From the NCBI GenBank assembly GCA_051294905.1, contig CM119371.1, positions 25,670,001 to 25,734,000 of the forward strand: a stretch of DNA of 64,000 bases. Reading direction: 5' to 3'. This stretch comes from Botryllus schlosseri (lineage: Eukaryota). The notes beneath the pieces were generated by a model. It worked only from the letters and a program-made list of their open reading frames with translations, was not told the DNA's origin and did not search any database. The position numbers and the translations under genes were made by a program. Positions 1 through 64,000 of the stretch are shown one piece after another; the stretch's first letter is position 1, and the number at the start of each line of letters is the position of its first letter.

Positions 1-662
1 TTAGACCCGTAACCCAAATTGAGTGATAGACATCCATACTCAAGAGTCGTGATTGCTGGTATTTCAATCATGATATTAATGCTTGGCTTCCAAATTGTAT
101 TATTGAAGTACCGATATTCAATTCTACCCAGCGCTACGGTTTGAGTATTGCAATACTAACTTGGATAGCTCGGCATCGGATGCGGGGAAAAGACGACGGA
201 TACGAAGATCTACCAAATATGATTCCGATTCAAGGTCTGATTCGGGTGGTCACGAGAAGATTCAAAGAAAACGCACATGTTCCACTGATACCAGTTTACC
301 AGTGATACTGATCTTGCTGAAGCTCGGGCGAAACAGTTCGAAAAGAAATCTCAGCATCTTGAAGAAAAGTGAAGGAAGAAATCTGCCAGTAATGTCATGA
401 TTTTGCGGACAGTGCATCACCAATTTAGTGAATTTACCAAATGCAGGTTAGAGCTTAATTCCTCCATGTGGTATCAAAACAGCAAGAAATCTGCAGTTAT
501 GACCGTTTGATTTGTAAAAAAAATTATTCAACTCTTATATATAGTCTAGAAAGCTGAGCTGGGTATACCGTATGTAAGTTATGAATTATTTGAAATTTTT
601 TATGCTCAGCTCATGCAATGATGACTGTAGAAACTTCCAATTTGATAACTCAGCGTTGATGT

Positions 663-1400
663 TAGAGCTGGCGACCAGAATGGACAATTTAATTAGACGG
701 GTCTATATCGAAAGCTACTTTCGCACTGACTCCGAAAAGAGAAATTAAAATCTGGTCCGGGCACTGGAACGCGCCGGAAATCGCCCTCGAAGGGCTAAGT
801 CGGTATTGTTTCTATCAATGGTAACGTCGGTAGACAATGACCGTTCAATGTATCGTACTGATTGTGACATCATTGGGCGCCTTGGCGAAGTCGCTTGCCG
901 TATTCCCCGTGATTCTCAGAGTATAGCGCGTCGTATCAATGGCTGTAGCGCAAATAAGTCGTAATGTGAATAGTTTGTGTATTTTATGCGTCGTCGCGCA
1001 TTCAAAAATTTGGATAAGTATAAATTATAGCACAAAAGCCTAAACAATCTAAACATATATTGTAGAATTTACTATCAACGCGTATTTCTTGGTACGCAAC
1101 AGGCCGATCTACAAAACAGTTTGTTCCATTCGGCACAGCGGTTCTTGAATTTCATTGTAATATATATTCAGCACGACTTCGCCAAGGCGTTCAATGATGT
1201 CACAATCAGTTCTACACATTTGATTTGTCATTGTCTACTGCCGCTACCTTTGTTAGAAACAATGCAGATTTTAAAAGCAATTTTCAGGGCGTTTTAGTGC
1301 CCGTACCAGATTTTAATTTATATTTTCTGAATCAGTGCGAAAGTAGCTTTTTATTGAGACCTGTTTTATTAAATTTTGCGCTCTCTGTTCGCCAGCTATA
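663..1400. mobile_element. Non-autonomous DNA element (MITE-like) with ~230-bp imperfect inverted arms
   Basis: 663-893 (tagagctggcga...cttggcgaagtcg) is the diverged reverse complement of ~1174-1400 (cgacttcgccaag...tcgccagctata). Confidence 0.7.
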
Positions 1401-1487
1401 AAATTACCATTATTTGACTGCGTTTAATCAACCCATGCCCGTTATTGCGTGTTTGAGTTGCCACTGACTGTTATTTATCTGTTCAGA

Positions 1488-1851
1488 TACGTTGTCTCAG
1501 CAAGTAGCCCTTCCTAGAGAGAGTCGTCTAGGTTCATTCTGCTGGGAATTTCCTACTGGAAATGGTGAGTATATGGTATATTTAATTGATTAGCGCTGAG
1601 TTTCCCAATAGAGTGGCAACTGATAAAGTTGGGCAGAACTGGGAAGAAAGCTCTGTGTGCACTAAGTTTATACAATATATTATATATCGTAGGTTGAACT
1701 AGTTGTCGTCTCTATAAATTGTTTATTATAATCTTCCTGTTTAGGTGCTTGTTGCAATATTCCTACGACTGTTCCGGAAAAGGACTACGAGATTGAAGTC
1801 AGATCGGTGTTGCGCCATGCACCATCCAAAAACAGAAATCAGCAATACGAG
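1488..1851 (+). CDS. Two putative spliced exons (1488-1564, 1746-1851) of a DUF4806/BEN-like protein; gene or pseudogene fragment
   Basis: ttcag|...|gtgagt and ttag|...|gtagat junctions join in frame to give DTLSQQVALPRESRLGSFCWEFPTGNGACCNIPTTVPEKDYEIEVRSVLRHAPSKNRNQQYE. The LRHAP ending resembles DUF4806-type C-termini (from recall, not searched). Confidence 0.35.
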
Positions 1852-4251
1852 GTAGATGCAATATTGATTGTCTAAATATATTGCGAAGAGGGGATAATGG
1901 TTATATTGCATAACCATCTCATAGGCGCCGACTTCTATTTCTACATAGGGTGATCAGATGAAACAAGGGAGGGGTTTGAAATTTCTTCAAATTTACCAAG
2001 TTAGCATCATTTATTACGGTTAAGTACATGCATCTTCTGATTTTCAGTATTAGCGCGAATCAATTACGTTCGTTCGCGTCTGTTCGTGGCCAATTGCGCA
2101 GATTCAGGTTTATTCAATTTGACGCTGTCAGTCTTAAGCCAGTATAACATAACAATCAAATAAGTAGAGATAGCAGGCAAATCATATGATGCCTGTACCA
2201 GACGCTATAGTTTAGGCCAGCGATGTTATCACATGCGCCAGTCCTGCTGTAGACTCGATAGTTCAGGCTGGTAACGATATCAGGCATAGTCTGGCGCACG
2301 TGATATTTCATGCCAGCGATTATAGCGTGCATGCGGACGCGCTAAATGGTTTGAAATTCGATCCGCGATATGGTTGAGCTCGAGTACGTCCAGCAATGAA
2401 GTTATTGTATTGGAAAATAGAAGGTTCCCGTTCGAACTAATTGAATAAATTCAGAATTTACGCCACAGAAAACCTTGTGTTGCATCACTATTTGACAACG
2501 TAATTCAACGCCGTGCACTGCACAATGCGCAGTATGATCAACGGATCAAACACCGACAAGTGACATCGAGGAAATGCGAGTGTATAAACCAGACAAGAAT
2601 TAGTAGCCTACAGATGATAGCAGACGTAAAAGCACGCATCCGAGGCCTACGATACGAATATTGTAGGCCTCGCCTGGCGCATCTAATCAGTAATTCACCA
2701 ACTTGAATACAGCACAATGGGTCGGAACCTAGTCTGACAACACGACAAATGCATGTCGAAATCACCATCATTTGAACGTGTCTATTAGCTATTTCAATGA
2801 AGTCTACTAATTTCCAGCTAATCCGTGTCATATCTTTTATTCGTCAACTGGCGATGTCTTCATCCAAACTCTACCATAGGCCCCTGTAAAGATGGAAATG
2901 AGTGGGAATAAGCATCCCTACATCTTAGGCATTTTTGATCATGTCGGAGTGGTGAAATTTTCCACCGTAAATACTATTATTTGAAAAATGATGGAAATTT
3001 CTAATTGGATCACCTCAGCATCTGCGAATTGAAATGAGTCAAATTTTTTGTGCAAGGTATTTTAGGTAACCTAATGATTTGCCAGCTAAGCCAATCAAAT
3101 TTGAAAAAAAGTTTTTTTTGAACACCCCTAGTGTCCACTGTTCCATAACGATTATAAATTTTAATATTCATGATTTGTGCGTTTATGCATAGTATGCTGT
3201 ACTTTGTCAGTGTTTGAATGAATTTTGCAAGGCGTTCGGAATTGGTAGCATTTTGAAGGATCGTTTCATGTTCGCTTGTAATGATTTTCTTGCTAATTAT
3301 TTTAGGACAAGAATGCAGAACAAGTCCATATCCTGTCTCAGTCTTACGCAGACAAGGAAGAGGATGCAGTATAAAGTCATTTCCCTCATACCAACTTTTG
3401 ACCTCGTTGCAAGTTGAACCTGTATGAAGATTGAAGATATTTCCAGCTAGAGAGATTGTTGGTTGCAAGTGTGCATTGCTTGCTGTGGAATTTTTTACAA
3501 GTTACAGTTGAATCTTCAGATTATTATTTTCATCCGCTCTAGACACGGCATATACGATCAAAAAGGGGTGAAAGTGAGTCATCCTTGCTGCTCAAGTAAA
3601 GGTGGATCTGAAATTGTGACTACTTGAGTATTTTCCAAAAGTAGAACGAGTCGCACACTTGCAGGTTACTGCAGTTGGTAGAGGCCGCTTTCAAAATTGC
3701 AGGATGTACGCGAAAAATATATAATGGCACTCCAATTGTGCGATTTCTAAATTGCATTCACTATTTACTACATTATAGGGGCTATCTAACTGGTTATGTC
3801 TGGAAAACCTAAGTAGAAGTAGTAAAAAAACATGCAGTACAAGTAGGCGAAACCCGAGTAGAAGTGCTTTGTTTGTTATACTGCACCTTGCTCAATGTGT
3901 GACAGATCTGCACATAGAGGATGTCCTAACGAGCAATTGACCAGAATAAAACATCCTGTTTTTTTTGTATCTCTATTCGTATTACCTCTTCACCTTCGAA
4001 ACTTGCCATCTTAATTCTTAAATATCAACGTCGGATATTTCCCTAGTGTGCAACGGTGCATGTCTTTTTACTGTCATTGAAGAACTTCAACCTGCCACTT
4101 TGAATTTTTTTCCTATGGTATTCTCATATAGTGAACGTAATTTTGCAACTTGATTTGACAGTTGTTGCTTCGACTCGATGCTTTGCTTTTTTTACTGCAC
4201 TGCAAATTTGAATGTATCGCTATGTCTTGTTGGCATAATGATTTTCAAACC

Positions 4252-5018
4252 TTGCCAGCCTCTTGTTTTTCTGATACATTTGTGTATGTATGTGCATGTG
4301 CATTAGGGCTCTTCAAAAATGACCTTTTTTCTCAAATCGTACTGGCTACTTGATAAAATTGGTAGGTTACCTAATTTAAGCCTACATACAAAATTTGGTT
4401 CAATTCCAGCCAGTAACCGCTTTGCTACAGGAGAAGAAAGTTTCTGTTTATTATTTGAAAATAAATAATGAAAAATTTGAAAATTTTCTGTTCACCCCAT
4501 GAAAGTGTTAGGCTGTCTATAGAAACGATGCTCACCAAATTTGGTTCAATTCCAACCAGTGGAAGCGGAGTTATTGCCGTCGAAAAATTTGGGTTTGAAT
4601 AAAATAGTGATTACGGTGACCGATTCTTTGTTTATTTATTATAGTTGTGCTCACCGTAAATACTATTTTATTCAAATCCAAATTTTTCGACGGCAATAAC
4701 TCCACTTCCACTGGTTGGAATTGAACCAAATTTGGTGAGCATCGTTTCTATAGACAGCCTAACACTTTCATGGGGTGAACAGAAAATTTTCAAATTTTTC
4801 ATTATTTATTTTTAAATAATAAACAGAAACTTTCTTCTCCTGTAGCAAAGCGGTTACTGGCTGGAATTGAACCAAATTTTGTATGTAGGCTTAAATTAGG
4901 TAACCTACCAATTTTATCAAGTAGCCAGTACGATTTGAGAAAAAAGGTCATTTTTGAAGAGCCCTAATGCACATGCACATACATACACAAATGTATCAGA
5001 AAAACAAGAGGCTGGCAA
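4252..5018. repeat. Near-perfect 767-bp palindrome (arms ~4252-4619 and ~4651-5018, ~31-bp spacer)
   Basis: ttgccagcctcttg...ttacggtga is the reverse complement of tcaccgtaaa...gaggctggcaa with only a few mismatches. Each arm contains a ~310-bp dispersed repeat also found singly at ~44800-45100 and diverged at ~2963-3130. Confidence 0.95.
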
Positions 5019-5035
5019 TGATGATGATGATGATG

Positions 5036-6930
5036 ACGTGTTCAGGGTAACCGTTATCAAGTAAGATTTTTCGGATGTTGTCAAGTTATAATTAGAGCAA
5101 TTTTTTTGACCTAAAAAACGGAAGATTTTGACCTAAAAAATTTACATTTTGACCTTTTCTGACCTAAAAAACCGAAATTTGACCAAATACGTATGCAAAT
5201 TAGGTATTTTCGTATATAATGTTAAAATTGTACTACTCATCTTCATTTCTGGTTGGAACTGTCTGTCTTTACAAAGTAGATTGGCCTGAAAAAACGTTTT
5301 GGGCTCTAAAACTGACAGATTTTTACATGAAAAACTAGTATTTTAACGAAATCTAGCCCTATGAAGAATTCCAGTAGTTACATTACGTATTCTGGTGGGA
5401 ATAATTAAAATTTGTTGTAGTACAACGAAAGATCCTTTCCTACATTCTCGGGTAGAAAGTGTCTGTCCTTACTACGTAGCTTGCCAAGAACGGAGAAAGA
5501 ACGTTCAACAGCAGCATTTGTTGGCTGACAACACTCAAGTTGTGTGCACACTGCTGGTGACAAACCGTGTTGCTTCATTCTGACAATGTTGTCTATATCA
5601 CAATTTTTCAGCTTGCGCTTCTTGATATAAGAACCATGCAATGTCCAAGCAGTCTTGCTTCAGCTAGGATATTGCGGTACGTTGACCATAAAACCATGTC
5701 ACTATTAGTTTCATTTGACCATTTATGATTCACAATGAGCAGATGATGGTCCGTTTACAACGGTGAGCCTATAAAGTAGGCTACAAGCTGTAAAATATCA
5801 AATGATAAGTTCACCGACAGCGCAAAATCTAGGATACAAACGAAAAGCAGAGGTCAAAAAATGTAAACAATTTTGACAAATTTTGACCTAACGCTACAAT
5901 TTTGACCTAATTTTGACTTTTTTTGACATGTCATGCCCTAGTTATAATATCAGTTTGTTACCCGAACATATACTCAACGCTCTATGCACGAGGGTGCCTA
6001 TGAGGTTAATTTTTCTGCGACGAGGACTGAATGAGTTCCAACGAAGGCATTGGCCTGTGAATGTCGGTTTCCTGAAGACAGACGTTTAAAATTTGTTGGT
6101 ATTGCGCTTTTCGACTAAAACGTCCAGAAATGATAATGAGGTATTGCGTTCTTTTTCTATTGTGAATTGCAAGGCCGGGTGAAGCGAGTTTAAGCGAACT
6201 AGGAATTGATCACACGCTGACTCATTTCTGAAGATGACAAAAGTATCATCTACATATCGGCGGTACAATAGTGGTTTGACGGACTCACGCTGGGAGAGAA
6301 GCTCGTTCTCATAATATCCTACAAAAATGTTGGCCAAAATAGGTCCCAGGGGACTACCCATTGCCACGCCGTCTATTTGGCGAAACATGACCTCGTTAGA
6401 GCTAAACTCCACGGAACAGGTTGCCGCTTGTAAAATTTCAACAAAGACGTTTCGCGGGATTGATGGTGGTGGTAACTTACCACCGTAAAGCGCGTTGGCA
6501 CAAATATCAATAGTCTCATGCAGCGGAACGTTCGTAAAGAGAATCCAGGTTTCGTATTTCACCATCGAACGTGAACGAATCGCGAACGCATTCCGTGCCG
6601 TACAATTCCCGAACAGGTTCCAAAATGTCAATAAGCCATTTTGCCGGCTGATGTTTAGCAGACCCGATCATGGAGGGTATCGGTCTCACTGGGACATTGT
6701 CGTTGTGAGTTTTTGGCAGTCCGTACATGCGTGGTCTTTGCGATCCCGTTGGTCGGATGGACATCGTTTTTCTTCAAGGTCAGCAACCGGTTTGTCAGTC
6801 GTCTTTCAATTTTAGGTGTATTTTCGAATTCCGAAACCAAACCAAGCGAGATAAATAATAGATTAAAAAACACCTACTTAAACACCTTTTGTCGGTATAT
6901 AAACATTGAACTTGATAATAAATCTCGGTA
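5036..6930 (-). mobile_element. Decayed Penelope-like retroelement RT, interrupted by a hAT insertion
   Basis: Motifs PRMYGLPKTH, DGVAMGSPLGPILANIF, YRRYVDDTF, FLDVLV, FRKPTFTG and KINLIGTLVHRAL continue across the 5093-5940 insertion to LLDNGYP. Frameshifts and stops are present; the endonuclease region is absent. Confidence 0.9.
5093..5940 (-). mobile_element. Non-autonomous hAT derivative retaining the C-terminal dimerisation domain
   Basis: Perfect 8-bp TSD gttataat (5085-5092, 5941-5948); termini tagagca.../...tgcccta; subterminal ttttgacc repeats; ORF 5405-5641 has PTNAAVERSFS. Confidence 0.85.
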
Positions 6931-7521
6931 GCATGTTATGTTCAACTGCGGACGCAGAATGGTGCATACCGGGGATTCTCAACACGAGGCCCGCGGACGC
7001 ATATTTTCCAGCCCGTATCATCTTTCATCACGAAAGCAATTAATATTGACATGGTATTGCTTCATATCAATTTAGCTACTTAGCTCCATCTCTCTTTTGC
7101 TTAATGTATGGTTACCATACGTCCTCCTTTTGAAAGATTTGTCCTCCCTTTTCACGAAATTGAAAATGTCCTCCAAGGACACCTAGTCAAACTTTTGTTT
7201 TATCAATGCAACAAGATTTCCTGTAAATTTTTCTAAGTCAGCTGCTTTCAATTTCGGTATACTAATTTTTATGACTTTTGGAAAGCGTCCTCCTCTCCGG
7301 ATTCCAAAATATGATAAAGGTAGCTACTACGAATAAGTAATTGAATGTTGCAAGCCAAATCAACAGGATAAGTACGTTACAGGTAATTGGATGTTCTCAT
7401 TGCCCATCTGGGTTTGCATTGATATTTATCTTCATGACTGACTTGTACCAAATATGCAAATGCCCCAAACCCTTTTAACCGTAACGCAATGACAGATATA
7501 CAGTTATTAAGGCGGTCGGTG

Positions 7522-8529
7522 TAGGGATTGCGTAAACGTGAGGTTCACGCTCGCGTTCTGTGAGTGTACCTCAGAAATTTAGAGGTTCACGTTGACAAAA
7601 GAACCTTGGTAGGTTCGGAACTATGAACTATGAACCTTCTGACATGATTTGCTTTTTTCACGCCATTATAACATCTTGTTGAAATTCTACGCTTTGCCAC
7701 TTCGAGCCACTCCATGCATGGCGCTAGCAGCCTAAAAAAACTCTAAGCGAGCGTGTACCTGGCCAATCCCAAAAATTTTACTTGCTTTGTTTGCAAAAGT
7801 TTGCGCGAAATATCCAGCTTTCCATTTGTAAATATTTAGTGACGCTCTGCTGTGAGATTGACCCGCAATGACACAATGTCAAGAACGAGATATGCTACAT
7901 TGAGGTAGTCAGCGAATGATGCTTATTCAACTGAGCAATAAAATTGATATAACGAGTACATCGTTGTCTAATGCAAAAATGAAGTATGCCTATGCGTATG
8001 GGAACCAACTTGATTTGATATGTTTATTGCATCATAAAAACCAAATCAGTGCGATTGGGGTGTTGGCTGCTGCCTGCTGTACAACTTGTTAATGGGGTAG
8101 TTTCGGTAGCAAGTATATAGAAACACGTTTTACACACTGCCGTGTATCAAGCAATAGTCAGACGCCGAATACAATGTTTGGTCTGGCGTAGATGGCCAAG
8201 GTGTAAGATTATTTTCCCTTGCAAGTCCTCTTCGAAATTGTTGGCGAAGCTATAGAAGATATTGATTTTATGGGATAATTATAGCATTGATACATTTGAT
8301 AGCATTTAAAAAGTCAGCATGTACTTCAGCATTGTGGCATAATGTGGCCTGAGTCGTCTCTAGGTATCTACGTTGATATATCACTTCACTGAAATACAGT
8401 GTTTGAATAGGCAATAAGACGTCACTTGGCGTCATACGTTCGCGATCGCGTTCACACAGAACCTTTCAAAAAGTTTCGCGTTCACAGTAACATGAATCTT
8501 TTAGACTTTAGAGGTTCACGCCATCCCTA
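7522..8529. mobile_element. hAT-like non-autonomous element (~1 kb)
   Basis: TIRs tagggattgcgtaaac / gttcacgccatcccta; subterminal gaggttcacg motifs; gcggtcggt occurs on both flanks. Confidence 0.7.
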
Positions 8530-8884
8530 GCGGTCGGTAATGCATCACTACATATTGAAAGTACTCAAGTAGCTTTTGCCTCCTTGCAATACTAACTCAA
8601 CTGGTTCTATTTTGATATTGCAAAAATTTATCCTCAATAGCTTTACTGTAAAATATGCCTTCTTTCACGTTCTATATATGGTAAGAAAGAAATTATTTTG
8701 GGATGTGTTGGCATCAAGTCTTTTGAAAATGGGAATAAAAACTGGGCGAATAAGGCTAAACAGCTCCTGTATCTCGGTGACTAAATTTATTTCGTCAAAT
8801 TCCACATCTATAGTCGTTTGACGTTGGTTGCGAAGATACACCCTGAACCATTACTACTAGTCCATTATTATCTATCTTCTACCC

Positions 8885-9562
8885 CAAGGACGGGCAACAT
8901 ACGGCCCGCGACATGATTGTAAGCGGCCCACGGAGAGTTTTCGGTCGTAATAATGTGACCTGCAGCGACGGTCTCCCGCAATCCCCCACTAGTTGCTTTT
9001 TACCTGTAGAGTATTTAAGCGTGTATGTGTGAGTAGAGTGCGAGAGTGGGGCTTACGTGTAAGTTTGTCAACACGAAAAGGATTTCATTACCAGCGTTTA
9101 CACTTGCGCTCAATCGTAATGAATTTTTAACTTGGTAAATTTGGAAAAATCCCATGCCCTCATTCGTATATACACATTATACCAGGGGCGCGCAACATAC
9201 GGCCTGCAGTCACAATCTGCCGCAAGTCTCCAATATTAGCTCACCACGTCAAATTATGGTGACTGTAGGCTACTCATTTTTTTCTTATGACACAATAAAT
9301 AGTGTTTTTGGGTTATTCTTTGGTTGTTTGTTTTCTTTGTGTGTGACATGCAGTATACGAGTACAAAGAACATGTTTATCACTTTGATCGACCACAGATG
9401 TCTCATTGAGTTGAACAGCTATTGAAATACATTACATTAAAAATTCATTGAATACTGTTTTGGTTTCTATGCTTCAAACTTAAAAGATGCTTTAAATACT
9501 CCTAATCCTTGTATAGGTGAATAAAAACCCGTAAAAACGACTGGAGAAGTTGCCCGTCCCTG
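8885..9562. mobile_element. hAT (Charlie/Buster-like) MITE
   Basis: TIRs caaggacgggcaac / gttgcccgtccctg; perfect TSD ttctaccc. Confidence 0.85.
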
Positions 9563-10565
9563 TTCTACCCGTATCGGAACTGTACAATGTTTCTATTCGT
9601 GATAACTGTATTATAGCGGTTTTTGTCGCGTCCCGATTCGATGTTGGTACGTTTCAGTAATCGAAGACTTTGTGGTACTACTCTAATGAAATAGGCAGGT
9701 TACACTAGTGATGCAATGAAATACCAGACGAAATATTTTTACATCAAAAGTCCGTTTATTATGATTCTTATATAAAATAGCATGCAATATGAATCAATAC
9801 ATTGAATACATTATTATCCCGGTTATGTTGTAATATACAGCCGCCGTAAAATGAGAAGGACAGAGTTTCAAATAAAAAGTAAGGTGTTTTTTACATATTC
9901 GCTAGAAATCATCAAAAATGAAATGTAGATTGAATATATTCGTCCGGCGATTTATTTTGCTCTTGTTCGCATGCAATTTCGAACCCCCGACAATCATTAA
10001 GTGAAAGTCAGTAGCATTCCAATTTTATCGGATGAATACGTAAATGCAGTACCATTACAAATTCATATGCGAAGGAAATTTGTTACCACTAATAATGGAG
10101 CAAAGTAGTCAACCAAAAGTTGATAATATAAGTAGTTAATGCCAATTGATGAGTAGCAACGTTCTACATATGTCTAATCGTGTCATATATCTTTAGGCTG
10201 CGGCTTGACTCAGGATACAAAAACTCGTGAAGCAGTTTTGGTCGTAAGTAGCCGACCATATTTGCTGATTAGGGGTGTATAGCAAAAGCAAATTTATACG
10301 ACGCAAGCCTCTATGTTAAGGAATATTTCGGGGGTTCGCTGCTTATGTTATCTTGAAAGTATTGGTTAAAATATGCGATAAACACATCCTTGAAAATCGT
10401 TAAGAGGGTTGCAAGCAATCGAATACTTTTTCGCTTAGCACATTACTAATTTAAGAAGTGTTTCTTGTCGAAATCACACGTCACTCATTCAGGCTATATA
10501 ATGAGGATTTTGAAATGATAAAAACGCAGGGGGCGGAAAAAACACCGATAATATAAGCATAAAGT

Positions 10566-10571
10566 TTTATT
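10566..10571 (-). promoter_or_regulatory. Candidate AATAAA polyadenylation signal of the GPCR
   Basis: tttatt on the + strand, ~160 bp past the stop codon. Confidence 0.4.
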
Positions 10572-10729
10572 CATAACAACGTCCAAAACCGTCCAAAGTC
10601 TTATACATCAATAAAAAACTGATTACATGCACGCTCAACACCAACGTAGAGATAATATTTTAGAAACGTCATCCCAAATGTTAACTAATGATATATAGCA
10701 ATATCCAAGGCATTTTTCTGCTCCTAAAA

Positions 10730-13700
10730 TTAACAATGCAATTTCAAGTTTTCACCGTCCAGGCCGACTCGTTTCGAAGTGTCCATCTCGATCACGTTCA
10801 TTTTCATTGATTTCCGGTGGGGCGGAAGAGAGCTCCATAACCAACGGACTAATTTGCTTTTCTGAGCTAACAGACGATCAGGAAGATTGGAGTAGAGAAA
10901 TGGATTGAGAGCGCTGTTAATCGGGAGGATGAGTAAACCGGTTGGCAGGTAGGCGTCGTCCGGGATATTAATACCTAAAAATAATTATTGTAAACGAAAG
11001 TATAAATGATAATTGAACACGATATCCCTTCACCATTAGATTCTGTACATGCTTGTTATACATATAGGTAATATCGCTTCGATTTGCTACTCTGCAATTG
11101 TATGTAACACTGTCACATTCAAAGACGATTTGGATGGAATATCTCCAACCCCCATTCAGGAACTAGGAACAGGATTATTCCTCTTCATTCCATTATATGT
11201 AGTCAATGCGTAACATTGCAGTAACAGTTTCGAAAGACGCTAATCATTTTACTGATGCCATTACAGTAAAATATGCCAAGGCAATTATCATTCTAAGCCC
11301 GCCGGACTTCGCTGGGTGCAGGAAGTGATTAACACTGCATCTTGATGTAAAGTCGATTGTATGTGTGTTTGGGAGGTAGGATCAATGAACCTTGGTGACT
11401 ATTGATAAACTCGTATAGGTTATCATCACGTGCATTGCAGACAACGAAGTCAATATCCACAGTCCTTGCATACGTTATGGGGACCCGGTGCGGAAGCAGT
11501 GCGTCAAATGCATTGGATTGATACCCGCTATTATCGATCCTGTGTTTGGCTCGTCTCCAAGTAACCTCAAGCATCCCGCAAGTCACGCACAAGTGACGCT
11601 ACTCGATGCTGCAGATGACTTTGTAAGTCCATTATATTAGTCTGTGTTGATTCTCTGTAGTAATTCCCATCACCAAAACCAAATACGTCATTAAACTTGA
11701 ATATTTGATGACATTTGCCGGTCCGACGTATGAGACTAAGAACAATGTCCCCTGATAATATTGCCCTGAATCTTAGAGCAACTGTTGAGAATCACTGCTA
11801 GGTACCTACCCACTTATGATAGTAGAGAGTTGAAATTTGTTTCTCAATTCGTAATCATGTACCTGCCAGCTTCAAGAAACCCATAATGCATACAGGCATC
11901 CAGCAAAGAAAATCGGACACGAGGATCCTGGTGAGCTTGCGTTGCATAGTAGCGCTTTGCTTGCTCCTTTGGTCGCGAGATTTTGCTGATTCGAGAGCCC
12001 TTGTACTGCTCGCCTTTCTGTGAAAGAACTACAAGTGTGATAGACCTTCTACACTGTAGAATTTCGAAAATGCAAAAGTTGTCTTCAGAGATCTTTGTCG
12101 TTGACGTAGCCCTTTGGACGGGGTCGAGAAAGTATGATTCGCGAGGAAAATACGGTTCAATGATCGTATCAGATATATATATAGTTTTATATATATACAG
12201 TTTTAAATTATTCGCGCTAATGAAAAGCCGTGGTATTTTTCTTGACGTTTTTTTCTTGTAAAATTTTTCAAGGGTGATATTTGATACATGCGCAGCAAAT
12301 TTTGCACAGTATACAAGGCATTACATTGTTGTTATTTATAGTCAGTAAATTCTTATCATGTGGTAATCTTTTGCAACGCAGCCAATGACTACGTATGATG
12401 AAATGCACCACGATCGAAAAAGGCCTAAATATGGCATACAATGTAAGAGATAATTTGTCGGCACGACAATAAAATACAATCAATGCTCCAAAATCAGACG
12501 TTGTGAATATAAGACATCATGGATCCTGGACGTGAGACTGAGTTAACATTAACTTCAATTTCGATTTCCTTGCACCATCAAGTCACGAATCCCTAATTGT
12601 CACGCAAAAGGTGATTGACATATCGTTCTTTAGGAAATACAATTGATAATATTTGGCCAATACGACTACTCTAGCGGAAAAGGTTCGCGACCCCTGCTTT
12701 GCGCAATCAGATAAGAAGGTTCGTGATTTGTGTTCGTCCAGCCAGGTAACATCGACCGTAATCAGTACTAGGCACTTGGTCACAATATCAATGCTCAATA
12801 TATTGCCTCTGGTGCATGGGTTGGTTGTCGCATAATATTATACGCATGGCATACGCAAGTTTATCGATATAGGCAAGTTGAAATGACTGCTAAAGAACAT
12901 GATGAAATGAATCTATATCATAAGCGAAATTACAAGCGTTTTCGCGATGAATGTCATTTTGTTGGTTTGATAAGTACAAATTGGGCAACGGTCTTCAAAC
13001 TGAGTTCAATTGCTCAAATATCTTACATATTCCACCACGTGATTTTCGAAATTTTGCGTAAAAAACAAATGATTTCCATAAGACGCATCCTAAAATATAC
13101 GAGCACCGAAGGCTTTGTTGTGAACTTATATCTCTCACCTGTATAACTTCACGTAGCAGACGAGCATGAATACGAACGCCAGAAAATTGGTTACCAGAAG
13201 AATGAACGAGTACATCCATGACTTGTCTTTGCGGTCAGGAAATAATGTGGGAAGGCAAACTGTGTGACTGGAATAGTATCCGAATTCATGCGCCGTCTTT
13301 ATCGGGTTACTTGGATTGATTTTTGCGACAAGTCTCCTCAACGTTCCCCACCCAGTGCTGTTGAGTCAATAATTTCAATTTCACACGTTTTGCACTAATC
13401 AGTATGGTATCACCTGTCAACATTATCTTCGCTTGTGACATTCTTCATTAAACTGAGCCAGGTAATGATGCGCTTCTGATCGGTCTGATTGACCTTCGTT
13501 TTGAAAATCGAAGTGTCATTAAATCTGGAAACATTTAGCATAGTCATTGTTCGAGCGCATAAATTTCATCCAATTTTAATATCATCATGTCTAGGGTTCC
13601 ATTTAAAACAAACGGTGTTTTAAAGCACTTTGTGTTTTAAACAAAGGCCTTTTGAAAAATTGTGTTATTTCTAAGTGGTAAAATTATGCCATTATTGTCT

Positions 13701-16700
13701 AAATACTTTCCAAAAATATGTTGTATAAGCCAACGGGCGATTACCACCCGATATACCGACGAATACGATATGGGATGGTTGGAACCCTCAAAATAGTCTG
13801 CTCAACAGCAATAGTATAGATATTTCGTCAAAGGGGCTATATTTACCCTATAATTTTCAATTGGCAATATCAATCCATTATAACGTCACAATTGAATATT
13901 CGTGACGTCATGACTTTGAAAAAAATGTTGTTTTAAATTTGTTTTAAATGCAACCGTAATCATGTCCGTGCGTGAGATCTTGGGGAATGAAGAACCTACA
14001 TTTTTTTTCAAAATTCTTCATACTATTGCTACGGTGTACTTATACACTACTGGTCACGAGACTGTGCTTATTCAATTTCAATTTCCTGTAAAGCTCTAAC
14101 AAATCCTGTTTTTTCGTCATGTTGCAAATGACCTTTGCGTGTATTGAGCAGGAATGTTCATCTACTGTACTGTAACTCAAATATTTCCTGCCATTTCTGT
14201 CACTACCTTAAGCTGAGTGCGTAACTATCAGTTTGCGGTGGATGTGGTATGGAAAATCGTGTTTACTAGGGTTACCATATTTTGTAAATCTGAAAAGAGG
14301 ACGCTTTTTCAAATTTTTTAGACCTGAAATACCGGAGGAAAACTGAAAAATTGGTAAATCTTCATCCACTTCGTGGTCGGTTGACTGAATAGGAATAAAA
14401 AAGGTCAATTTCCAGGCCCAGCGCCCAAAATAGCCGCCGGAGAGTTATTTCAATGCTGATTTACTGTAGGCTACCTCACTCGAATTTACTCCATATTTAA
14501 ACGAAATTCTCAAAAAAAGGGGCCAAAATCTCAAAAAAGAGGACATTTGGGCGTCCTCCGAGGAAACTTTCAGAAAATTCAAAAACGAGGACAGATCCTT
14601 TTAAAAGACGACGTATGGTAACCCTAGTGTTCACTGATTCTCGCTGTAATCCAAAGCGCATATGAAGGGTTGAATAACAATTTTTGATCAGATATGATTC
14701 ATAAAACTAAATCAACTAATTATCAGTGCATTGTACAGAAAATGAAGCATATCAGAAAACCCGGCGGTTTGTTATTCTTATGGTTTATTTTTGAGGTTTT
14801 TACAATTCCCAGTGCGAGTGGTAACACAAATATGTCGCAAGAGTACATACCGGTGTCGATTCCACGTTTAATATTTACTTTACCCGTTGTTTCGCCGAGG
14901 TGGCGATCAGACATGGTAACCATCCTTATAATCTATGTCTTTCTAGTTTCATTGGTTGCATTCGTTGTAAACTATATTGGATCAAGTCTCTATGTTGTTT
15001 TCGCGAATATAAACTTGGGACATAGAGTTTCCATATTTATTCAATCTCCACATACCCTGACCCAACACCGTAAAATTATTAAAGCTATCTACTCACGATA
15101 TAAATTTCAAAAAGTAATCCTCGTTGGAAGGGATCAACGGTATCAATCCAAATAGTATAGAGACCGTCCAGGATACCATGAGGAAAATTCCTGCTGTCTT
15201 GAATTTCGGCCTTGACATGGGTCTGAAATCAACGAAATCTAATCAGATCTATGGAAGAACATGCTAACAGAATCCACGGAACCGGAGGACTAGCGAGAAC
15301 ATAGAGAGGAAGGGGTAAAATGAGCAGGAGATATCCTGAAATACCGTTGTTGAATGGATTTTGATTTTTGAATTCAGAATGCATGTCGGAAACAAGGGAA
15401 ACTAAGGACGAAGGAAGGAATAACTAACAATCACTATTTAAATTGCCTAGGCCCAGATGGGTATCTGACCACAAAGACTACTCCAAGTCGTTTCCGGACC
15501 TTCCTATCTTTCATGGTATCGCAGTCTTGTGATTTTTGAAATGATGAAATTTTATGAATAAACTTGAAACTTGAACTAACATTTGTGTCCGAAAAATAGA
15601 AAGAATAACCTACAGCCACTATTATTTTACGTAGTAAGCAATTATAGTCGAGAATTGCGGAAGGCTGCGGCAATAGATCCGCATTATCATGTACGACCGG
15701 AAACTGTCTGTAGGCCACACAAAGTCACGTCGCTGACCGTGTGTTGCCCGTCCCTGGTCAATCTATATCAATACTTACCTCATGACAGCATGGAGACGGT
15801 ACACTGTTATTAAAACCATAGTCAGAACCGATTGTTCGGACCCAATGATCAACAGAGCGCCCAACATAGAACAAGTGGTGCTTGATCTCCAATCAACGTC
15901 AATATTGCAGTAACTCCCTTCCACTTGAACGGCTTTGATGCAAATGGAAACGGTGTATACCTGTAGTTGTTAGTGAGAATGAGAAAGACGTCAGCACTCA
16001 ACATTCGCATGCGATTCATTACCCCAACGAGTAAGTCAGAAATCGATAGACTGAGTATAAGGAGCTTGTTGATGTTTGTGCGCGATGACTTGGTTGCACG
16101 TCCCCCAGATTTCATAATGTCATGCAGTGTCGATACAACTACAGAAGTACATCCGATGATAGCAAAGATGCCTGTTCAACAACAAGTTTTCACTTGTATT
16201 ACTCTCAACAGCACAGTGTTGTCACAATTGTCTATTGAACTATTGCATCGCCTCCAAATATTGAAGAATCCCTGTAATTTCACTAGTTTTTTAAGCCAGT
16301 TCAAATATTCAGTAGGCCTATAGCGAAGTTTTCGACTGCTTTTACAAGGTGACTTTTAGATATTGAACAAGCAATCGGTAACATAAACATATGCCAATGT
16401 ATCATTATATAAAGAAAAGCTATGGATAAAATTCAAAAACACGAAATTTCCGAAATATAAGATTGCAAAATGCATTAAAACAATGAGGCCCTTAGTAATA
16501 AAGTGAATAAAAAAAGTGGACTCAAGTCGGACATAGTGATGAATGATGATGACATTGAACTAATTTATGAACATAACTATTCTCCTTCAGTCATTTCAAT
16601 ATGCAGGTTAGATCTTAATATGTAACATATATTTGCGATTAGATATCTGGACTATACAAGCAGGATTTGTGCTCTTCTTTCAATAAAACTAAAATGTCCT

Positions 16701-17736
16701 AGGAGTACGCCTGAATGTCATCTTTGTTTCGCAATCCGACCTCTTTATTTTGTTTTGAACGTTAGGCGACCACACAGATGCGGCCATAGTTATATCGCAA
16801 CAAAGTACACGTGTCAATATTTTTTTTTCTGGAGCTGTCGTCGAAGTTGACAAAGGTACCGACGCGTTAAGTTGACTGTCAGAATATTCTGTATAAATTT
16901 CCAATTTTTATGTCCATTATTGATATTTGAAAAAGTGTCCAATTTGTCGGATCTTAAAATATGGTAACCCTATCGATTACGCAACTTACTAAATATCCAC
17001 ACCAATAGAAGGACACCTTTGTTAGTAATCAGAGACCGTTCATCTGAAAATGCACTGACTATACGCAACTTACTAAATATCCACACCAATAGAAGGACAC
17101 CTTTGTTAGTAATCAGAGACCGTTCATCTGAAAATGCACTGACTATACAGCCAGGCTGGCATTCGTCTACTCCGGACAAACAATCCTTGCTGCCGTCGCA
17201 AACCTAGAAATCGAGAGATTCAATTTACCAAAGCAAAAAAATCATTATTGGACGCGACTGATGCGTCCCATAGTTATTGCTTTAAATATATCAGTTTCGT
17301 GTACCCGGATTGACGTATAAGTTAATAAGTCTGTCATTGTGGTTCTACTCCGTTTGTCATTATTCCCCAAGTGTCAAATATGCTGATTTTGCATTACTGC
17401 ACGGAAAAACGTCAATAAAATTGCAACATTGAGTCACGAGATCCATGGTGTAGGTAATGGAAATAAAATAGGAAATTATATGATTTGCAATAAATATCTT
17501 CGAATGTCATATTATATATATAGATGCTGTATTTTTATGGATATCGCACTTTGCAAAATCCACAGTATATTCTGATGTTTCACTTGAGCGACCTATAATT
17601 GTGGGAAACGGATAAATTATACACTTCAAATGCTTACCGCTTTTCCCTGAATGTATGCTCCATTGTGAGTACTATCGCACGAGAAATAAGTGCAATTTCT
17701 TGTGTCTTTACTTGAACTTTCCAAAGAACTATTTTT
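10730..17736 (-). CDS. LDLa-containing rhodopsin-class GPCR, relaxin-receptor/GRL101-like. Exons 17638-17736, 17074-17203, 16023-16171, 15779-15960, 15097-15222, 13414-13524, 13139-13357, 11863-12017, 10730-10974; 5' exons unresolved.
   Basis: All introns are GT-AG and phase-compatible. Translation gives LDLa CTYFSCDSTHNGAYIQGKAVCDGSKDCLSGVDEC; TM2 LSLSISDLLVGVY; YCNIDVDWRSSTTCSMLG..SEQSV..ITVYR; GYYSSHTVCLP; TM6 SDFLCWMP; TM7 LPINSALNPFLYS; stop TAA at 10730-10732. Confidence 0.9.
14267..14626. mobile_element. hAT MITE in a GPCR intron
   Basis: TIR tagggttaccata / tatggtaacccta; TSD gtgtttac / gtgttcac (1 mismatch). Confidence 0.8.
16978..17148. repeat. 84-bp tandem duplication of a GPCR exon end plus its splice donor
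   Basis: Two identical 84-bp copies starting at 16978 and 17062; the ORF track shows IVSAFSDERSLITNKGVLLLVWIFSKLR twice. Confidence 0.95.
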
Positions 17737-19257
17737 CTAAAATGTATATACATCTAAAGTTCTATATCAACACCAAGGGAATTTGTACCAGTTATATCGT
17801 ACTCTCGGATGGCGAAGTATGCTAATGAGTAACAGTAAATTATTCACTGGCATTTTCTTCATGGATAAGCTGCTTATAACAATAGTATTACCATTCAATT
17901 CAACGCTAGCATGGATGTACCTGACTTCCTCTGCTTCTTTTCGTCAACACCTCGTGATAGGATACACTGATACAACGGTACCTGTAGAAAATTCATGGCT
18001 CAATTGAACACATACTGTCAGAGATATATTGTTTGGAACGCCATGAAAGACTTTTCGGGTGTCTTTACACTAATAGAATTTATATCAGTGATTCTGGAAC
18101 TTATTGTGTCCGACGTCCGTTTGGGGTCCGCGACTCACGAGAGAGTATTCTGGGACCTTGGACACTTTTGTAAAATTTACACGAGCCAGAATCAAAACGT
18201 TGTCGAATATAAATAATTTCATACAATTTTACAATCAAAAGTCGAAGGGCGGCTTACATCGATTCGTAAACCAAAATAAAGTTAAGATTAATTTTGGGCA
18301 GATTTTTTTAATCTGAATTTTTTCTGGATTTCTTGCTTCTGCCATGGTAACCCCTCCGAAAAAATACTCATATTTGTTACAGTAAAAGACTAAGGGCACT
18401 TGAAAGTATGGATTAACGGTATATTATTAGTATAGCTTGAGACCACTGGGATAGCTTGGTCTAGGCATGTGCTTGTATGGGTGCAGGAGCTTTAGGCATC
18501 GACATTTCGGCACCCGACACTTCCGCATTAAGGCACTCCGCCAGATATTAATTTTCAGCCAACATGCGGCTTCGCGAAGTGTGGTGCTAAAAAGAAAGTG
18601 GCGATAAACCCATCAGCCCAAAATGGCCGCTGCATTTCGGTCTAAAGCGAAGCATCCAATAATGATATGTCGAGGCGCCCAAATGACATATCTTTGCAAT
18701 CTCAGCCCCACCCACGGTTCACCCGCAACTCGCAACTAAATATATTGCGTCTGCGAAGAAATGCTAATTGAGATCAACTGTCATCCTACGACTGAGCGAC
18801 ATCCAATTTCATCAGAGAAGCGACAATCATTACTTGATGATGTCTCAAACAAAATATTACCAAAAAATGTTAACAAAAAAATATTACTAGTATCATGTAG
18901 TCTGATGGTTACGCGCGAGACCATCGTGGATAATGAACGTAACCTTGCGGTATGAACAATAACCATGGAAGAATAATCATAAGAATAAACCGATCACGCG
19001 AGCTAATGGAAAGACAAAAATTTATAGTTGTAATAACAAGAACAAAGACCACACACGGATGTAATAGATAGAAATAGATTTTTCATAATACTAATTCGCT
19101 AGCGTTGTTGGTGCGTATATAGTCGGCTAGTATAGTAATAGCTGATAGCTATAAATAAATAAGTCCATCGTTCAAGACAGGGGTGGGCAATTACTTTTCT
19201 CCGCGGGCCAAATGAGAAGCGGAAATATGTTGGCGGGCGGAGTCAGATATTTTAGAC

Positions 19258-19657
19258 CAGTGGTTCCCAACCTTTTTCGACCCATCGCCCCCTTTTCAAG
19301 GTCAACACCGATCATCGCCCCCCAAATTTTGTGCACCGATAATTGGGCATACAGACTGTAATGACCGGCGGGTTGACTAAAAAAAAAAAAAAGGTCATCT
19401 TTCTCCGCTCAGAGCTGAAAATAACGTTTTTTCGCTCCGCATTGCTAGGTGGATGACTAAAAAAAAAAAAAAAAAAAAAAAAAAAGGTCAGCCGTTTTTA
19501 CGCGTCATCGCCCCCCTATCGCCCCCTTCGCTATTTTCGCCCACCTTCGCCCCCTTTGTCCATTTTCGCCCCCCTGTCGCCCCCTTTGTCATTTTCGCCC
19601 CCCTAGATCGCCAAATCGCCCCTTGGGGGGCGATATCGCCCACGTTGGGAACCACTG
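19258..19657. mobile_element. 400-bp hAT MITE, copy A
   Basis: TIR cagtggttcccaac; perfect TSD ttttagac; tcgcccc subterminal repeats. Confidence 0.92.
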
Positions 19658-20369
19658 TTTTAGACTATCCAGCGCATTGACTTCATTTCTAAATTGGGAG
19701 CAGGGAATTATACGGATTGGTGCTTAGTGGATGTGTTGATATTGGGGAATGACAAAGTGACGGTTAATTACCCAAAAATATACATATTTGCCGTCATATT
19801 TTGAAACAATATTAAACGTGATACATTTTAAAGTTTCTCTAACCCCCTATCCACGTTTTTCTATCAATACATTGAAATGTATTTGGAATGGCCGAAACAA
19901 CCCGTCGTCACCCCCTCCCCCCAAACGTTGGTCTTGGATCCCCATAGAGTTCTAAACCAAGCTTCTGGGGGCTTCGCCCACAGATCATCCCCATCGAGAT
20001 GCACGAGATGTCTTGTCTACACTAATTGGCAACGTTTATGCACTAATCGCGCGAAGCGCATAATTTTTTCATGATTCATGATTCAATCGGTCAATAATAT
20101 TAGTAATTGCATATATATTGCTATATTTTTCAACCTATCTCATCCACGTAGTGGCCTACTCAGCTTTACCGCTAGAGCTGAACTCTATGTTTTAACCTCT
20201 CTCAGCCCACGTAGTGGCCTACTCAGTTTTACCGCTAGAGCTGAGTGAGGAACTGTCTTGGAAATATTCGGGCGGGCCCGTTGGTGTAATTACTTCGTTA
20301 CATGTCGTTATTTCGTGACCTACCATCTGCTATGTGATAAGATATTGAAATCGCCAAAGCGTTCTAAAA

Positions 20370-20769
20370 CAGTGGTTCCCAACGTGGGCGATATCGCCCC
20401 CCAAGGGGCGATTTGGCGATCTAGGGGGGCGAAAATGACAAAGGGGGCGACAGGGGGGCGAAAATGGACAAAGGGGGCGAAGGTGGGCGAAAATAGCGAA
20501 GGGGGCGATAGGGGGGCGATGACGCGTAAAAACGGCTGACCTTTTTTTTTTTTTTTTTTTTTTTTTTTAGTCATCCACCTAGCAATGCGGAGCGAAAAAA
20601 CGTTATTTTCAGCTCTGAGCGGAGAAAGATGACCTTTTTTTTTTTTTTAGTCAACCCGCCGGTCATTACAGTCTGTATGCCCAATTATCGGTGCACAAAA
20701 TTTGGGGGGCGATGATCGGTGTTGACCTTGAAAAGGGGGCGATGGGTCGAAAAAGGTTGGGAACCACTG
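20370..20769. mobile_element. 400-bp hAT MITE, copy B (inverted relative to A)
   Basis: Same TIRs; perfect TSD ttctaaaa; apparently the exact reverse complement of copy A. Confidence 0.92.
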
Positions 20770-20917
20770 TTCTAAAAAGACGCACCCGATTCCCGATTGG
20801 TGTTTCTCCACTGGGGAATATTACCTATGGACAATTGGACTTCGTGGTTTTCGGTCAACATAAGGGCAGTCCTTTTCGGCCAAGGTATTGTTGATATAAA
20901 ATGTATACGAATAAAGA

Positions 20918-20966
20918 TTCTCTCTCTCTCTTTCTCTATCTCTCTCTCGTTCTCTCTCTCTCTCTC
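20918..20966. repeat. (CT)n microsatellite, imperfect
   Basis: ctctctctctc tttctctatc tctctctcgt tctctctctc tctctc. Confidence 0.9.
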
Positions 20967-21406
20967 AAGAGCATTGGACAACGATCATGCGCCGTGATAC
21001 AATTAAACATACAAATACACAACAAATAATATACGAAGGATTGAAGAAAAGATCTTGTCGTATAGACTTCGAGGCAAATGAGTCTGGTAATAGCTTTTTC
21101 GATGTGAAAAGTCGTGAGATTTCCGTACTTACTTAAGAAAGCAGTTTAAATACAAGTTAAGTTTAAACTCATTCACCACCGTGGCAGCGCAAACAATCCA
21201 TCGACGGGACGAATTGAATCCAACTTTTTTCAACCTGTAATCGGAAAGTAGATTGATTGGTATCGAGGACTGGCAAAGCTGACTCGTTTTCGATGACTCT
21301 CTTTATATATCAAGCATTGCAGTATATTCTGCCTTACAATATGTGAGTAGGAATACTTTAACATCTTATCAGAGCACTCGGCCTCAACAAAACGTTCCAT
21401 AAGATT

Positions 21407-21857
21407 GGGGGATGTGGTACCGATGGATCAAAAATTGCAAAATGATCTCTGGCCCTCAAATTTTCAGCCGAGAATAGCAGATTTTTTGCTGTCCGAACAC
21501 TTTGATACAAGCTCTAACGATCGCGGACATTTACATGGGTATCCTCATTTTCAAAAAATATTTATAAACGTTTAAAATTTGTTGCTCAAACGTATCAACG
21601 GTCCCCACCCGGAGGGTCCAATGGCGCACGCCGATAAGATCTATGAGACAAACGTTAAAAACTCAATTTTTTCAACTTGTTTTGTTGTGTACTAATGTAA
21701 ACAACAGCATGACAATAAAGAATATATCTTCGCCACCTACAATATTAAAATAGATAATATCAAAACAAATTATATTAACTCCGCTATTCTTGGCTGAAGA
21801 TTTGATGGCCAGAGATCATTTTGGAATTAAGGATTCATCGGTACCACGTCTCCCCCA
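21407..21857. mobile_element. MITE with GGGGA(GA)TGTGGTACCGATG-type TIRs
   Basis: ggggatgtggtaccgatggatc...catcggtaccacgtctccccc; same family as 45950-46910. Confidence 0.6.
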
Positions 21858-22116
21858 CCTAGCCATAGCGATAAAACACCGCAGCTGACTATGATTTGCA
21901 ATCTCTATATATGTAAGCGTGTTTCTGTTAAGTGATTAGTAAGTCCAACTATTTGCTTAATTTGGCTATGGTGCGATAGGTACGCCACCCTCTAAATATT
22001 GTATTTGAAGTGAAAATAGTCAACTCGAGGATGGTACTGATTCAAAAATAAGTGCCATTATATACTCAGATACAAGCCCTATACTTCACTTTAAAATTCA
22101 TGGCTGGTTTGTTAGT

Positions 22117-25100
22117 AGTAGTTATGTAGATCGGTCGTGATTTGCCTGGGGTTCTTATGGGCGGGGTGGTGACTCGCCTGAAAACCGGGGGTGGTGACTC
22201 GCCTTTTTAGACCCCCCTCTCGGCGGTGAGTCGCCATGTGTTCTTATGGGTGCGGCCGTGATTCGCCCTTTCAGGTATAGCTCGTGGCGGTGATTCGCCG
22301 TGAAAACTCGGGGTCGTGACTCGCCTTTTTTGCTATAGGCGGTGGCGGTGATTCGCCTGTCGTGTATTCTTAAGCGGTCTCTGGTGACTCGCCATGTGTT
22401 CTTATGGGTGCGGGCGTGAATCGCCCTTTCAGGCATCTCTCGCACGGTGTTGAATATGTATCAAGTAAATAGTCATGTGAATGAACCTTTGTTAATGTGT
22501 ATATCGTAAATTATTATATATGATGTAGTTTAGTCGTGACAAATGACCGATCGTGTTCTAAGTCTTTCCTCGCTATTGATTGCTAGCTGGATAATACTTT
22601 CAGTTCGGATTATTCGCACCTTCCGTACCGCTGTTTCGCACCTATAGATTAGTCTGCTGTTCACAGTCGTGACTTCACCGCGATAGCGCAATTTTCGATC
22701 AGTCGCATGGTAATGTTTTGCTATTTAGTTTACCACAGAGCCGGCGTAGACGGTGATTCGAATACCAACAATAGCCGCGTTCACATACCAACACTCCAAA
22801 AAGGTGTGAAATATTTCCTACGACCACTCACAAGATAGCACATCAGAATAGTCATCTCTAGTGGTTTGATGTTACAAAGATAGGAATCACGCACAAGTAA
22901 TATTTTGGTAATAAGTTTGTCACATAACCGGCATAGATGATGATACCAACAATAGCCGCGTTCACAAACTAACACTTCAAAAAGGTGTGAAATAGGTTGC
23001 AAACCCCGCGATCGCTAACAAGATATTGTCTCGGACATAACCATCTTTCGCGACTTGCTGTTACATACATTCCAATCACTCACAAGATACTATTTTGGTA
23101 CTTAGTTTGTCACAGAACCGGATTTCACTGGTAAAATTTAATAATTAACGAATAACAGAGCCGGCGTAGACGGTGTTTCGAATACCGACAAATTCTCACT
23201 TATTTCTGATCCCGCCCTAATCCTTTGCGAAGTTGACGCTTATTCGAAAAGGTGTGAAATAATTGTAAAACCCTACGTCGCTGACAGGATAATGCATCAG
23301 ACATAGCGATCTAGTTATAGCACGGGTCGGAATCCATTCGCGAGATGTTCTATAGGCAAATTGAGATAATCCGAAACGAAATATTTTGACTTTGGTGTAG
23401 TGTGAATTGAAATAGGATTGACAAACATGACTATCAACTTTCCACAGTCCCATATTGATATTATACGCATATTGATTTGAAACAAGTAATGGAACATTGC
23501 AACTCTATTCGCGATCCGACTTTTCGTTTGTCAAAGCGACATTTTAACATCTTACCATACTCAAAAGAATTATTTACAACATTAACAAGTGTTCAAAATC
23601 TAGTTTTCCATTGCTTGATTATATCACTGCAACTCACAAATTTGAATTAATTCATCCTGGTTGTATTCGTATGATCGGTCTTTTTTATTCAATTGTAAAG
23701 GTCGTTACTATTCTGAAGACAATGTAAGCTATTTACTAATCGACACATAAATGACTTGACATAAACATATTATATTTCGAGTATACGAGATTTGAATGTC
23801 TGAACAATAACCGAGAAATAATTTATTACAATAAAATACGTATATTACAGCGTAAAAGATGTTTGAATGTCAGCAACTCTGTACGGTCATAGTTACTACC
23901 ACTAATTTACCCGACCAACTCGTCATGATCATTCCTGAAATCAACACAAATATGACCACTGACTTGAGTTAACCACAAAACAGCATCAAGTTTTAAATCC
24001 ACTCGTAGCTTACGGATTACTTGAATGCTGGTTATGTTTTGTTGTAATTGAGTTAACGAAATAGTATTACGTCTCGACATCTTACCATCTTACCATATTC
24101 AAAGATTCAACCACGAAAACATTGTCAAGTAAATCCGTTAACCGACCAACTCAAACAGTATCAATACGAAAAACAACCAAACATACACGAATCCATACAA
24201 TCACTAAAACCTAAAATCCATAACAAGCTTGGTTGTATTCATATCCCTACGCGTCTTTTTTATTCAACTTGAAAAGTCGTTACTATTCTGTAAGATAAAG
24301 GAATTACTACGCGGTATATTCTGCAAGACAAACTAATTACTACTCGGTATATTTTGAAAGACAAAAGTAATTACTTCTCAGTGTCGGCGACTTGAGATTA
24401 ACATAATATGTTTGAGTATGCGAGATTTGACAGTCTGACCATCGTAGTTTCTTACAAACGAACACAGGTGTTATATCAAAAATTATCATGATGTAAACAT
24501 AAGGATTGACACATTGATCATTACTTTATTATTAAATTATTTGCGTTAATTAAACCCGGCGTTGTGGTAAATGTTATGACAGCAACAAACTTTTCAGTAC
24601 CAATGTTATTAACATATTAAGCTGTAAACTATGTGTGTCTGAAATGTTTTGATTGGGAAGATTACTCCACCTTGGTAAAAATCACTCTGCGTATCGCGAT
24701 ATCAGGAAATATTTTACAAATGTAATTGTTTCCAGTAACCAAGACTAAAGATGAAACAGCAATATCGGTATTATTACATTCAACAATCAGTACAATTATT
24801 AAAATCTATCGTTTGCGATAAACAGCACTAAAGATGTAATAATTCCAGTATTCATACATTGAACATCCGATACAAAATGCTTTATTATCCCGATTCCCAA
24901 CGGGTAATTGAAACGACTAAGTGTAGAATCAGTATATCACAATATCGTTACCATTGAATCCAACGATTTATTGTCGGAATTTGCGACAGAGAATTGAAAC
25001 ATATGCACTTTACAGAGTGTGAAAATATCACTTTGAGTATCGAGTACCGTTCGAAGCTAGCAATCAATTCTTGATCATTTCAGTAACTCCCCATTGTGCG

Positions 25101-28100
25101 TGCTAAATGTAAAATATCGCGAGGTTATACACTCTAAGACTTTGATCATTACAAAAGTAAATTGGAATATGTTTGCTAGATGCATTCAGTTAGAAATGTC
25201 TGGTACACAACAATCGTAATATCAAGGTAGTACTTGCTACACTGTAATTCACTTAACGTGTTTTGCATTGTTGTTCATTTGTAGTATTGATTGTTTTTGA
25301 ACCTCCAAATAATAATTCCCGACATGAAACCAAACCGCTGAAAGTCGTTACCATCACAACGAAACCATTTGTACGATGTTTGCCAAATGTATCCTATAGT
25401 TAGGTGTACTAGAATCACTGGTCCAACACATACACCGACAATGCAATCGAAATTTTCCCCATTGTCATTCGTCAAAGTAAAGGTCGTTACAATACTCAAC
25501 CCATAAAAGATCTTACTTGTATGTGATTGAATCGCAGGTAATTAACCCACTAAATCAAACCATAAGGAAATTTCACTCACTCATCGGATATGAAACAGCG
25601 TCACTTAATCGACGTAGATCGTTTTACTAAATGCAAATCATACCTGACCAACAGAAAACAATTTTCACTCACCTTGTAATGAAACCAAGTGGTGGGCCTT
25701 CGTTCAATATTTTGTCTGTGTCAAATACTTTGTAATAAACACAATGGAGTGGTTGAGCTTTACATCATCAAGCTGTCATTAATAAATCATGATTTCGGTA
25801 AACTTGTAAATGTATCGTTTAACTAACCGAGTTGTATGCAAAGTTTTATATTTTTATCATTTAGTTATTGCTGAACATACCACTTCGAAATACTGCGTTG
25901 ATCTCAATTCCCTTTGTCCTGATAATCACAGTACTTTTGTTTTGAATTCATAACAATTGGCTTTTCTATGACATGATAAATTAGAAGATTTAGAAGATTG
26001 GTTGCATATCACTAAAAATAAGATACCACACATATTATTACTGTCACTCCATTCATCGGTATTTTTTCCGTTGTCGATTTCCAAACGAGTAAAATTTATT
26101 ACTTGAGTTGCTCTGCTTACTATATTAATATGTAAACTCACCCGTCTTTCAACAACAAACAATGTTAAAAAAGTATGCAATCAAACACAACAAGTTTTAC
26201 GATACTAATTATTATCCCACATAACCCATTTCTTACCGAAGACATATTAAATATATTCATGTTACACGAAAATATTCGCTCATGCTACAAACCTGTACAA
26301 TGATTGGTGGTGCTTTCAAACTGTTTCGATACCTCAAGAACTTTATTGTCTGAATGGTTGTTCATGTATCGTAATTATCAAGTAGTTCAACACAGAACTA
26401 GTATTAACAGAAACACCAGAGTTGTTTACACAAAAGTTTGTATGTGTACAGTATGCGAATACCATGTGTAAGTCCAGCACAATTGTGGTATCCATACGAG
26501 TTTAGTTAACACAATTTACGACACCGAGGTCGCCTCATCTTTCGTAAGACAACAAACCAAGGCTTCAGGATATGTCCATGTCATAACAATAAATCAGCTA
26601 CTCCAACAACAGAGTACATATGTTTTCTAGTTACGGTGCTTACATCTTACACACAAATCGACCTACTTTGCTTACGAAAAGCGCTGAGTCATCACATGGT
26701 TATCCTCACAACAATACAACTAAAACATACTATCATACAAATTGGTCGTTATAGTTTGCCCACCAACGATACATCGTACAAGTAGCAAGTCTCGAGAATC
26801 CAGTTATTCAAAAAAACGTGAAAGTGTTTCTACACCAAGTCGGTATGTTGACGAAAGCATATATTGTAATATCATGATCGATTTACATTCGTTGGTCACA
26901 AAATGTCACTACTCTAAATAATTATTTTTCACTCAAAGCCTACTTGTCACCATTCGTTTCATCAAGCACGAGTTCAAGAAACCTGCTACGACATGAATTG
27001 TTATTTTTATGTTGTGTAAATAGGGAATAATTAATTTTAGTAACACTATATCAACATCATCGAGTTGTGCGAATAGATTTACATGTGGTCTTGTGGTTTT
27101 AATCGAAGTATACAGCACGGTCTAATGTAGAGTCATCTCTATTGTACAACAACTCGGTAATCGAAATGCATTAAAATTTAAACAACGATCTTGGTTCGTC
27201 GCACCAAAAAATATGTTTACTATCACGATACTCTACACAGGCCGTGTAAATCCTTTTCACACTCGTAATAGTATACCAACAGCTACCGGCGACAACGTTT
27301 AACAATACCAACGACACTAAACATACGATACCTACCCAAGTAAAATTACCATTTTCACCTGGAGGTCGGTCGTAACCCGAGTAGAAATACCATTATCCTT
27401 TGGAGATTTATCGTTTACCCAGTGTAACAAACCCCTTTTCCTTTGGTAATCTATTTTTCTCTTGGTAACAAACCTTTTTCACTTGGAAATATATTTTTTC
27501 TCTGGTTAACAAACCTTTTTCACTTGGAAATATATTTTTTCTCTGGGTAACAAACCTTTTTCACTTGGAAATATATTTTTTCTCTGGGTAACAAACCTTT
27601 TTCACTTGGAAATATATTTTTTCCCCGGGTAACAAACCTTTTTTCCTGAGCAACAAACCATTTTCACTTGTAAATATATTTTTTCCTGGGTAACAAACCT
27701 TTTTCACTTGGAAATATATTTTTTCCCTGGGTAACAAACCTTTTTCGCTTGGAAATATATTTTTTCCTTGAGCAACAAACCATTTTCACTTGGCGGGTCG
27801 TCGTTTACCTGACTAAAAATATCATTTTCCTTTGGAGATCTGGGGTTTACCCAGTGTAACAATACATTTTCTCTTGGTCATCTAGCTTTTCCTAGAGTAA
27901 CAAAACCATTTTCATTTTGAAATCTGACAAACACACCCGACAATTTGGTGTTTGTTGTATTGACGATAGTTTGAAATAGATTACAACGAACAGTGACGGA
28001 AATATACACGGACTACCGGTTTCAGAGTATACCCCCTTCAGTCGTATCACATCAATATCATCGGTTACCCACATACAATATCCTCTTGTACACCGAAATG

Positions 28101-28657
28101 CATGTTTTGGAAAATTGGACAATAGACTTCCATAGTTCTGTGATGTCCGGGTTCGTGCTTTGGATTTTCCAGAGTCAAAATGTCTGAATAAAACACCTCC
28201 TCGACGATGGTTGGTATGTGGATAACGGGGTTCGGAAGACGGTTGGATTTATGTCACCCATCGCGATAACAATTCCAGGTCGAGTTTTCCTCCCGCATGT
28301 TTACTATATTGTGTCGTTATTGGTCAATGTATGTCTCGACATTCAGTTTGAAATCGGAAACCCTGATAAAGTATGTAACAGGATCCGGATATCAACTCTG
28401 AATCGATAAACCAATGAACAATATTCAAAGTAAACATGTTGCATTCCACGAAAAAATACCATCCAGACATACGTCGCGCTTGTTTGCCCACATCAGTATA
28501 CGCGTAAATGGAGGTGTGTGACATTGCATGTAATGTGTTGGTATACAAACATCGATCCACAGACATTATCATAGCCGGTAGTTTTGATGTAGATCGAATG
28601 TCATCACACCCGATAACAATGTCATACCAATAAGCCACATTGCAATGACTCTGAGTC
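22117..28657 (+). repeat. Left arm of the giant inverted repeat (6541 bp)
   Basis: Reverse complement of 29570-36071; mirrored ORF pairs in the track (22155/35743, 22781/35185, 25275/32688, 25926/32007, 28218/29818). Confidence 0.97.
27425..27795 (+). repeat. ~41-bp tandem minisatellite (taacaaacctttttcacttggaaatatattttttctctggg)
   Basis: About 8-9 units; mirrored at ~30435-30765 and present again at ~63755-64000. Confidence 0.95.
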
Positions 28658-29187
28658 CGCGCTATTACATCGATATTTCGACACCGTTCACTGATTTACT
28701 CGATGGTGTTATCGTGTTGTAACATTACAAGATAGTCATGGCCCTATCTCCGGACAGATCACCCAGATCGCTAGTGACTGGATACATCGGTCAATATCCG
28801 TCGTGTTGTCCGAAGTTTTCTGCTGCAGCGTTTGACCTATGTGAACTATCGAAGTATGGGTGCTCGAAATGATTGCGATCAGTCTTTCAGTCACGATGCA
28901 TGGATGTCGCTACTCCCACATAACGACTCCAGATAAATATCGCGAACAGTGATTCTGCAAATCTCGGACTGATACTGTGATTCAATAAGGTGTGTTTCTG
29001 TGGAATGAAGACTGCAATCGTACACCACAATAGAACACTACCTCGCGATTTCACACGCAATCATAAAACACATCATCGTAAGGATTCAGTTCGTCCGGTG
29101 ACATTTCGAAACGGTCATCGCCACGAGAGATCGGTATCATTTTGAAACGACATCGTCACAAGTCTATTGACGTCGATTCTGTTGGTC

Positions 29188-29469
29188 ATGTCAATCCGTT
29201 TCACAATCCACCGTTTTTCAACTCCCCGCACCATAGTGTTACGACACAGACAAGAAGCGTCGGTGGAAATAATAAAACACGGAAAGCACACTTTGGTGTT
29301 ATTTGACATGGATTTTACACCCGACGAGCCTTACATTCGAGCGATACATTGGAATGACACTTGTATTATTGACGTAGAAGGAGCAGAAATGTATCGATTT
29401 ATTGGTTTCGTACATATCCAACAAAAACCAGGGTATGTGATTGTGCGTGGTTCGCATATTCGACTGTGA
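29188..29469 (+). CDS. Small hypothetical ORF in the unique central spacer
   Basis: ATG-initiated ~93 aa (MSIRFTIHRFSTPRTIV...GSHIRL) with protein-like composition; no family recognised. Confidence 0.3.
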   Translation: MSIRFTIHRFSTPRTIVLRHRQEASVEIIKHGKHTLVLFDMDFTPDEPYIRAIHWNDTCIIDVEGAEMYRFIGFVHIQQKPGYVIVRGSHIRL

Positions 29470-29569
29470 ACGCTCTATTGGTATATGCTGTATAGTTCAC
29501 TTTCACCGTCGTGCGAATAACCCATGTTACGGTTCGATGTTTGTGTGTCTGTATGTCACGCTTCAGATT

Positions 29570-32500
29570 GACTCAGAGTCATTGCAATGTGGCTTATTGG
29601 TATGACATTGTTATCGGGTGTGATGACATTCGATCTACATCAAAACTACCGGCTATGATAATGTCTGTGGATCGATGTTTGTATACCAACACATTACATG
29701 CAATGTCACACATCTCCATTTACGCGTATACTGATGTGGGCAAACAAGCGCGACGTATGTCTGGATGGTATTTTTTCGTGGAATGTAACATGTTTACTTT
29801 GAATATTGTTCATTGGTTTATCGATTCAGAGTTGATATCCGGATCCGGTTACATACTTTATCAGGGTTTCCGATTTCGAACTGAATGTCGAGACATACAC
29901 TGACCAATAACGACACAATATAGTAAACATGCGGGAGGAAAACTCGACCTGGAATTGTTATCGCGATGGGTGACATAAATCCAACCGTCTTCCGAACCCC
30001 GTTATCCACATACCAACCATCGTCGAGGAGGTGTTTTATTCAGACATTTTGACTCTGGAAAATCCAAAGCACGAACCCGGACATCACAGAACTATGGAAG
30101 TCTATTGTCCAATTTTCCAAAACATGCATTTCGGTGTACAAGAGGATATTGTATGTGAGTAACCGATGATATTGATGTGATACGACTGAAGGGGGTATAC
30201 TCTGAAACCGGTAGTCCGTGTATATTTCCATCACTGTTCGTTGTAATCTATTTCAAACTATCGTCAATACAACAAATACCAAATTTTCGGGTGTGTTTGT
30301 CAGATTTCAAAATGAAAATGGTTTTGTTACTCTAGGAAAAGCTAGATGACCAAGAGAAAATGTATTGTTACACTGGGTAAACGCCAGATCTCCAAAGGAA
30401 AATGATATTTTTAGTCAGGTAAACGACGACCCGCCAAGTGAAAATGGTTTGTTGCTCAAGGAAAAAATATATTTCCAAGCGAAAAAGGTTTGTTACCCAG
30501 GGAAAAAATATATTTCCAAGTGAAAAAGGTTTGTTACCCAGGAAAAAATATATTTGCAAGTGAAAATGGTTTGTTGTTCAGGGAAAAAGGTTTGTTACCC
30601 GGGGACAAAAATATATTTCCAAGTGAAAAAGGTTTGTTACCCAGAGAAAAAATATATTTCCAAGTGAAAAAGGTTTGTTACCCGGAGAAAAAATATATTT
30701 CCAAGTGAAAAAGGTTCGTTACCCAGAGAAAAATAGATTACCAAAGGAAAAGGGGTTTGTTACACTGGGTAAACGATAAATCTCCAAAGGATAATGGTAT
30801 TTCTACTCGGGTTACGACCGACCTCCAGGTGAAAATGGTAATTTTACTTGGGTAGGTATCGTATGTTTAGTGTCGTTGGTATTGTTAAACGTTGTCGCCG
30901 GTAGCTGTTGGTATACTATTACGAGTGTGAAAAGGATTTACACGGCCTGTGTAGAGTATCGTGATAGTAAACATATTTTTTGGTGCGACGAACCAAGATC
31001 GTTGTTTAAATTTTAATGCATTTCGATTACCGAGTTGTTGTACAATAGAGATGACTCTACATTAGACCGTGCTGTATACTTCGATTAAAACCACAAGACC
31101 ACATGTAAATCTATTCGCACAACTCGATGATGTTGATAAAGTGTTACTAAAATTAATTATTCCCTATTTACACAACATAAAAATAACAATTCATGTCGTA
31201 GCAGGTTTCTTGAACTCGTGATTGATGAAACGAATGGTGACAAGTAGGCTTTGAGTGAAAAATAATTATTTAGAGTAGTGACATTTTGTGACCAACGAAT
31301 GTAAATCGATCATGATATTACAATATATGCTTTCGTCAACATACCGACTTGGTGTAGAAACACTTTCACGTTTTTTTGAATAACTGGATTCTCGAGACTT
31401 GCTACTTGTACGATGTATCGTTGGTGGGCAAACTATAACGACCAATTTGTATGATAATATATTTTAGTTGTATTGTTGTGAGGATAACCATGTGATGACT
31501 CAGCGCTTTTCGTAAGCAAAGTAGGTCGATTTGTGTGTAAGATGTAAGCACCGTAACTAGAAAACATATGTACTCTGTTGTTGGAGTAGCTGATTTATTG
31601 TTATGACATGGACATATCCTGAAGCCTTGGTTTGTTGTCTTACGAAAGATGAGGCGACCTCGGTGTCGTAAATTGTGTTAACTAAACTCGTATGGATACC
31701 ACAATTGTGCTGGACTTACACATGGTATTCGCATACTGTACACATACAAACTTTTGTGTAAACAACTCTGGTGTTTCTGTTAATACTAGTTCTGTGTTGA
31801 ACTACTTGATAATTACGATACATGAACAACCATTCAGACAATAAAGTTCTTGAGGTATCGAAACAGTTTGAAAGCACCACCAATCATTGTACAGGTTTGT
31901 AGCATGAGCGAATATTTTCGTGTAACATGAATATATTTCATACGTCTTCGGTAAGAAATGAGTTATGTGGGATAATAATTAGTATCGTAAAACTTGTTGT
32001 GTTTGATTGCATACTTTTTTAACATTGTTTGTTGTTGAAAGACGGGTGAGTTTACATTTAAATATAGTAAGCAGAGCAACTCAAGTAATAAATTTTACTC
32101 GTTTGGAAATCGACAACGGAAAAAATACCGATGAATGGAGTAACAGTAATAATATGTGTGGTATCTTATTTTTAGTGATATGCAACCAATCTTCAAAATC
32201 TTCTAATTTATCATGTCATAGAAAAGCCAATTGTTATGAATTCAAAACAAAAGTACTGTGATTATCAGGACAAAGGGAATTGAGATCAACGCAGTATTTC
32301 GAAGTGGTATGTTCAGCAATCACTAAATGATAAAAATATCAAACTGTGCATACAACTCGGTTAGTTAAATGATACATTTACAAGTTTACCGAAATCTTGA
32401 TTTAATAATGACAGCTTGATGATGAAAAGCTCAACCACTCCATTGTGTTTATTACAAAGTATTTGACACAGACAAAATATTGAACGAAGGCCCACCACTT

Positions 32501-35500
32501 GGTTTCATTACAAGGTGAGTGAAAATTGTTTTCTGTTGGTCAGGTATGATTTGCATTTAGTAAAACGATCTACGTCGATTAAGTGACGCTGTTTCATATC
32601 CGATGAGTGAGTGAAATTTCCTTATGGTTTGATTTAGTGGGTTAATTACCTGCGATTCAATCACATACAAGTAAGATCTTTTATGGGTTGAGTATTGTAA
32701 CGACCTTTACTTTGACGAATGACAATGGGGAAATTTTCGATTGCATTGTCGGTGTATGTGTTGGACCAGTGATTCTAGTACACCTAACTATAGGATACAT
32801 TTGGCAAACATCGTACAAATGGTTTCGTTGTGATGGTAACGACTTTCAGCGGTTTGGTTTCATGTCGGGAATTATTATTTGGAGGTTCAAAAACAATCAA
32901 TACTACAAATGAACAACAATGCAAAATACGTTAAGTGAATTACAGTGTAGCAAGTACTCCCTTGATATTACGATTGTTGTGTACCAGACATTTCTAACTG
33001 AATGCATCTAGCAAACATATACCAATTTACTTTTGTAATGATCAAAGTCTTAGAGTGTATAACCTCGCGATATTTTACATTTAGCACGCACAATGGGGAG
33101 TTACTGAAATGATCAAGAATTGATTGCTAGCTTCGAACGGTACTCGATACTCAAAGTGATATTTTCACACTCTGTAAAGTGCATATGTTTCAATTCTCTG
33201 TCGCAAATTCCGACAATAAATCGTTGGATTCAATGGTAACGATATTTTGATATACTGATTCTACACTTAGTCGTTTCAATTACCCGTTGGGAATCGGGAT
33301 AATAAAGCATTTTGTATCGGATGTTCAATGTATGAATACTGGAATTATTACATCTCTAGTGCTGTTTATCGCAAACGATAGATTTTAATAATTGTACTGA
33401 TTGTTGAATGTAATAATACCGATATTGCTGTTTCATCTTTAGTCTTGGTTACTGGAAACAATTACATTTGTAAAATATTTCCTGATATCGCGATACGCAG
33501 AGTGATTTTTACCAAGGTGGAGTAATCTTCCCAATCAAAACATTTCAGACACACATAGTTTACAGCTTAATATGTTAATAACATTGGTACTGAAAAGTTT
33601 GTTGCTGTCATAACATTTACCACAACGCCGGGTTTAATTAACGCAAATAATTTAATAATAAAGTAATGATCAATGTGTCAATCCTTATGTTTACATCATG
33701 ATAATTTTTGATATAACACCTGTGTTCGTTTGTAAGAAACTACGATGGTCAGACTGTCAAATCTCGCATACTCAAACATATTATGTTAATCTCAAGTCGC
33801 CGACACTGAGAAGTAATTACTTTTGTCTTTCAAAATATACCGAGTAGTAATTAGTTTGTCTTGCAGAATATACCGCGTAGTAATTCCTTTATCTTACAGA
33901 ATAGTAACGACTTTTCAAGTTGAATAAAAAAGACGCGTAGGGATATGAATACAACCAAGCTTGTTATGGATTTTAGGTTTTAGTGATTGTATGGATTCGT
34001 GTATGTTTGGTTGTTTTTCGTATTGATACTGTTTGAGTTGGTCGGTTAACGGATTTACTTGACAATGTTTTCGTGGTTGATTCTTTGAATATGGTAAGAT
34101 GGTAAGATGTCGAGACGTAATACTATTTCGTTAACTCAATTACAACAAAACATAACCAGCATTCAAGTAATCCGTAAGCTACGAGTGGATTTAAAACTTG
34201 ATGCTGTTTTGTGGTTAACTCAAGTCAGTGGTCATATTTGTGTTGATTTCAGGAATGATCATGACGAGTTGGTCGGGTAAATTAGTGGTAGTAACTATGA
34301 CCGTACAGAGTTGCTGACATTCAAACATCTTTTACGCTGTAATATACGTATTTTATTGTAATAAATTATTTCTCGGTTATTGTTCAGACATTCAAATCTC
34401 GTATACTCGAAATATAATATGTTTATGTCAAGTCATTTATGTGTCGATTAGTAAATAGCTTACATTGTCTTCAGAATAGTAACGACCTTTACAATTGAAT
34501 AAAAACGACCGATCATACGAATACAACCAGGATGAATTAATTCAAATTTGTGAGTTGCAGTGATATAATCAAGTAAGTGAAAACTAGATTTTGAATACTT
34601 GTTAATGTTGTAAATAATTCTTTTGAGTATGGTAAGATGTTAAAATGTCGCTTTGACAAACGAAAAGTCGGATCGCGAATAGAGTTGCAATGTTCCATTA
34701 CTTGTTTCAAATCAATATGCGTATAATATCAATATGGGACTGTGGAAAGTTGATAGTCATGTTTGTCAATCCTATTTCAATTCACACAACACCAAAGTCA
34801 AAATATTTCGTTTCGGATTATCTCAATTTGCCTATAGAACATCTCGCGAATGGATTCCGACCCGTGCTATAACTAGATCGCTATGTCTGATGCATTATCC
34901 TGTCAGCGACGTAGGGTTTTACAATTATTTCACACCTTTTCGAATAAGCGTCAACTTCGCAAAGGATTAGGGCGGGATCAGAAATAAGTGAGAATTTGTC
35001 GGTATTCGAAACACCGTCTACGCCGGCTCTGTTATTCGTTAATTATTAAATTTTACCAGTGAAATCCGGTTCTGTGACAAACTAAGTACCAAAATAGTAT
35101 CTTGTGAGTGATTGGAATGTATGTAACAGCAAGTCGCGAAAGATGGTTATGTCCGAGACAATATCTTGTTAGCGATCGCGGGGTTTGCAACCTATTTCAC
35201 ACCTTTTTGAAGTGTTAGTTTGTGAACGCGGCTATTGTTGGTATCACCATCTATGCCGGTTATGTGACAAACTTATTACCAAAATATTACTTGTGCGTGA
35301 TTCCTATCTTTGTAACATCAAACCACGAGAGATGACTATTCTGATGTGCTATCTTGTGAGTGTTCGTAGGAAATATTTCACACCTTTTTGGAGTGTTGGT
35401 ATGTGAACGCGGCTATTGTTGGTATTCGAATCACCGTCTACGCCGGCTCTGTGGTAAACTAAATAGCAAAACATTACCATGCGACTGATTCGAAAATTGC

Positions 35501-36071
35501 GCTATCGCGGTGAAGTCACGACTGTGAACAGCAGACTAATCTATAGGTGCGAAACAGCGGTACGGAAGGTGCGAATAATCCGAACTGAAAGTATTATCCA
35601 GCTAGCAATCAATAGCGAGGAAAGACTTAGAACACGATCGGTCATTTGTCACGACTAAACTACATCATATATAATAATTTACGATATACACATTAACAAA
35701 GGTTCATTCACATGACTATTTACTTGATACATATTCATCACCGTGCGAGAGATGCCTGAAAGGGCGATTCACGGCCGCACCCATAAGAACACATGGCGAG
35801 TCACCAGAGACCGCGTAAGAATACACGACAGGCGAATCACCGCCACCGCCTATAGCAAAAAAGGCGAGTCACGACCCCGAGTTTTCACGGCGAATGACCG
35901 CCACGAGCTATACCTGAAAGGGCGAATCACGGCCGCACCCATAAGAACACATGGCGACTCACCGCCGAGAGGGGGGTCTAAAAAGGCGAGTCACCACCCC
36001 CGGTTTTCAGGCGAGTCACCACCCCGCCCATAAGAACCCCAGGCAAATCACGACCGATCTACATAACTACT
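29570..36071 (-). repeat. Right arm of the giant inverted repeat (6502 bp)
   Basis: As for the left arm, with scattered substitutions and one fewer ~41-bp unit. Confidence 0.97.
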
Positions 36072-36226
36072 GTTAGTGTGGAAGGTAATATTGAAAAATG
36101 TATATGTCGATCCATATTTATCTTACACCCCCTAAAACGTAAATTATTTGTCACAGACCTTATAACTCACGTAGGTCGAAGTTTTTTGCATGCGAGGAAA
36201 GATTCAGCCAGCATGCCATTGTATAC

Positions 36227-37345
36227 TAGGGCTGCCATACGTACGGAATTTCCTCTGTGACATGTCCGAAACTTCACTGTTCAAACTAGCGTTCGGGAGG
36301 AATTTCTAAAATATGGCAAATGTCCGGAATTTTGAAGACTTGACGTAGGCTCATAATTTTTTTCGTCAATCAGCGTAAAAACAATAATTTTTGGGAATAT
36401 TTATGCTGATGCATGATTTTTTTTCGCGCTGCGCGCGATTTGCCATCGCATTTATTGATTTTCATTTGTCGATCCTCGCAGAAAACTGCAATAAAATATA
36501 CATAGAAACAACCTTAATTTACTGGAATAAGCCTAATTGTAATCGCGATTATAGGAGAACGGTATATTCCTAGAGATCGTTAAGGCCGCTTAAATGCTTT
36601 ATTCAAAGATAGTGGTTCCAAACGAAGGGTCGGTTACCTTTGTTCTAGGGTTTGCGAATATGTTGAAGTTAATCAGCCTCCCAAATAGCCCGTGAGTAAA
36701 TGTGAGCAAAGGTGCTGACTTCTTTTAGTAATCAGCTCGTCAAATTTTGATCTGAGCCACGGAACATATTCAAATTGGAGATGGAGTAGCGACCATAAAA
36801 CGTTGGAAACCACTGGATGCGGGGTGTTTATAAATCTCCGTGGTGCGCGCCGGCATAAGGTTGATAAACAATCTTATCGCTAGAACATAAACATGACGTA
36901 ACGATGTGCAATTACGGTCCCCGTATTTTCGAACTGTTCATTCTCCACGAGCTCTACCGCTAACTCCAATCATGTGGGCGGAGAGTAGTATTTAAATAGT
37001 AATATATGGAACAACCAATAATATTGACAGAATTCATTCAAATATTTTAACGACCAGGTGGATATAAAAACCAGATTCCTACAGCAAGCACCCCCGCCCA
37101 GAAGTTTCATCGTTTACCCTATAGTGTTGGCTTAACATCACTGTTTATTTTGGCGGAAGGGGCTGAAAACATGTGCTTTCGGTCCCGGTTGCACAACACA
37201 CAGCCACATACTCCTGAACCGGATCGTGACCACCTCTGGTCTATGAGCAAAGCTTTTCTACTGTGACGTCATAACTCATTTTGAAATCCAATAATGGGCG
37301 CTAAAGAGTGTCCGGAATTTGGGTTGCAGAAATATGGCAACCCTA
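36227..37345. mobile_element. hAT non-autonomous element with a nested MITE (~36611-36815)
   Basis: TIR tagggctgccata / tatggcaacccta; TSD ttgtatac / ttgtagac. Confidence 0.8.
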
Positions 37346-38137
37346 TTGTAGACAAAGTTGCGTACTGTAATCATGGGATTATCACATATCATTTTTCAAG
37401 TATTTTCGGTCCCAGTGTCTCATCGGTCCCAAATCTCCCCTACACCCTCGTTTGATTGCGCGGGTAGTTTTATAATAAAGCACACAGCGTCATGTATATG
37501 AAGGAACTTACCGGTTTGTAATATGTTTTTCCAGAACGACCCTACAATGGGCGTTGTCCCTGAAGCACGTCTGAGCAGAATGCATATATCCACACGTAAA
37601 ATCAGTAACTCCTTTCCCTGAAAACGAAACTGTCATCTGGAAAACTCAGACAGCCCCTGCTCACTGTTTATCGATGTAGGCCTACTGATGCTTTAGCCAC
37701 TAATGTTTCGTGGTTTTACATACCACTAAATCGTAAACCCGAAAGACGATATAAACCGAGCTGAAACGGTTTAACCATTATATAAGGCAGGGGCGGGGAA
37801 CTTCACCAGTTGGCGGATATGACATGAGAAAATGAAATACAAAAAGTTTGATGGTCATATTTCTTAGGTTGGCCACATGATCATGTAAGACCGGGATCTG
37901 TCTGTGGGCCATATGTTGACCGCCCCTTATATAATGGTTTCTAAAACCTTTTTTTATACCTTCGACCCCTAAATTTTATTTCCAGCCTCCGCGTTTCCCG
38001 AAGCCAAAATATCATCAGAACTAATTCATGAAACATGGTCTATCTATTAGTATTGTTACGTTCGATGATTCAAGTAAGCTATTATCCAAGACTATTCAAT
38101 AGTAACGGTATAGTATAGCTCATAATATCTGCCTAAC

Positions 38138-38398
38138 TGATATGTTCTTGATCTAGCTCTTGCTTAAACAATAACTCATACGACGAGGTTACAATATGAA
38201 ATCAGTATATTCTACAGCAGAATAACTTTAGGACAGGCGACACCATCCAGAGTTCACTTAAACGAAAGACGAGTAGACAACAGAACACAGGATATAAATA
38301 CGAAGCACAACACACGAGGAAATAATGATTGGCGGTAATTATTAATCCTAGACAAATAAGAAACAAACGATACCAACGTAAAATGCACGAACATAACA
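38138..38398 (-). repeat. 3' LTR
   Basis: Direct repeat of 43977-44231; adjoins the polypurine tract at 38399-38412. Confidence 0.9.
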
Positions 38399-41039
38399 TT
38401 CCCTCCCTTTTAAGAGTACAAGGTAATTTATGTTCGCCGATAGAACTCAATTTGTTTTCGAATTCTAAGCGGATAACGTCAGCCCGACGTTCGAGCAGGA
38501 CTATAGTTGCAGGACGTTGTGCCCTATTCCTGACCAATGGTTGCTCACTGCTCAGGTTGTGACCGTTGAGGCTGAACAACTTCATGTGTGGCTGTACCAT
38601 TAATGGTGGAAATCAAGCGTGGTTGGAGTTGGTTTTCATGCTTTCTCCGATACCCATGATCTGTTTTTATAATGTACACAACACGTCCCAATATTTCCGT
38701 CACCACCCCAGCGCGTAAACCGAGGAACCAATCTCAAAATGCCGTAACTGGTTTCGATTTATCGAAGGGCGAGCACAAACTTAACAAATTGCGTGGCTGT
38801 TGACCATGTAAAATCTCAGCAGGCGTTTTCTAGTCTATGCCCGGGTACGGTGCACATCGGTACGTAGCGAGAAGTGTTTGCAGCTCGAAGCTGAGATCTT
38901 TTTCCACGTCGCAATTTTTTATCAATCCAGTTTTTAAAGTCTGGACGAAGCGCTCCGCTTCCCCGTTCGAGGCAGTTTGAAAAGACGGTGATGTGATATG
39001 GTTGACTGCCAAATTCGAACAAAACGTATCGAATTCATTCGATGTGAATTGCGGTCCGCCATCCGTGACGATTATTACGGGCGAGAAGACTTCCCTCAAA
39101 ACGTTGATTACACGCAAGGTCGTGGTAGATCCGACATTCATTACTTTAACGTAAGGATATTTCGAATGCGCATCGACGATAACAAGAAACATTTTATTTT
39201 TCATTGGACTTGCGAAGTCCAAGTGAATCCGTTCAAAGCTTTCAGAGGTTTTTGGCCATTCGCGATACTGACGACCAGGCGCTTTCATTACTTTACGGCA
39301 AGCGTCGCAACTCTTCGAGATTTTCAATGTCGCGATTAATGGAAGGCCATGCGATGTAACGTCGAGTCATCTGCTTCATTTTCGCGATACCCCAATGTCC
39401 TTCGTGCAACAATGATAAGGCTCTCGCTCGAAGTGACAGCGGAATTACTACGCGCTGAAAACCATCAATATTGAGCATCACTATGTCTTCGTGCAGAGAG
39501 CGAATGTTTGCGAGACGAAAACCAAGTGAAATCATCAACGTGCGTCTTTGGATTCCAGTTACGATAAGTGACAGATAATTTTACTAGTTCCATGGTTTTG
39601 TCTTTCAGTTTCGCGTCGCAGATTTCATTGCGAGTTAACGGTAAGCCATCGAATGCCATATTAATAGCGTGAACGATCTCCGCGTTTTTACGAATTTCCA
39701 GTTCGTCAAACTCAACGTCGGGACCCTTTGGTAGGCGAGATAAACCGTTGGCGTTTCCGTGCTGATTAGTCGGTTTATTGCGAATATGGTATTGGTAAGC
39801 CATGAGCGTTAGTGCCCATCTCTGTAAGCGTTGCGCCGTAATCACGGGAATTTTCATGTCCGGCGAAAAAACAGCTAAAAGCGGTTTGCGGTCCGTTACG
39901 AGCGTGAATTTTCTACCGTACAAGAATTGACGAAATTTAGTGACTCCGTAAATGATTGACAGAGCTTTCTTCTCTATTTGAGAGTAGGATTTTTGCGAAT
40001 CGGAAAGCTTTTTCGATGCGTGCGAGATCGGTCTCTCTTCGCCACCGTGCTCGATTGAGAGGACAGCGCCGATTCCGAATTGAGAGCATCCGTTGACAAA
40101 ATGAGATGCTTGTTTACTTCATAATGAGCTAACTGCGTAGCGTCGATTACGTCGTTTTTGAGAATGCAAAAAGCTGCGTCACAGTCCGTATTCCAAATGA
40201 ATTTAGCATCTTTTTGAAGAAGGCGATATAACGAAGCGGCTTTATTCGTAAAATTAGGAATACACGCGCGATAATAATTGACTTTGCCCAGGAATGCCTG
40301 TAGCTGGCGAACATCCCGAGGTTTAGGCAACTGTTTGATTGCTTCAACGGATTTGTTAGACGGGCGTTTGCCGTCCTTGTCAATTATATGATCAAGATAC
40401 TCGATACTACTTTCGAAAAATTCACATTTAGCGAAGTTAACGGTGAAACCATATTCTGTGCGGCCTGAGGCGCTCAAAGAGTAGCGATAGGTTGCGAAAA
40501 TGGCCGCGTTCATCAGTGCCAGTAACGATTATGTCATCGATAAAACTAGCAACACTGGGTAAGGCGGCGATCATGTCATCAATACAACGTTGAAAATTTG
40601 TGGGACTAGATGCGACTCCGAAACACATGCGTCGGTAACGAAAAAGACCGAATTGCGTGTTTATGACACACAAATTCTTCGCATCATCATCTACTTCTAG
40701 TTGAAAATAAGCATCGGCAAGATCAATTTACGTGAAAATACAACCAACCGGTAACTTATGAAGAATTTCATCTAAGGAGGGCAGGGGATGTTGATCTATC
40801 TGAATTTGTTGTTTCAATGCTTTGAAGTCACCACAAATGCGTACAGATCCATTAGACTTAGTGACGGCAACAATAGGTGCTGCCCAATCACTGTAATTGA
40901 TTGGCTCGAGGATACCTTGATTGACTAATCTACTCGATTCGGTTTGAAAAGCGATTTGCCTTGCGAAAGGCAAAGGACGTGGCTTGTTAAATACGGGCTT
41001 GGCATTAGGTTTCAAGTGAATTGTCACCTTTGTCTTGGT

Positions 41040-42402
41040 CAGGGGTTCTCAACCTGGGGGCGCGCCCCCCTTGGGGGGCGCTGGAAGCTGTCAGGGGGGC
41101 GCGAGAAATTGACGAAGTCAATATAGGGGGGGGGGGGCGCGAGAAATTGACAAAGTCGGTATATATTGTACGTGTCTGAACATGTGTTTCACATCCATTA
41201 TGAGAAGACGATTAATGAAGATGAAATTTATTCCATATTCAAGAAAGCTTGCAACTCTAGCAACCGCGCTCAACGGAGTATAGTCTGATTTCAACTTCAT
41301 TTGAGCAATTTTTTGAAATTCTTCGGAGATACAGAGAGCAATTCCCACGTGTAAGTCATTCATTGCTTCATAGCTTTGACAGTAGCCTAAAGCTTGTCGC
41401 GCTGGGCAGCTGTTGTTAGTAGCTTGCGAACTGCACTGCCTAAGACAGACTTAGATCCAACATAGGTGTCCCGGTGTCGGCCTCAATTAGGCTATAAATC
41501 AACACAATTTAATTAATTTCCAAAACTGATCAAATTTAGCCTGGCAGGACAGAACGACGCCTTGCTCTCTGTACTCACTACCAACATCAGGATTAGTCTC
41601 AGGGTGACCTACCTTGAAATTAATTAATGGATGTCTTGTTCTATGTTTTTTTGTTATTTTCAAATAAGTTTTGAGAAATTTTTCAGCAATGTAAAAGACT
41701 CAACAACTGGAATGCAGATTCAAAATTGGCGTAAGATATACCTTATGTATACTATTAGATCAGGGGTGGGCAGCCTGCGGCCGTATAGAAGGGAATTTGA
41801 GCGGCCGTCGACGCCTAATTCAATTAGTATGTGTTGGCGGCCGTAGACATGGAAATTGCAATTACTAATTCACTCCCGCATTTTCGAGAGATTTTAATTA
41901 ATCTTGAAATTTTCTTCGCCCTCCGCACAATTCAACAAGAATTCATTTTTCGATTTTAATGCAGTAGCGCCCTTCTTAATCTGAGCCGGAATGGGAATTG
42001 TCAAGAAATTACAATTCGTTCGCGGCCCTGAAAATTTTTCGCGCTTCGCGCGACAATGCGCAGCTCCCCGCAACTATTCATAACATTGCCACTCGCTTTT
42101 TCGGTGCGCACAATAGGCCATTGTGAAAAGTAGAATAGTCTGGAGTTCACCGGAATGGATATGGACAGTTTACCATAGGAATTTTGCGTCCAGATGGTTC
42201 ATTGCGGCTATGCCCTGGAATGCAGCCTTTCGCTACATAAGCAATCGAAATGCGGCCATGATTATCAAAAACGTTGCCCACCTCTGTATTAGATGATGTG
42301 CTGTTTTTGACATGACGATAATTGAAAGGGGTTTCATGGGGGGCGCGAATCTTTTGACCATCTCCAAGGGGGGTGCGTGTCAAAAAAGGTTGAGAACCAC
42401 TG
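41040..42402. mobile_element. hAT non-autonomous element inserted in Gypsy pol
   Basis: TIR caggggttctcaacc / ggttgagaaccactg; perfect TSD gtcttggt. Confidence 0.9.
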
Positions 42403-43976
42403 GTCTTGGTGCATCGTCTTAATACATTAGAGAAAACAGAGGGAAACTTAGACTTGAAAGGCTACCAATTTGTCGTTCGAATCACAAACGTCAATAGTAT
42501 TACAGGACTGCGATTTGACCATCTGCGAGGAAATTGCATCCAAAGCAGACGTTCCCTTAGCGGGCATGGAGAAAGCATCGCTCCAATCGAGACCAAAAAT
42601 GTTTTGCCCACGGTGTTCGTCGAGAACTACCAATTTCAAGCCAACTCGAACTTCGGAACCCACCTGCAGCGCAAATACCTTTCACTTTCAGTGGCTTGTC
42701 GATGTACGCTACGAAAGAGCAATGGTATGCTGAGAGTTTCGGAGAGCCAAAGTTTTGTACCCAGTCAATCCCACCATGGAGGCGGGTGCACCAGTGTCCC
42801 ACTGTGTCGGCACGCAATGCCGTCGATGCTGGAGTTGATCCAGAGCTGGTTTCCTACTCGTCGATATAGTTGATCGATGTCGAAGGAGAGGAGCGGCGTT
42901 GAGCAGAAATTGACAGATGTGACCTGTTGCGTGACACTGCGTTTGGTCGACATGCCCACAGGTTTGATGTGACCTTTACGACCACATTTCTGACATACTG
43001 CATGTCGATATTGACAGTCTTGTCTCTGGTGATCGATGAAACAGCGGCTGCAGGATATCAGTATTTCGGGGAAGTTGCCCTTAAATGGATTTGGAAGGTT
43101 TTTTCCCCTTCTGATAACTTCCCGTCATTTTATTGACGATGGAAGTATCTTTACCGTTACTCTCGCCCTGGATAACCGTATCAGATTCAAGCGGTCTCAC
43201 GTATGTTGCGGCTACTTTGAGAACACGTCGTCGAGGGACTGATTGGTTTGTGTTAAGACAATGCCGTCTCACATGTGCGTGCGGCGTATCTTTAATGATG
43301 AGATCGTGCATTAGTTATCAACGTAGCTCTGATCACAGCCTTCTCTTGAGCATGTGAAGTTGCAATCCTTGGAGATTCCGCGTAGAGCAGCGATCCAATC
43401 GGCGTACGACTGTCCCGGCTGCATTTTGCAATTGGAAAATTCGTACCTGGCTGCTTGCACATGAATTGAGTCCTTGAAGTGAGTAGACAACTTCTCAGTC
43501 AACGCGTCGAAGGATTGTGCACTGACATCAGCAGCACCAAACAAGTTTCGTATGAGCGAGTAGGTTTCGGGTCCAACCCATGGGAGTAGACACGCTCTTT
43601 TCTTCTCCATGTTGGAAATGCCGTAAATTGCTAGGTGATGGTTGAATCGTTGCGGATACTGGTCCCATTTCTCCTTTGATTTTACAAACGAATCTAATTA
43701 CGAGCGGTAGCTTCAGATGTTCACGCACCGGGACTTAACCTCTGCGCTAATGCTGCAGCTTTTGCTGTGTCATATCTTCTTTGTGCTGTGCTCGTTTTTG
43801 GTCCAAATCTTATCTGTGACCAGCATTTTGCTGCTCCAGCTGTGCTTTTTGATTTGCCTTTGTTTCATGTAAGCTCGCCATCATTGCCTACTGCTTCTCG
43901 AGCAGCTTTAGCATACCTGAATCCATGCTTCATCTTCGTCGCAGAAATAACTATGAATCCGACTTCTGACAACAAT

Positions 43977-44231
43977 TGTTATGTTCTTGATCTTGCTTGA
44001 ACAATAACTCATACGACGAGGTTGCAATATGAAATCAGTATATTATACAGCTGAATAACTTTAAGACAGGCGACACGATCCAGAGTTCAGTTAAACGAAA
44101 GACGAGTAGACAATAGAACACAGGGTATGAATACGAAGCACGACACACGAGGAAATAATGATTGGCGGTAATTACTAATCCTAGACAAATAAAAAACAAA
44201 CGACACCAACGTAAAATGCACGAACATAACA
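43977..44231 (-). repeat. 5' LTR
   Basis: TGT...ACA ends; followed on the minus strand by a tRNA-Leu-like PBS. Confidence 0.9.
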
Positions 44232-44720
44232 CCTACCGGTAGCTCATTGGATGCTGCAAATTCAGTCTGCAGTCGACAGTAAGATGTCCAGTAACGACAT
44301 CAAGGTGTGTATATACATAATTCTCAATCAAGTGAGGAAGCTGATTTGCCAGAGCCCAAATGAAATACGCGAAATCATTCCTGACCCATTTTTCTGCAGG
44401 TATTTCCATCATTACCAATTATACATACGATTAACATACACACACAAATCAGCACCGTAACTGCCGCACCCCAAACCGAGCTCGATGGGAGGCCCAAAAT
44501 TATTTCGTGAATTAGCATAAATCATAGAGTATTTTTGGAATATTTAAGCAATTTTTTCAAAATTCAAGTAGCCATTTATCTTTATTATTGGTTATTGGGC
44601 CATTACCGCGCCACGACCCACCAAGACATACAATCAAGTTTTAGGCCATATAACATGCGACTCCAAGAAGTGCGTCAGAACGATTGGCAGCGAGAAACGC
44701 TTGGCCGAAAAGGTCTATGC

Positions 44721-46937
44721 CAGTGCTCTTCAACCTTTTTCGACGTGGTACACCCTTTTACCGTTTGCTCAAAACTCGTACACCCCTGTTCATTATGGGT
44801 CTTCAAAAATGACAATTTTTCTCAAATCGTACTGGCTACTTGATAAAATTGTTAGGTTACCTAACTTAAGCCTACACACCAAATTTGGCTCAATTCCAAC
44901 CGGTAGCCGCATTGCTACGGGAGAAGAAAGTTTCTATTTATTATATAAAATAAATAACGAAAAATTTGAAATTTTACTGTTCACCCCATGAAAGTATTAG
45001 GTTGTCTATAAAAACGATGTTCTTCAAATTTGGTTCACTTCCGACCAGTAGAAGCGGAGTTATTGCCGTCAAAAAATTTGGATTTGAATAAAATAGTATT
45101 TGGTCACAGAGTGTATTCGCAGCCAGTTAAGCCGCCCGCCACGCAAATTGGAATTTATTTCGTGTCAGCCGCAAAACAGCATGGCATTACGAACGTAAAT
45201 CAACCTAAATGTAACAGTATTGGGGAGAGAGTAGGTAAAGTTACTGCTGCAGAAGCGGTAATTCAGATCAGCGATGATAGCAGGCGCACCAGCCTACTGC
45301 GTATCAGGCCTGCCCCACACCACACCACACACAGTCGATAGTAGCACTTGGGCTGCAAGAGATGTCAGTAACCTCAGATCGTATGCCGCTATACACAGTC
45401 TATTGTCGCTAATTTGCATCACTAATAACAAAATACCAAATTGCAAATGTATGGCGAAACATTTGACATAAAATCGGCATTTTAAAACAAAAGGTTTTCG
45501 ATTTCAACATGGAAGCTGTTTCGACCCTGGCTGGCTAAGTCACTTCATTTATGTGCATTGCGGTATTTATTAACGTCGGGTAGGAAGTACCGATTCAAGA
45601 AGTCTGAGCTATCGCGGCGGTTCCCTCAAAAATCACTAAAAGACAAATGACTAGCTGAAAACATGTTTGTTAACTGCATACTTTCCAACACCAAACGGAT
45701 CCATTGGTCTATTGCCAACAGCTAAATGAATAGGAGAAATGCTTATGACATCACAATCAAGCGGTGTACAGTATTACACTTGAGATAACATCGTACCATA
45801 TTGCTCATTAACCTGTGCGTAAACCTGTAATGGCCCATAAACCTGCCTTTGTGATAGCTAGCCATCGGCTCATTGTAATTCGGATCTCGTACACCCCTGT
45901 ACACCCCATCCAAGTGGTACACCCTTTGCAAATTCTGGTACAGGGTGTAGGGGAGATGGGGTACCGATGGATCAAAAATTGGAAAATGATCGCTGGCCCC
46001 GAAATGTTCAGCCGAAAACAGCAGATCTTTTGATGGCTCAGCACTTTGATACAAGCTCTACGTATCGCGCACATATACATGAATACCCGTCTTTTCAAAA
46101 AATATTTATGGACGTTCAAAATTTGTTGCTCGAACATGTCATCGGTCCCCACCCGGTGGGTCCAATGACACACGACCCGGGGACCTATGACACATATACC
46201 CTAAAAAACTCAAATGTGACTACTTTTCTTGCTCAGTATTATAATCTAAGCTGCAGCAAGCCAAAGAAGAATGTTTGGTCGCAATTGTGAAAAAATAGAA
46301 TAAATATTAACTCAAATGTTGTCATAAAATCACGTTTCGATTTAGGCTCGAACTTATAAATTTGTGGGTACATACAAATTGCCCGAAATCGACAGTGTGA
46401 CTTCCAAATACCTCGTTATAGCGATAAAACATCATATGCAATTATTAGATAAAGATTTTCTGTACGTAGGCATGTTTCATCGATTTCATGATTAGTATGC
46501 TTGATTATTTTGCTTGATTTGGCTATTGTATCATTGGTCCCCACCCTACGAATTTTATACATGAATCCAAAAAAAGTCCACTCAACGAAAGTACTGAAAA
46601 AATATTAGGTGCCATTATATAGCCTGATACAAGCCCTACACTTCACAATAAAAATTATCGCTGGTTTGTTCGTGTTGAAGGTTACAAAGAAAAATGTATA
46701 TGTCGATCTAAATTTAGTTCAGACCCCCCAAAACAAAAATCATCTGTGAGAGACCCCATAGCTCGCCCACGTCTAATTTTTTTGTATGTGAGGAAAGATT
46801 TTGCCAGCATGCAATTGTAGACAAGTTCACGGAGTGTAATCATGGAGTTATCATAGAGAATTTTCAAAGTATTTTCGGTCCCAGTGATCCATCGGTACCA
46901 CATCTCCCCCTACAACAACCCCGGTTGAAGAGCACTG
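44721..46937. mobile_element. Composite hAT non-autonomous element (2.2 kb)
   Basis: TIR cagtgctcttcaacc / ggttgaagagcactg; perfect TSD gtctatgc; contains nested repeats. Confidence 0.9.
45950..46910. mobile_element. TA-flanked non-autonomous DNA element nested in the hAT element
   Basis: ta|ggggagatggggtaccgatggatc ... gatccatcggtaccacatctccccc|ta. Confidence 0.8.
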
Positions 46938-48379
46938 GTCTATGCCCTTATGCAGACCAAAGACTTCGCTATATATACAAAATACATATAGGTTTACTTG
47001 TTCATAGGCGCCTAAATGACTGGCGCCGAATGTTCCTGTCTTTGCAATCTGAACCTAACAAGACAAATACCATCCCGCTAAGAAAAAATTTATGCCAGTG
47101 AAGAAATACCAATTTCAAATCGTGTGCGTCTCTTAGTTTAGAAGCCTACGTTTGGGCGGTTCTATATTTTTTAATATAGCAGACTGGAAGTCACGAAATA
47201 ACATCATGTAACGAAGTCATATCAACGGTTTCGCCTGCCCGAAGATGTTTAATCATTATTTACGGGCCCTTCCGTTTTCAAGACACTTAACTCAGCTCTA
47301 CCGATAAATCTAATAACGTGAGTAGAGAGGACAATAAATTGATAGCATATTATATATGCAATCGCCGATCTGATGGACCGATTTTATCATAAATTATCGA
47401 AAATCTTCGCGCGTGGCGCTGGCTCACAATACAGTACCGGTAATTTCGTGACAAACGCGAACAACGTGATGGGGTGGGTCGTTTTATCACCCTATGGAAG
47501 CCCAAGACCCACGTTTTTGGGGCCTGACGAGGTGCTGTTTCGTTCCTGCCAACGGGTATACGCCCGAAGATGTTTAATTATTATTGAGTCGACCTACCTT
47601 TTCAAACACACCTCACTCAGCTCTAACGGCAAATCTGATTACGTGAGCTGAGAGAAGATAAAAATTGATAACAATGTATGCAATTCCCGATCATACTGAC
47701 CGATGAAAGCTTGAACTCTAGAATTTTTGCGCGCTTAGGCGGCAAAAGCGATCCACAAAATAAACTCCCAGTGAACATGATTATTAGTGGTAAACAGGGG
47801 TAAAAGTGTATCGCCGGAGGGGGGTCTGGGGGACGAAACCCCCCAGACGTTCGGACTATAACCCTATGGGGGGCCCAAGACCAAAGTTTTTTTGGGGGGC
47901 TGACGAAGTGCTGTTACGGCCCTACACACTATAGGAAACTTAATCCAGTATTACGCGATTCACGAACGAATCGCAATAGCGCGTAATAAAGGCATATTAC
48001 TATTAATTATATCCTCTCGCACCCCATGTAATCGAATTTATTGCTATAGACTTAGCTCAATTTGTAGACATAAGTTTGTAAAGGAAACATTACACTGGTC
48101 AAAAAAAATGAAAAAAAATTTTTGGCAGAATATCTGAGAGCCGTTTCAGGGGCTTTCGAGATTGCTGATTACCAATATCACATTAGTTTTGCCAGATTGG
48201 CTCTTGTTCAGGATATATTTATACCCCTAAAAAAGCCCAAAATTACTGTATCTACCCCATTTCACTTGATAGGAAGAAAATCGTACTTTTTATTCTAATT
48301 TTATACTGCGCATAAAGAGATAGTTGACTATGAAGAACCCTCATGTCGTTCTCAGTCATTCTATCAATAAAAACATGAC

Positions 48380-49446
48380 CTGGTGCGAAATATTTGTTTG
48401 TCAGCGAGAAAAGTGGAAGGAAGCTAAAATACGAATTGCTACAACAGCTAAGCCTAAACCCTACGCAAGCAAGGTTTAACGAGATAACCATAGAGCTCCC
48501 AAAGCGTCCAGCAACACATCTTATTGTCAAAGGCATAGCATGTTAAACTAAAAAGGACACGGCAGTTAAACAACTGAGCGAATATGGATTCGGAACGGTT
48601 GTCAATCAGACAAGAGTATTTTACAAGAATACTAACTATTACAACGGCTTCACTAACATCTGGATGGAGGATTTCGGTAAAGAAGATATGCCAGAAAGTA
48701 TGATTATTAATGGTGTGAGATGCTGGACCAAGACTGCTGTAGATGCATATCAAAAGCGATGCTACAACTGTAAGGCGGCGGGTCATATGGTCAGAGATTG
48801 CCAAGCCGACAAATTGGAATGCGCGAAGTGCGGCGGGCTTGGCCATGGCGCAGAAACATGCAAAGCAAAACGTAGCAAAAGACAAAGCGATCACGAGGCT
48901 GGAATCGAAAAGGCTGAGGGAGTCAATGATCAAATCGCAGATAAACTTGTGAGAGAAAACTCAGACGAACCCCATGCTGGTGAGAGAATAACCGACGAAA
49001 CGAACGAATCGACGAAAATAACAACAGAGAAACCAGTTGACCTGAATATGAGTCAGAATGAGGACACGAACAGAAATCAAACAGCGCCGAATAGACCGGT
49101 GATGACGAAATCTTACACATCACCGGACGCTGCATTCGGGAATGAAGACACAACATAAGAACAGTCCGTACATCCTCAGGTCAACGAGGAAAAACACGAA
49201 TCAAGCAAATCAAAAAAAACACAGACGGCCGAAATGGCGCTCAATAAAAGACCGCCTAATGCCATCAAAGGACCAAAATCGAGCGCCAGCTGTGATAGGG
49301 CGGCGAAACAACAAAACGGAAACAGAGTAACGACCAGAAACACCACAAGCAACCAAGCAATAATAACAAAACCGAATATAAATGGGATTAAAAAAGACAA
49401 CACGAAAAAGAAGACAGCCAGAATCCCGCAAGACCCCAAAACATAA
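48380..49446 (+). pseudogene. LINE ORF1 (gag-like), disrupted
   Basis: LIVKGI...LSEYGFGTV...YYNG; CYNCKAAGHMVRDC; CAKCGGLGHGAETC; internal stop and frameshift. Confidence 0.8.
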
Positions 49447-50324
49447 TCAATGGCGAACCTATTGAAGCTAGCATCGATTAACGTAAATGGATTATCAAAC
49501 AGACTACAGGATTTGGAACAATGTATACAGACTTCGAATTTGGATATATTATTGATTCAGGAAACGCATAAGATCGATAATGTGGATATACGTAACTGGG
49601 CAGCCGATATAGGATTTATTATCTACTTCAACACAAAGAACGAAGTGAGACAATATTCTGGCAATGCGATAATGATCAAAGAACATCACGAAGGTAAAAT
49701 TTTTCGTCACTACAGCATGATAGAAAACCGTGCACAATGCCTCTGCATTCAAATTGAAAAATGCCCAATAGCTATAATAAATATTTATGCCCCGTCTGGA
49801 CAATCCGCAGATGCGAGAAAGTTACGTGATGGTTTCCTAATTCAACTCGAATCAGAAATCCATGAACTTGAAGTCCCGGTTATATTGGGTGGTGACTTCA
49901 ACCGACTTATTGACAAAAAAGACACTCGAATTAAACAGAACCTCGATGTTAGAAGCGCCGAGAGACACTTTGAAAAGCTAACTAACGACGCGGAACTGAT
50001 TGACGTGTTTAGGAGTAAACATCCTCTTGCCGAAGTATTCACTTACGTCACTGGAAAAAACGCGAGGAGACTAGATCGTTTCTACGCAACTCGTGAACTC
50101 GTGGGCCCTGTTCAGAATGCAGGACATGAAAATAACCTTGTGGCTGACCACATAAGTCCGACAATAACACTTGCAATTGAGCCAGGCACTCTATGGGGAA
50201 GAAAAAATTGGAAGTGTAGTAATGACCTTTTGCGAGATGAAGTGTACCGAGATATAATATCTAATCTCATAAGCTTCGAAGAAAATAATATCCAACACTG
50301 TCACGGAATTCAACAATGGTGGGA

Positions 50325-50594
50325 GTGGCGAGATAGCGCAGTGGTATAATCCGCGGCTGCAACACCAATGGGTGCGGGTTCGAGTCCGACCGAGGTCGAC
50401 TTCCGAAATTCGATATCTAAGTGTTGGAGGTTTACCTAGGCTCCTCCTCACCACCTCATCAGCGGTGTCTTACAAAAGCCTAGGGGTGGGCCGTGCTATA
50501 AGTCGGCAGTTACGGAAAAATAAGAAGAATATCGGCCTGGTGTAAATGACCATAGCAGTCGACACACCATGAATAACCCAAAAACAAACAAACA
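50325..50594 (+). mobile_element. tRNA-derived SINE
   Basis: A-box tagcgcagtgg, B-box ggttcgagtcc, (aaac)n tail, 13-bp TSD aacaatggtggga (50312-50324, 50595-50607). Confidence 0.9.
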
Positions 50595-51616
50595 AACAAT
50601 GGTGGGACAGACTAATAGAATTGCCAACGTAAGCAAGAGATATGAAATAGACAAATATAAATCTGTGGCTCCCAGATAACGTATCAGAGGGTAAAGGGAA
50701 AATTGCGCATGTTAACCAAAATTGACCATTGCGAAGGTGAACCTAACACGATGAGACAATTTTGGCAAGAATTGAAGACCAGAAGGCGCAAGACCGAGCT
50801 TAAAGAACTCCTGCTCAGAGATGGAACGGTAACGACTGACCGTAATATTATTGCTAAACAGATTGAACAATTTTACGCAGAATTGTGGACCCGACACGAC
50901 GCCATTAATTCGTACGTTCAAGTCGAATATCTATCATCGTATCAGCACGACCGCATGCACGGGAGAGACAATGAACAAACATCGGTAATACAATCTAGCG
51001 AAATATTACAAATACTGAAAGCAATGAACAGGGAAAGGTCACCGGGTTTCGACGGCCTAACAGTGGAATTCTACCTTGCTACGTGGCAAAACATTGGTTC
51101 GAGATTAGCAGAAATCATAAACAACGCGCTAATATACGGAAACATACCGCATAGCTGGAAACGCGCTAAAATTATTCTGATTCACAAAGGAAAGGACAAA
51201 AAGGATTTAGCGAACTGGCGACCCATTTCGCTGCTAAACACGGACTACAAAATAATGGCGAAAATTCTCAATAACAGACTGGTTGAGGAAATTACGAGCA
51301 ACATCAACATGACGCAGAAAGTGGGAATTCCCGGAAGACAAATGGACGTGATACACAACAATGTGAGTGCAATTGTGAATTATCATCAAGAAAAACCTTT
51401 AGAAGGTTATATAATGACCATAGACGCAAGGAAAGCCTTTGATGAGGTGGACCAACAAATGCTTTTCAAAGTGATTGACAAACTGCCCGTCCCGGGAGAA
51501 ACTCTAAAAGTGATCAAAGCCACATATGATAATCCTATTGCGACCCTCGAGGTTAACGGCCTCCAAGCAGCCAATGTAAATTGTACAAGGGACATTAGAC
51601 AAGGATGTCCTTAGAG

Positions 51617-52036
51617 CAGTGTTCCCCAACCCCGAGTCCGCGGACTCATTTGAGTCCGCGGAAGGTCCTGGGTGAGTCCGCGAGCCCAGTAATTTTAAGT
51701 AACTTTATCGGCACACACGTTGACAGATTGTCAACCTTGTATTATGCAGTGGTGACAAATAGCGATGTCGACAGAATTCGTCACAGGCGTTGATCTAACC
51801 ATTGTGATTCGCAACTTTCTTCACCTTCAAGTCACATAAAATAAGCCGAGTCAATGACTTGAGTCGAGTCATGCGTAATGACTCGAGTACAAGTCGAGTC
51901 AATCCAAATATTGACTCGAGTCCAGTCGAGTCATTTTCCCATTTCAAGAAAATGACTCGAGTCAAGTCGAGTCACAAAAAAATCGTGACTCGAGTCTGAC
52001 TCGAGTCGAGTCATGACTCGAGTCATTACAACCCTG
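51617..52036. mobile_element. Chimeric hAT MITE remnant inside the LINE RT
   Basis: Left end cagtgttccccaac with gagtccgcg motifs; right end ...ttacaaccctg with many gactcgagtc palindromes; no TSD. Confidence 0.7.
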
Positions 52037-53909
52037 CTATGCACTAACGACAACATCAAAGGTATCCGAATCGACGGGATAAAGCATAAATTAGACCAAT
52101 TTGCTGATGACGTCACACTGTATCTAAGAACAACTGACTCTATTACCACAGTCCTTAACGTATATCAAAGCTTGCATAGAGTGACAGGTCAAGATATCAA
52201 CACAGACAAGACGGAAATCCTACCGCTGAACGAAAAATCACGTATCAGACTGCAAGAAACTGCGCACGCACATATGCTAAAGCCAGTAATTAAGATACTG
52301 GGCTTATACCACGGAGAAAGCGAACTGGAAATGAACTTCCACAGACTCTGACAAGGAGTCGAGAAAAGCGTAAGGCATATTAAATCAAAACGGCTTTCTT
52401 GGATTGGTAAAATAACGGCGATTAAGGCATACATAATTAGCAAAATAACTTTTTACATATGCTAACAAGCAAATTCCAGGCGACAAGCTCAAGCAACTCG
52501 AACGCCTCGTCTTCGGCCTACTGTGGAGTCCTGAGAAACTCGAGCAAAAAAGCAGAATGCAACTGATCAGAACTAAGCCAGAAGGAGGAATTGATATGCC
52601 AGATATCGAATCTGCAACACAAGCAAAGAGAGCAAAAAGACTACAACAACTGAGTCGACTCGAGAACCCAATTGATATCTGCCATGCAAAAGCGATGTAC
52701 AATCTGACAACGAAGGTGGGCGATATAAATTGCAATTTATACAACAACCTCTACCCTCACAGAAATACATTGACGGAGGAATGGAAGAAGGAAAAGGAAA
52801 TCTTCGACGTAATTAAAAGCCAATCACAAGATATACAAGAACTAATCCAGAAAGAAATGTACCAGATCCTTGTTAAAAAAAACGCAACAAGGAGGAAGCC
52901 GCATGGTGGACTGGAAAGAGATGTCTGGCTATACCAACCCAATATCAAATATCACATTGACAACAAGAAACGTGAGATTTCGTATCGCATTAACACTGAG
53001 AGCTACTTTACAGGCTCCAGAAAAACCAACGCAGGCTGGGTACGAAGAAATGACGCCTACTTGAAAAAAAAATGCAAATTCTGTCAACACGCCGAAGATA
53101 CTCTGCGTCACACCTTCGCCGAATGTTCAACTTACAAAAAACTGTTCTCTCTTTGTAATACAGGATCTCGAGAACGACCTGCAAACGACTATTGACGCTA
53201 CACCCGACGAGATCATGAGCTACGTCTACGACGGACCACAAGCTCCGACTATAATACAAGCTTTTATGAACGTGAAAACCCTTGTGTGGGAATGGAAAAA
53301 TGCACTCGACATACAAAATGAATTCGCCCAAAATATTGACGAACGCATCTACTATATAAGAACTAAAATATACCGAATAATTTAAGCGAGCCCATTAAAC
53401 GCTTGTGCGATAAATCGTATTGTATTGATCGACCCACAAAGCCCAACCAATCCACCTACAACCTATCCCAGCCCCCCAAACCTCCCATCCCATCCCTCTT
53501 TACCCCACCCCTAAACCACTAAACCCTCCCCCGACCTACCCTATCCACCACCCCCCCTACCCTATTCCTACCCCACCTACCACCACTCCACCGAATTTAT
53601 ATGAAAAACACACGCAAACAAGCGCCAAGTACTGTCGGCTCCTACTACGACCGCGACCACGAATGGACATCGACTGCTGCGATGAGATGAGCCGAGCGAC
53701 TACGACCGCCAACTTACGACGGCGCCTACTACGACCGCGAATACAAATCCGACTTCGACAACGGCTGATACGAGATGACCTGATGAATGATGATGGGGAA
53801 AGACTTTCTTTATGAAATTTTGATATTTTATGTACATATTTGAATAAACATCTCTAAAACGGTCATACCAAAAACTCGAAAATTGGTATCCACAGCTATC
53901 CTGCTAGGC

Positions 53910-55773
53910 CAGTGGTTCCTAACCTTTCCTCCAGCGCCCCTGGGGGGCGCTGGCGATTTTGAATGGGGCGGAAACGCTCAGGGGGCGATATGGGGGGCGC
54001 TGGGCACAGGGGGGCGGTATGGGGTGCGCTGGAGAAAATGGCTTCGCAGTAGATGATGTGGTGGTAGGACATATCCTTAATGAGTATTCAGAGAAAATGA
54101 ACACCGAAAACTTCGTTATATATAGCCTACAAAAGACATATAGGTTTAATTGTCCATGGGCGCCTAAATGACTGGCACCGAATATTCCTATGTTGGCAAT
54201 CTGAACCCCAGAAGACGAATTACATCCGGCAGGGAAAAAATATATGCCAGTGAAGAAATACCAATTTGAAATCGTGTTCGTCTTTTAGTTTAGTACGATT
54301 GGGCGACAGGGATATCTAAAACTAGATATTCTTGTTGGGCGATATCCCTGTTGGGCGATTCTATATTTTTTGATAAAGCAGACAGGAGGCCACGAAATAA
54401 CATCATGCAACGAAGTCATACCAACGGGTTCGCCTGCCCGACTATGTTTAATTATTAGTTACGGGCCCTACAGTTTCCAAGACACCTCACATTGTTCGCT
54501 CCACGTTTTGATGCGTCTGCGCACACTCAATAAACTCACTGCGCAGATTCTTGGACAACAGTGCGTAACGACTAAAAAAAGATCAAAACTTCGGATTAGT
54601 TGTGCGCAACGTAGATTTTCTGTGCACAGATACCATGTCACTGCGCACATGAGCAGCTTAGACGGAACATTGCACCTCACTCAGCTCTACCGGTAAATCT
54701 GGTAACGTGAGCAGAGAGGACAAGAAATTAATAGCAATATATATGCAATTCCCGATCTTACTGACCGATTTTATCATATATTATCGAAAGTTTTCGCACG
54801 TCGCACTGGCTCGCTAAACAGTACAGCTGATTTCGTGGCAAAACGAACAACGTGATGGGGGCGGTCGGTTTATCACCTTATGGGGGCCCAACACCCAGTT
54901 TTTTCGGGGGGCCTGACGAAGTACCGTTTCGTTCCTGCTAACGGGTATACGCCCGAAGATGTATAATTATTATTGAGGGGTCCTACCTTTTCAATTACAC
55001 ATCACTCAGCTCTACCGGTAAATTTGTTTACGTGAGCAGAGAGAGGATAAAATTTGATATCGATATACATGCAATTCCCGATCATATTTACCAATTCAAT
55101 CATTATTTATTGAAATTTTTAGCGCTTCGCGCGTCTAGGCGGGAATACCTGGCTAAGTAAATGGACACCCAATGTAGATGACTAGTATCAGCAAATAGTG
55201 GATAACCGAAAGGTGGTCTGGGGGCGAAGCCCCCCGGAAGTTTGGTTTATCACCCGATGGGGGGGACTAAGACCAACGTTTTTTGGGGGCTGACGAAGTG
55301 CTGTTACGGCCCTGGTAACGAATTAATTGTACCTACGGGCACGCCCGAATATGTTTAATTATTAATTACGTGCCCACCATCTTCCCATACAACAGCTCAA
55401 TCAGCGCTACTGGTAAATCTGATTACGTGGGCTGAGAGGATAAAAAGTTTATAGCGACTTATATATGTAATTACCACCTATACATTCATGCATTATAGAA
55501 AATTTTGTTACCTAGGGCGACCATGCCACACAAACTTTGCTCACAATCGAAACCCCATTACGGGGTTTTTGGGGGCGAAGCCCTCGGAAGTTTGGTTTAT
55601 CACGCTATGGGTGCGCAAGGCAATCATTTTTAAGGGGGATGACGAAGTGCTGTTACGGCCCTCCCTCTTACTCATTGTCTTTATTACATTCCTTACAATA
55701 TGCGGTTGGGGGGCGCTGGAGCACGATAATTTTTGAAAGGGGGCGCTGGAGGAAAAAAGGTTAAGAACCACTG
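53910..55773. mobile_element. Composite hAT non-autonomous element (1.86 kb)
   Basis: TIR cagtggttcctaacc / ggttaagaaccactg; perfect TSD tgctaggc; nested MITE ~54490-54672 (flanks cacctcac). Confidence 0.9.
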
Positions 55774-56615
55774 TGCTAGGCGGTCAGCAATAACGGATAG
55801 CATGGAGGAGAGAAAAAAACGGTGGCGCAGACTAGATGACCTCACCGTCGTATCGCAACTCCGTCGTCAAAGCATCTCAATGGTACAGGCGAAAAAGAAT
55901 ATCTATCTATCTCTCTCAAAAAAGCAGTTTGTCAAGCCTCAAAATTGTACTTTTGCACAACGGAAATGCAAATTGTCCTGTATCGATTGGTCATTCTACC
56001 GAGATAGAAGAGGCGTGTAAAAACCAAATATATTGTTTTCCCTATAGTGTCCCTATCAAACGAGAAGGCTAAATCTGGTATTTAGGAAAGATTTCGGATT
56101 CAAATACGGATGCAATATTCTAATTTCATATTAGGAAGGAGTTCACTGCATTGGATTTATCCTAAGATGTAGTGAATAGAACTGTTTAGATTATCATGAT
56201 CACAAAGCACCCAACTACAAACAGTTGATCCGAAAATTCTTATCTCCATATTGAAAACGAGTAACAAACATGAGCAATTGAGCATAAAAGTTCATTTCCT
56301 GTTCAGTCATCTTGATATATTTCCTGAATATCTCGTTGATTAGCAAGGGGGGAGATTCCACCAAGACATCAAAACAACAATGAAATATATTAGGGCAGAT
56401 GAGACGAACATATTATGGCAGATCATTGCTGGAATCTTCCGAGAGACTACAGTAAATTGCTTACAGGAGAAAATCGTACAAAAAACAATTGTGCCTTGAA
56501 ATAAATGAATAATATTATATTCCAACTGAATATTTCACAATTACAATAGGTGGTTGACGTAAAACTGATTGAATTACTGCCAATTTATTTGAATTTCTAG
56601 GTAAATACTTATATA

Positions 56616-56797
56616 CAATGTTCCCTCTAAGCGGCGCACGTGCGCAAATGCGCAGTGTTGAAACGGTCTCTGCGCACAGAAATCTAAGCTGCGCACAAAA
56701 AATCTGAAGTGATGACTCTTTTTTTAAAATCTTTGCGCACTGTTCTCCAAGGTACCGCGCAAGCGCGCAGACTCGTGAAAAATTAGAAGGGACATTG
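56616..56797. mobile_element. Short MITE (caatgttccctctaa TIR family)
   Basis: caatgttccctctaag ... ttagaagggacattg; related to ~54490-54672. Confidence 0.7.
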
Positions 56798-58470
56798 CCA
56801 AGGGCAGATAGTGTTCTCGCTATTGTCTGAAACCGAGGTACATTGCTCACTGTGAAGAAATGATAATTTGCAATGACATGGGCCTCACGAAAGAGATTTT
56901 TCTTTTAGTATGGTCTCGTACGCGTCAGCGATACTGATATCATTTCAATAGCGCAGTCTTTTTCTGGGAATGGCGAAATAACATGGTTTAACAAAGTTAT
57001 AAATATAATAACAATGGACTAACTTGAAGGTAATCTGCGAGAAACTAACGAATAGTATTCTTCGCGTGGCGTGGACATTGCATAAGATTTACTGTACAAT
57101 TACATGCCGTGAATTGCCGAAGTCATCACTTCCATCAGGCAAATCTGATCACGTGTGATGAGATAGGATAATATGCAAAATATGCAAGTACAAGCACCAG
57201 TATTTTTGAAAAAATCCATCCCCTTGCAAACGTTTATTGGCATATCCTTCAACTGCGCACTGTGAGGCGTTGAATTAAATCAGCTTTTCCGCAGAACGAA
57301 TTTTGATTTCATTCGAATCGTTTGAACGGGAATGTTCTGTCGATAAGGTCATACGCTAATATTGTTCATGCTTCGGTCAGACTTTAATATTCGTATCAAT
57401 ATAAATTACTGTATGTCTTGATAGTAATTAGTGTGTTGCCGGTATTAATAAGACGTCACATCAGTGTTTGAACGCGATAGGCCTACATCAGGAGTCACCA
57501 ACACGCGGCCCGCGACCTGAATTGAAATTTCGGAAGAACGCTTAGTAAAGCATTTTGAAATGCTGATGATTTCAGTTTGGACATATTGTTGTTGGCATTC
57601 AATGTGAGCTATTCTCCTATGCCCCATCTTACTATTGCCTACTAGCCGTTACGGCTTCGGCGATTGTAATATCATTCCATGGAGGAAGAATTTCCAGATA
57701 TGAATGAGCAATTGAGCATATTGCCTTGACGTTCTGGCCCACCATTGCCCAGACCGAGACGCTTAGAAAACGACTTCGGGCTCCCCAAAACACCAAGCTT
57801 TACGAGAAGATAGTTTTCCAGCATGTAAAGTGTCTATCTAATCACACTATCACAGTATAGATTCTTTAGTCCAGAGGTCTCAAACTCAAGTGTGCTCGCG
57901 GGCCAATTCCTACTTTTTGATGACGCCGCGGGCCGCAGTACCAATAATAGGGGAATTCAATGTATTTCAAAGTAGGCCTTATTTCCGGTTTGGAGCATAG
58001 GCCTTCTCCTGATAACTAGGCTATATTAATCATGTCATTACCGAAGTCAAGAATCAGCGTTTGATTTTACCTTCGAATTTTGGAACTGGTCAATAACAAC
58101 TTGAACACAATGGATACTGTGCGATATAGCAATAGAAATGTGTAATCGCCGAAGAATCCATTGGTGTTACAGCTGTAAAGCGGAGGATACGACTAATTAA
58201 TACTCGCCACATTAAATTGGCGATAATGACATATATAAAGATACCCAAGATGACTCAGCATGTATCCAACTATACATCAAAGGGGTAACATAATGCCGAT
58301 GGCGGTTGCCATACCTACCTGCTTAGATATCTAAATAAGCTACGCAACGCAAGCTACGACTTTTTGATATTTTACCATTTCTTATACAAGTTTTCATAGT
58401 TTGTTAATAGTGTCCTATATGGTGTGGACACAAGCATAAATCTCACGGCTCGGTGAAATTGGTCTACGGC

Positions 58471-61400
58471 AGTAGTATATACGATCGCTCGCATGACGCA
58501 ATGGGGTTCTTATGGGCCCGCTCGTGACTTGCCGCGAAAACTCGTGTTGGTGACCACACCCTTTTAGACCCCCTATCGCTGGTGACTTGCCATTGTTTCT
58601 TATGGGATCTCTGGTGACCCCACCCTTTCAGGTATAGGGCTCGCTCATGACCTGCCGTGAAAACTCGTAGTGATGATGGTACCCTTTCAGACCCCCTATC
58701 GCTCGTGATGTGCCAATGGTTCTTATGGGATCTCTGGTGATGTGTCATTGTTTCTTACGCGGTCTCTGGTGATGTGCGATTGGTTCTTATGGGATCTCTG
58801 GTGATGTGCCATTGTTTCTTATGGTATCTCTGGTGACGGCACCCTTTTGGGTATAGGCTGCGTCGGTGATGTGCCTGTCATGTATTCTTACGGGATCTGT
58901 GGTGATTCGCCATGTGTTCTTATGGGTGCGGCCGTGAATTGCCCTTTCGGGTGTAGGCATCTCTCGCACATCGTACTTTCGCATGTCGTACTTTCGCGTA
59001 TAGGCTGTGTTGGTGATTCGCTATGTGTTCTTATGGTTGCGTCGGCATATCGTACTTTCGGGTGTAGGCATCTCTCGCACATCGTACTTTCGCATGCCGT
59101 ACTTTCGCGTATAGATTGTGTTGGTGATTCGCCATGTGTTCTTATGGGTGCGGTCGTGATTCGCACTTTCAACCATCTCTCGCGTGGTGTTGAATAGTCA
59201 CCAACAATAACCGCACAAACGGAAACGTGGCTTGTTGTGAGGATTAAGCAGTGCGACCTATATTTCGAATGACCTGCGTGTGGAATTGTTTCACGACCAG
59301 CCACATGCTACTATCGATTACACTAATCCAGTCAGCGCTATTACATTCAGGAGTATTCAGTATTCAGCAGCGACACGAAAAGCAACCAACAAATAACCGC
59401 GCTCGTAAATTAACACTTCAAAAAGTGTAAAATAGATTACAAATCCCGCGATCGCTAACAAGATAATGTCTCGGGTATAACCATTTTAGTGATTTGGTGT
59501 AAAAGACATACCGATCGCTCACAAGGTAATATTTCGGTAATTAGTTTGTCACAGAGCCGTCGCAGACGGTGATTCGAAAACCAACAATTTGACACTTTCT
59601 GGTGGTCGCTATATGTTTTGACACTTCGAACAGCGGCTGACTTTAGTTGCACGATAAGAATTATGAGAATATTCAATCAATGTATCAATTTGTCAAATCG
59701 AAATGAAATTCACTACACAAACCGAGTTGATTCGTATTTGAATGTGTTAATTCGGTACAATTCTAATTATTTTGAGAAATCTTTTCGTGATCTTTTGATT
59801 CGACCATAACCCGAATATTACTGACGCCGACTTTCAGCTACATCGAATTATTCGCACATTCCACGCCGCTGTTTTCACACTTATAGAATCAATACCAACT
59901 ATAATTCTACAAGAATCAAGAATCACAAGTATGTGCATTATACAGTAATTGTCTTTATCAACATGAAATCAAACTCTTAACAAAAACACGCATCTTATCA
60001 CTCGTCAACTCTATCATGAAAACCCTCGAACCCGTATTATTAAGAATGTTATAGTACGGTATCGGAATCCATTCGCGAGATGTACTAAAGGTAAATCCAA
60101 ATAATCCAGAATGAAATATTTGGACTTGACATAGTGTGAATAGAAATAGGTTTGACAAACATGACTACCAACTTTGATCCAGTCACATTTCAAGATTACA
60201 CTTTGAAACAATCCTTGAAACTTACAACTCTATTCACGACTGAGTTTTCCATTTGTCAAATAGAGTTTCAGTAAATACTATCGCGATATTTTAATGTGTT
60301 ACTACACACAATAGAATCAATCAATGAAATATCGCCCGTTGTTGTAAATATTTCTATCTTGACAACCACTTATGCATACCGCGATCGAGTTGTGACGCGA
60401 TGAGTTAAATCGGAATATTTCAATCTATTTGTCGAAACCTTGAACAAACTATCAGGTTATTTTTTGTTGCAATCGAGTGATTCCCATACACAAAAGAGTA
60501 AAATACAAAAAACCTTGTCAAGTCAATCCGTTTGTAACTTACCCAACCAAAACAAAAAGTATCGTTACGAAAAGTAGTCAAGACTACGCAAGTAATCACT
60601 ACAACCAACAAACATATCAAGTTCGGTTTTAGGCATATACCACCAACTCGTCTTATTGGAATGTCAGCAACTCTTTACGGTCATAGTTACAACCACATTA
60701 TCTAATTTACCCGACCAACTCGTCATGATCATTCCTCAAATCAACACAAACGCGATCACCGACTTGAGTTAACCACAAAACGGCATCAAGTTTTTAATCC
60801 ACTTGTAGCTGACAGATTATTCGAATACATCGATGGAGACTATTATTGAACTCGTCGATATTGTTACTTCAACAAATTATCGCTTACGCCGACTGCGAAA
60901 GTTAATATCGAATGGTAAGGATTGATCACATATTTGTTGAACACAGACATGACAAAGAACATGATCGGGATTTTATAAACTAGTCATATTACTTTTCACA
61001 TCTATCAATATCAGAATACAAGTCATCAAACTTTTTTGTTAAATGTAACATAGCACTTTTGGAATCGGATTCGTTATAGTCGTACAAATTGTATTAAACC
61101 CAACATCAAAAGGACTTTTTTAGTTCATTGAAATCAAATCATTCGTCTTCGACTTGTGCTTTTTTAGATTGCCCGCAACAATTCGTTTCGAGTGAGTTGT
61201 AACCAAAGTCGGGATATCTTTGTGTCCACAGATATGGAAGATGAATATAGCTAACACAATCACGAATCGACGTTTCAGAGTATTTCACGGATGTAATAAA
61301 CTTGTTAGTGTCACCTATCTAAAAGTACGCACGCGTTCGATTTCCATACCGACTGTTGCGATGTTTAGGATTCACTTACAATAACCACGGGTGAGGATTT

Positions 61401-64000
61401 TACATCAATGTCGTTACTGTCGGAATTCACAACAGAGAATTGAAACATTACACAGGGTGAAAATATCTCTTTGATATCAAAGCACTACACCAAGTACACG
61501 ATTAATACTCAACTCCGCTCACACTTTCTATATTACATGCTAAATGTAAAATATCACGAGGTCGCACTCTAAGACTTTGATCATTACAAAAGTAAATTGG
61601 AATATGTTTGCTAGATGCATTCAAATCAGCTAGAAATGTCTGGTGCACAACAATCGTAATATCAAGGAAGTACTTGCTACACTATAATTCACTAAACGTG
61701 TTTTGTATTGTTGTTCATTTGTAGTATTGATTGTTTTTGAACCCTCAAATAATAATTCCCGACATGAAACTAAGCCGCCGAAAGTCGTTACCATCACAAA
61801 GAAACAATTTACACGATGTTTGCCAAATGTATCCTATAGTTAGGGGAACTGGAATTATTTGTAAAACACACTCTGGTAAAGAAATCGAAAAGATATCCTA
61901 CACCTAAATCTGATAAAACCATTTTGCACTTTGTGTTCGTCAGTAGTATCCATTTGAATTTTTCAATTTCCTCTCATCAAAGTAGATGTAATCATAGTCG
62001 CTAAAGAAATTACTTGGATGTGTTTGAATTCTAGACATAGTTCCAATTTACTCGACGCAAGACCCAAGAACAACCGTAGTTTACAACCGTGCACACATAT
62101 CCAAAATATCGCACACTATGCTATTCCTAAAGTACAAACACCCGATACAAAATATTACTTGTTGTGTTGTTGCGGCATCATCTTCACAATATCACCCTCA
62201 ATACAAATGATGTTTATGTGTAACATGCTATTGATTTGAATCACACCCACCTGACGGAGGAGGATTTACTCAATCTTTACAAAATGGATATTGACCAACA
62301 TCACATCATCGGATTGTATCTGTTTTGTTGGATATGAGTTATGTTAGTTTAACAGTAAACAAATTTCACCCTCTTGGATTATGAATTCAATGCGTTAGCA
62401 GTCATTCGATATTTTGTTTGTGTCAACTAGTTACTTTGTATGTTACTCCACAACTCTTACAAAAGTACGAAGGATATTAACATCGCACTAAGTAATTAAC
62501 TTTACTCGATATTCTCGCATTACGAAACTAAAGAATGGTTGGTTAGACTCTACAAACTGTTTCGATATCACAAGACCTTTATTGTCTGAATGGGTGTTCA
62601 TGTATCTTAATAATCAAATAGTTCAACACAGAACTAGTACTAACAGAAACATCAGAGTTGTTTACACAAAAGTTTGTATATGTGCACAGTATGCGAATAC
62701 CATGTGTAAGTCCAGCACAATTGCGGTATCCATCCGAGTTTAGTTAACACAAATTTATTACAACGGAGTCACGTAAACTTTCGTGAAAGAAAAGCATACT
62801 CACTCCCAGAAGGTTATGTCAATGCCATAGCAGTACCCCAACAGCAAAGTACATATGTTTTCTAGTCACGGTCCTTACATCTTTCACATAGATCAATCTA
62901 CTTTGCTAACGAAAAGTGCTGAGTCATCACATGATCACCCTCACAACAAAACAGCTGGTAGATATTATCATTCAAAATATTCCTAACCCTTTACACACCA
63001 GTGACAAATCATACAACGAATATGTTTTGTGGGTCGAATTGTTGTTCAGCGTCAAGTCTCCATGTTGGAGCGTACATTAAAACAGCGCAGTCACAATCCA
63101 ATTAAAACCACGAATCTATTTTCATTTCGTCACATACAGAAAAATAAATTTACTTTCCCAAAACATACTTGTAACCAATCGCTTTCATTAAACATACAAC
63201 ACCATAAAAGTATTTACTTTCTACAACATAGACATTCCGATGTAGTCAAGAAATATTTTTATTAATCAAAATCATCGACTTCTGTTTACGGCGTTAGTGT
63301 GTGCATGTCATATATGTGGGATCCGTATTAAAATGGACACGACGCGACTGAATGTAAGGAGATAGAAGTCTATCGCATAGATTTACATGCGGTCTTCGCT
63401 ACGGTTTCAAAAAACTAATCATCTCTTTTGCATTGATCGAGACCGGCCATGATTGTGTTTGTCATATGCGAATGATAGGGTTACTGTCAAATCTACATAC
63501 AACAATCTTAATCTTCTGACGATCATAATAGCAATTTCATTTTCCGCCCCTTCATAATTGTACAACTCGGTAACTACGTTTAACAAGACCAATCACACTA
63601 CCGGCGTCGAACACAAGATACCTACCCAAGTAAAAATATCATTCTGGTTTGGACAACTGACGTTTACCTGTGTAAAATTATCATTTTCACTTGGAGGTCC
63701 ACCGTTACCTAACTAAAATACCATTGTCCTTTGGAGATTTATCGTTTACCCAGTGTAACAATCCCCTTTTCACTTGGAAATCTATTTTTGGCCTGAATAA
63801 CAAACCCCTTTTCACTTGGAAATCTATTTTTGCCCTGGATAACAAACCTTTTTCATTTGGAAATATATTTTTTCTCTTGGTAACAAACCTTTTTCACTTG
63901 GAAATATATTTTTTCTCTGGGTAACAAACCTTTTTCACTTGGAAATATATTTTTTCTCTTGGTAATAAACCTTTTTCACTTGGAAATATATTTTTTCTCT
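58471..64000. mobile_element. Left part of a second, diverged Polinton-type element of the same family (runs off the window)
   Basis: Starts agtagtatatacgatcgctcg...ggggttcttatggg like 22117; same subterminal motifs, colinear shared blocks and the same ~41-bp array. Confidence 0.8.

Follow-up and report, generated by a model that had tools for sequence, protein, structure and literature searches.

A palindromic element with Polinton/Maverick ends and a conserved spacer gene in Botryllus schlosseri: a probable non-autonomous, satellite-like family

The window analysed in this work is a 64,000-nt stretch of the Botryllus schlosseri genome. The window carries a palindrome of 13,955 nt (positions 22117-36071) with ends of the Polinton/Maverick type, and the two arms of the palindrome make up 93.5% of its length. 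The question raised by this locus is what such an element is and how it is propagated. Most probably it is a single inserted copy from a numerous family of satellite-like, non-autonomous Polinton/Maverick derivatives that depend on helpers for replication and integration. The element has kept only cis signals from the helper, namely the (AGT)2-3 terminal repeats and a terminal inverted repeat (TIR) of ~550 nt with ten copies of GTGAYTCGCC. The element may also be packaged into helper capsids. Very little has been published on Polinton relatives that are non-autonomous. No description of elements of this kind was found in the literature searched, which did not extend to Repbase Reports and subscription journals, and a 'Polinton-N' entry for Botryllus schlosseri may be catalogued in Repbase Reports.

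Architecture of the element

The features of the element and its target-site duplication (TSD) are as follows.

22111-22116, no strand: left copy of the TSD GTTAGT, which is a single copy at paralogous empty sites
22117-28657, plus strand: left palindrome arm of 6541 nt, with 99.14% identity to the reverse-complemented right arm
22117-22668, plus strand: true TIR, the terminal ~550 nt, which begins with (AGT)2 and is common to autonomous Polintons
22137-22425, plus strand: 10-nt motif GTGAYTCGCC in 10 direct copies at 25-36 nt spacing, candidate protein-binding sites
27424-27927, plus strand: 41-nt tandem-repeat array in the inner left arm, with a mirror array at 30301-30763
28658-29569, plus strand: unique central spacer of 912 nt, with full-length homologues in other copies
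29188-29469, plus strand: small conserved gene of 93 codons and a stop in the spacer, which encodes an orphan protein
29570-36071, minus strand: right palindrome arm of 6502 nt with (ACT)2 at its end
35763-36051, minus strand: 10 copies of GTGAYTCGCC at the right end
36072-36077, no strand: right copy of the TSD GTTAGT

The left junction reads ...gttagt followed by AGTAGTTATGTAGATCGG, and the right junction reads ...CCGATCTACATAACTACT followed by gttagt. Both agree with the AGTAGT...ACTACT termini and the perfect 6-bp TSD that had been described in an earlier note on this DNA. The inverted repeats were recovered as three collinear blocks at 99% identity, the innermost arms lying 912 nt apart, and the MAFFT alignment of one arm against the other contains 56 substitutions and two indel events (41 gap columns). 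The two near-identical arms of ~6.5 kb, the 912-bp spacer and the arm share of ~93% given in that note are borne out by these values. The insertion is confirmed by two paralogous empty sites, where the matches of the left and right flanks overlap by exactly 6 bp. The motif GTGAYTCGCC has 28 matches in the window against 4.26 expected, and this number was reached in none of 100 shuffles. The arm segment that is best conserved between copies is the inner arm (element positions 5201-6400). The longest stop-to-stop frame in the element is 135 aa. No Rfam family matched positions 22000-29700 at gathering thresholds, and no RNA gene was identified by ARAGORN in positions 22000-36200.

An assembly artefact, such as a palindromic chimera of long reads, would also produce inverted arms. 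The public runs consist of contigs of ~100 nt that do not span the structure. None of these Logan contigs extends across either junction, across the spacer or across an arm, and the direct joint of 22116 to 36072 was absent among the 15 matches listed (119 further matches exist). However, the two arms differ at 56 positions, the whole structure is flanked by TSDs, and empty sites exist. The same plan also recurs at nine further loci, and inverted pairs of arms were identified at 16 of 24 loci. The structure is neither a chance nor an assembly product: the architecture recurs at other loci, each with its own 6-bp duplication, and an artefact is very improbable.

The family and its putative helpers

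The family was compared using 13 inspected copies, of which 11 are non-autonomous and two are autonomous and non-palindromic. The AGTAGT ends and 6-bp TSDs that the earlier note proposed to look for in other copies are present in all 13 copies, and the TSDs are perfect and mutually different. Each end has two or three AGT units, and one copy has one extra unit at the left end compared to the right end. Ten of the 13 copies are palindromes with the arm-spacer-arm plan and homologous spacers, each with its own TSD. The recurrence of this plan and of homologous spacers between individual TSDs indicates integration as a palindrome, one of two routes that had been suggested. The other route, replacement of one arm in situ, is an unnecessary explanation for a plan seen in 10 of 13 copies. 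The spacers are homologous over their full length (90.7-97.5% pairwise identity among seven copies). When the arm of another copy was used as the query, the inverted pairs at the 16 loci had near-equal scores for both arms. The ten palindromic copies are 13,348-14,247 nt long (mean 13,676, sd 285). As a side observation, this narrow length range despite mosaic arms is no more than an indirect hint of possible encapsidation.

The two non-palindromic copies (14.8 and 15.8 kb) have frames that match DNA_pol_B_2 (3.2e-8), rve (1.7e-16) and Chromo (2.2e-9), so that both encode a protein-primed polymerase (pPolB) and an rve integrase. They also exhibit weak ATPase signals below the Pfam cut-offs (AAA_14 9.3e-5 and Pox_A32 0.0034), and nine of their 13 frames have no Pfam match. 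Autonomous Polintons with the same termini had been named as something to look for, and they were found. At TIR positions 31-552 (522 nt), the window element shares 97.9% identity with the contig 15 autonomous copy, and the autonomous copy from contig 2 matches positions 1-549 at 89.9% identity. The first 30 nt of the element end differ from those in the closest autonomous copy. Frames for pPolB and integrase are absent from the window element and present in both non-palindromic copies with related ends, so that strictly speaking the element is not a Polinton but a non-autonomous derivative. Nor were genes for capsid, protease or packaging ATPase identified in the window element. In total length it departs from the coding copies by no more than about 10-15% (13.3-14.2 kb versus 14.8 and 15.8 kb), in line with the near-Polinton size and non-autonomous nature proposed earlier. 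The shared ends and the missing enzymes suggest that the element depends on helpers.

Genome-wide counts were taken from the best-scoring candidates and are lower bounds. At least 40 full-length spacer matches at 92-96% identity and at least 26 full-length polymerase matches (14 of them stop-free) were identified. The non-autonomous lineage outnumbers the helpers, with at least 150 loci of the spacer frame (of 1191 candidates) against 38 polymerase matches (of 385 candidates). With copies of 13.7 kb, the family makes up a minimum of about 2 Mb in the 495-Mb genome.

The element resembles autonomous Polintons/Mavericks in its (AGT)n ends, 6-bp TSD and ~550-nt TIR sequence. Vertebrate Mavericks have been reported to have (AGT)2 ends and 6-bp TSDs, and jumping-back has been described for them (PMC8097293). 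The element differs from autonomous Polintons in having no pPolB, integrase or other helper frame. Its inverted repeat of 6.5 kb also exceeds the 46-1447 nt given for 134 intact vertebrate elements in that article (PMC8097293) and the ~2 kb given in a preprint on butterfly polintons (10.1101/2025.02.07.637071). The inverted repeats are at least three times longer than any given in the literature surveyed.

Long inverted arms with tandem-repeat arrays are also compatible with another superfamily, Foldback-like or MULE-like, that resembles Polintons at its tips only. Such an origin is hardly credible here, since the end matches the TIR of an element with pPolB and rve integrase at 97.9% identity over 522 nt, the TSD is 6 bp in all 13 copies, and no transposase frame was found in the element. 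The TSD of Foldback elements is 9 bp. Some non-autonomous DNA transposons, such as MITEs, have nothing but their ends in common with an autonomous partner. The element is similar to MITEs in its TIR-only shared sequence, unrelated interior and high copy number. However, MITEs are a few hundred nt long, whereas the element is ~13.7 kb, palindromic and protein-coding.

The earlier note had also suggested a copy-back-like parasite. A snap-back or copy-back defective genome, made de novo from a helper Polinton by replication error, would have ends in common with its helper, as the element does, and the arm share of 93.5% is like that of the snap-back defective genomes described in PMC13506859. The likeness covers a nearly wholly self-complementary linear genome, the replication ends of the helper and helper dependence (PMC13506859). 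However, the arms are not helper sequence. At the DNA level, neither of the two autonomous copies resembles the arms beyond ~550-600 nt (word size 7, E 1e-3), no protein-level similarity to them was found beyond the TIR by tblastn, and helper frames of at least 100 aa had no tblastn match in the window element outside the TIR. The element is not a simple copy-back of the helper, because its arms beyond the first ~550 nt are unlike the two autonomous copies. The architecture, the spacer and the private gene are inherited through a diversified family, and the element represents a heritable, chromosomally integrated lineage. PMC13506859 describes snap-back genomes as having no coding capacity, whereas the element has a conserved frame of 91-93 aa. 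A de novo origin is highly unlikely on these grounds. The adenovirus defective genomes with large inverted repeats exhibit the same likeness to the element as the snap-back genomes.

The small spacer gene

The element had been called gene-less and said to have no long open reading frame (ORF). The second statement is literally correct. The first is not, because a conserved ORF of 91-93 aa lies in the spacer. The profile HMM identified this gene once in each of the 11 non-autonomous copies (E <=2.5e-53) and in neither of the two autonomous copies (best E 3.1); in this comparison the gene is private to the non-autonomous copies. In the 10 copies checked, M1 is invariant and the stop follows codon 91 or 93. 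The genome matches that were scored comprise 113 stop-free ORFs and 37 with a stop. Among 45 frames of at least 50 aa in the left arm and spacer, the spacer ORF is the sole frame that is both open and covered in nine of 10 other copies. The next-best frames are 50-63 aa and lie within repeats or in DNA that is conserved on both strands. When two divergent subfamilies of spacers are compared, the ORF coincides with the longest stretch of conservation (~250 nt), and a further match of 76-91 nt lies upstream.

The dN/dS values are 0.18-0.61 in 33 of 36 pairs, mostly 0.2-0.45. Three pairs have values of at least 1 (1.95, 1.38 and 1.05), two of them with eight differences or fewer. Judged from these sequence comparisons, purifying selection acts on the spacer ORF, which is conserved throughout the family. 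The protein probably serves the propagation of the element itself. The non-autonomous lineage, more numerous than its helpers, has an orphan gene of its own under selection. The orphan protein offers a way to ask what an endogenous-virus parasite must encode.

The small protein matched no Pfam family at E up to 10. A word-indexed search of 5.8 billion proteins returned five matches (62-97% identical) on contigs of at most 1075 nt, and an HMM search of 1.84 billion representatives returned no relatives beyond its own cluster. The best score against the ESM Atlas was 0.88, under the 0.9 line, and searches of IMG/VR and of JGI metagenome contigs did not find the ORF. The AlphaFold2 model is all-beta with a mean pLDDT of 55.7. 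Foldseek against the PDB returned nothing at E <=0.001, and the highest Z among the 48,161 chains compared by VIA-align was 4.8, with none at Z 5. The top rows of VIA-align include Pur-alpha (Z 4.8) and the phage T5 PC4 homologue (Z 3.7), which are both single-strand binders. This resemblance is a lead at most, because the scores are within the noise range of the tool and the model is poor.

Arm evolution and propagation

The two arms of a copy are 99.14-99.98% identical in nine of 10 copies, whereas arm identity between copies is 67-91%, in blocks. The left and right arms of a copy are sisters in all 10 copies, with support of 83-100 or identical sequences. The arms are mosaics of segments, each with different nearest relatives at other loci. 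Some copies have spacers that are far closer (97.2%) than their arms (70-89%). One old copy with an intact TSD has arms that are only 82.9% identical. These patterns indicate that the two ~6.5-kb arms of a copy co-evolve, and the decayed copy suggests that arms are identical at insertion and decay later.

Propagation by helpers could proceed in four steps. The protein-primed polymerase of the helper would start at the AGT-repeat ends and copy the linear element. The displaced self-complementary strand would fold into a long hairpin, an extreme form of panhandle, in which one arm could be read or repaired against the other, so that the arms would be near-identical in each generation. The rve integrase of the helper would then insert the double-stranded copy. 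Finally, the inserted arms would decay independently (0.02-0.9% divergence in nine copies and 17% in one). For adenovirus and PRD1, the current model is that the inverted terminal repeats pair into panhandles, which has also been put forward as a 'homology-restoring' mechanism, and direct evidence for panhandles is described as lacking even for these two systems (PMC11886824). Arm identity might serve as a readout for linear protein-primed replication of Polintons via panhandle or hairpin intermediates.

The hairpin is our proposed route to arm identity, and arm-to-arm gene conversion within a chromosomal master copy would give the same pattern. Arm-to-arm conversion in large genomic palindromes is established. 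In the corresponding alternative, the element and its helpers are the same, and the arms are homogenised by intrachromosomal conversion instead of replication or transposition. Conversion would equally give the high identity within copies and the lower identity between copies, and it requires no unobserved hairpin intermediate. However, conversion does not keep arms alike indefinitely, because the copy with the intact TSD has arms at 82.9%. Copies diverged mainly while purifying selection acted on the ORF (dN/dS 0.2-0.45), which points to propagating lineages and not to dead insertions. The mosaic segments with nearest relatives at differing other loci, and the spacers that are far closer than the arms, also argue against conversion. 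We consider conversion a minority possibility, with homogenisation during helper-driven propagation preferred.

A further reading of the helper-dependent family, which we put forward tentatively and consider rather unlikely, is a true satellite or hyperparasite of an endogenous polintovirus. This would combine a snap-back genome of near-helper length, replication of a full-length hairpin by the helper polymerase, packaging into helper capsids and a protein that diverts helper functions. Replication of the hairpin would reset the arms to identity in every cycle, and the satellite reading would account for the length of 13.3-14.2 kb despite free exchange of arm sequence. The 91-93-aa protein would possibly be a nucleic-acid-binding factor whose target is either the hairpin or the arrays of 41-nt repeats. 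The element is similar to virus satellites and virophages in putatively helper-dependent replication and integration, a private selected gene and numbers above those of the helper. It differs from virus satellites in that neither a capsid-related gene nor a known gene for replication is present. That a gene-poor passenger has kept its length is also relevant to the question of Polinton packaging into capsids.

Two fragments of helper frames were also observed. A hybrid copy on contig 14 has a 52-aa N-terminal fragment of the polymerase in both arms, and the decayed copy has a 38-aa fragment of another helper frame.

The palindrome and its insertion site

The element is a palindrome of three collinear inverted blocks, and the innermost arms are separated by a gap of 912 nt. 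The left end reads gttagt then AGTAGTTATGTAGATCGG, and the right end reads CCGATCTACATAACTACT then gttagt. The features of the element in the window are as follows.

22117-36071: palindromic element, ends flanked by gttagt on both sides
22117-22698 with 35490-36071: inverted block pair 1, 99%
22698-27580 with 30607-35489: inverted block pair 2, 99%
27617-28657 with 29570-30610: inverted block pair 3, 99%

The arms (6541 and 6502 nt) are 99.14% identical in a global alignment that contains 56 substitutions and two indel events (41 gap columns). The longest stop-to-stop frame in the element is 135 aa. Each element end has ten GTGAYTCGCC motifs with a spacing of 25-36 nt. The window has 28 matches to this motif where 4.26 are expected, and 28 was reached in none of 100 shuffles.

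The insertion at window 22117-36071 is real and precise. The left flank (257 nt) matches contig 1 at 25474762-25475015 (97%) and the right flank (259 nt) matches contig 1 at 25475010-25475268 (98%). The two matches are contiguous and overlap by exactly 6 bp at a paralogous empty site. A second paralogous site on contig 2 (minus strand, 12050902-12051157 and 12050753-12050907) likewise exhibits a 6-bp overlap. The element landed inside another, much more abundant repeat family, and the copies of this host family act as empty sites. The best 40 scored matches for each flank (window 21860-22116 and 36072-36330; 1516 and 2453 candidates) lie at 84-91%. A flank paralogue at 97-98% lies on the contig of the window, 217 kb upstream.

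Copies of the family and their probable helpers

The terminal 584 nt gave at least 57 matches in the assembly (495.5 Mb, 219 contigs; 40 of 2654 candidates scored). Most of these matches form inverted pairs at distances of 13-29 kb. Ten copies were fetched from end pairs and two from spacer matches, which together with the copy in the window gave the 13 copies that were sampled. All 13 copies start with AGTAGT and have two or three AGT units; in a single copy the left end exceeds the right end by one unit. All 13 copies also have a perfect 6-bp target-site duplication (TSD), and all TSDs are different (GTTAGT, GTAGAA, GACATA, TACGTA, TACAAG, TACGGT, CCGGTA, CACAAG, GTCGTG, GATGTC, ATCGAC, AAAGAA, and CACTTG).

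Ten of the 13 copies are palindromes of a common plan with lengths of 13,348-14,247 nt (mean 13,676, sd 285), arms of 6.2-6.6 kb, and spacers of 660-977 nt. Inverted arm pairs with near-equal scores were identified at 16 of 24 loci when the arm of another copy was used as the query. Two copies (14,817 and 15,830 nt) are not palindromic and have terminal inverted repeats (TIRs) of only 549-560 nt.

Both non-palindromic copies are packed with long frames, 13 of which were scanned against Pfam. The 1300-aa frame matches DNA_pol_B_2 (3.2e-8), the 359-aa frame matches rve (1.7e-16) and Chromo (2.2e-9), and the 217-aa frame has sub-threshold ATPase matches only. Nine of the 13 frames have no Pfam match, and capsid and protease are therefore not assignable from these results. 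Over positions 31-552 the element end shares 97.9% identity with one of these autonomous copies, or helpers, and over positions 1-549 it shares 89.9% identity with the other. No similarity to either of the two was found past the end of about 550 nt. A Polinton with matching ends, which the earlier note had proposed to look for, does exist, and the copy that matches at 97.9% encodes polymerase and rve. Genome-wide, the polymerase has at least 38 matches (36 of 385 candidates scored), 26 of them full-length, and 14 of these are without a stop.

PMC5499653 defines Polintons by polymerase and integrase. The element is not a strict Polinton because it has neither, and it acts like a non-autonomous partner of one. 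PMC8097293 describes vertebrate Mavericks whose ends are (AGT)2 and whose TSDs are 6 bp long; their TIRs measure 46-1447 nt and their length varies by about 10%. Butterfly TIRs of about 2 kb are given in a preprint (10.1101/2025.02.07.637071).

The copy on contig 14 (18593700-18609750; 15,622 nt) is a hybrid that is partly palindromic. It exhibits an 855-nt TIR, 3-kb inverted arms that each hold 52 aa from the N-terminus of the polymerase, more internal inverted repeats, and the small ORF of the spacer with a one-codon insertion. This hybrid may be an intermediate between the coding and the palindromic forms.

A second family member in the window starts at 58471 (ctacggc then AGTAGTATATACGATCGCTCGC) and reaches the window end (64000). 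Its similarity to other copies, in their ends and outer arms, is 70-90%, and GTGAYTCGCC-like motifs cluster at 58524-59165. The palindromic copy on contig 9 (3986000-4000100; TSD GTCGTG) is nested in another Polinton-like end, where it interrupts a GTGAYTCGCC-type motif. Between a pair of family ends on contig 5 (716340-745175; 28.8 kb) lie arm segments of the palindrome type as well as a polymerase match (732326-735739). Nesting, or a composite insertion, is the probable explanation of this pair.

A small gene in the spacer

Spacers are more conserved between copies than arms. They are 90.7-97.5% identical pairwise among seven copies, against 67-91% for arm blocks. The window and contig 7 copies are 97.2% identical in the spacer and 70-89% in the arms. 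A single frame is open in every spacer.

29188-29469, + strand: small ORF, 93 codons

By tblastn and HMM, all 11 of the 11 non-autonomous copies have a single small ORF each (E <= 2.5e-53), and neither of the two autonomous copies has one (best E 3.1). M1 is invariant, and the stop follows codon 91 or 93 in 10 of 10 copies checked. The small ORF coincides with the longest stretch (about 250 nt, ~75%) that can still be aligned between the two divergent spacer subfamilies, and one more match (76-91 nt) lies just upstream. Of 36 pairs, 33 have a dN/dS estimate (NG86) of 0.18-0.61, and the 14 inter-subfamily pairs lie at 0.20-0.39. The three pairs at or above 1 have values of 1.95, 1.38, and 1.05, and two of them have eight differences or fewer. 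Variable sites at codon positions 1, 2, and 3 number 43, 31, and 55. No frame in the arms is as conserved. The structure reported in the earlier note (AGT-type ends, gttagt TSD, near-identical arms, 912-nt spacer, and no long ORF) stands, and its description of the element as gene-less is contradicted by this ORF.

At least 150 matches to the small ORF were found genome-wide (86-100% identity; 150 of 1191 candidates scored), of which 113 are without a stop and 37 have one. In the one such copy inspected, the stop falls at codon 92, where the 91-aa form naturally ends. An identical score (186.1 bits, 90% identity, one TGA) is shared by 17 loci on 11 contigs, which suggests recent amplification of a subfamily whose ORFs are identical. 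Two identical-scoring small ORFs on contig 10 (12100851-12101129, minus strand, and 12103119-12103397, plus strand) are inverted and 2.3 kb apart. This variant appears to carry the small ORF in its arms instead of in the unique centre.

The small protein has no Pfam family. Two very large protein searches gave no relative outside its own cluster, and there was none in IMG/VR or JGI metagenome contigs. Its poor, all-beta model (pLDDT 55.7) gave no significant structural match. No Rfam families or tRNAs were found.

The element is similar in shape to the snap-back defective genomes described in PMC13506859. However, it departs from them in two features, since the arms do not consist of helper sequence and the element does have coding capacity. 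In the openly accessible literature that was searched, non-autonomous Polintons that are palindromic or carry a gene are not described.

Concerted arms and a proposed mechanism

The arms are 99.14% identical in the window copy and 99.60-99.98% identical in eight other copies. One decayed copy has arms that are only 82.9% identical and a TSD that is still perfect. A maximum-likelihood tree built from the inner 1 kb of each of the 20 arms places the left and right arms of each copy as sisters in 10 of 10 copies, and distances between copies reach tenths of a substitution per site. Selection on the small ORF was purifying while it diverged, so propagating lineages, rather than dead insertions, account for most of the divergence between copies. 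The arms are identical within each diverging lineage, so homogenisation operates during the life cycle of the element. The arms are also mosaic, as the nearest relatives differ by segment of the window's arm (91-98%). The only arm parts conserved in 9-10 of 10 copies are the TIR and, adjoining the spacer, the inner ~1.2 kb with its arrays of 41-nt repeats.

The element has helper-type ends, no enzymes, integrase-type 6-bp TSDs, a private gene under selection, and concerted arms. We propose that the helper polymerase would prime at the AGT repeats. The varying number of terminal AGT units fits sliding-back, which is discussed for Mavericks in PMC8097293. The displaced strand, a molecule that is 93.5% self-complementary, would fold to a hairpin, and copying or repair inside it would reset the arms to identity. 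This step is an extension of the "homology-restoring" panhandle model for adenovirus and PRD1; according to PMC11886824, direct evidence for that model is still lacking. The main rival to the hairpin step is that arm-to-arm conversion at chromosomal master copies resets the arms, and we consider this rival rather unlikely. The product of the hairpin step would then be inserted by the helper integrase, and the arms would decay after insertion.

The range of lengths is narrow and near the helper length though arm sequence is freely exchanged. This hints, as a hypothesis, at a constraint on size, for example by packaging.

Elsewhere in the window, positions 48000-53000 exhibit a strong AT skew (up to 0.36 over ~5 kb) that is unlike the rest of the window.

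Follow-up and report, generated by a model that had tools for sequence, protein, structure and literature searches.

At the right edge of a 64-kb stretch of Botryllus schlosseri DNA (the window), a sequence related to a complete palindromic element of the same stretch raises the question whether the palindrome is a single case or one member of a family. The complete palindrome (E1, 22117..36071) is 13,955 bp long and 93.5% palindromic, ends in (AGT)2//(ACT)2 and is flanked by a perfect 6-bp target-site duplication (TSD), GTTAGT. Its left arm (6,541 bp, 22117..28657, + strand) and its right arm (29570-36071) differ by 56 mismatches in 6,501 aligned sites (99% identical) and by one 1-nt and one 40-nt gap, the latter falling in a tandem array, and they enclose a unique loop of 912 bp (28658..29569). 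The sequence at the edge (E2, 58471..64000, + strand) comprises the first 5.5 kb of a second, homologous member that is cut by the window end.

That fold-back reads created the palindrome during assembly, which would also undo the family model, is exceedingly improbable. Although no read contig spans 57900-59500, the perfect TSD, the different flanks, the unique loop and the 56 arm-to-arm differences of E1 argue against it, as does the divergence of E2, which is not a duplicate, and the protein encoded in the E1 loop is present in independent assemblies.

Termini and subterminal region of E2

E2 starts with AGTAGT at 58471..58476 (+ strand), as the initial annotation had stated, which corresponds to the (AGT)2 terminal motif of Mavericks (PMC8097293). 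The 6 bp directly upstream, TACGGC (58465..58470, + strand), were read from the sequence as a candidate target-site copy, of which a single copy lies within the window. A terminal (AGT)2 or (AG)3 motif was present at the left end of E2 and at both ends of E1. A 6-bp TSD was found for E1, and for E2 the window shows a candidate left copy only; terminal inverted repeats (TIRs) are represented by the 6.5-kb arms in E1, and of E2 the window contains the left end only. The termini of both elements and the TSD length of E1 match the hallmarks described for vertebrate Mavericks (PMC8097293).

Read contigs from 4 of 24 listed sequencing runs were compared with 57900-59500. The exact start at 58471 was present in one of 32 read-contig pieces among those listed, and none of the 24 loose contig ends listed (1,124 further ones exist) fell at 58470/58471. 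The DNA in front of the element (57872..58470, + strand) is a high-copy host repeat that is interrupted by E2; the inverted end of this repeat does not occur in the window, and a candidate 8-bp target copy of it lies at 57864-57871. It starts with CAG and presumably resembles a hAT/Charlie-type MITE.

Inward from the terminus, GGGGTTCTTATGGG was found at 58503-58516 in E2 and at 22148-22161 in E1. The subterminal repeat zone of E2 (58503..59196, + strand) is GC-richer and longer than that of E1 and contains TTCTTAYGG and GGTGAY motifs with periods of 32, 111 and 123 nt. TTCTTAYGG occurs nine times in 58507-59139, three times in each E1 end and once elsewhere in the window, so that the claimed sharing of GGGGTTCTTATGGG and of subterminal motifs by both elements is confirmed. 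No inverted repeat was detected inside E2, and folding of the termini and of a 41-bp array common to both elements was not unusual (z -0.68 to 0.30).

Long, internally repetitive TIRs could also belong to a Foldback/Galileo-like family that uses a cut-and-paste transposase and is unrelated to Polintons. Galileo and FB elements have TSDs of 7 and 9 bp and ends of the P-element or Mutator type; E1 has a 6-bp TSD and (AGT)2//(ACT)2 ends. Such elements are defined by long TIRs that contain tandem repeats (PMC3573991), and no Polinton protein is encoded here, but the combination of ends and TSD seen in E1 is the commonest Maverick signature of the vertebrate survey (PMC8097293), and a Foldback-type origin is very unlikely.

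Homology of E2 to the arm of E1

Over the initial ~200 nt, E2 and E1 aligned with a score of 174.5, compared to 13.4 ± 10.1 (maximum 56.5) for 300 shuffles, and the 60 nt outside the ends matched at only 9 and 12 of 60 positions. Over its whole length, E2 was aligned to the E1 arm at 2,803-2,856 of 5,530 nt, about half, whereas none of ten control stretches aligned. Fourteen anchor blocks follow nearly the same order (Spearman 0.98) with three local order swaps; identity in the main blocks is 65-89%, and long unalignable gaps lie between them. In the non-coding arm (59392..63043, + strand), blocks conserved relative to E1 were found on the + strand at 59392-59559 (83%), 60048-60260 (75%), 60656-60826 (87%), 61414-61870 (82%) and 62521-63043 (78%). 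The 41-42-bp tandem array (63610..64000, + strand), with ~9 units up to the window end, is common to E1 (27320-27930) and starts 5,213 nt from the terminus in E2 and 5,235 nt in E1. E2 is homologous to an E1-type arm from the terminus to this array, and the homology runs to ~1 kb short of where the loop of E1 would begin. The proposed colinearity with the left arm of E1 holds for the anchors and for the near-equal offsets, but it is patchy, with about half of the sequence aligned and three swaps.

In sequence, E2 represents a diverged E1-arm homologue, and it tracks this arm over 3.8 times the length of the longest TIR of an intact Maverick in the vertebrate survey (1,447 bp; PMC8097293). The inner architecture of the two elements could nevertheless differ, since E2 remains unaligned to E1 over about half of its length. 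E2 as the autonomous parent, with E1 as a single rearrangement, had been considered initially and is unlikely when the 56 differences in 6,501 sites between the E1 arms are set against 65-89% identity over about half of E2. E2 is too diverged for a direct parent of E1, which implies that two lineages share the arm.

Coding content and copy number

No Pfam family was found in any of the 12 frame read-throughs of E2 59200-63701, while retroelement ORFs of the same window, used as control, matched in 8 of 8 cases. The longest stop-to-stop frame in 59301-63600 has 93 aa (shuffled median 91 aa), and no such frame exceeds 139 aa in E2 or 135 aa in E1. Frames of 130 and 139 aa at 58805-59307 were rejected as genes, as both sit on subterminal repeats. 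Codon periodicity was absent, with mismatches even across codon positions in four of five E2-E1 blocks (13/5/9 in the fifth), and stops were present in 23 of 24 frames of the four conserved cores. Polinton core genes (pPolB, retroviral-like integrase, capsid, ATPase, protease) were found neither in E2 59200-63701 nor in E1 27900-29572, for which six frame read-throughs likewise gave no Pfam family. BIR/IAP families were not seen in E2 or in the inner arm and loop of E1, and Rfam gave no match across the window. In a Pfam search, 19 ORFs from the two elements yielded sub-threshold matches only (E 0.017-0.086), which were discarded. The description of E2 as lacking recognisable genes stands in six-frame Pfam searches, ORF lengths and codon periodicity alike.

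Could E2 have a single arm, of which the left end is seen here? It might be a Polinton, autonomous or decayed, whose accessory region is long and poor in genes, or a non-autonomous derivative with ordinary short TIRs, and E1-like palindromes would arise from such elements occasionally. Its far end lies beyond the window, half of it is unalignable to E1, and nematode Mavericks are described with a poorly conserved region of 2-5 kb behind one TIR (10.1101/2022.07.12.499685), so that E2 could, strictly, still bear genes despite its gene-poor first 5 kb. However, over 4.3-4.5 kb neither Pfam matches nor ORFs beyond chance length were found, the TIRs of intact vertebrate Mavericks measure 46-1,447 bp and their accessory regions contain ORFs (PMC8097293), and the divergence of E2 is far too great for it to have templated the 99%-identical arms of E1. 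A single-armed E2 is thus unlikely.

The family is not wholly gene-less. The loop of E1 carries a conserved 93-aa ORF (29188..29469, + strand) without Pfam family, which has intact homologues at 96-97% identity; in four further lineages, at 62-66%, the frames are intact as well. No match at 0.9 or above was obtained in the ESM Atlas, and two AlphaFold models (mean pLDDT 39 and 48) suggest beta strands only. Three long partial phmmer matches were rejected as chance, as were all three weak 38-residue matches of a loop-protein profile in metagenomes, one of them to a 323-aa bacterial-looking ORF with a WD40-type repeat by eye. For six of eight homologues the contig measures 922-1,117 nt, near loop size, which carries no weight as the median contig of the collection is ~1 kb.

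In one run, 18,813 contigs fell on 57900-59500, flank and element together. Variants inside E2 at 58848, 59172 and 59439 were each carried by 47-86 contigs, and its first kilobase showed far more variants than two alleles allow. Two members with unrelated flanks lie within 64 kb, and multiple dispersed copies without enzyme genes, as expected for a non-autonomous derivative, were observed. The earlier view of a family rather than a one-off holds for the arm sequence, given the homology of E2 to the E1 arm and the many variant contigs. An autonomous Polinton or helper gene was not found among the window ORFs scanned, viral contigs or metagenomes. Three DNA patterns and two protein queries gave no locus of other copies or a helper in viral contigs (one query counted four matching stretches and zero loci), and one DNA pattern had no match in JGI metagenomes. 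Small word shares with marine, hot-spring and urban metagenomes were given no weight.

The copy at the window edge might belong to a palindromic family and itself be truncated, centre-deleted or interrupted, with its mirror end missing or displaced. Long palindromes with internal tandem arrays are deletion-prone, and the arms of E1 already differ by the 40-nt indel in the array. Yet the terminus of E2 is intact, and runs of other studies contain pieces that match its subterminal region with 0-2 differences, suggesting a young copy; such damage to E2 is rather improbable.

Proposed replication and known relatives

E2 is probably the left arm of another non-autonomous Polinton/Maverick derivative, likewise palindromic, that would be copied and integrated by the enzymes of an autonomous Polinton. 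It is the ends and the TSD that suggest mobilisation in trans by Polinton proteins. Both ends would act as origins used by the helper's protein-primed DNA polymerase B, and its retroviral-type integrase would produce the 6-bp TSD. The palindrome may have originated through a template switch by which synthesis that started from one Polinton end came to copy the same end back. A displaced single strand would fold into a 6.5-kb stem and a loop of ~0.9 kb, which would be an extreme case of the intermediate proposed in the racket model of Polinton replication (PMC4196379). Such folding could preserve the likeness of the two arms in each copy even as lineages diverge; E1 alone was examined as a two-armed element, and arm homogenisation across lineages rests on this proposal. 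For E2, a ~0.9-kb loop is predicted from ~64,990 and an end at ~72,400 in ACTACT followed by TACGGC, after which the rest of the interrupted hAT-like repeat would be expected if E2 is built like E1. As the window ends ~1 kb before the expected loop, the palindromy of E2 and its ACTACT/TACGGC end remain a prediction.

More tentatively, E1 and E2 might represent lineages that separated long ago within a true satellite of an endogenous polintovirus, with ~14-kb helper-sized hairpin genomes, whole-length snap-back replication, non-coding blocks and the 41-bp array as cis signals, and one selected orphan loop gene, maybe packaged in helper capsids. If so, no integrating hairpin satellite of animal Polintons would have been described before them, and they would offer a natural read-out of the racket model. 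Polinton replication by protein priming and a racket-shaped single-strand intermediate is proposed rather than demonstrated in the literature consulted, and a 93%-palindrome element in diverged lineages would probe both this model and the cis sequences that a Polinton needs. The contribution of E2 is a second lineage together with a sharp prediction; taken by itself, and with the far half beyond the window, it is no proof of the architecture. None of the paper titles and abstracts surveyed described whole-element palindromic Polintons. Such palindromes would escape surveys that begin with protein matches, or in which TIRs may not exceed 2.5 kb and a long loop is demanded (PMC8097293, PMC11131425), and may therefore be common and overlooked.

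Compared with autonomous Polintons/Mavericks, the (AGT)2 end is shared, as are in E1 the (ACT)2 right end, the perfect 6-bp TSD and a size of 14 kb within the 12.7-24.6 kb of the vertebrate set, whereas the 6.5-kb arms of E1 exceed the TIRs of that set (PMC8097293), and genes for pPolB, integrase, ATPase, protease or capsid were recognised neither in the 5.5 kb of E2 nor in the ORFs and inner part of E1. Named non-autonomous Polintons exist, such as Polinton-1N1_DR (PMC9341505). Non-autonomous Repbase Polintons likewise combine Polinton ends with a lack of enzyme genes and presumed movement in trans, whereas E1 carries the conserved orphan ORF in its loop. A zebrafish non-autonomous Polinton is said to be ~11 kb long with multi-kb TIRs and, if so, would be a precedent for the palindromic form. 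In snap-back or copy-back defective genomes of terminal-protein replicons (phi29, adenovirus), a palindrome is formed from one duplicated end and two origins are kept; E1 and E2, in contrast, are integrated (E1 with TSD), multi-copy and diversified into lineages. The ~2-kb TIRs of pierid butterfly Polintons similarly extend far inward and duplicate internal sequence, but they hold core genes in a gene-bearing element, while the arms make up 93% of E1 and lack coding signal (10.1101/2025.02.07.637071). Foldback/Galileo elements share very long TIRs with internal tandem repeats (PMC3573991) and differ from E1, in which the end motif and the TSD length point to a Polinton integrase and the size is 14 kb.

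Homology of the second element to the palindromic reference

E1, the complete palindromic element at 22117-36071, is 13,955 bp long, starts with AGTAGT, ends with ACTACT and is flanked on both sides by a perfect GTTAGT target-site duplication (TSD), the chance of a given 6-mer of this kind being about 3e-4. Its inverted arms (22117-28657 and 29570-36071) mismatch at 56 of 6,501 aligned sites, apart from gaps of 1 and 40 nt, and enclose a unique loop of 912 bp, the palindromic share being 93.5%. GC skew is mirror-symmetric in E1 and has the sign of its left arm in E2; CpG observed/expected is 1.24-1.45 within both elements and 1.08 outside.

E2, the element at 58471-64000 that is cut by the window end, also starts with AGTAGT and is directly preceded by TACGGC. 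Its first ~200 nt aligned to those of E1 with a score of 174.5, compared with a maximum of 56.5 for 300 shuffles; outside the ends, the two elements have unrelated flanks. BLAST covered 2,856 of the 5,530 nt of E2 with E1 22117-27700 and 2,803 nt with the whole arm, and none of ten other stretches of the window aligned to the arm. The main blocks are 65-89% identical, and 14 anchors are colinear save for three local swaps (Spearman 0.98). A 41-bp array common to both lies 5,213 nt from the E2 end and 5,235 nt from the E1 end, and homology reaches almost to the loop. The initial annotation is borne out: E2 is a diverged second member of a family with Polinton-type ends, of which the complete member is a giant palindrome.

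The zone of subterminal repeats extends further in E2 than in E1, and about half of the E2 interior does not align, indicating clearly separate lineages. A single-armed or gene-bearing element is an unlikely reading of E2: nematode Mavericks are described as having a poorly conserved region of 2-5 kb behind the terminal inverted repeat (TIR) (10.1101/2022.07.12.499685), which is in its favor, but E2 is too diverged to have been the direct template of the E1 arms, which are 99% identical to each other.

Coding potential of E2 and of the E1 loop

In 59301-63600 the longest stop-to-stop frame has 93 aa, compared with a shuffled median of 91. Across the six frames of 59200-63701, twelve read-throughs matched no Pfam family, while eight of eight control retroelement ORFs from the window did match; short exons or highly diverged genes could escape these tests. 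Mismatches between E2 and E1 are evenly spread over codon positions in four of five conserved blocks (13/5/9 in the fifth), and stops occur in 23 of 24 frames of four conserved cores. The conserved blocks are therefore non-coding, and may represent constrained signals or recombined patches. On the 5.5 kb seen, E2 is not an autonomous Polinton.

The family had been called gene-less, which holds for these 5.5 kb, where no gene was recognized, but not for E1, whose loop carries a conserved orphan ORF of 93 aa (29188-29469). A 97% copy of this ORF was found in another assembly, and a profile search returned five of six candidates; four of these have 62-66% identity and an intact frame of 90-91 aa. 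The protein matched no Pfam family and nothing in the ESM Atlas at 0.9 or above; structure models predict an all-beta fold with low confidence. The ORF occurs once in the window, and an E2 counterpart, if any, would lie past 64,000.

Insertion site, copy number and neighboring repeats

The left flank of E2 is a high-copy host repeat (57872-58470), ~8-10% diverged from the contig pieces listed, whose start at 57872 we take to be like that of a hAT/Charlie-type MITE; no inverted end of it was found in the window. E2 appears to interrupt this repeat, which provides an independent second prediction for its far flank. Contigs matching flank and element (57900-59500) numbered 18,813, 3,161, 3,116 and 170 in four runs, read-contig depth itself being no measure of copy number. 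Single variants within E2, however, each occurred in 47 to 86 contigs of one run, which exceeds what a single-copy locus can yield, and E2 sequence is therefore multi-copy. Near-identical pieces (0-2 differences) were present in runs from other studies. An exact start at 58471 was seen in one of 32 contig pieces listed, and the left junction in none of the 24 loose contig ends listed, with 1,124 more unlisted. E2 is unlikely to be a member of the palindromic family that has been broken; a Foldback-type element fits poorly and is very improbable, and an assembly artefact, likewise a poor fit, hardly credible.

The window (GC 33-48%) is eukaryotic and rich in repeats, with LINE and Gypsy-type remnants identified by Pfam. 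A stop-broken LINE on the plus strand (48547-53195; ORFs and Pfam) comprises pieces of a zinc-knuckle ORF, an endonuclease, a reverse transcriptase and zf-RVT. It lies between two related arrays with units of 325-390 bp (46976-47923 and 54128-55662), and looks as though it had inserted into a repeat array or been targeted to one. On the minus strand, a frameshifted Gypsy-like LTR retrotransposon (38833-43697) has RNase H and integrase Pfam matches; a 250-nt direct repeat (93%) at 38149 and 43982 may represent its LTRs. Also on the minus strand is a reverse-transcriptase fragment (RVT_1, 6086-6667). A near-perfect 767-bp palindrome at 4252-5018 (368-nt arms, 99%, 31-nt loop), to which sequence at 44787-45101 is related, is probably a foldback MITE. 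A further 1.5-kb element (19250-20777) has 415-nt inverted arms of 100% identity that contain poly-A and 29-bp repeats; its start at 19258 presumably resembles a hAT-type TIR.

Proposed mechanism and comparison with known Polintons

We consider E2 to be probably an arm of a helper-dependent, nearly all-palindromic Polinton/Maverick derivative like E1, its right half being extrapolated. Scaled to E1, E2 would have an arm of 6.5 kb; its loop would start at about 64,990 and the element would end near 72,400. E2 most likely works as a dependent of autonomous Polintons: a helper polymerase would perform protein-primed synthesis from either end, and the helper integrase would insert the element. The palindrome may have originated by a template switch in which one end was copied back, and displaced strands could fold back to give a long stem, which would be an extreme case of the racket intermediate that PMC4196379 proposes for Polintons. 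DNA-pattern and protein queries of viral contigs and metagenomes found no helper Polinton, so that it is the end motif and the TSD that argue for helper dependence.

A zebrafish non-autonomous Polinton reportedly has multi-kb TIRs. No description of whole-element palindromic Polintons was found in the literature covered, which did not extend to Kapitonov and Jurka 2006 and Repbase, and passages of PMC6431247, PMC11296320 and PMC11131425 do not mention 'palindrom'. Excerpts of other reports name a non-autonomous Polinton, Polinton-1N1_DR (PMC9341505), note that Tlr1 is sometimes viewed as one (PMC5499653), and describe such elements as apparently absent from anole (PMC3014272). Butterfly Polintons are described as having TIRs of ~2 kb that bear genes (10.1101/2025.02.07.637071), and TIR remnants are reported from C. 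elegans (10.1101/2024.01.15.575659). According to PMC8097293, the most frequent Maverick signature is a pair of (AGT)2//(ACT)2 ends together with 6-bp TSDs; in intact vertebrate Mavericks the TIRs measure 46-1,447 bp and the whole element 12.7-24.6 kb. E1 resembles autonomous Mavericks in its ends and TSD footprint but has none of their enzymes, and is therefore best read as helper-dependent.
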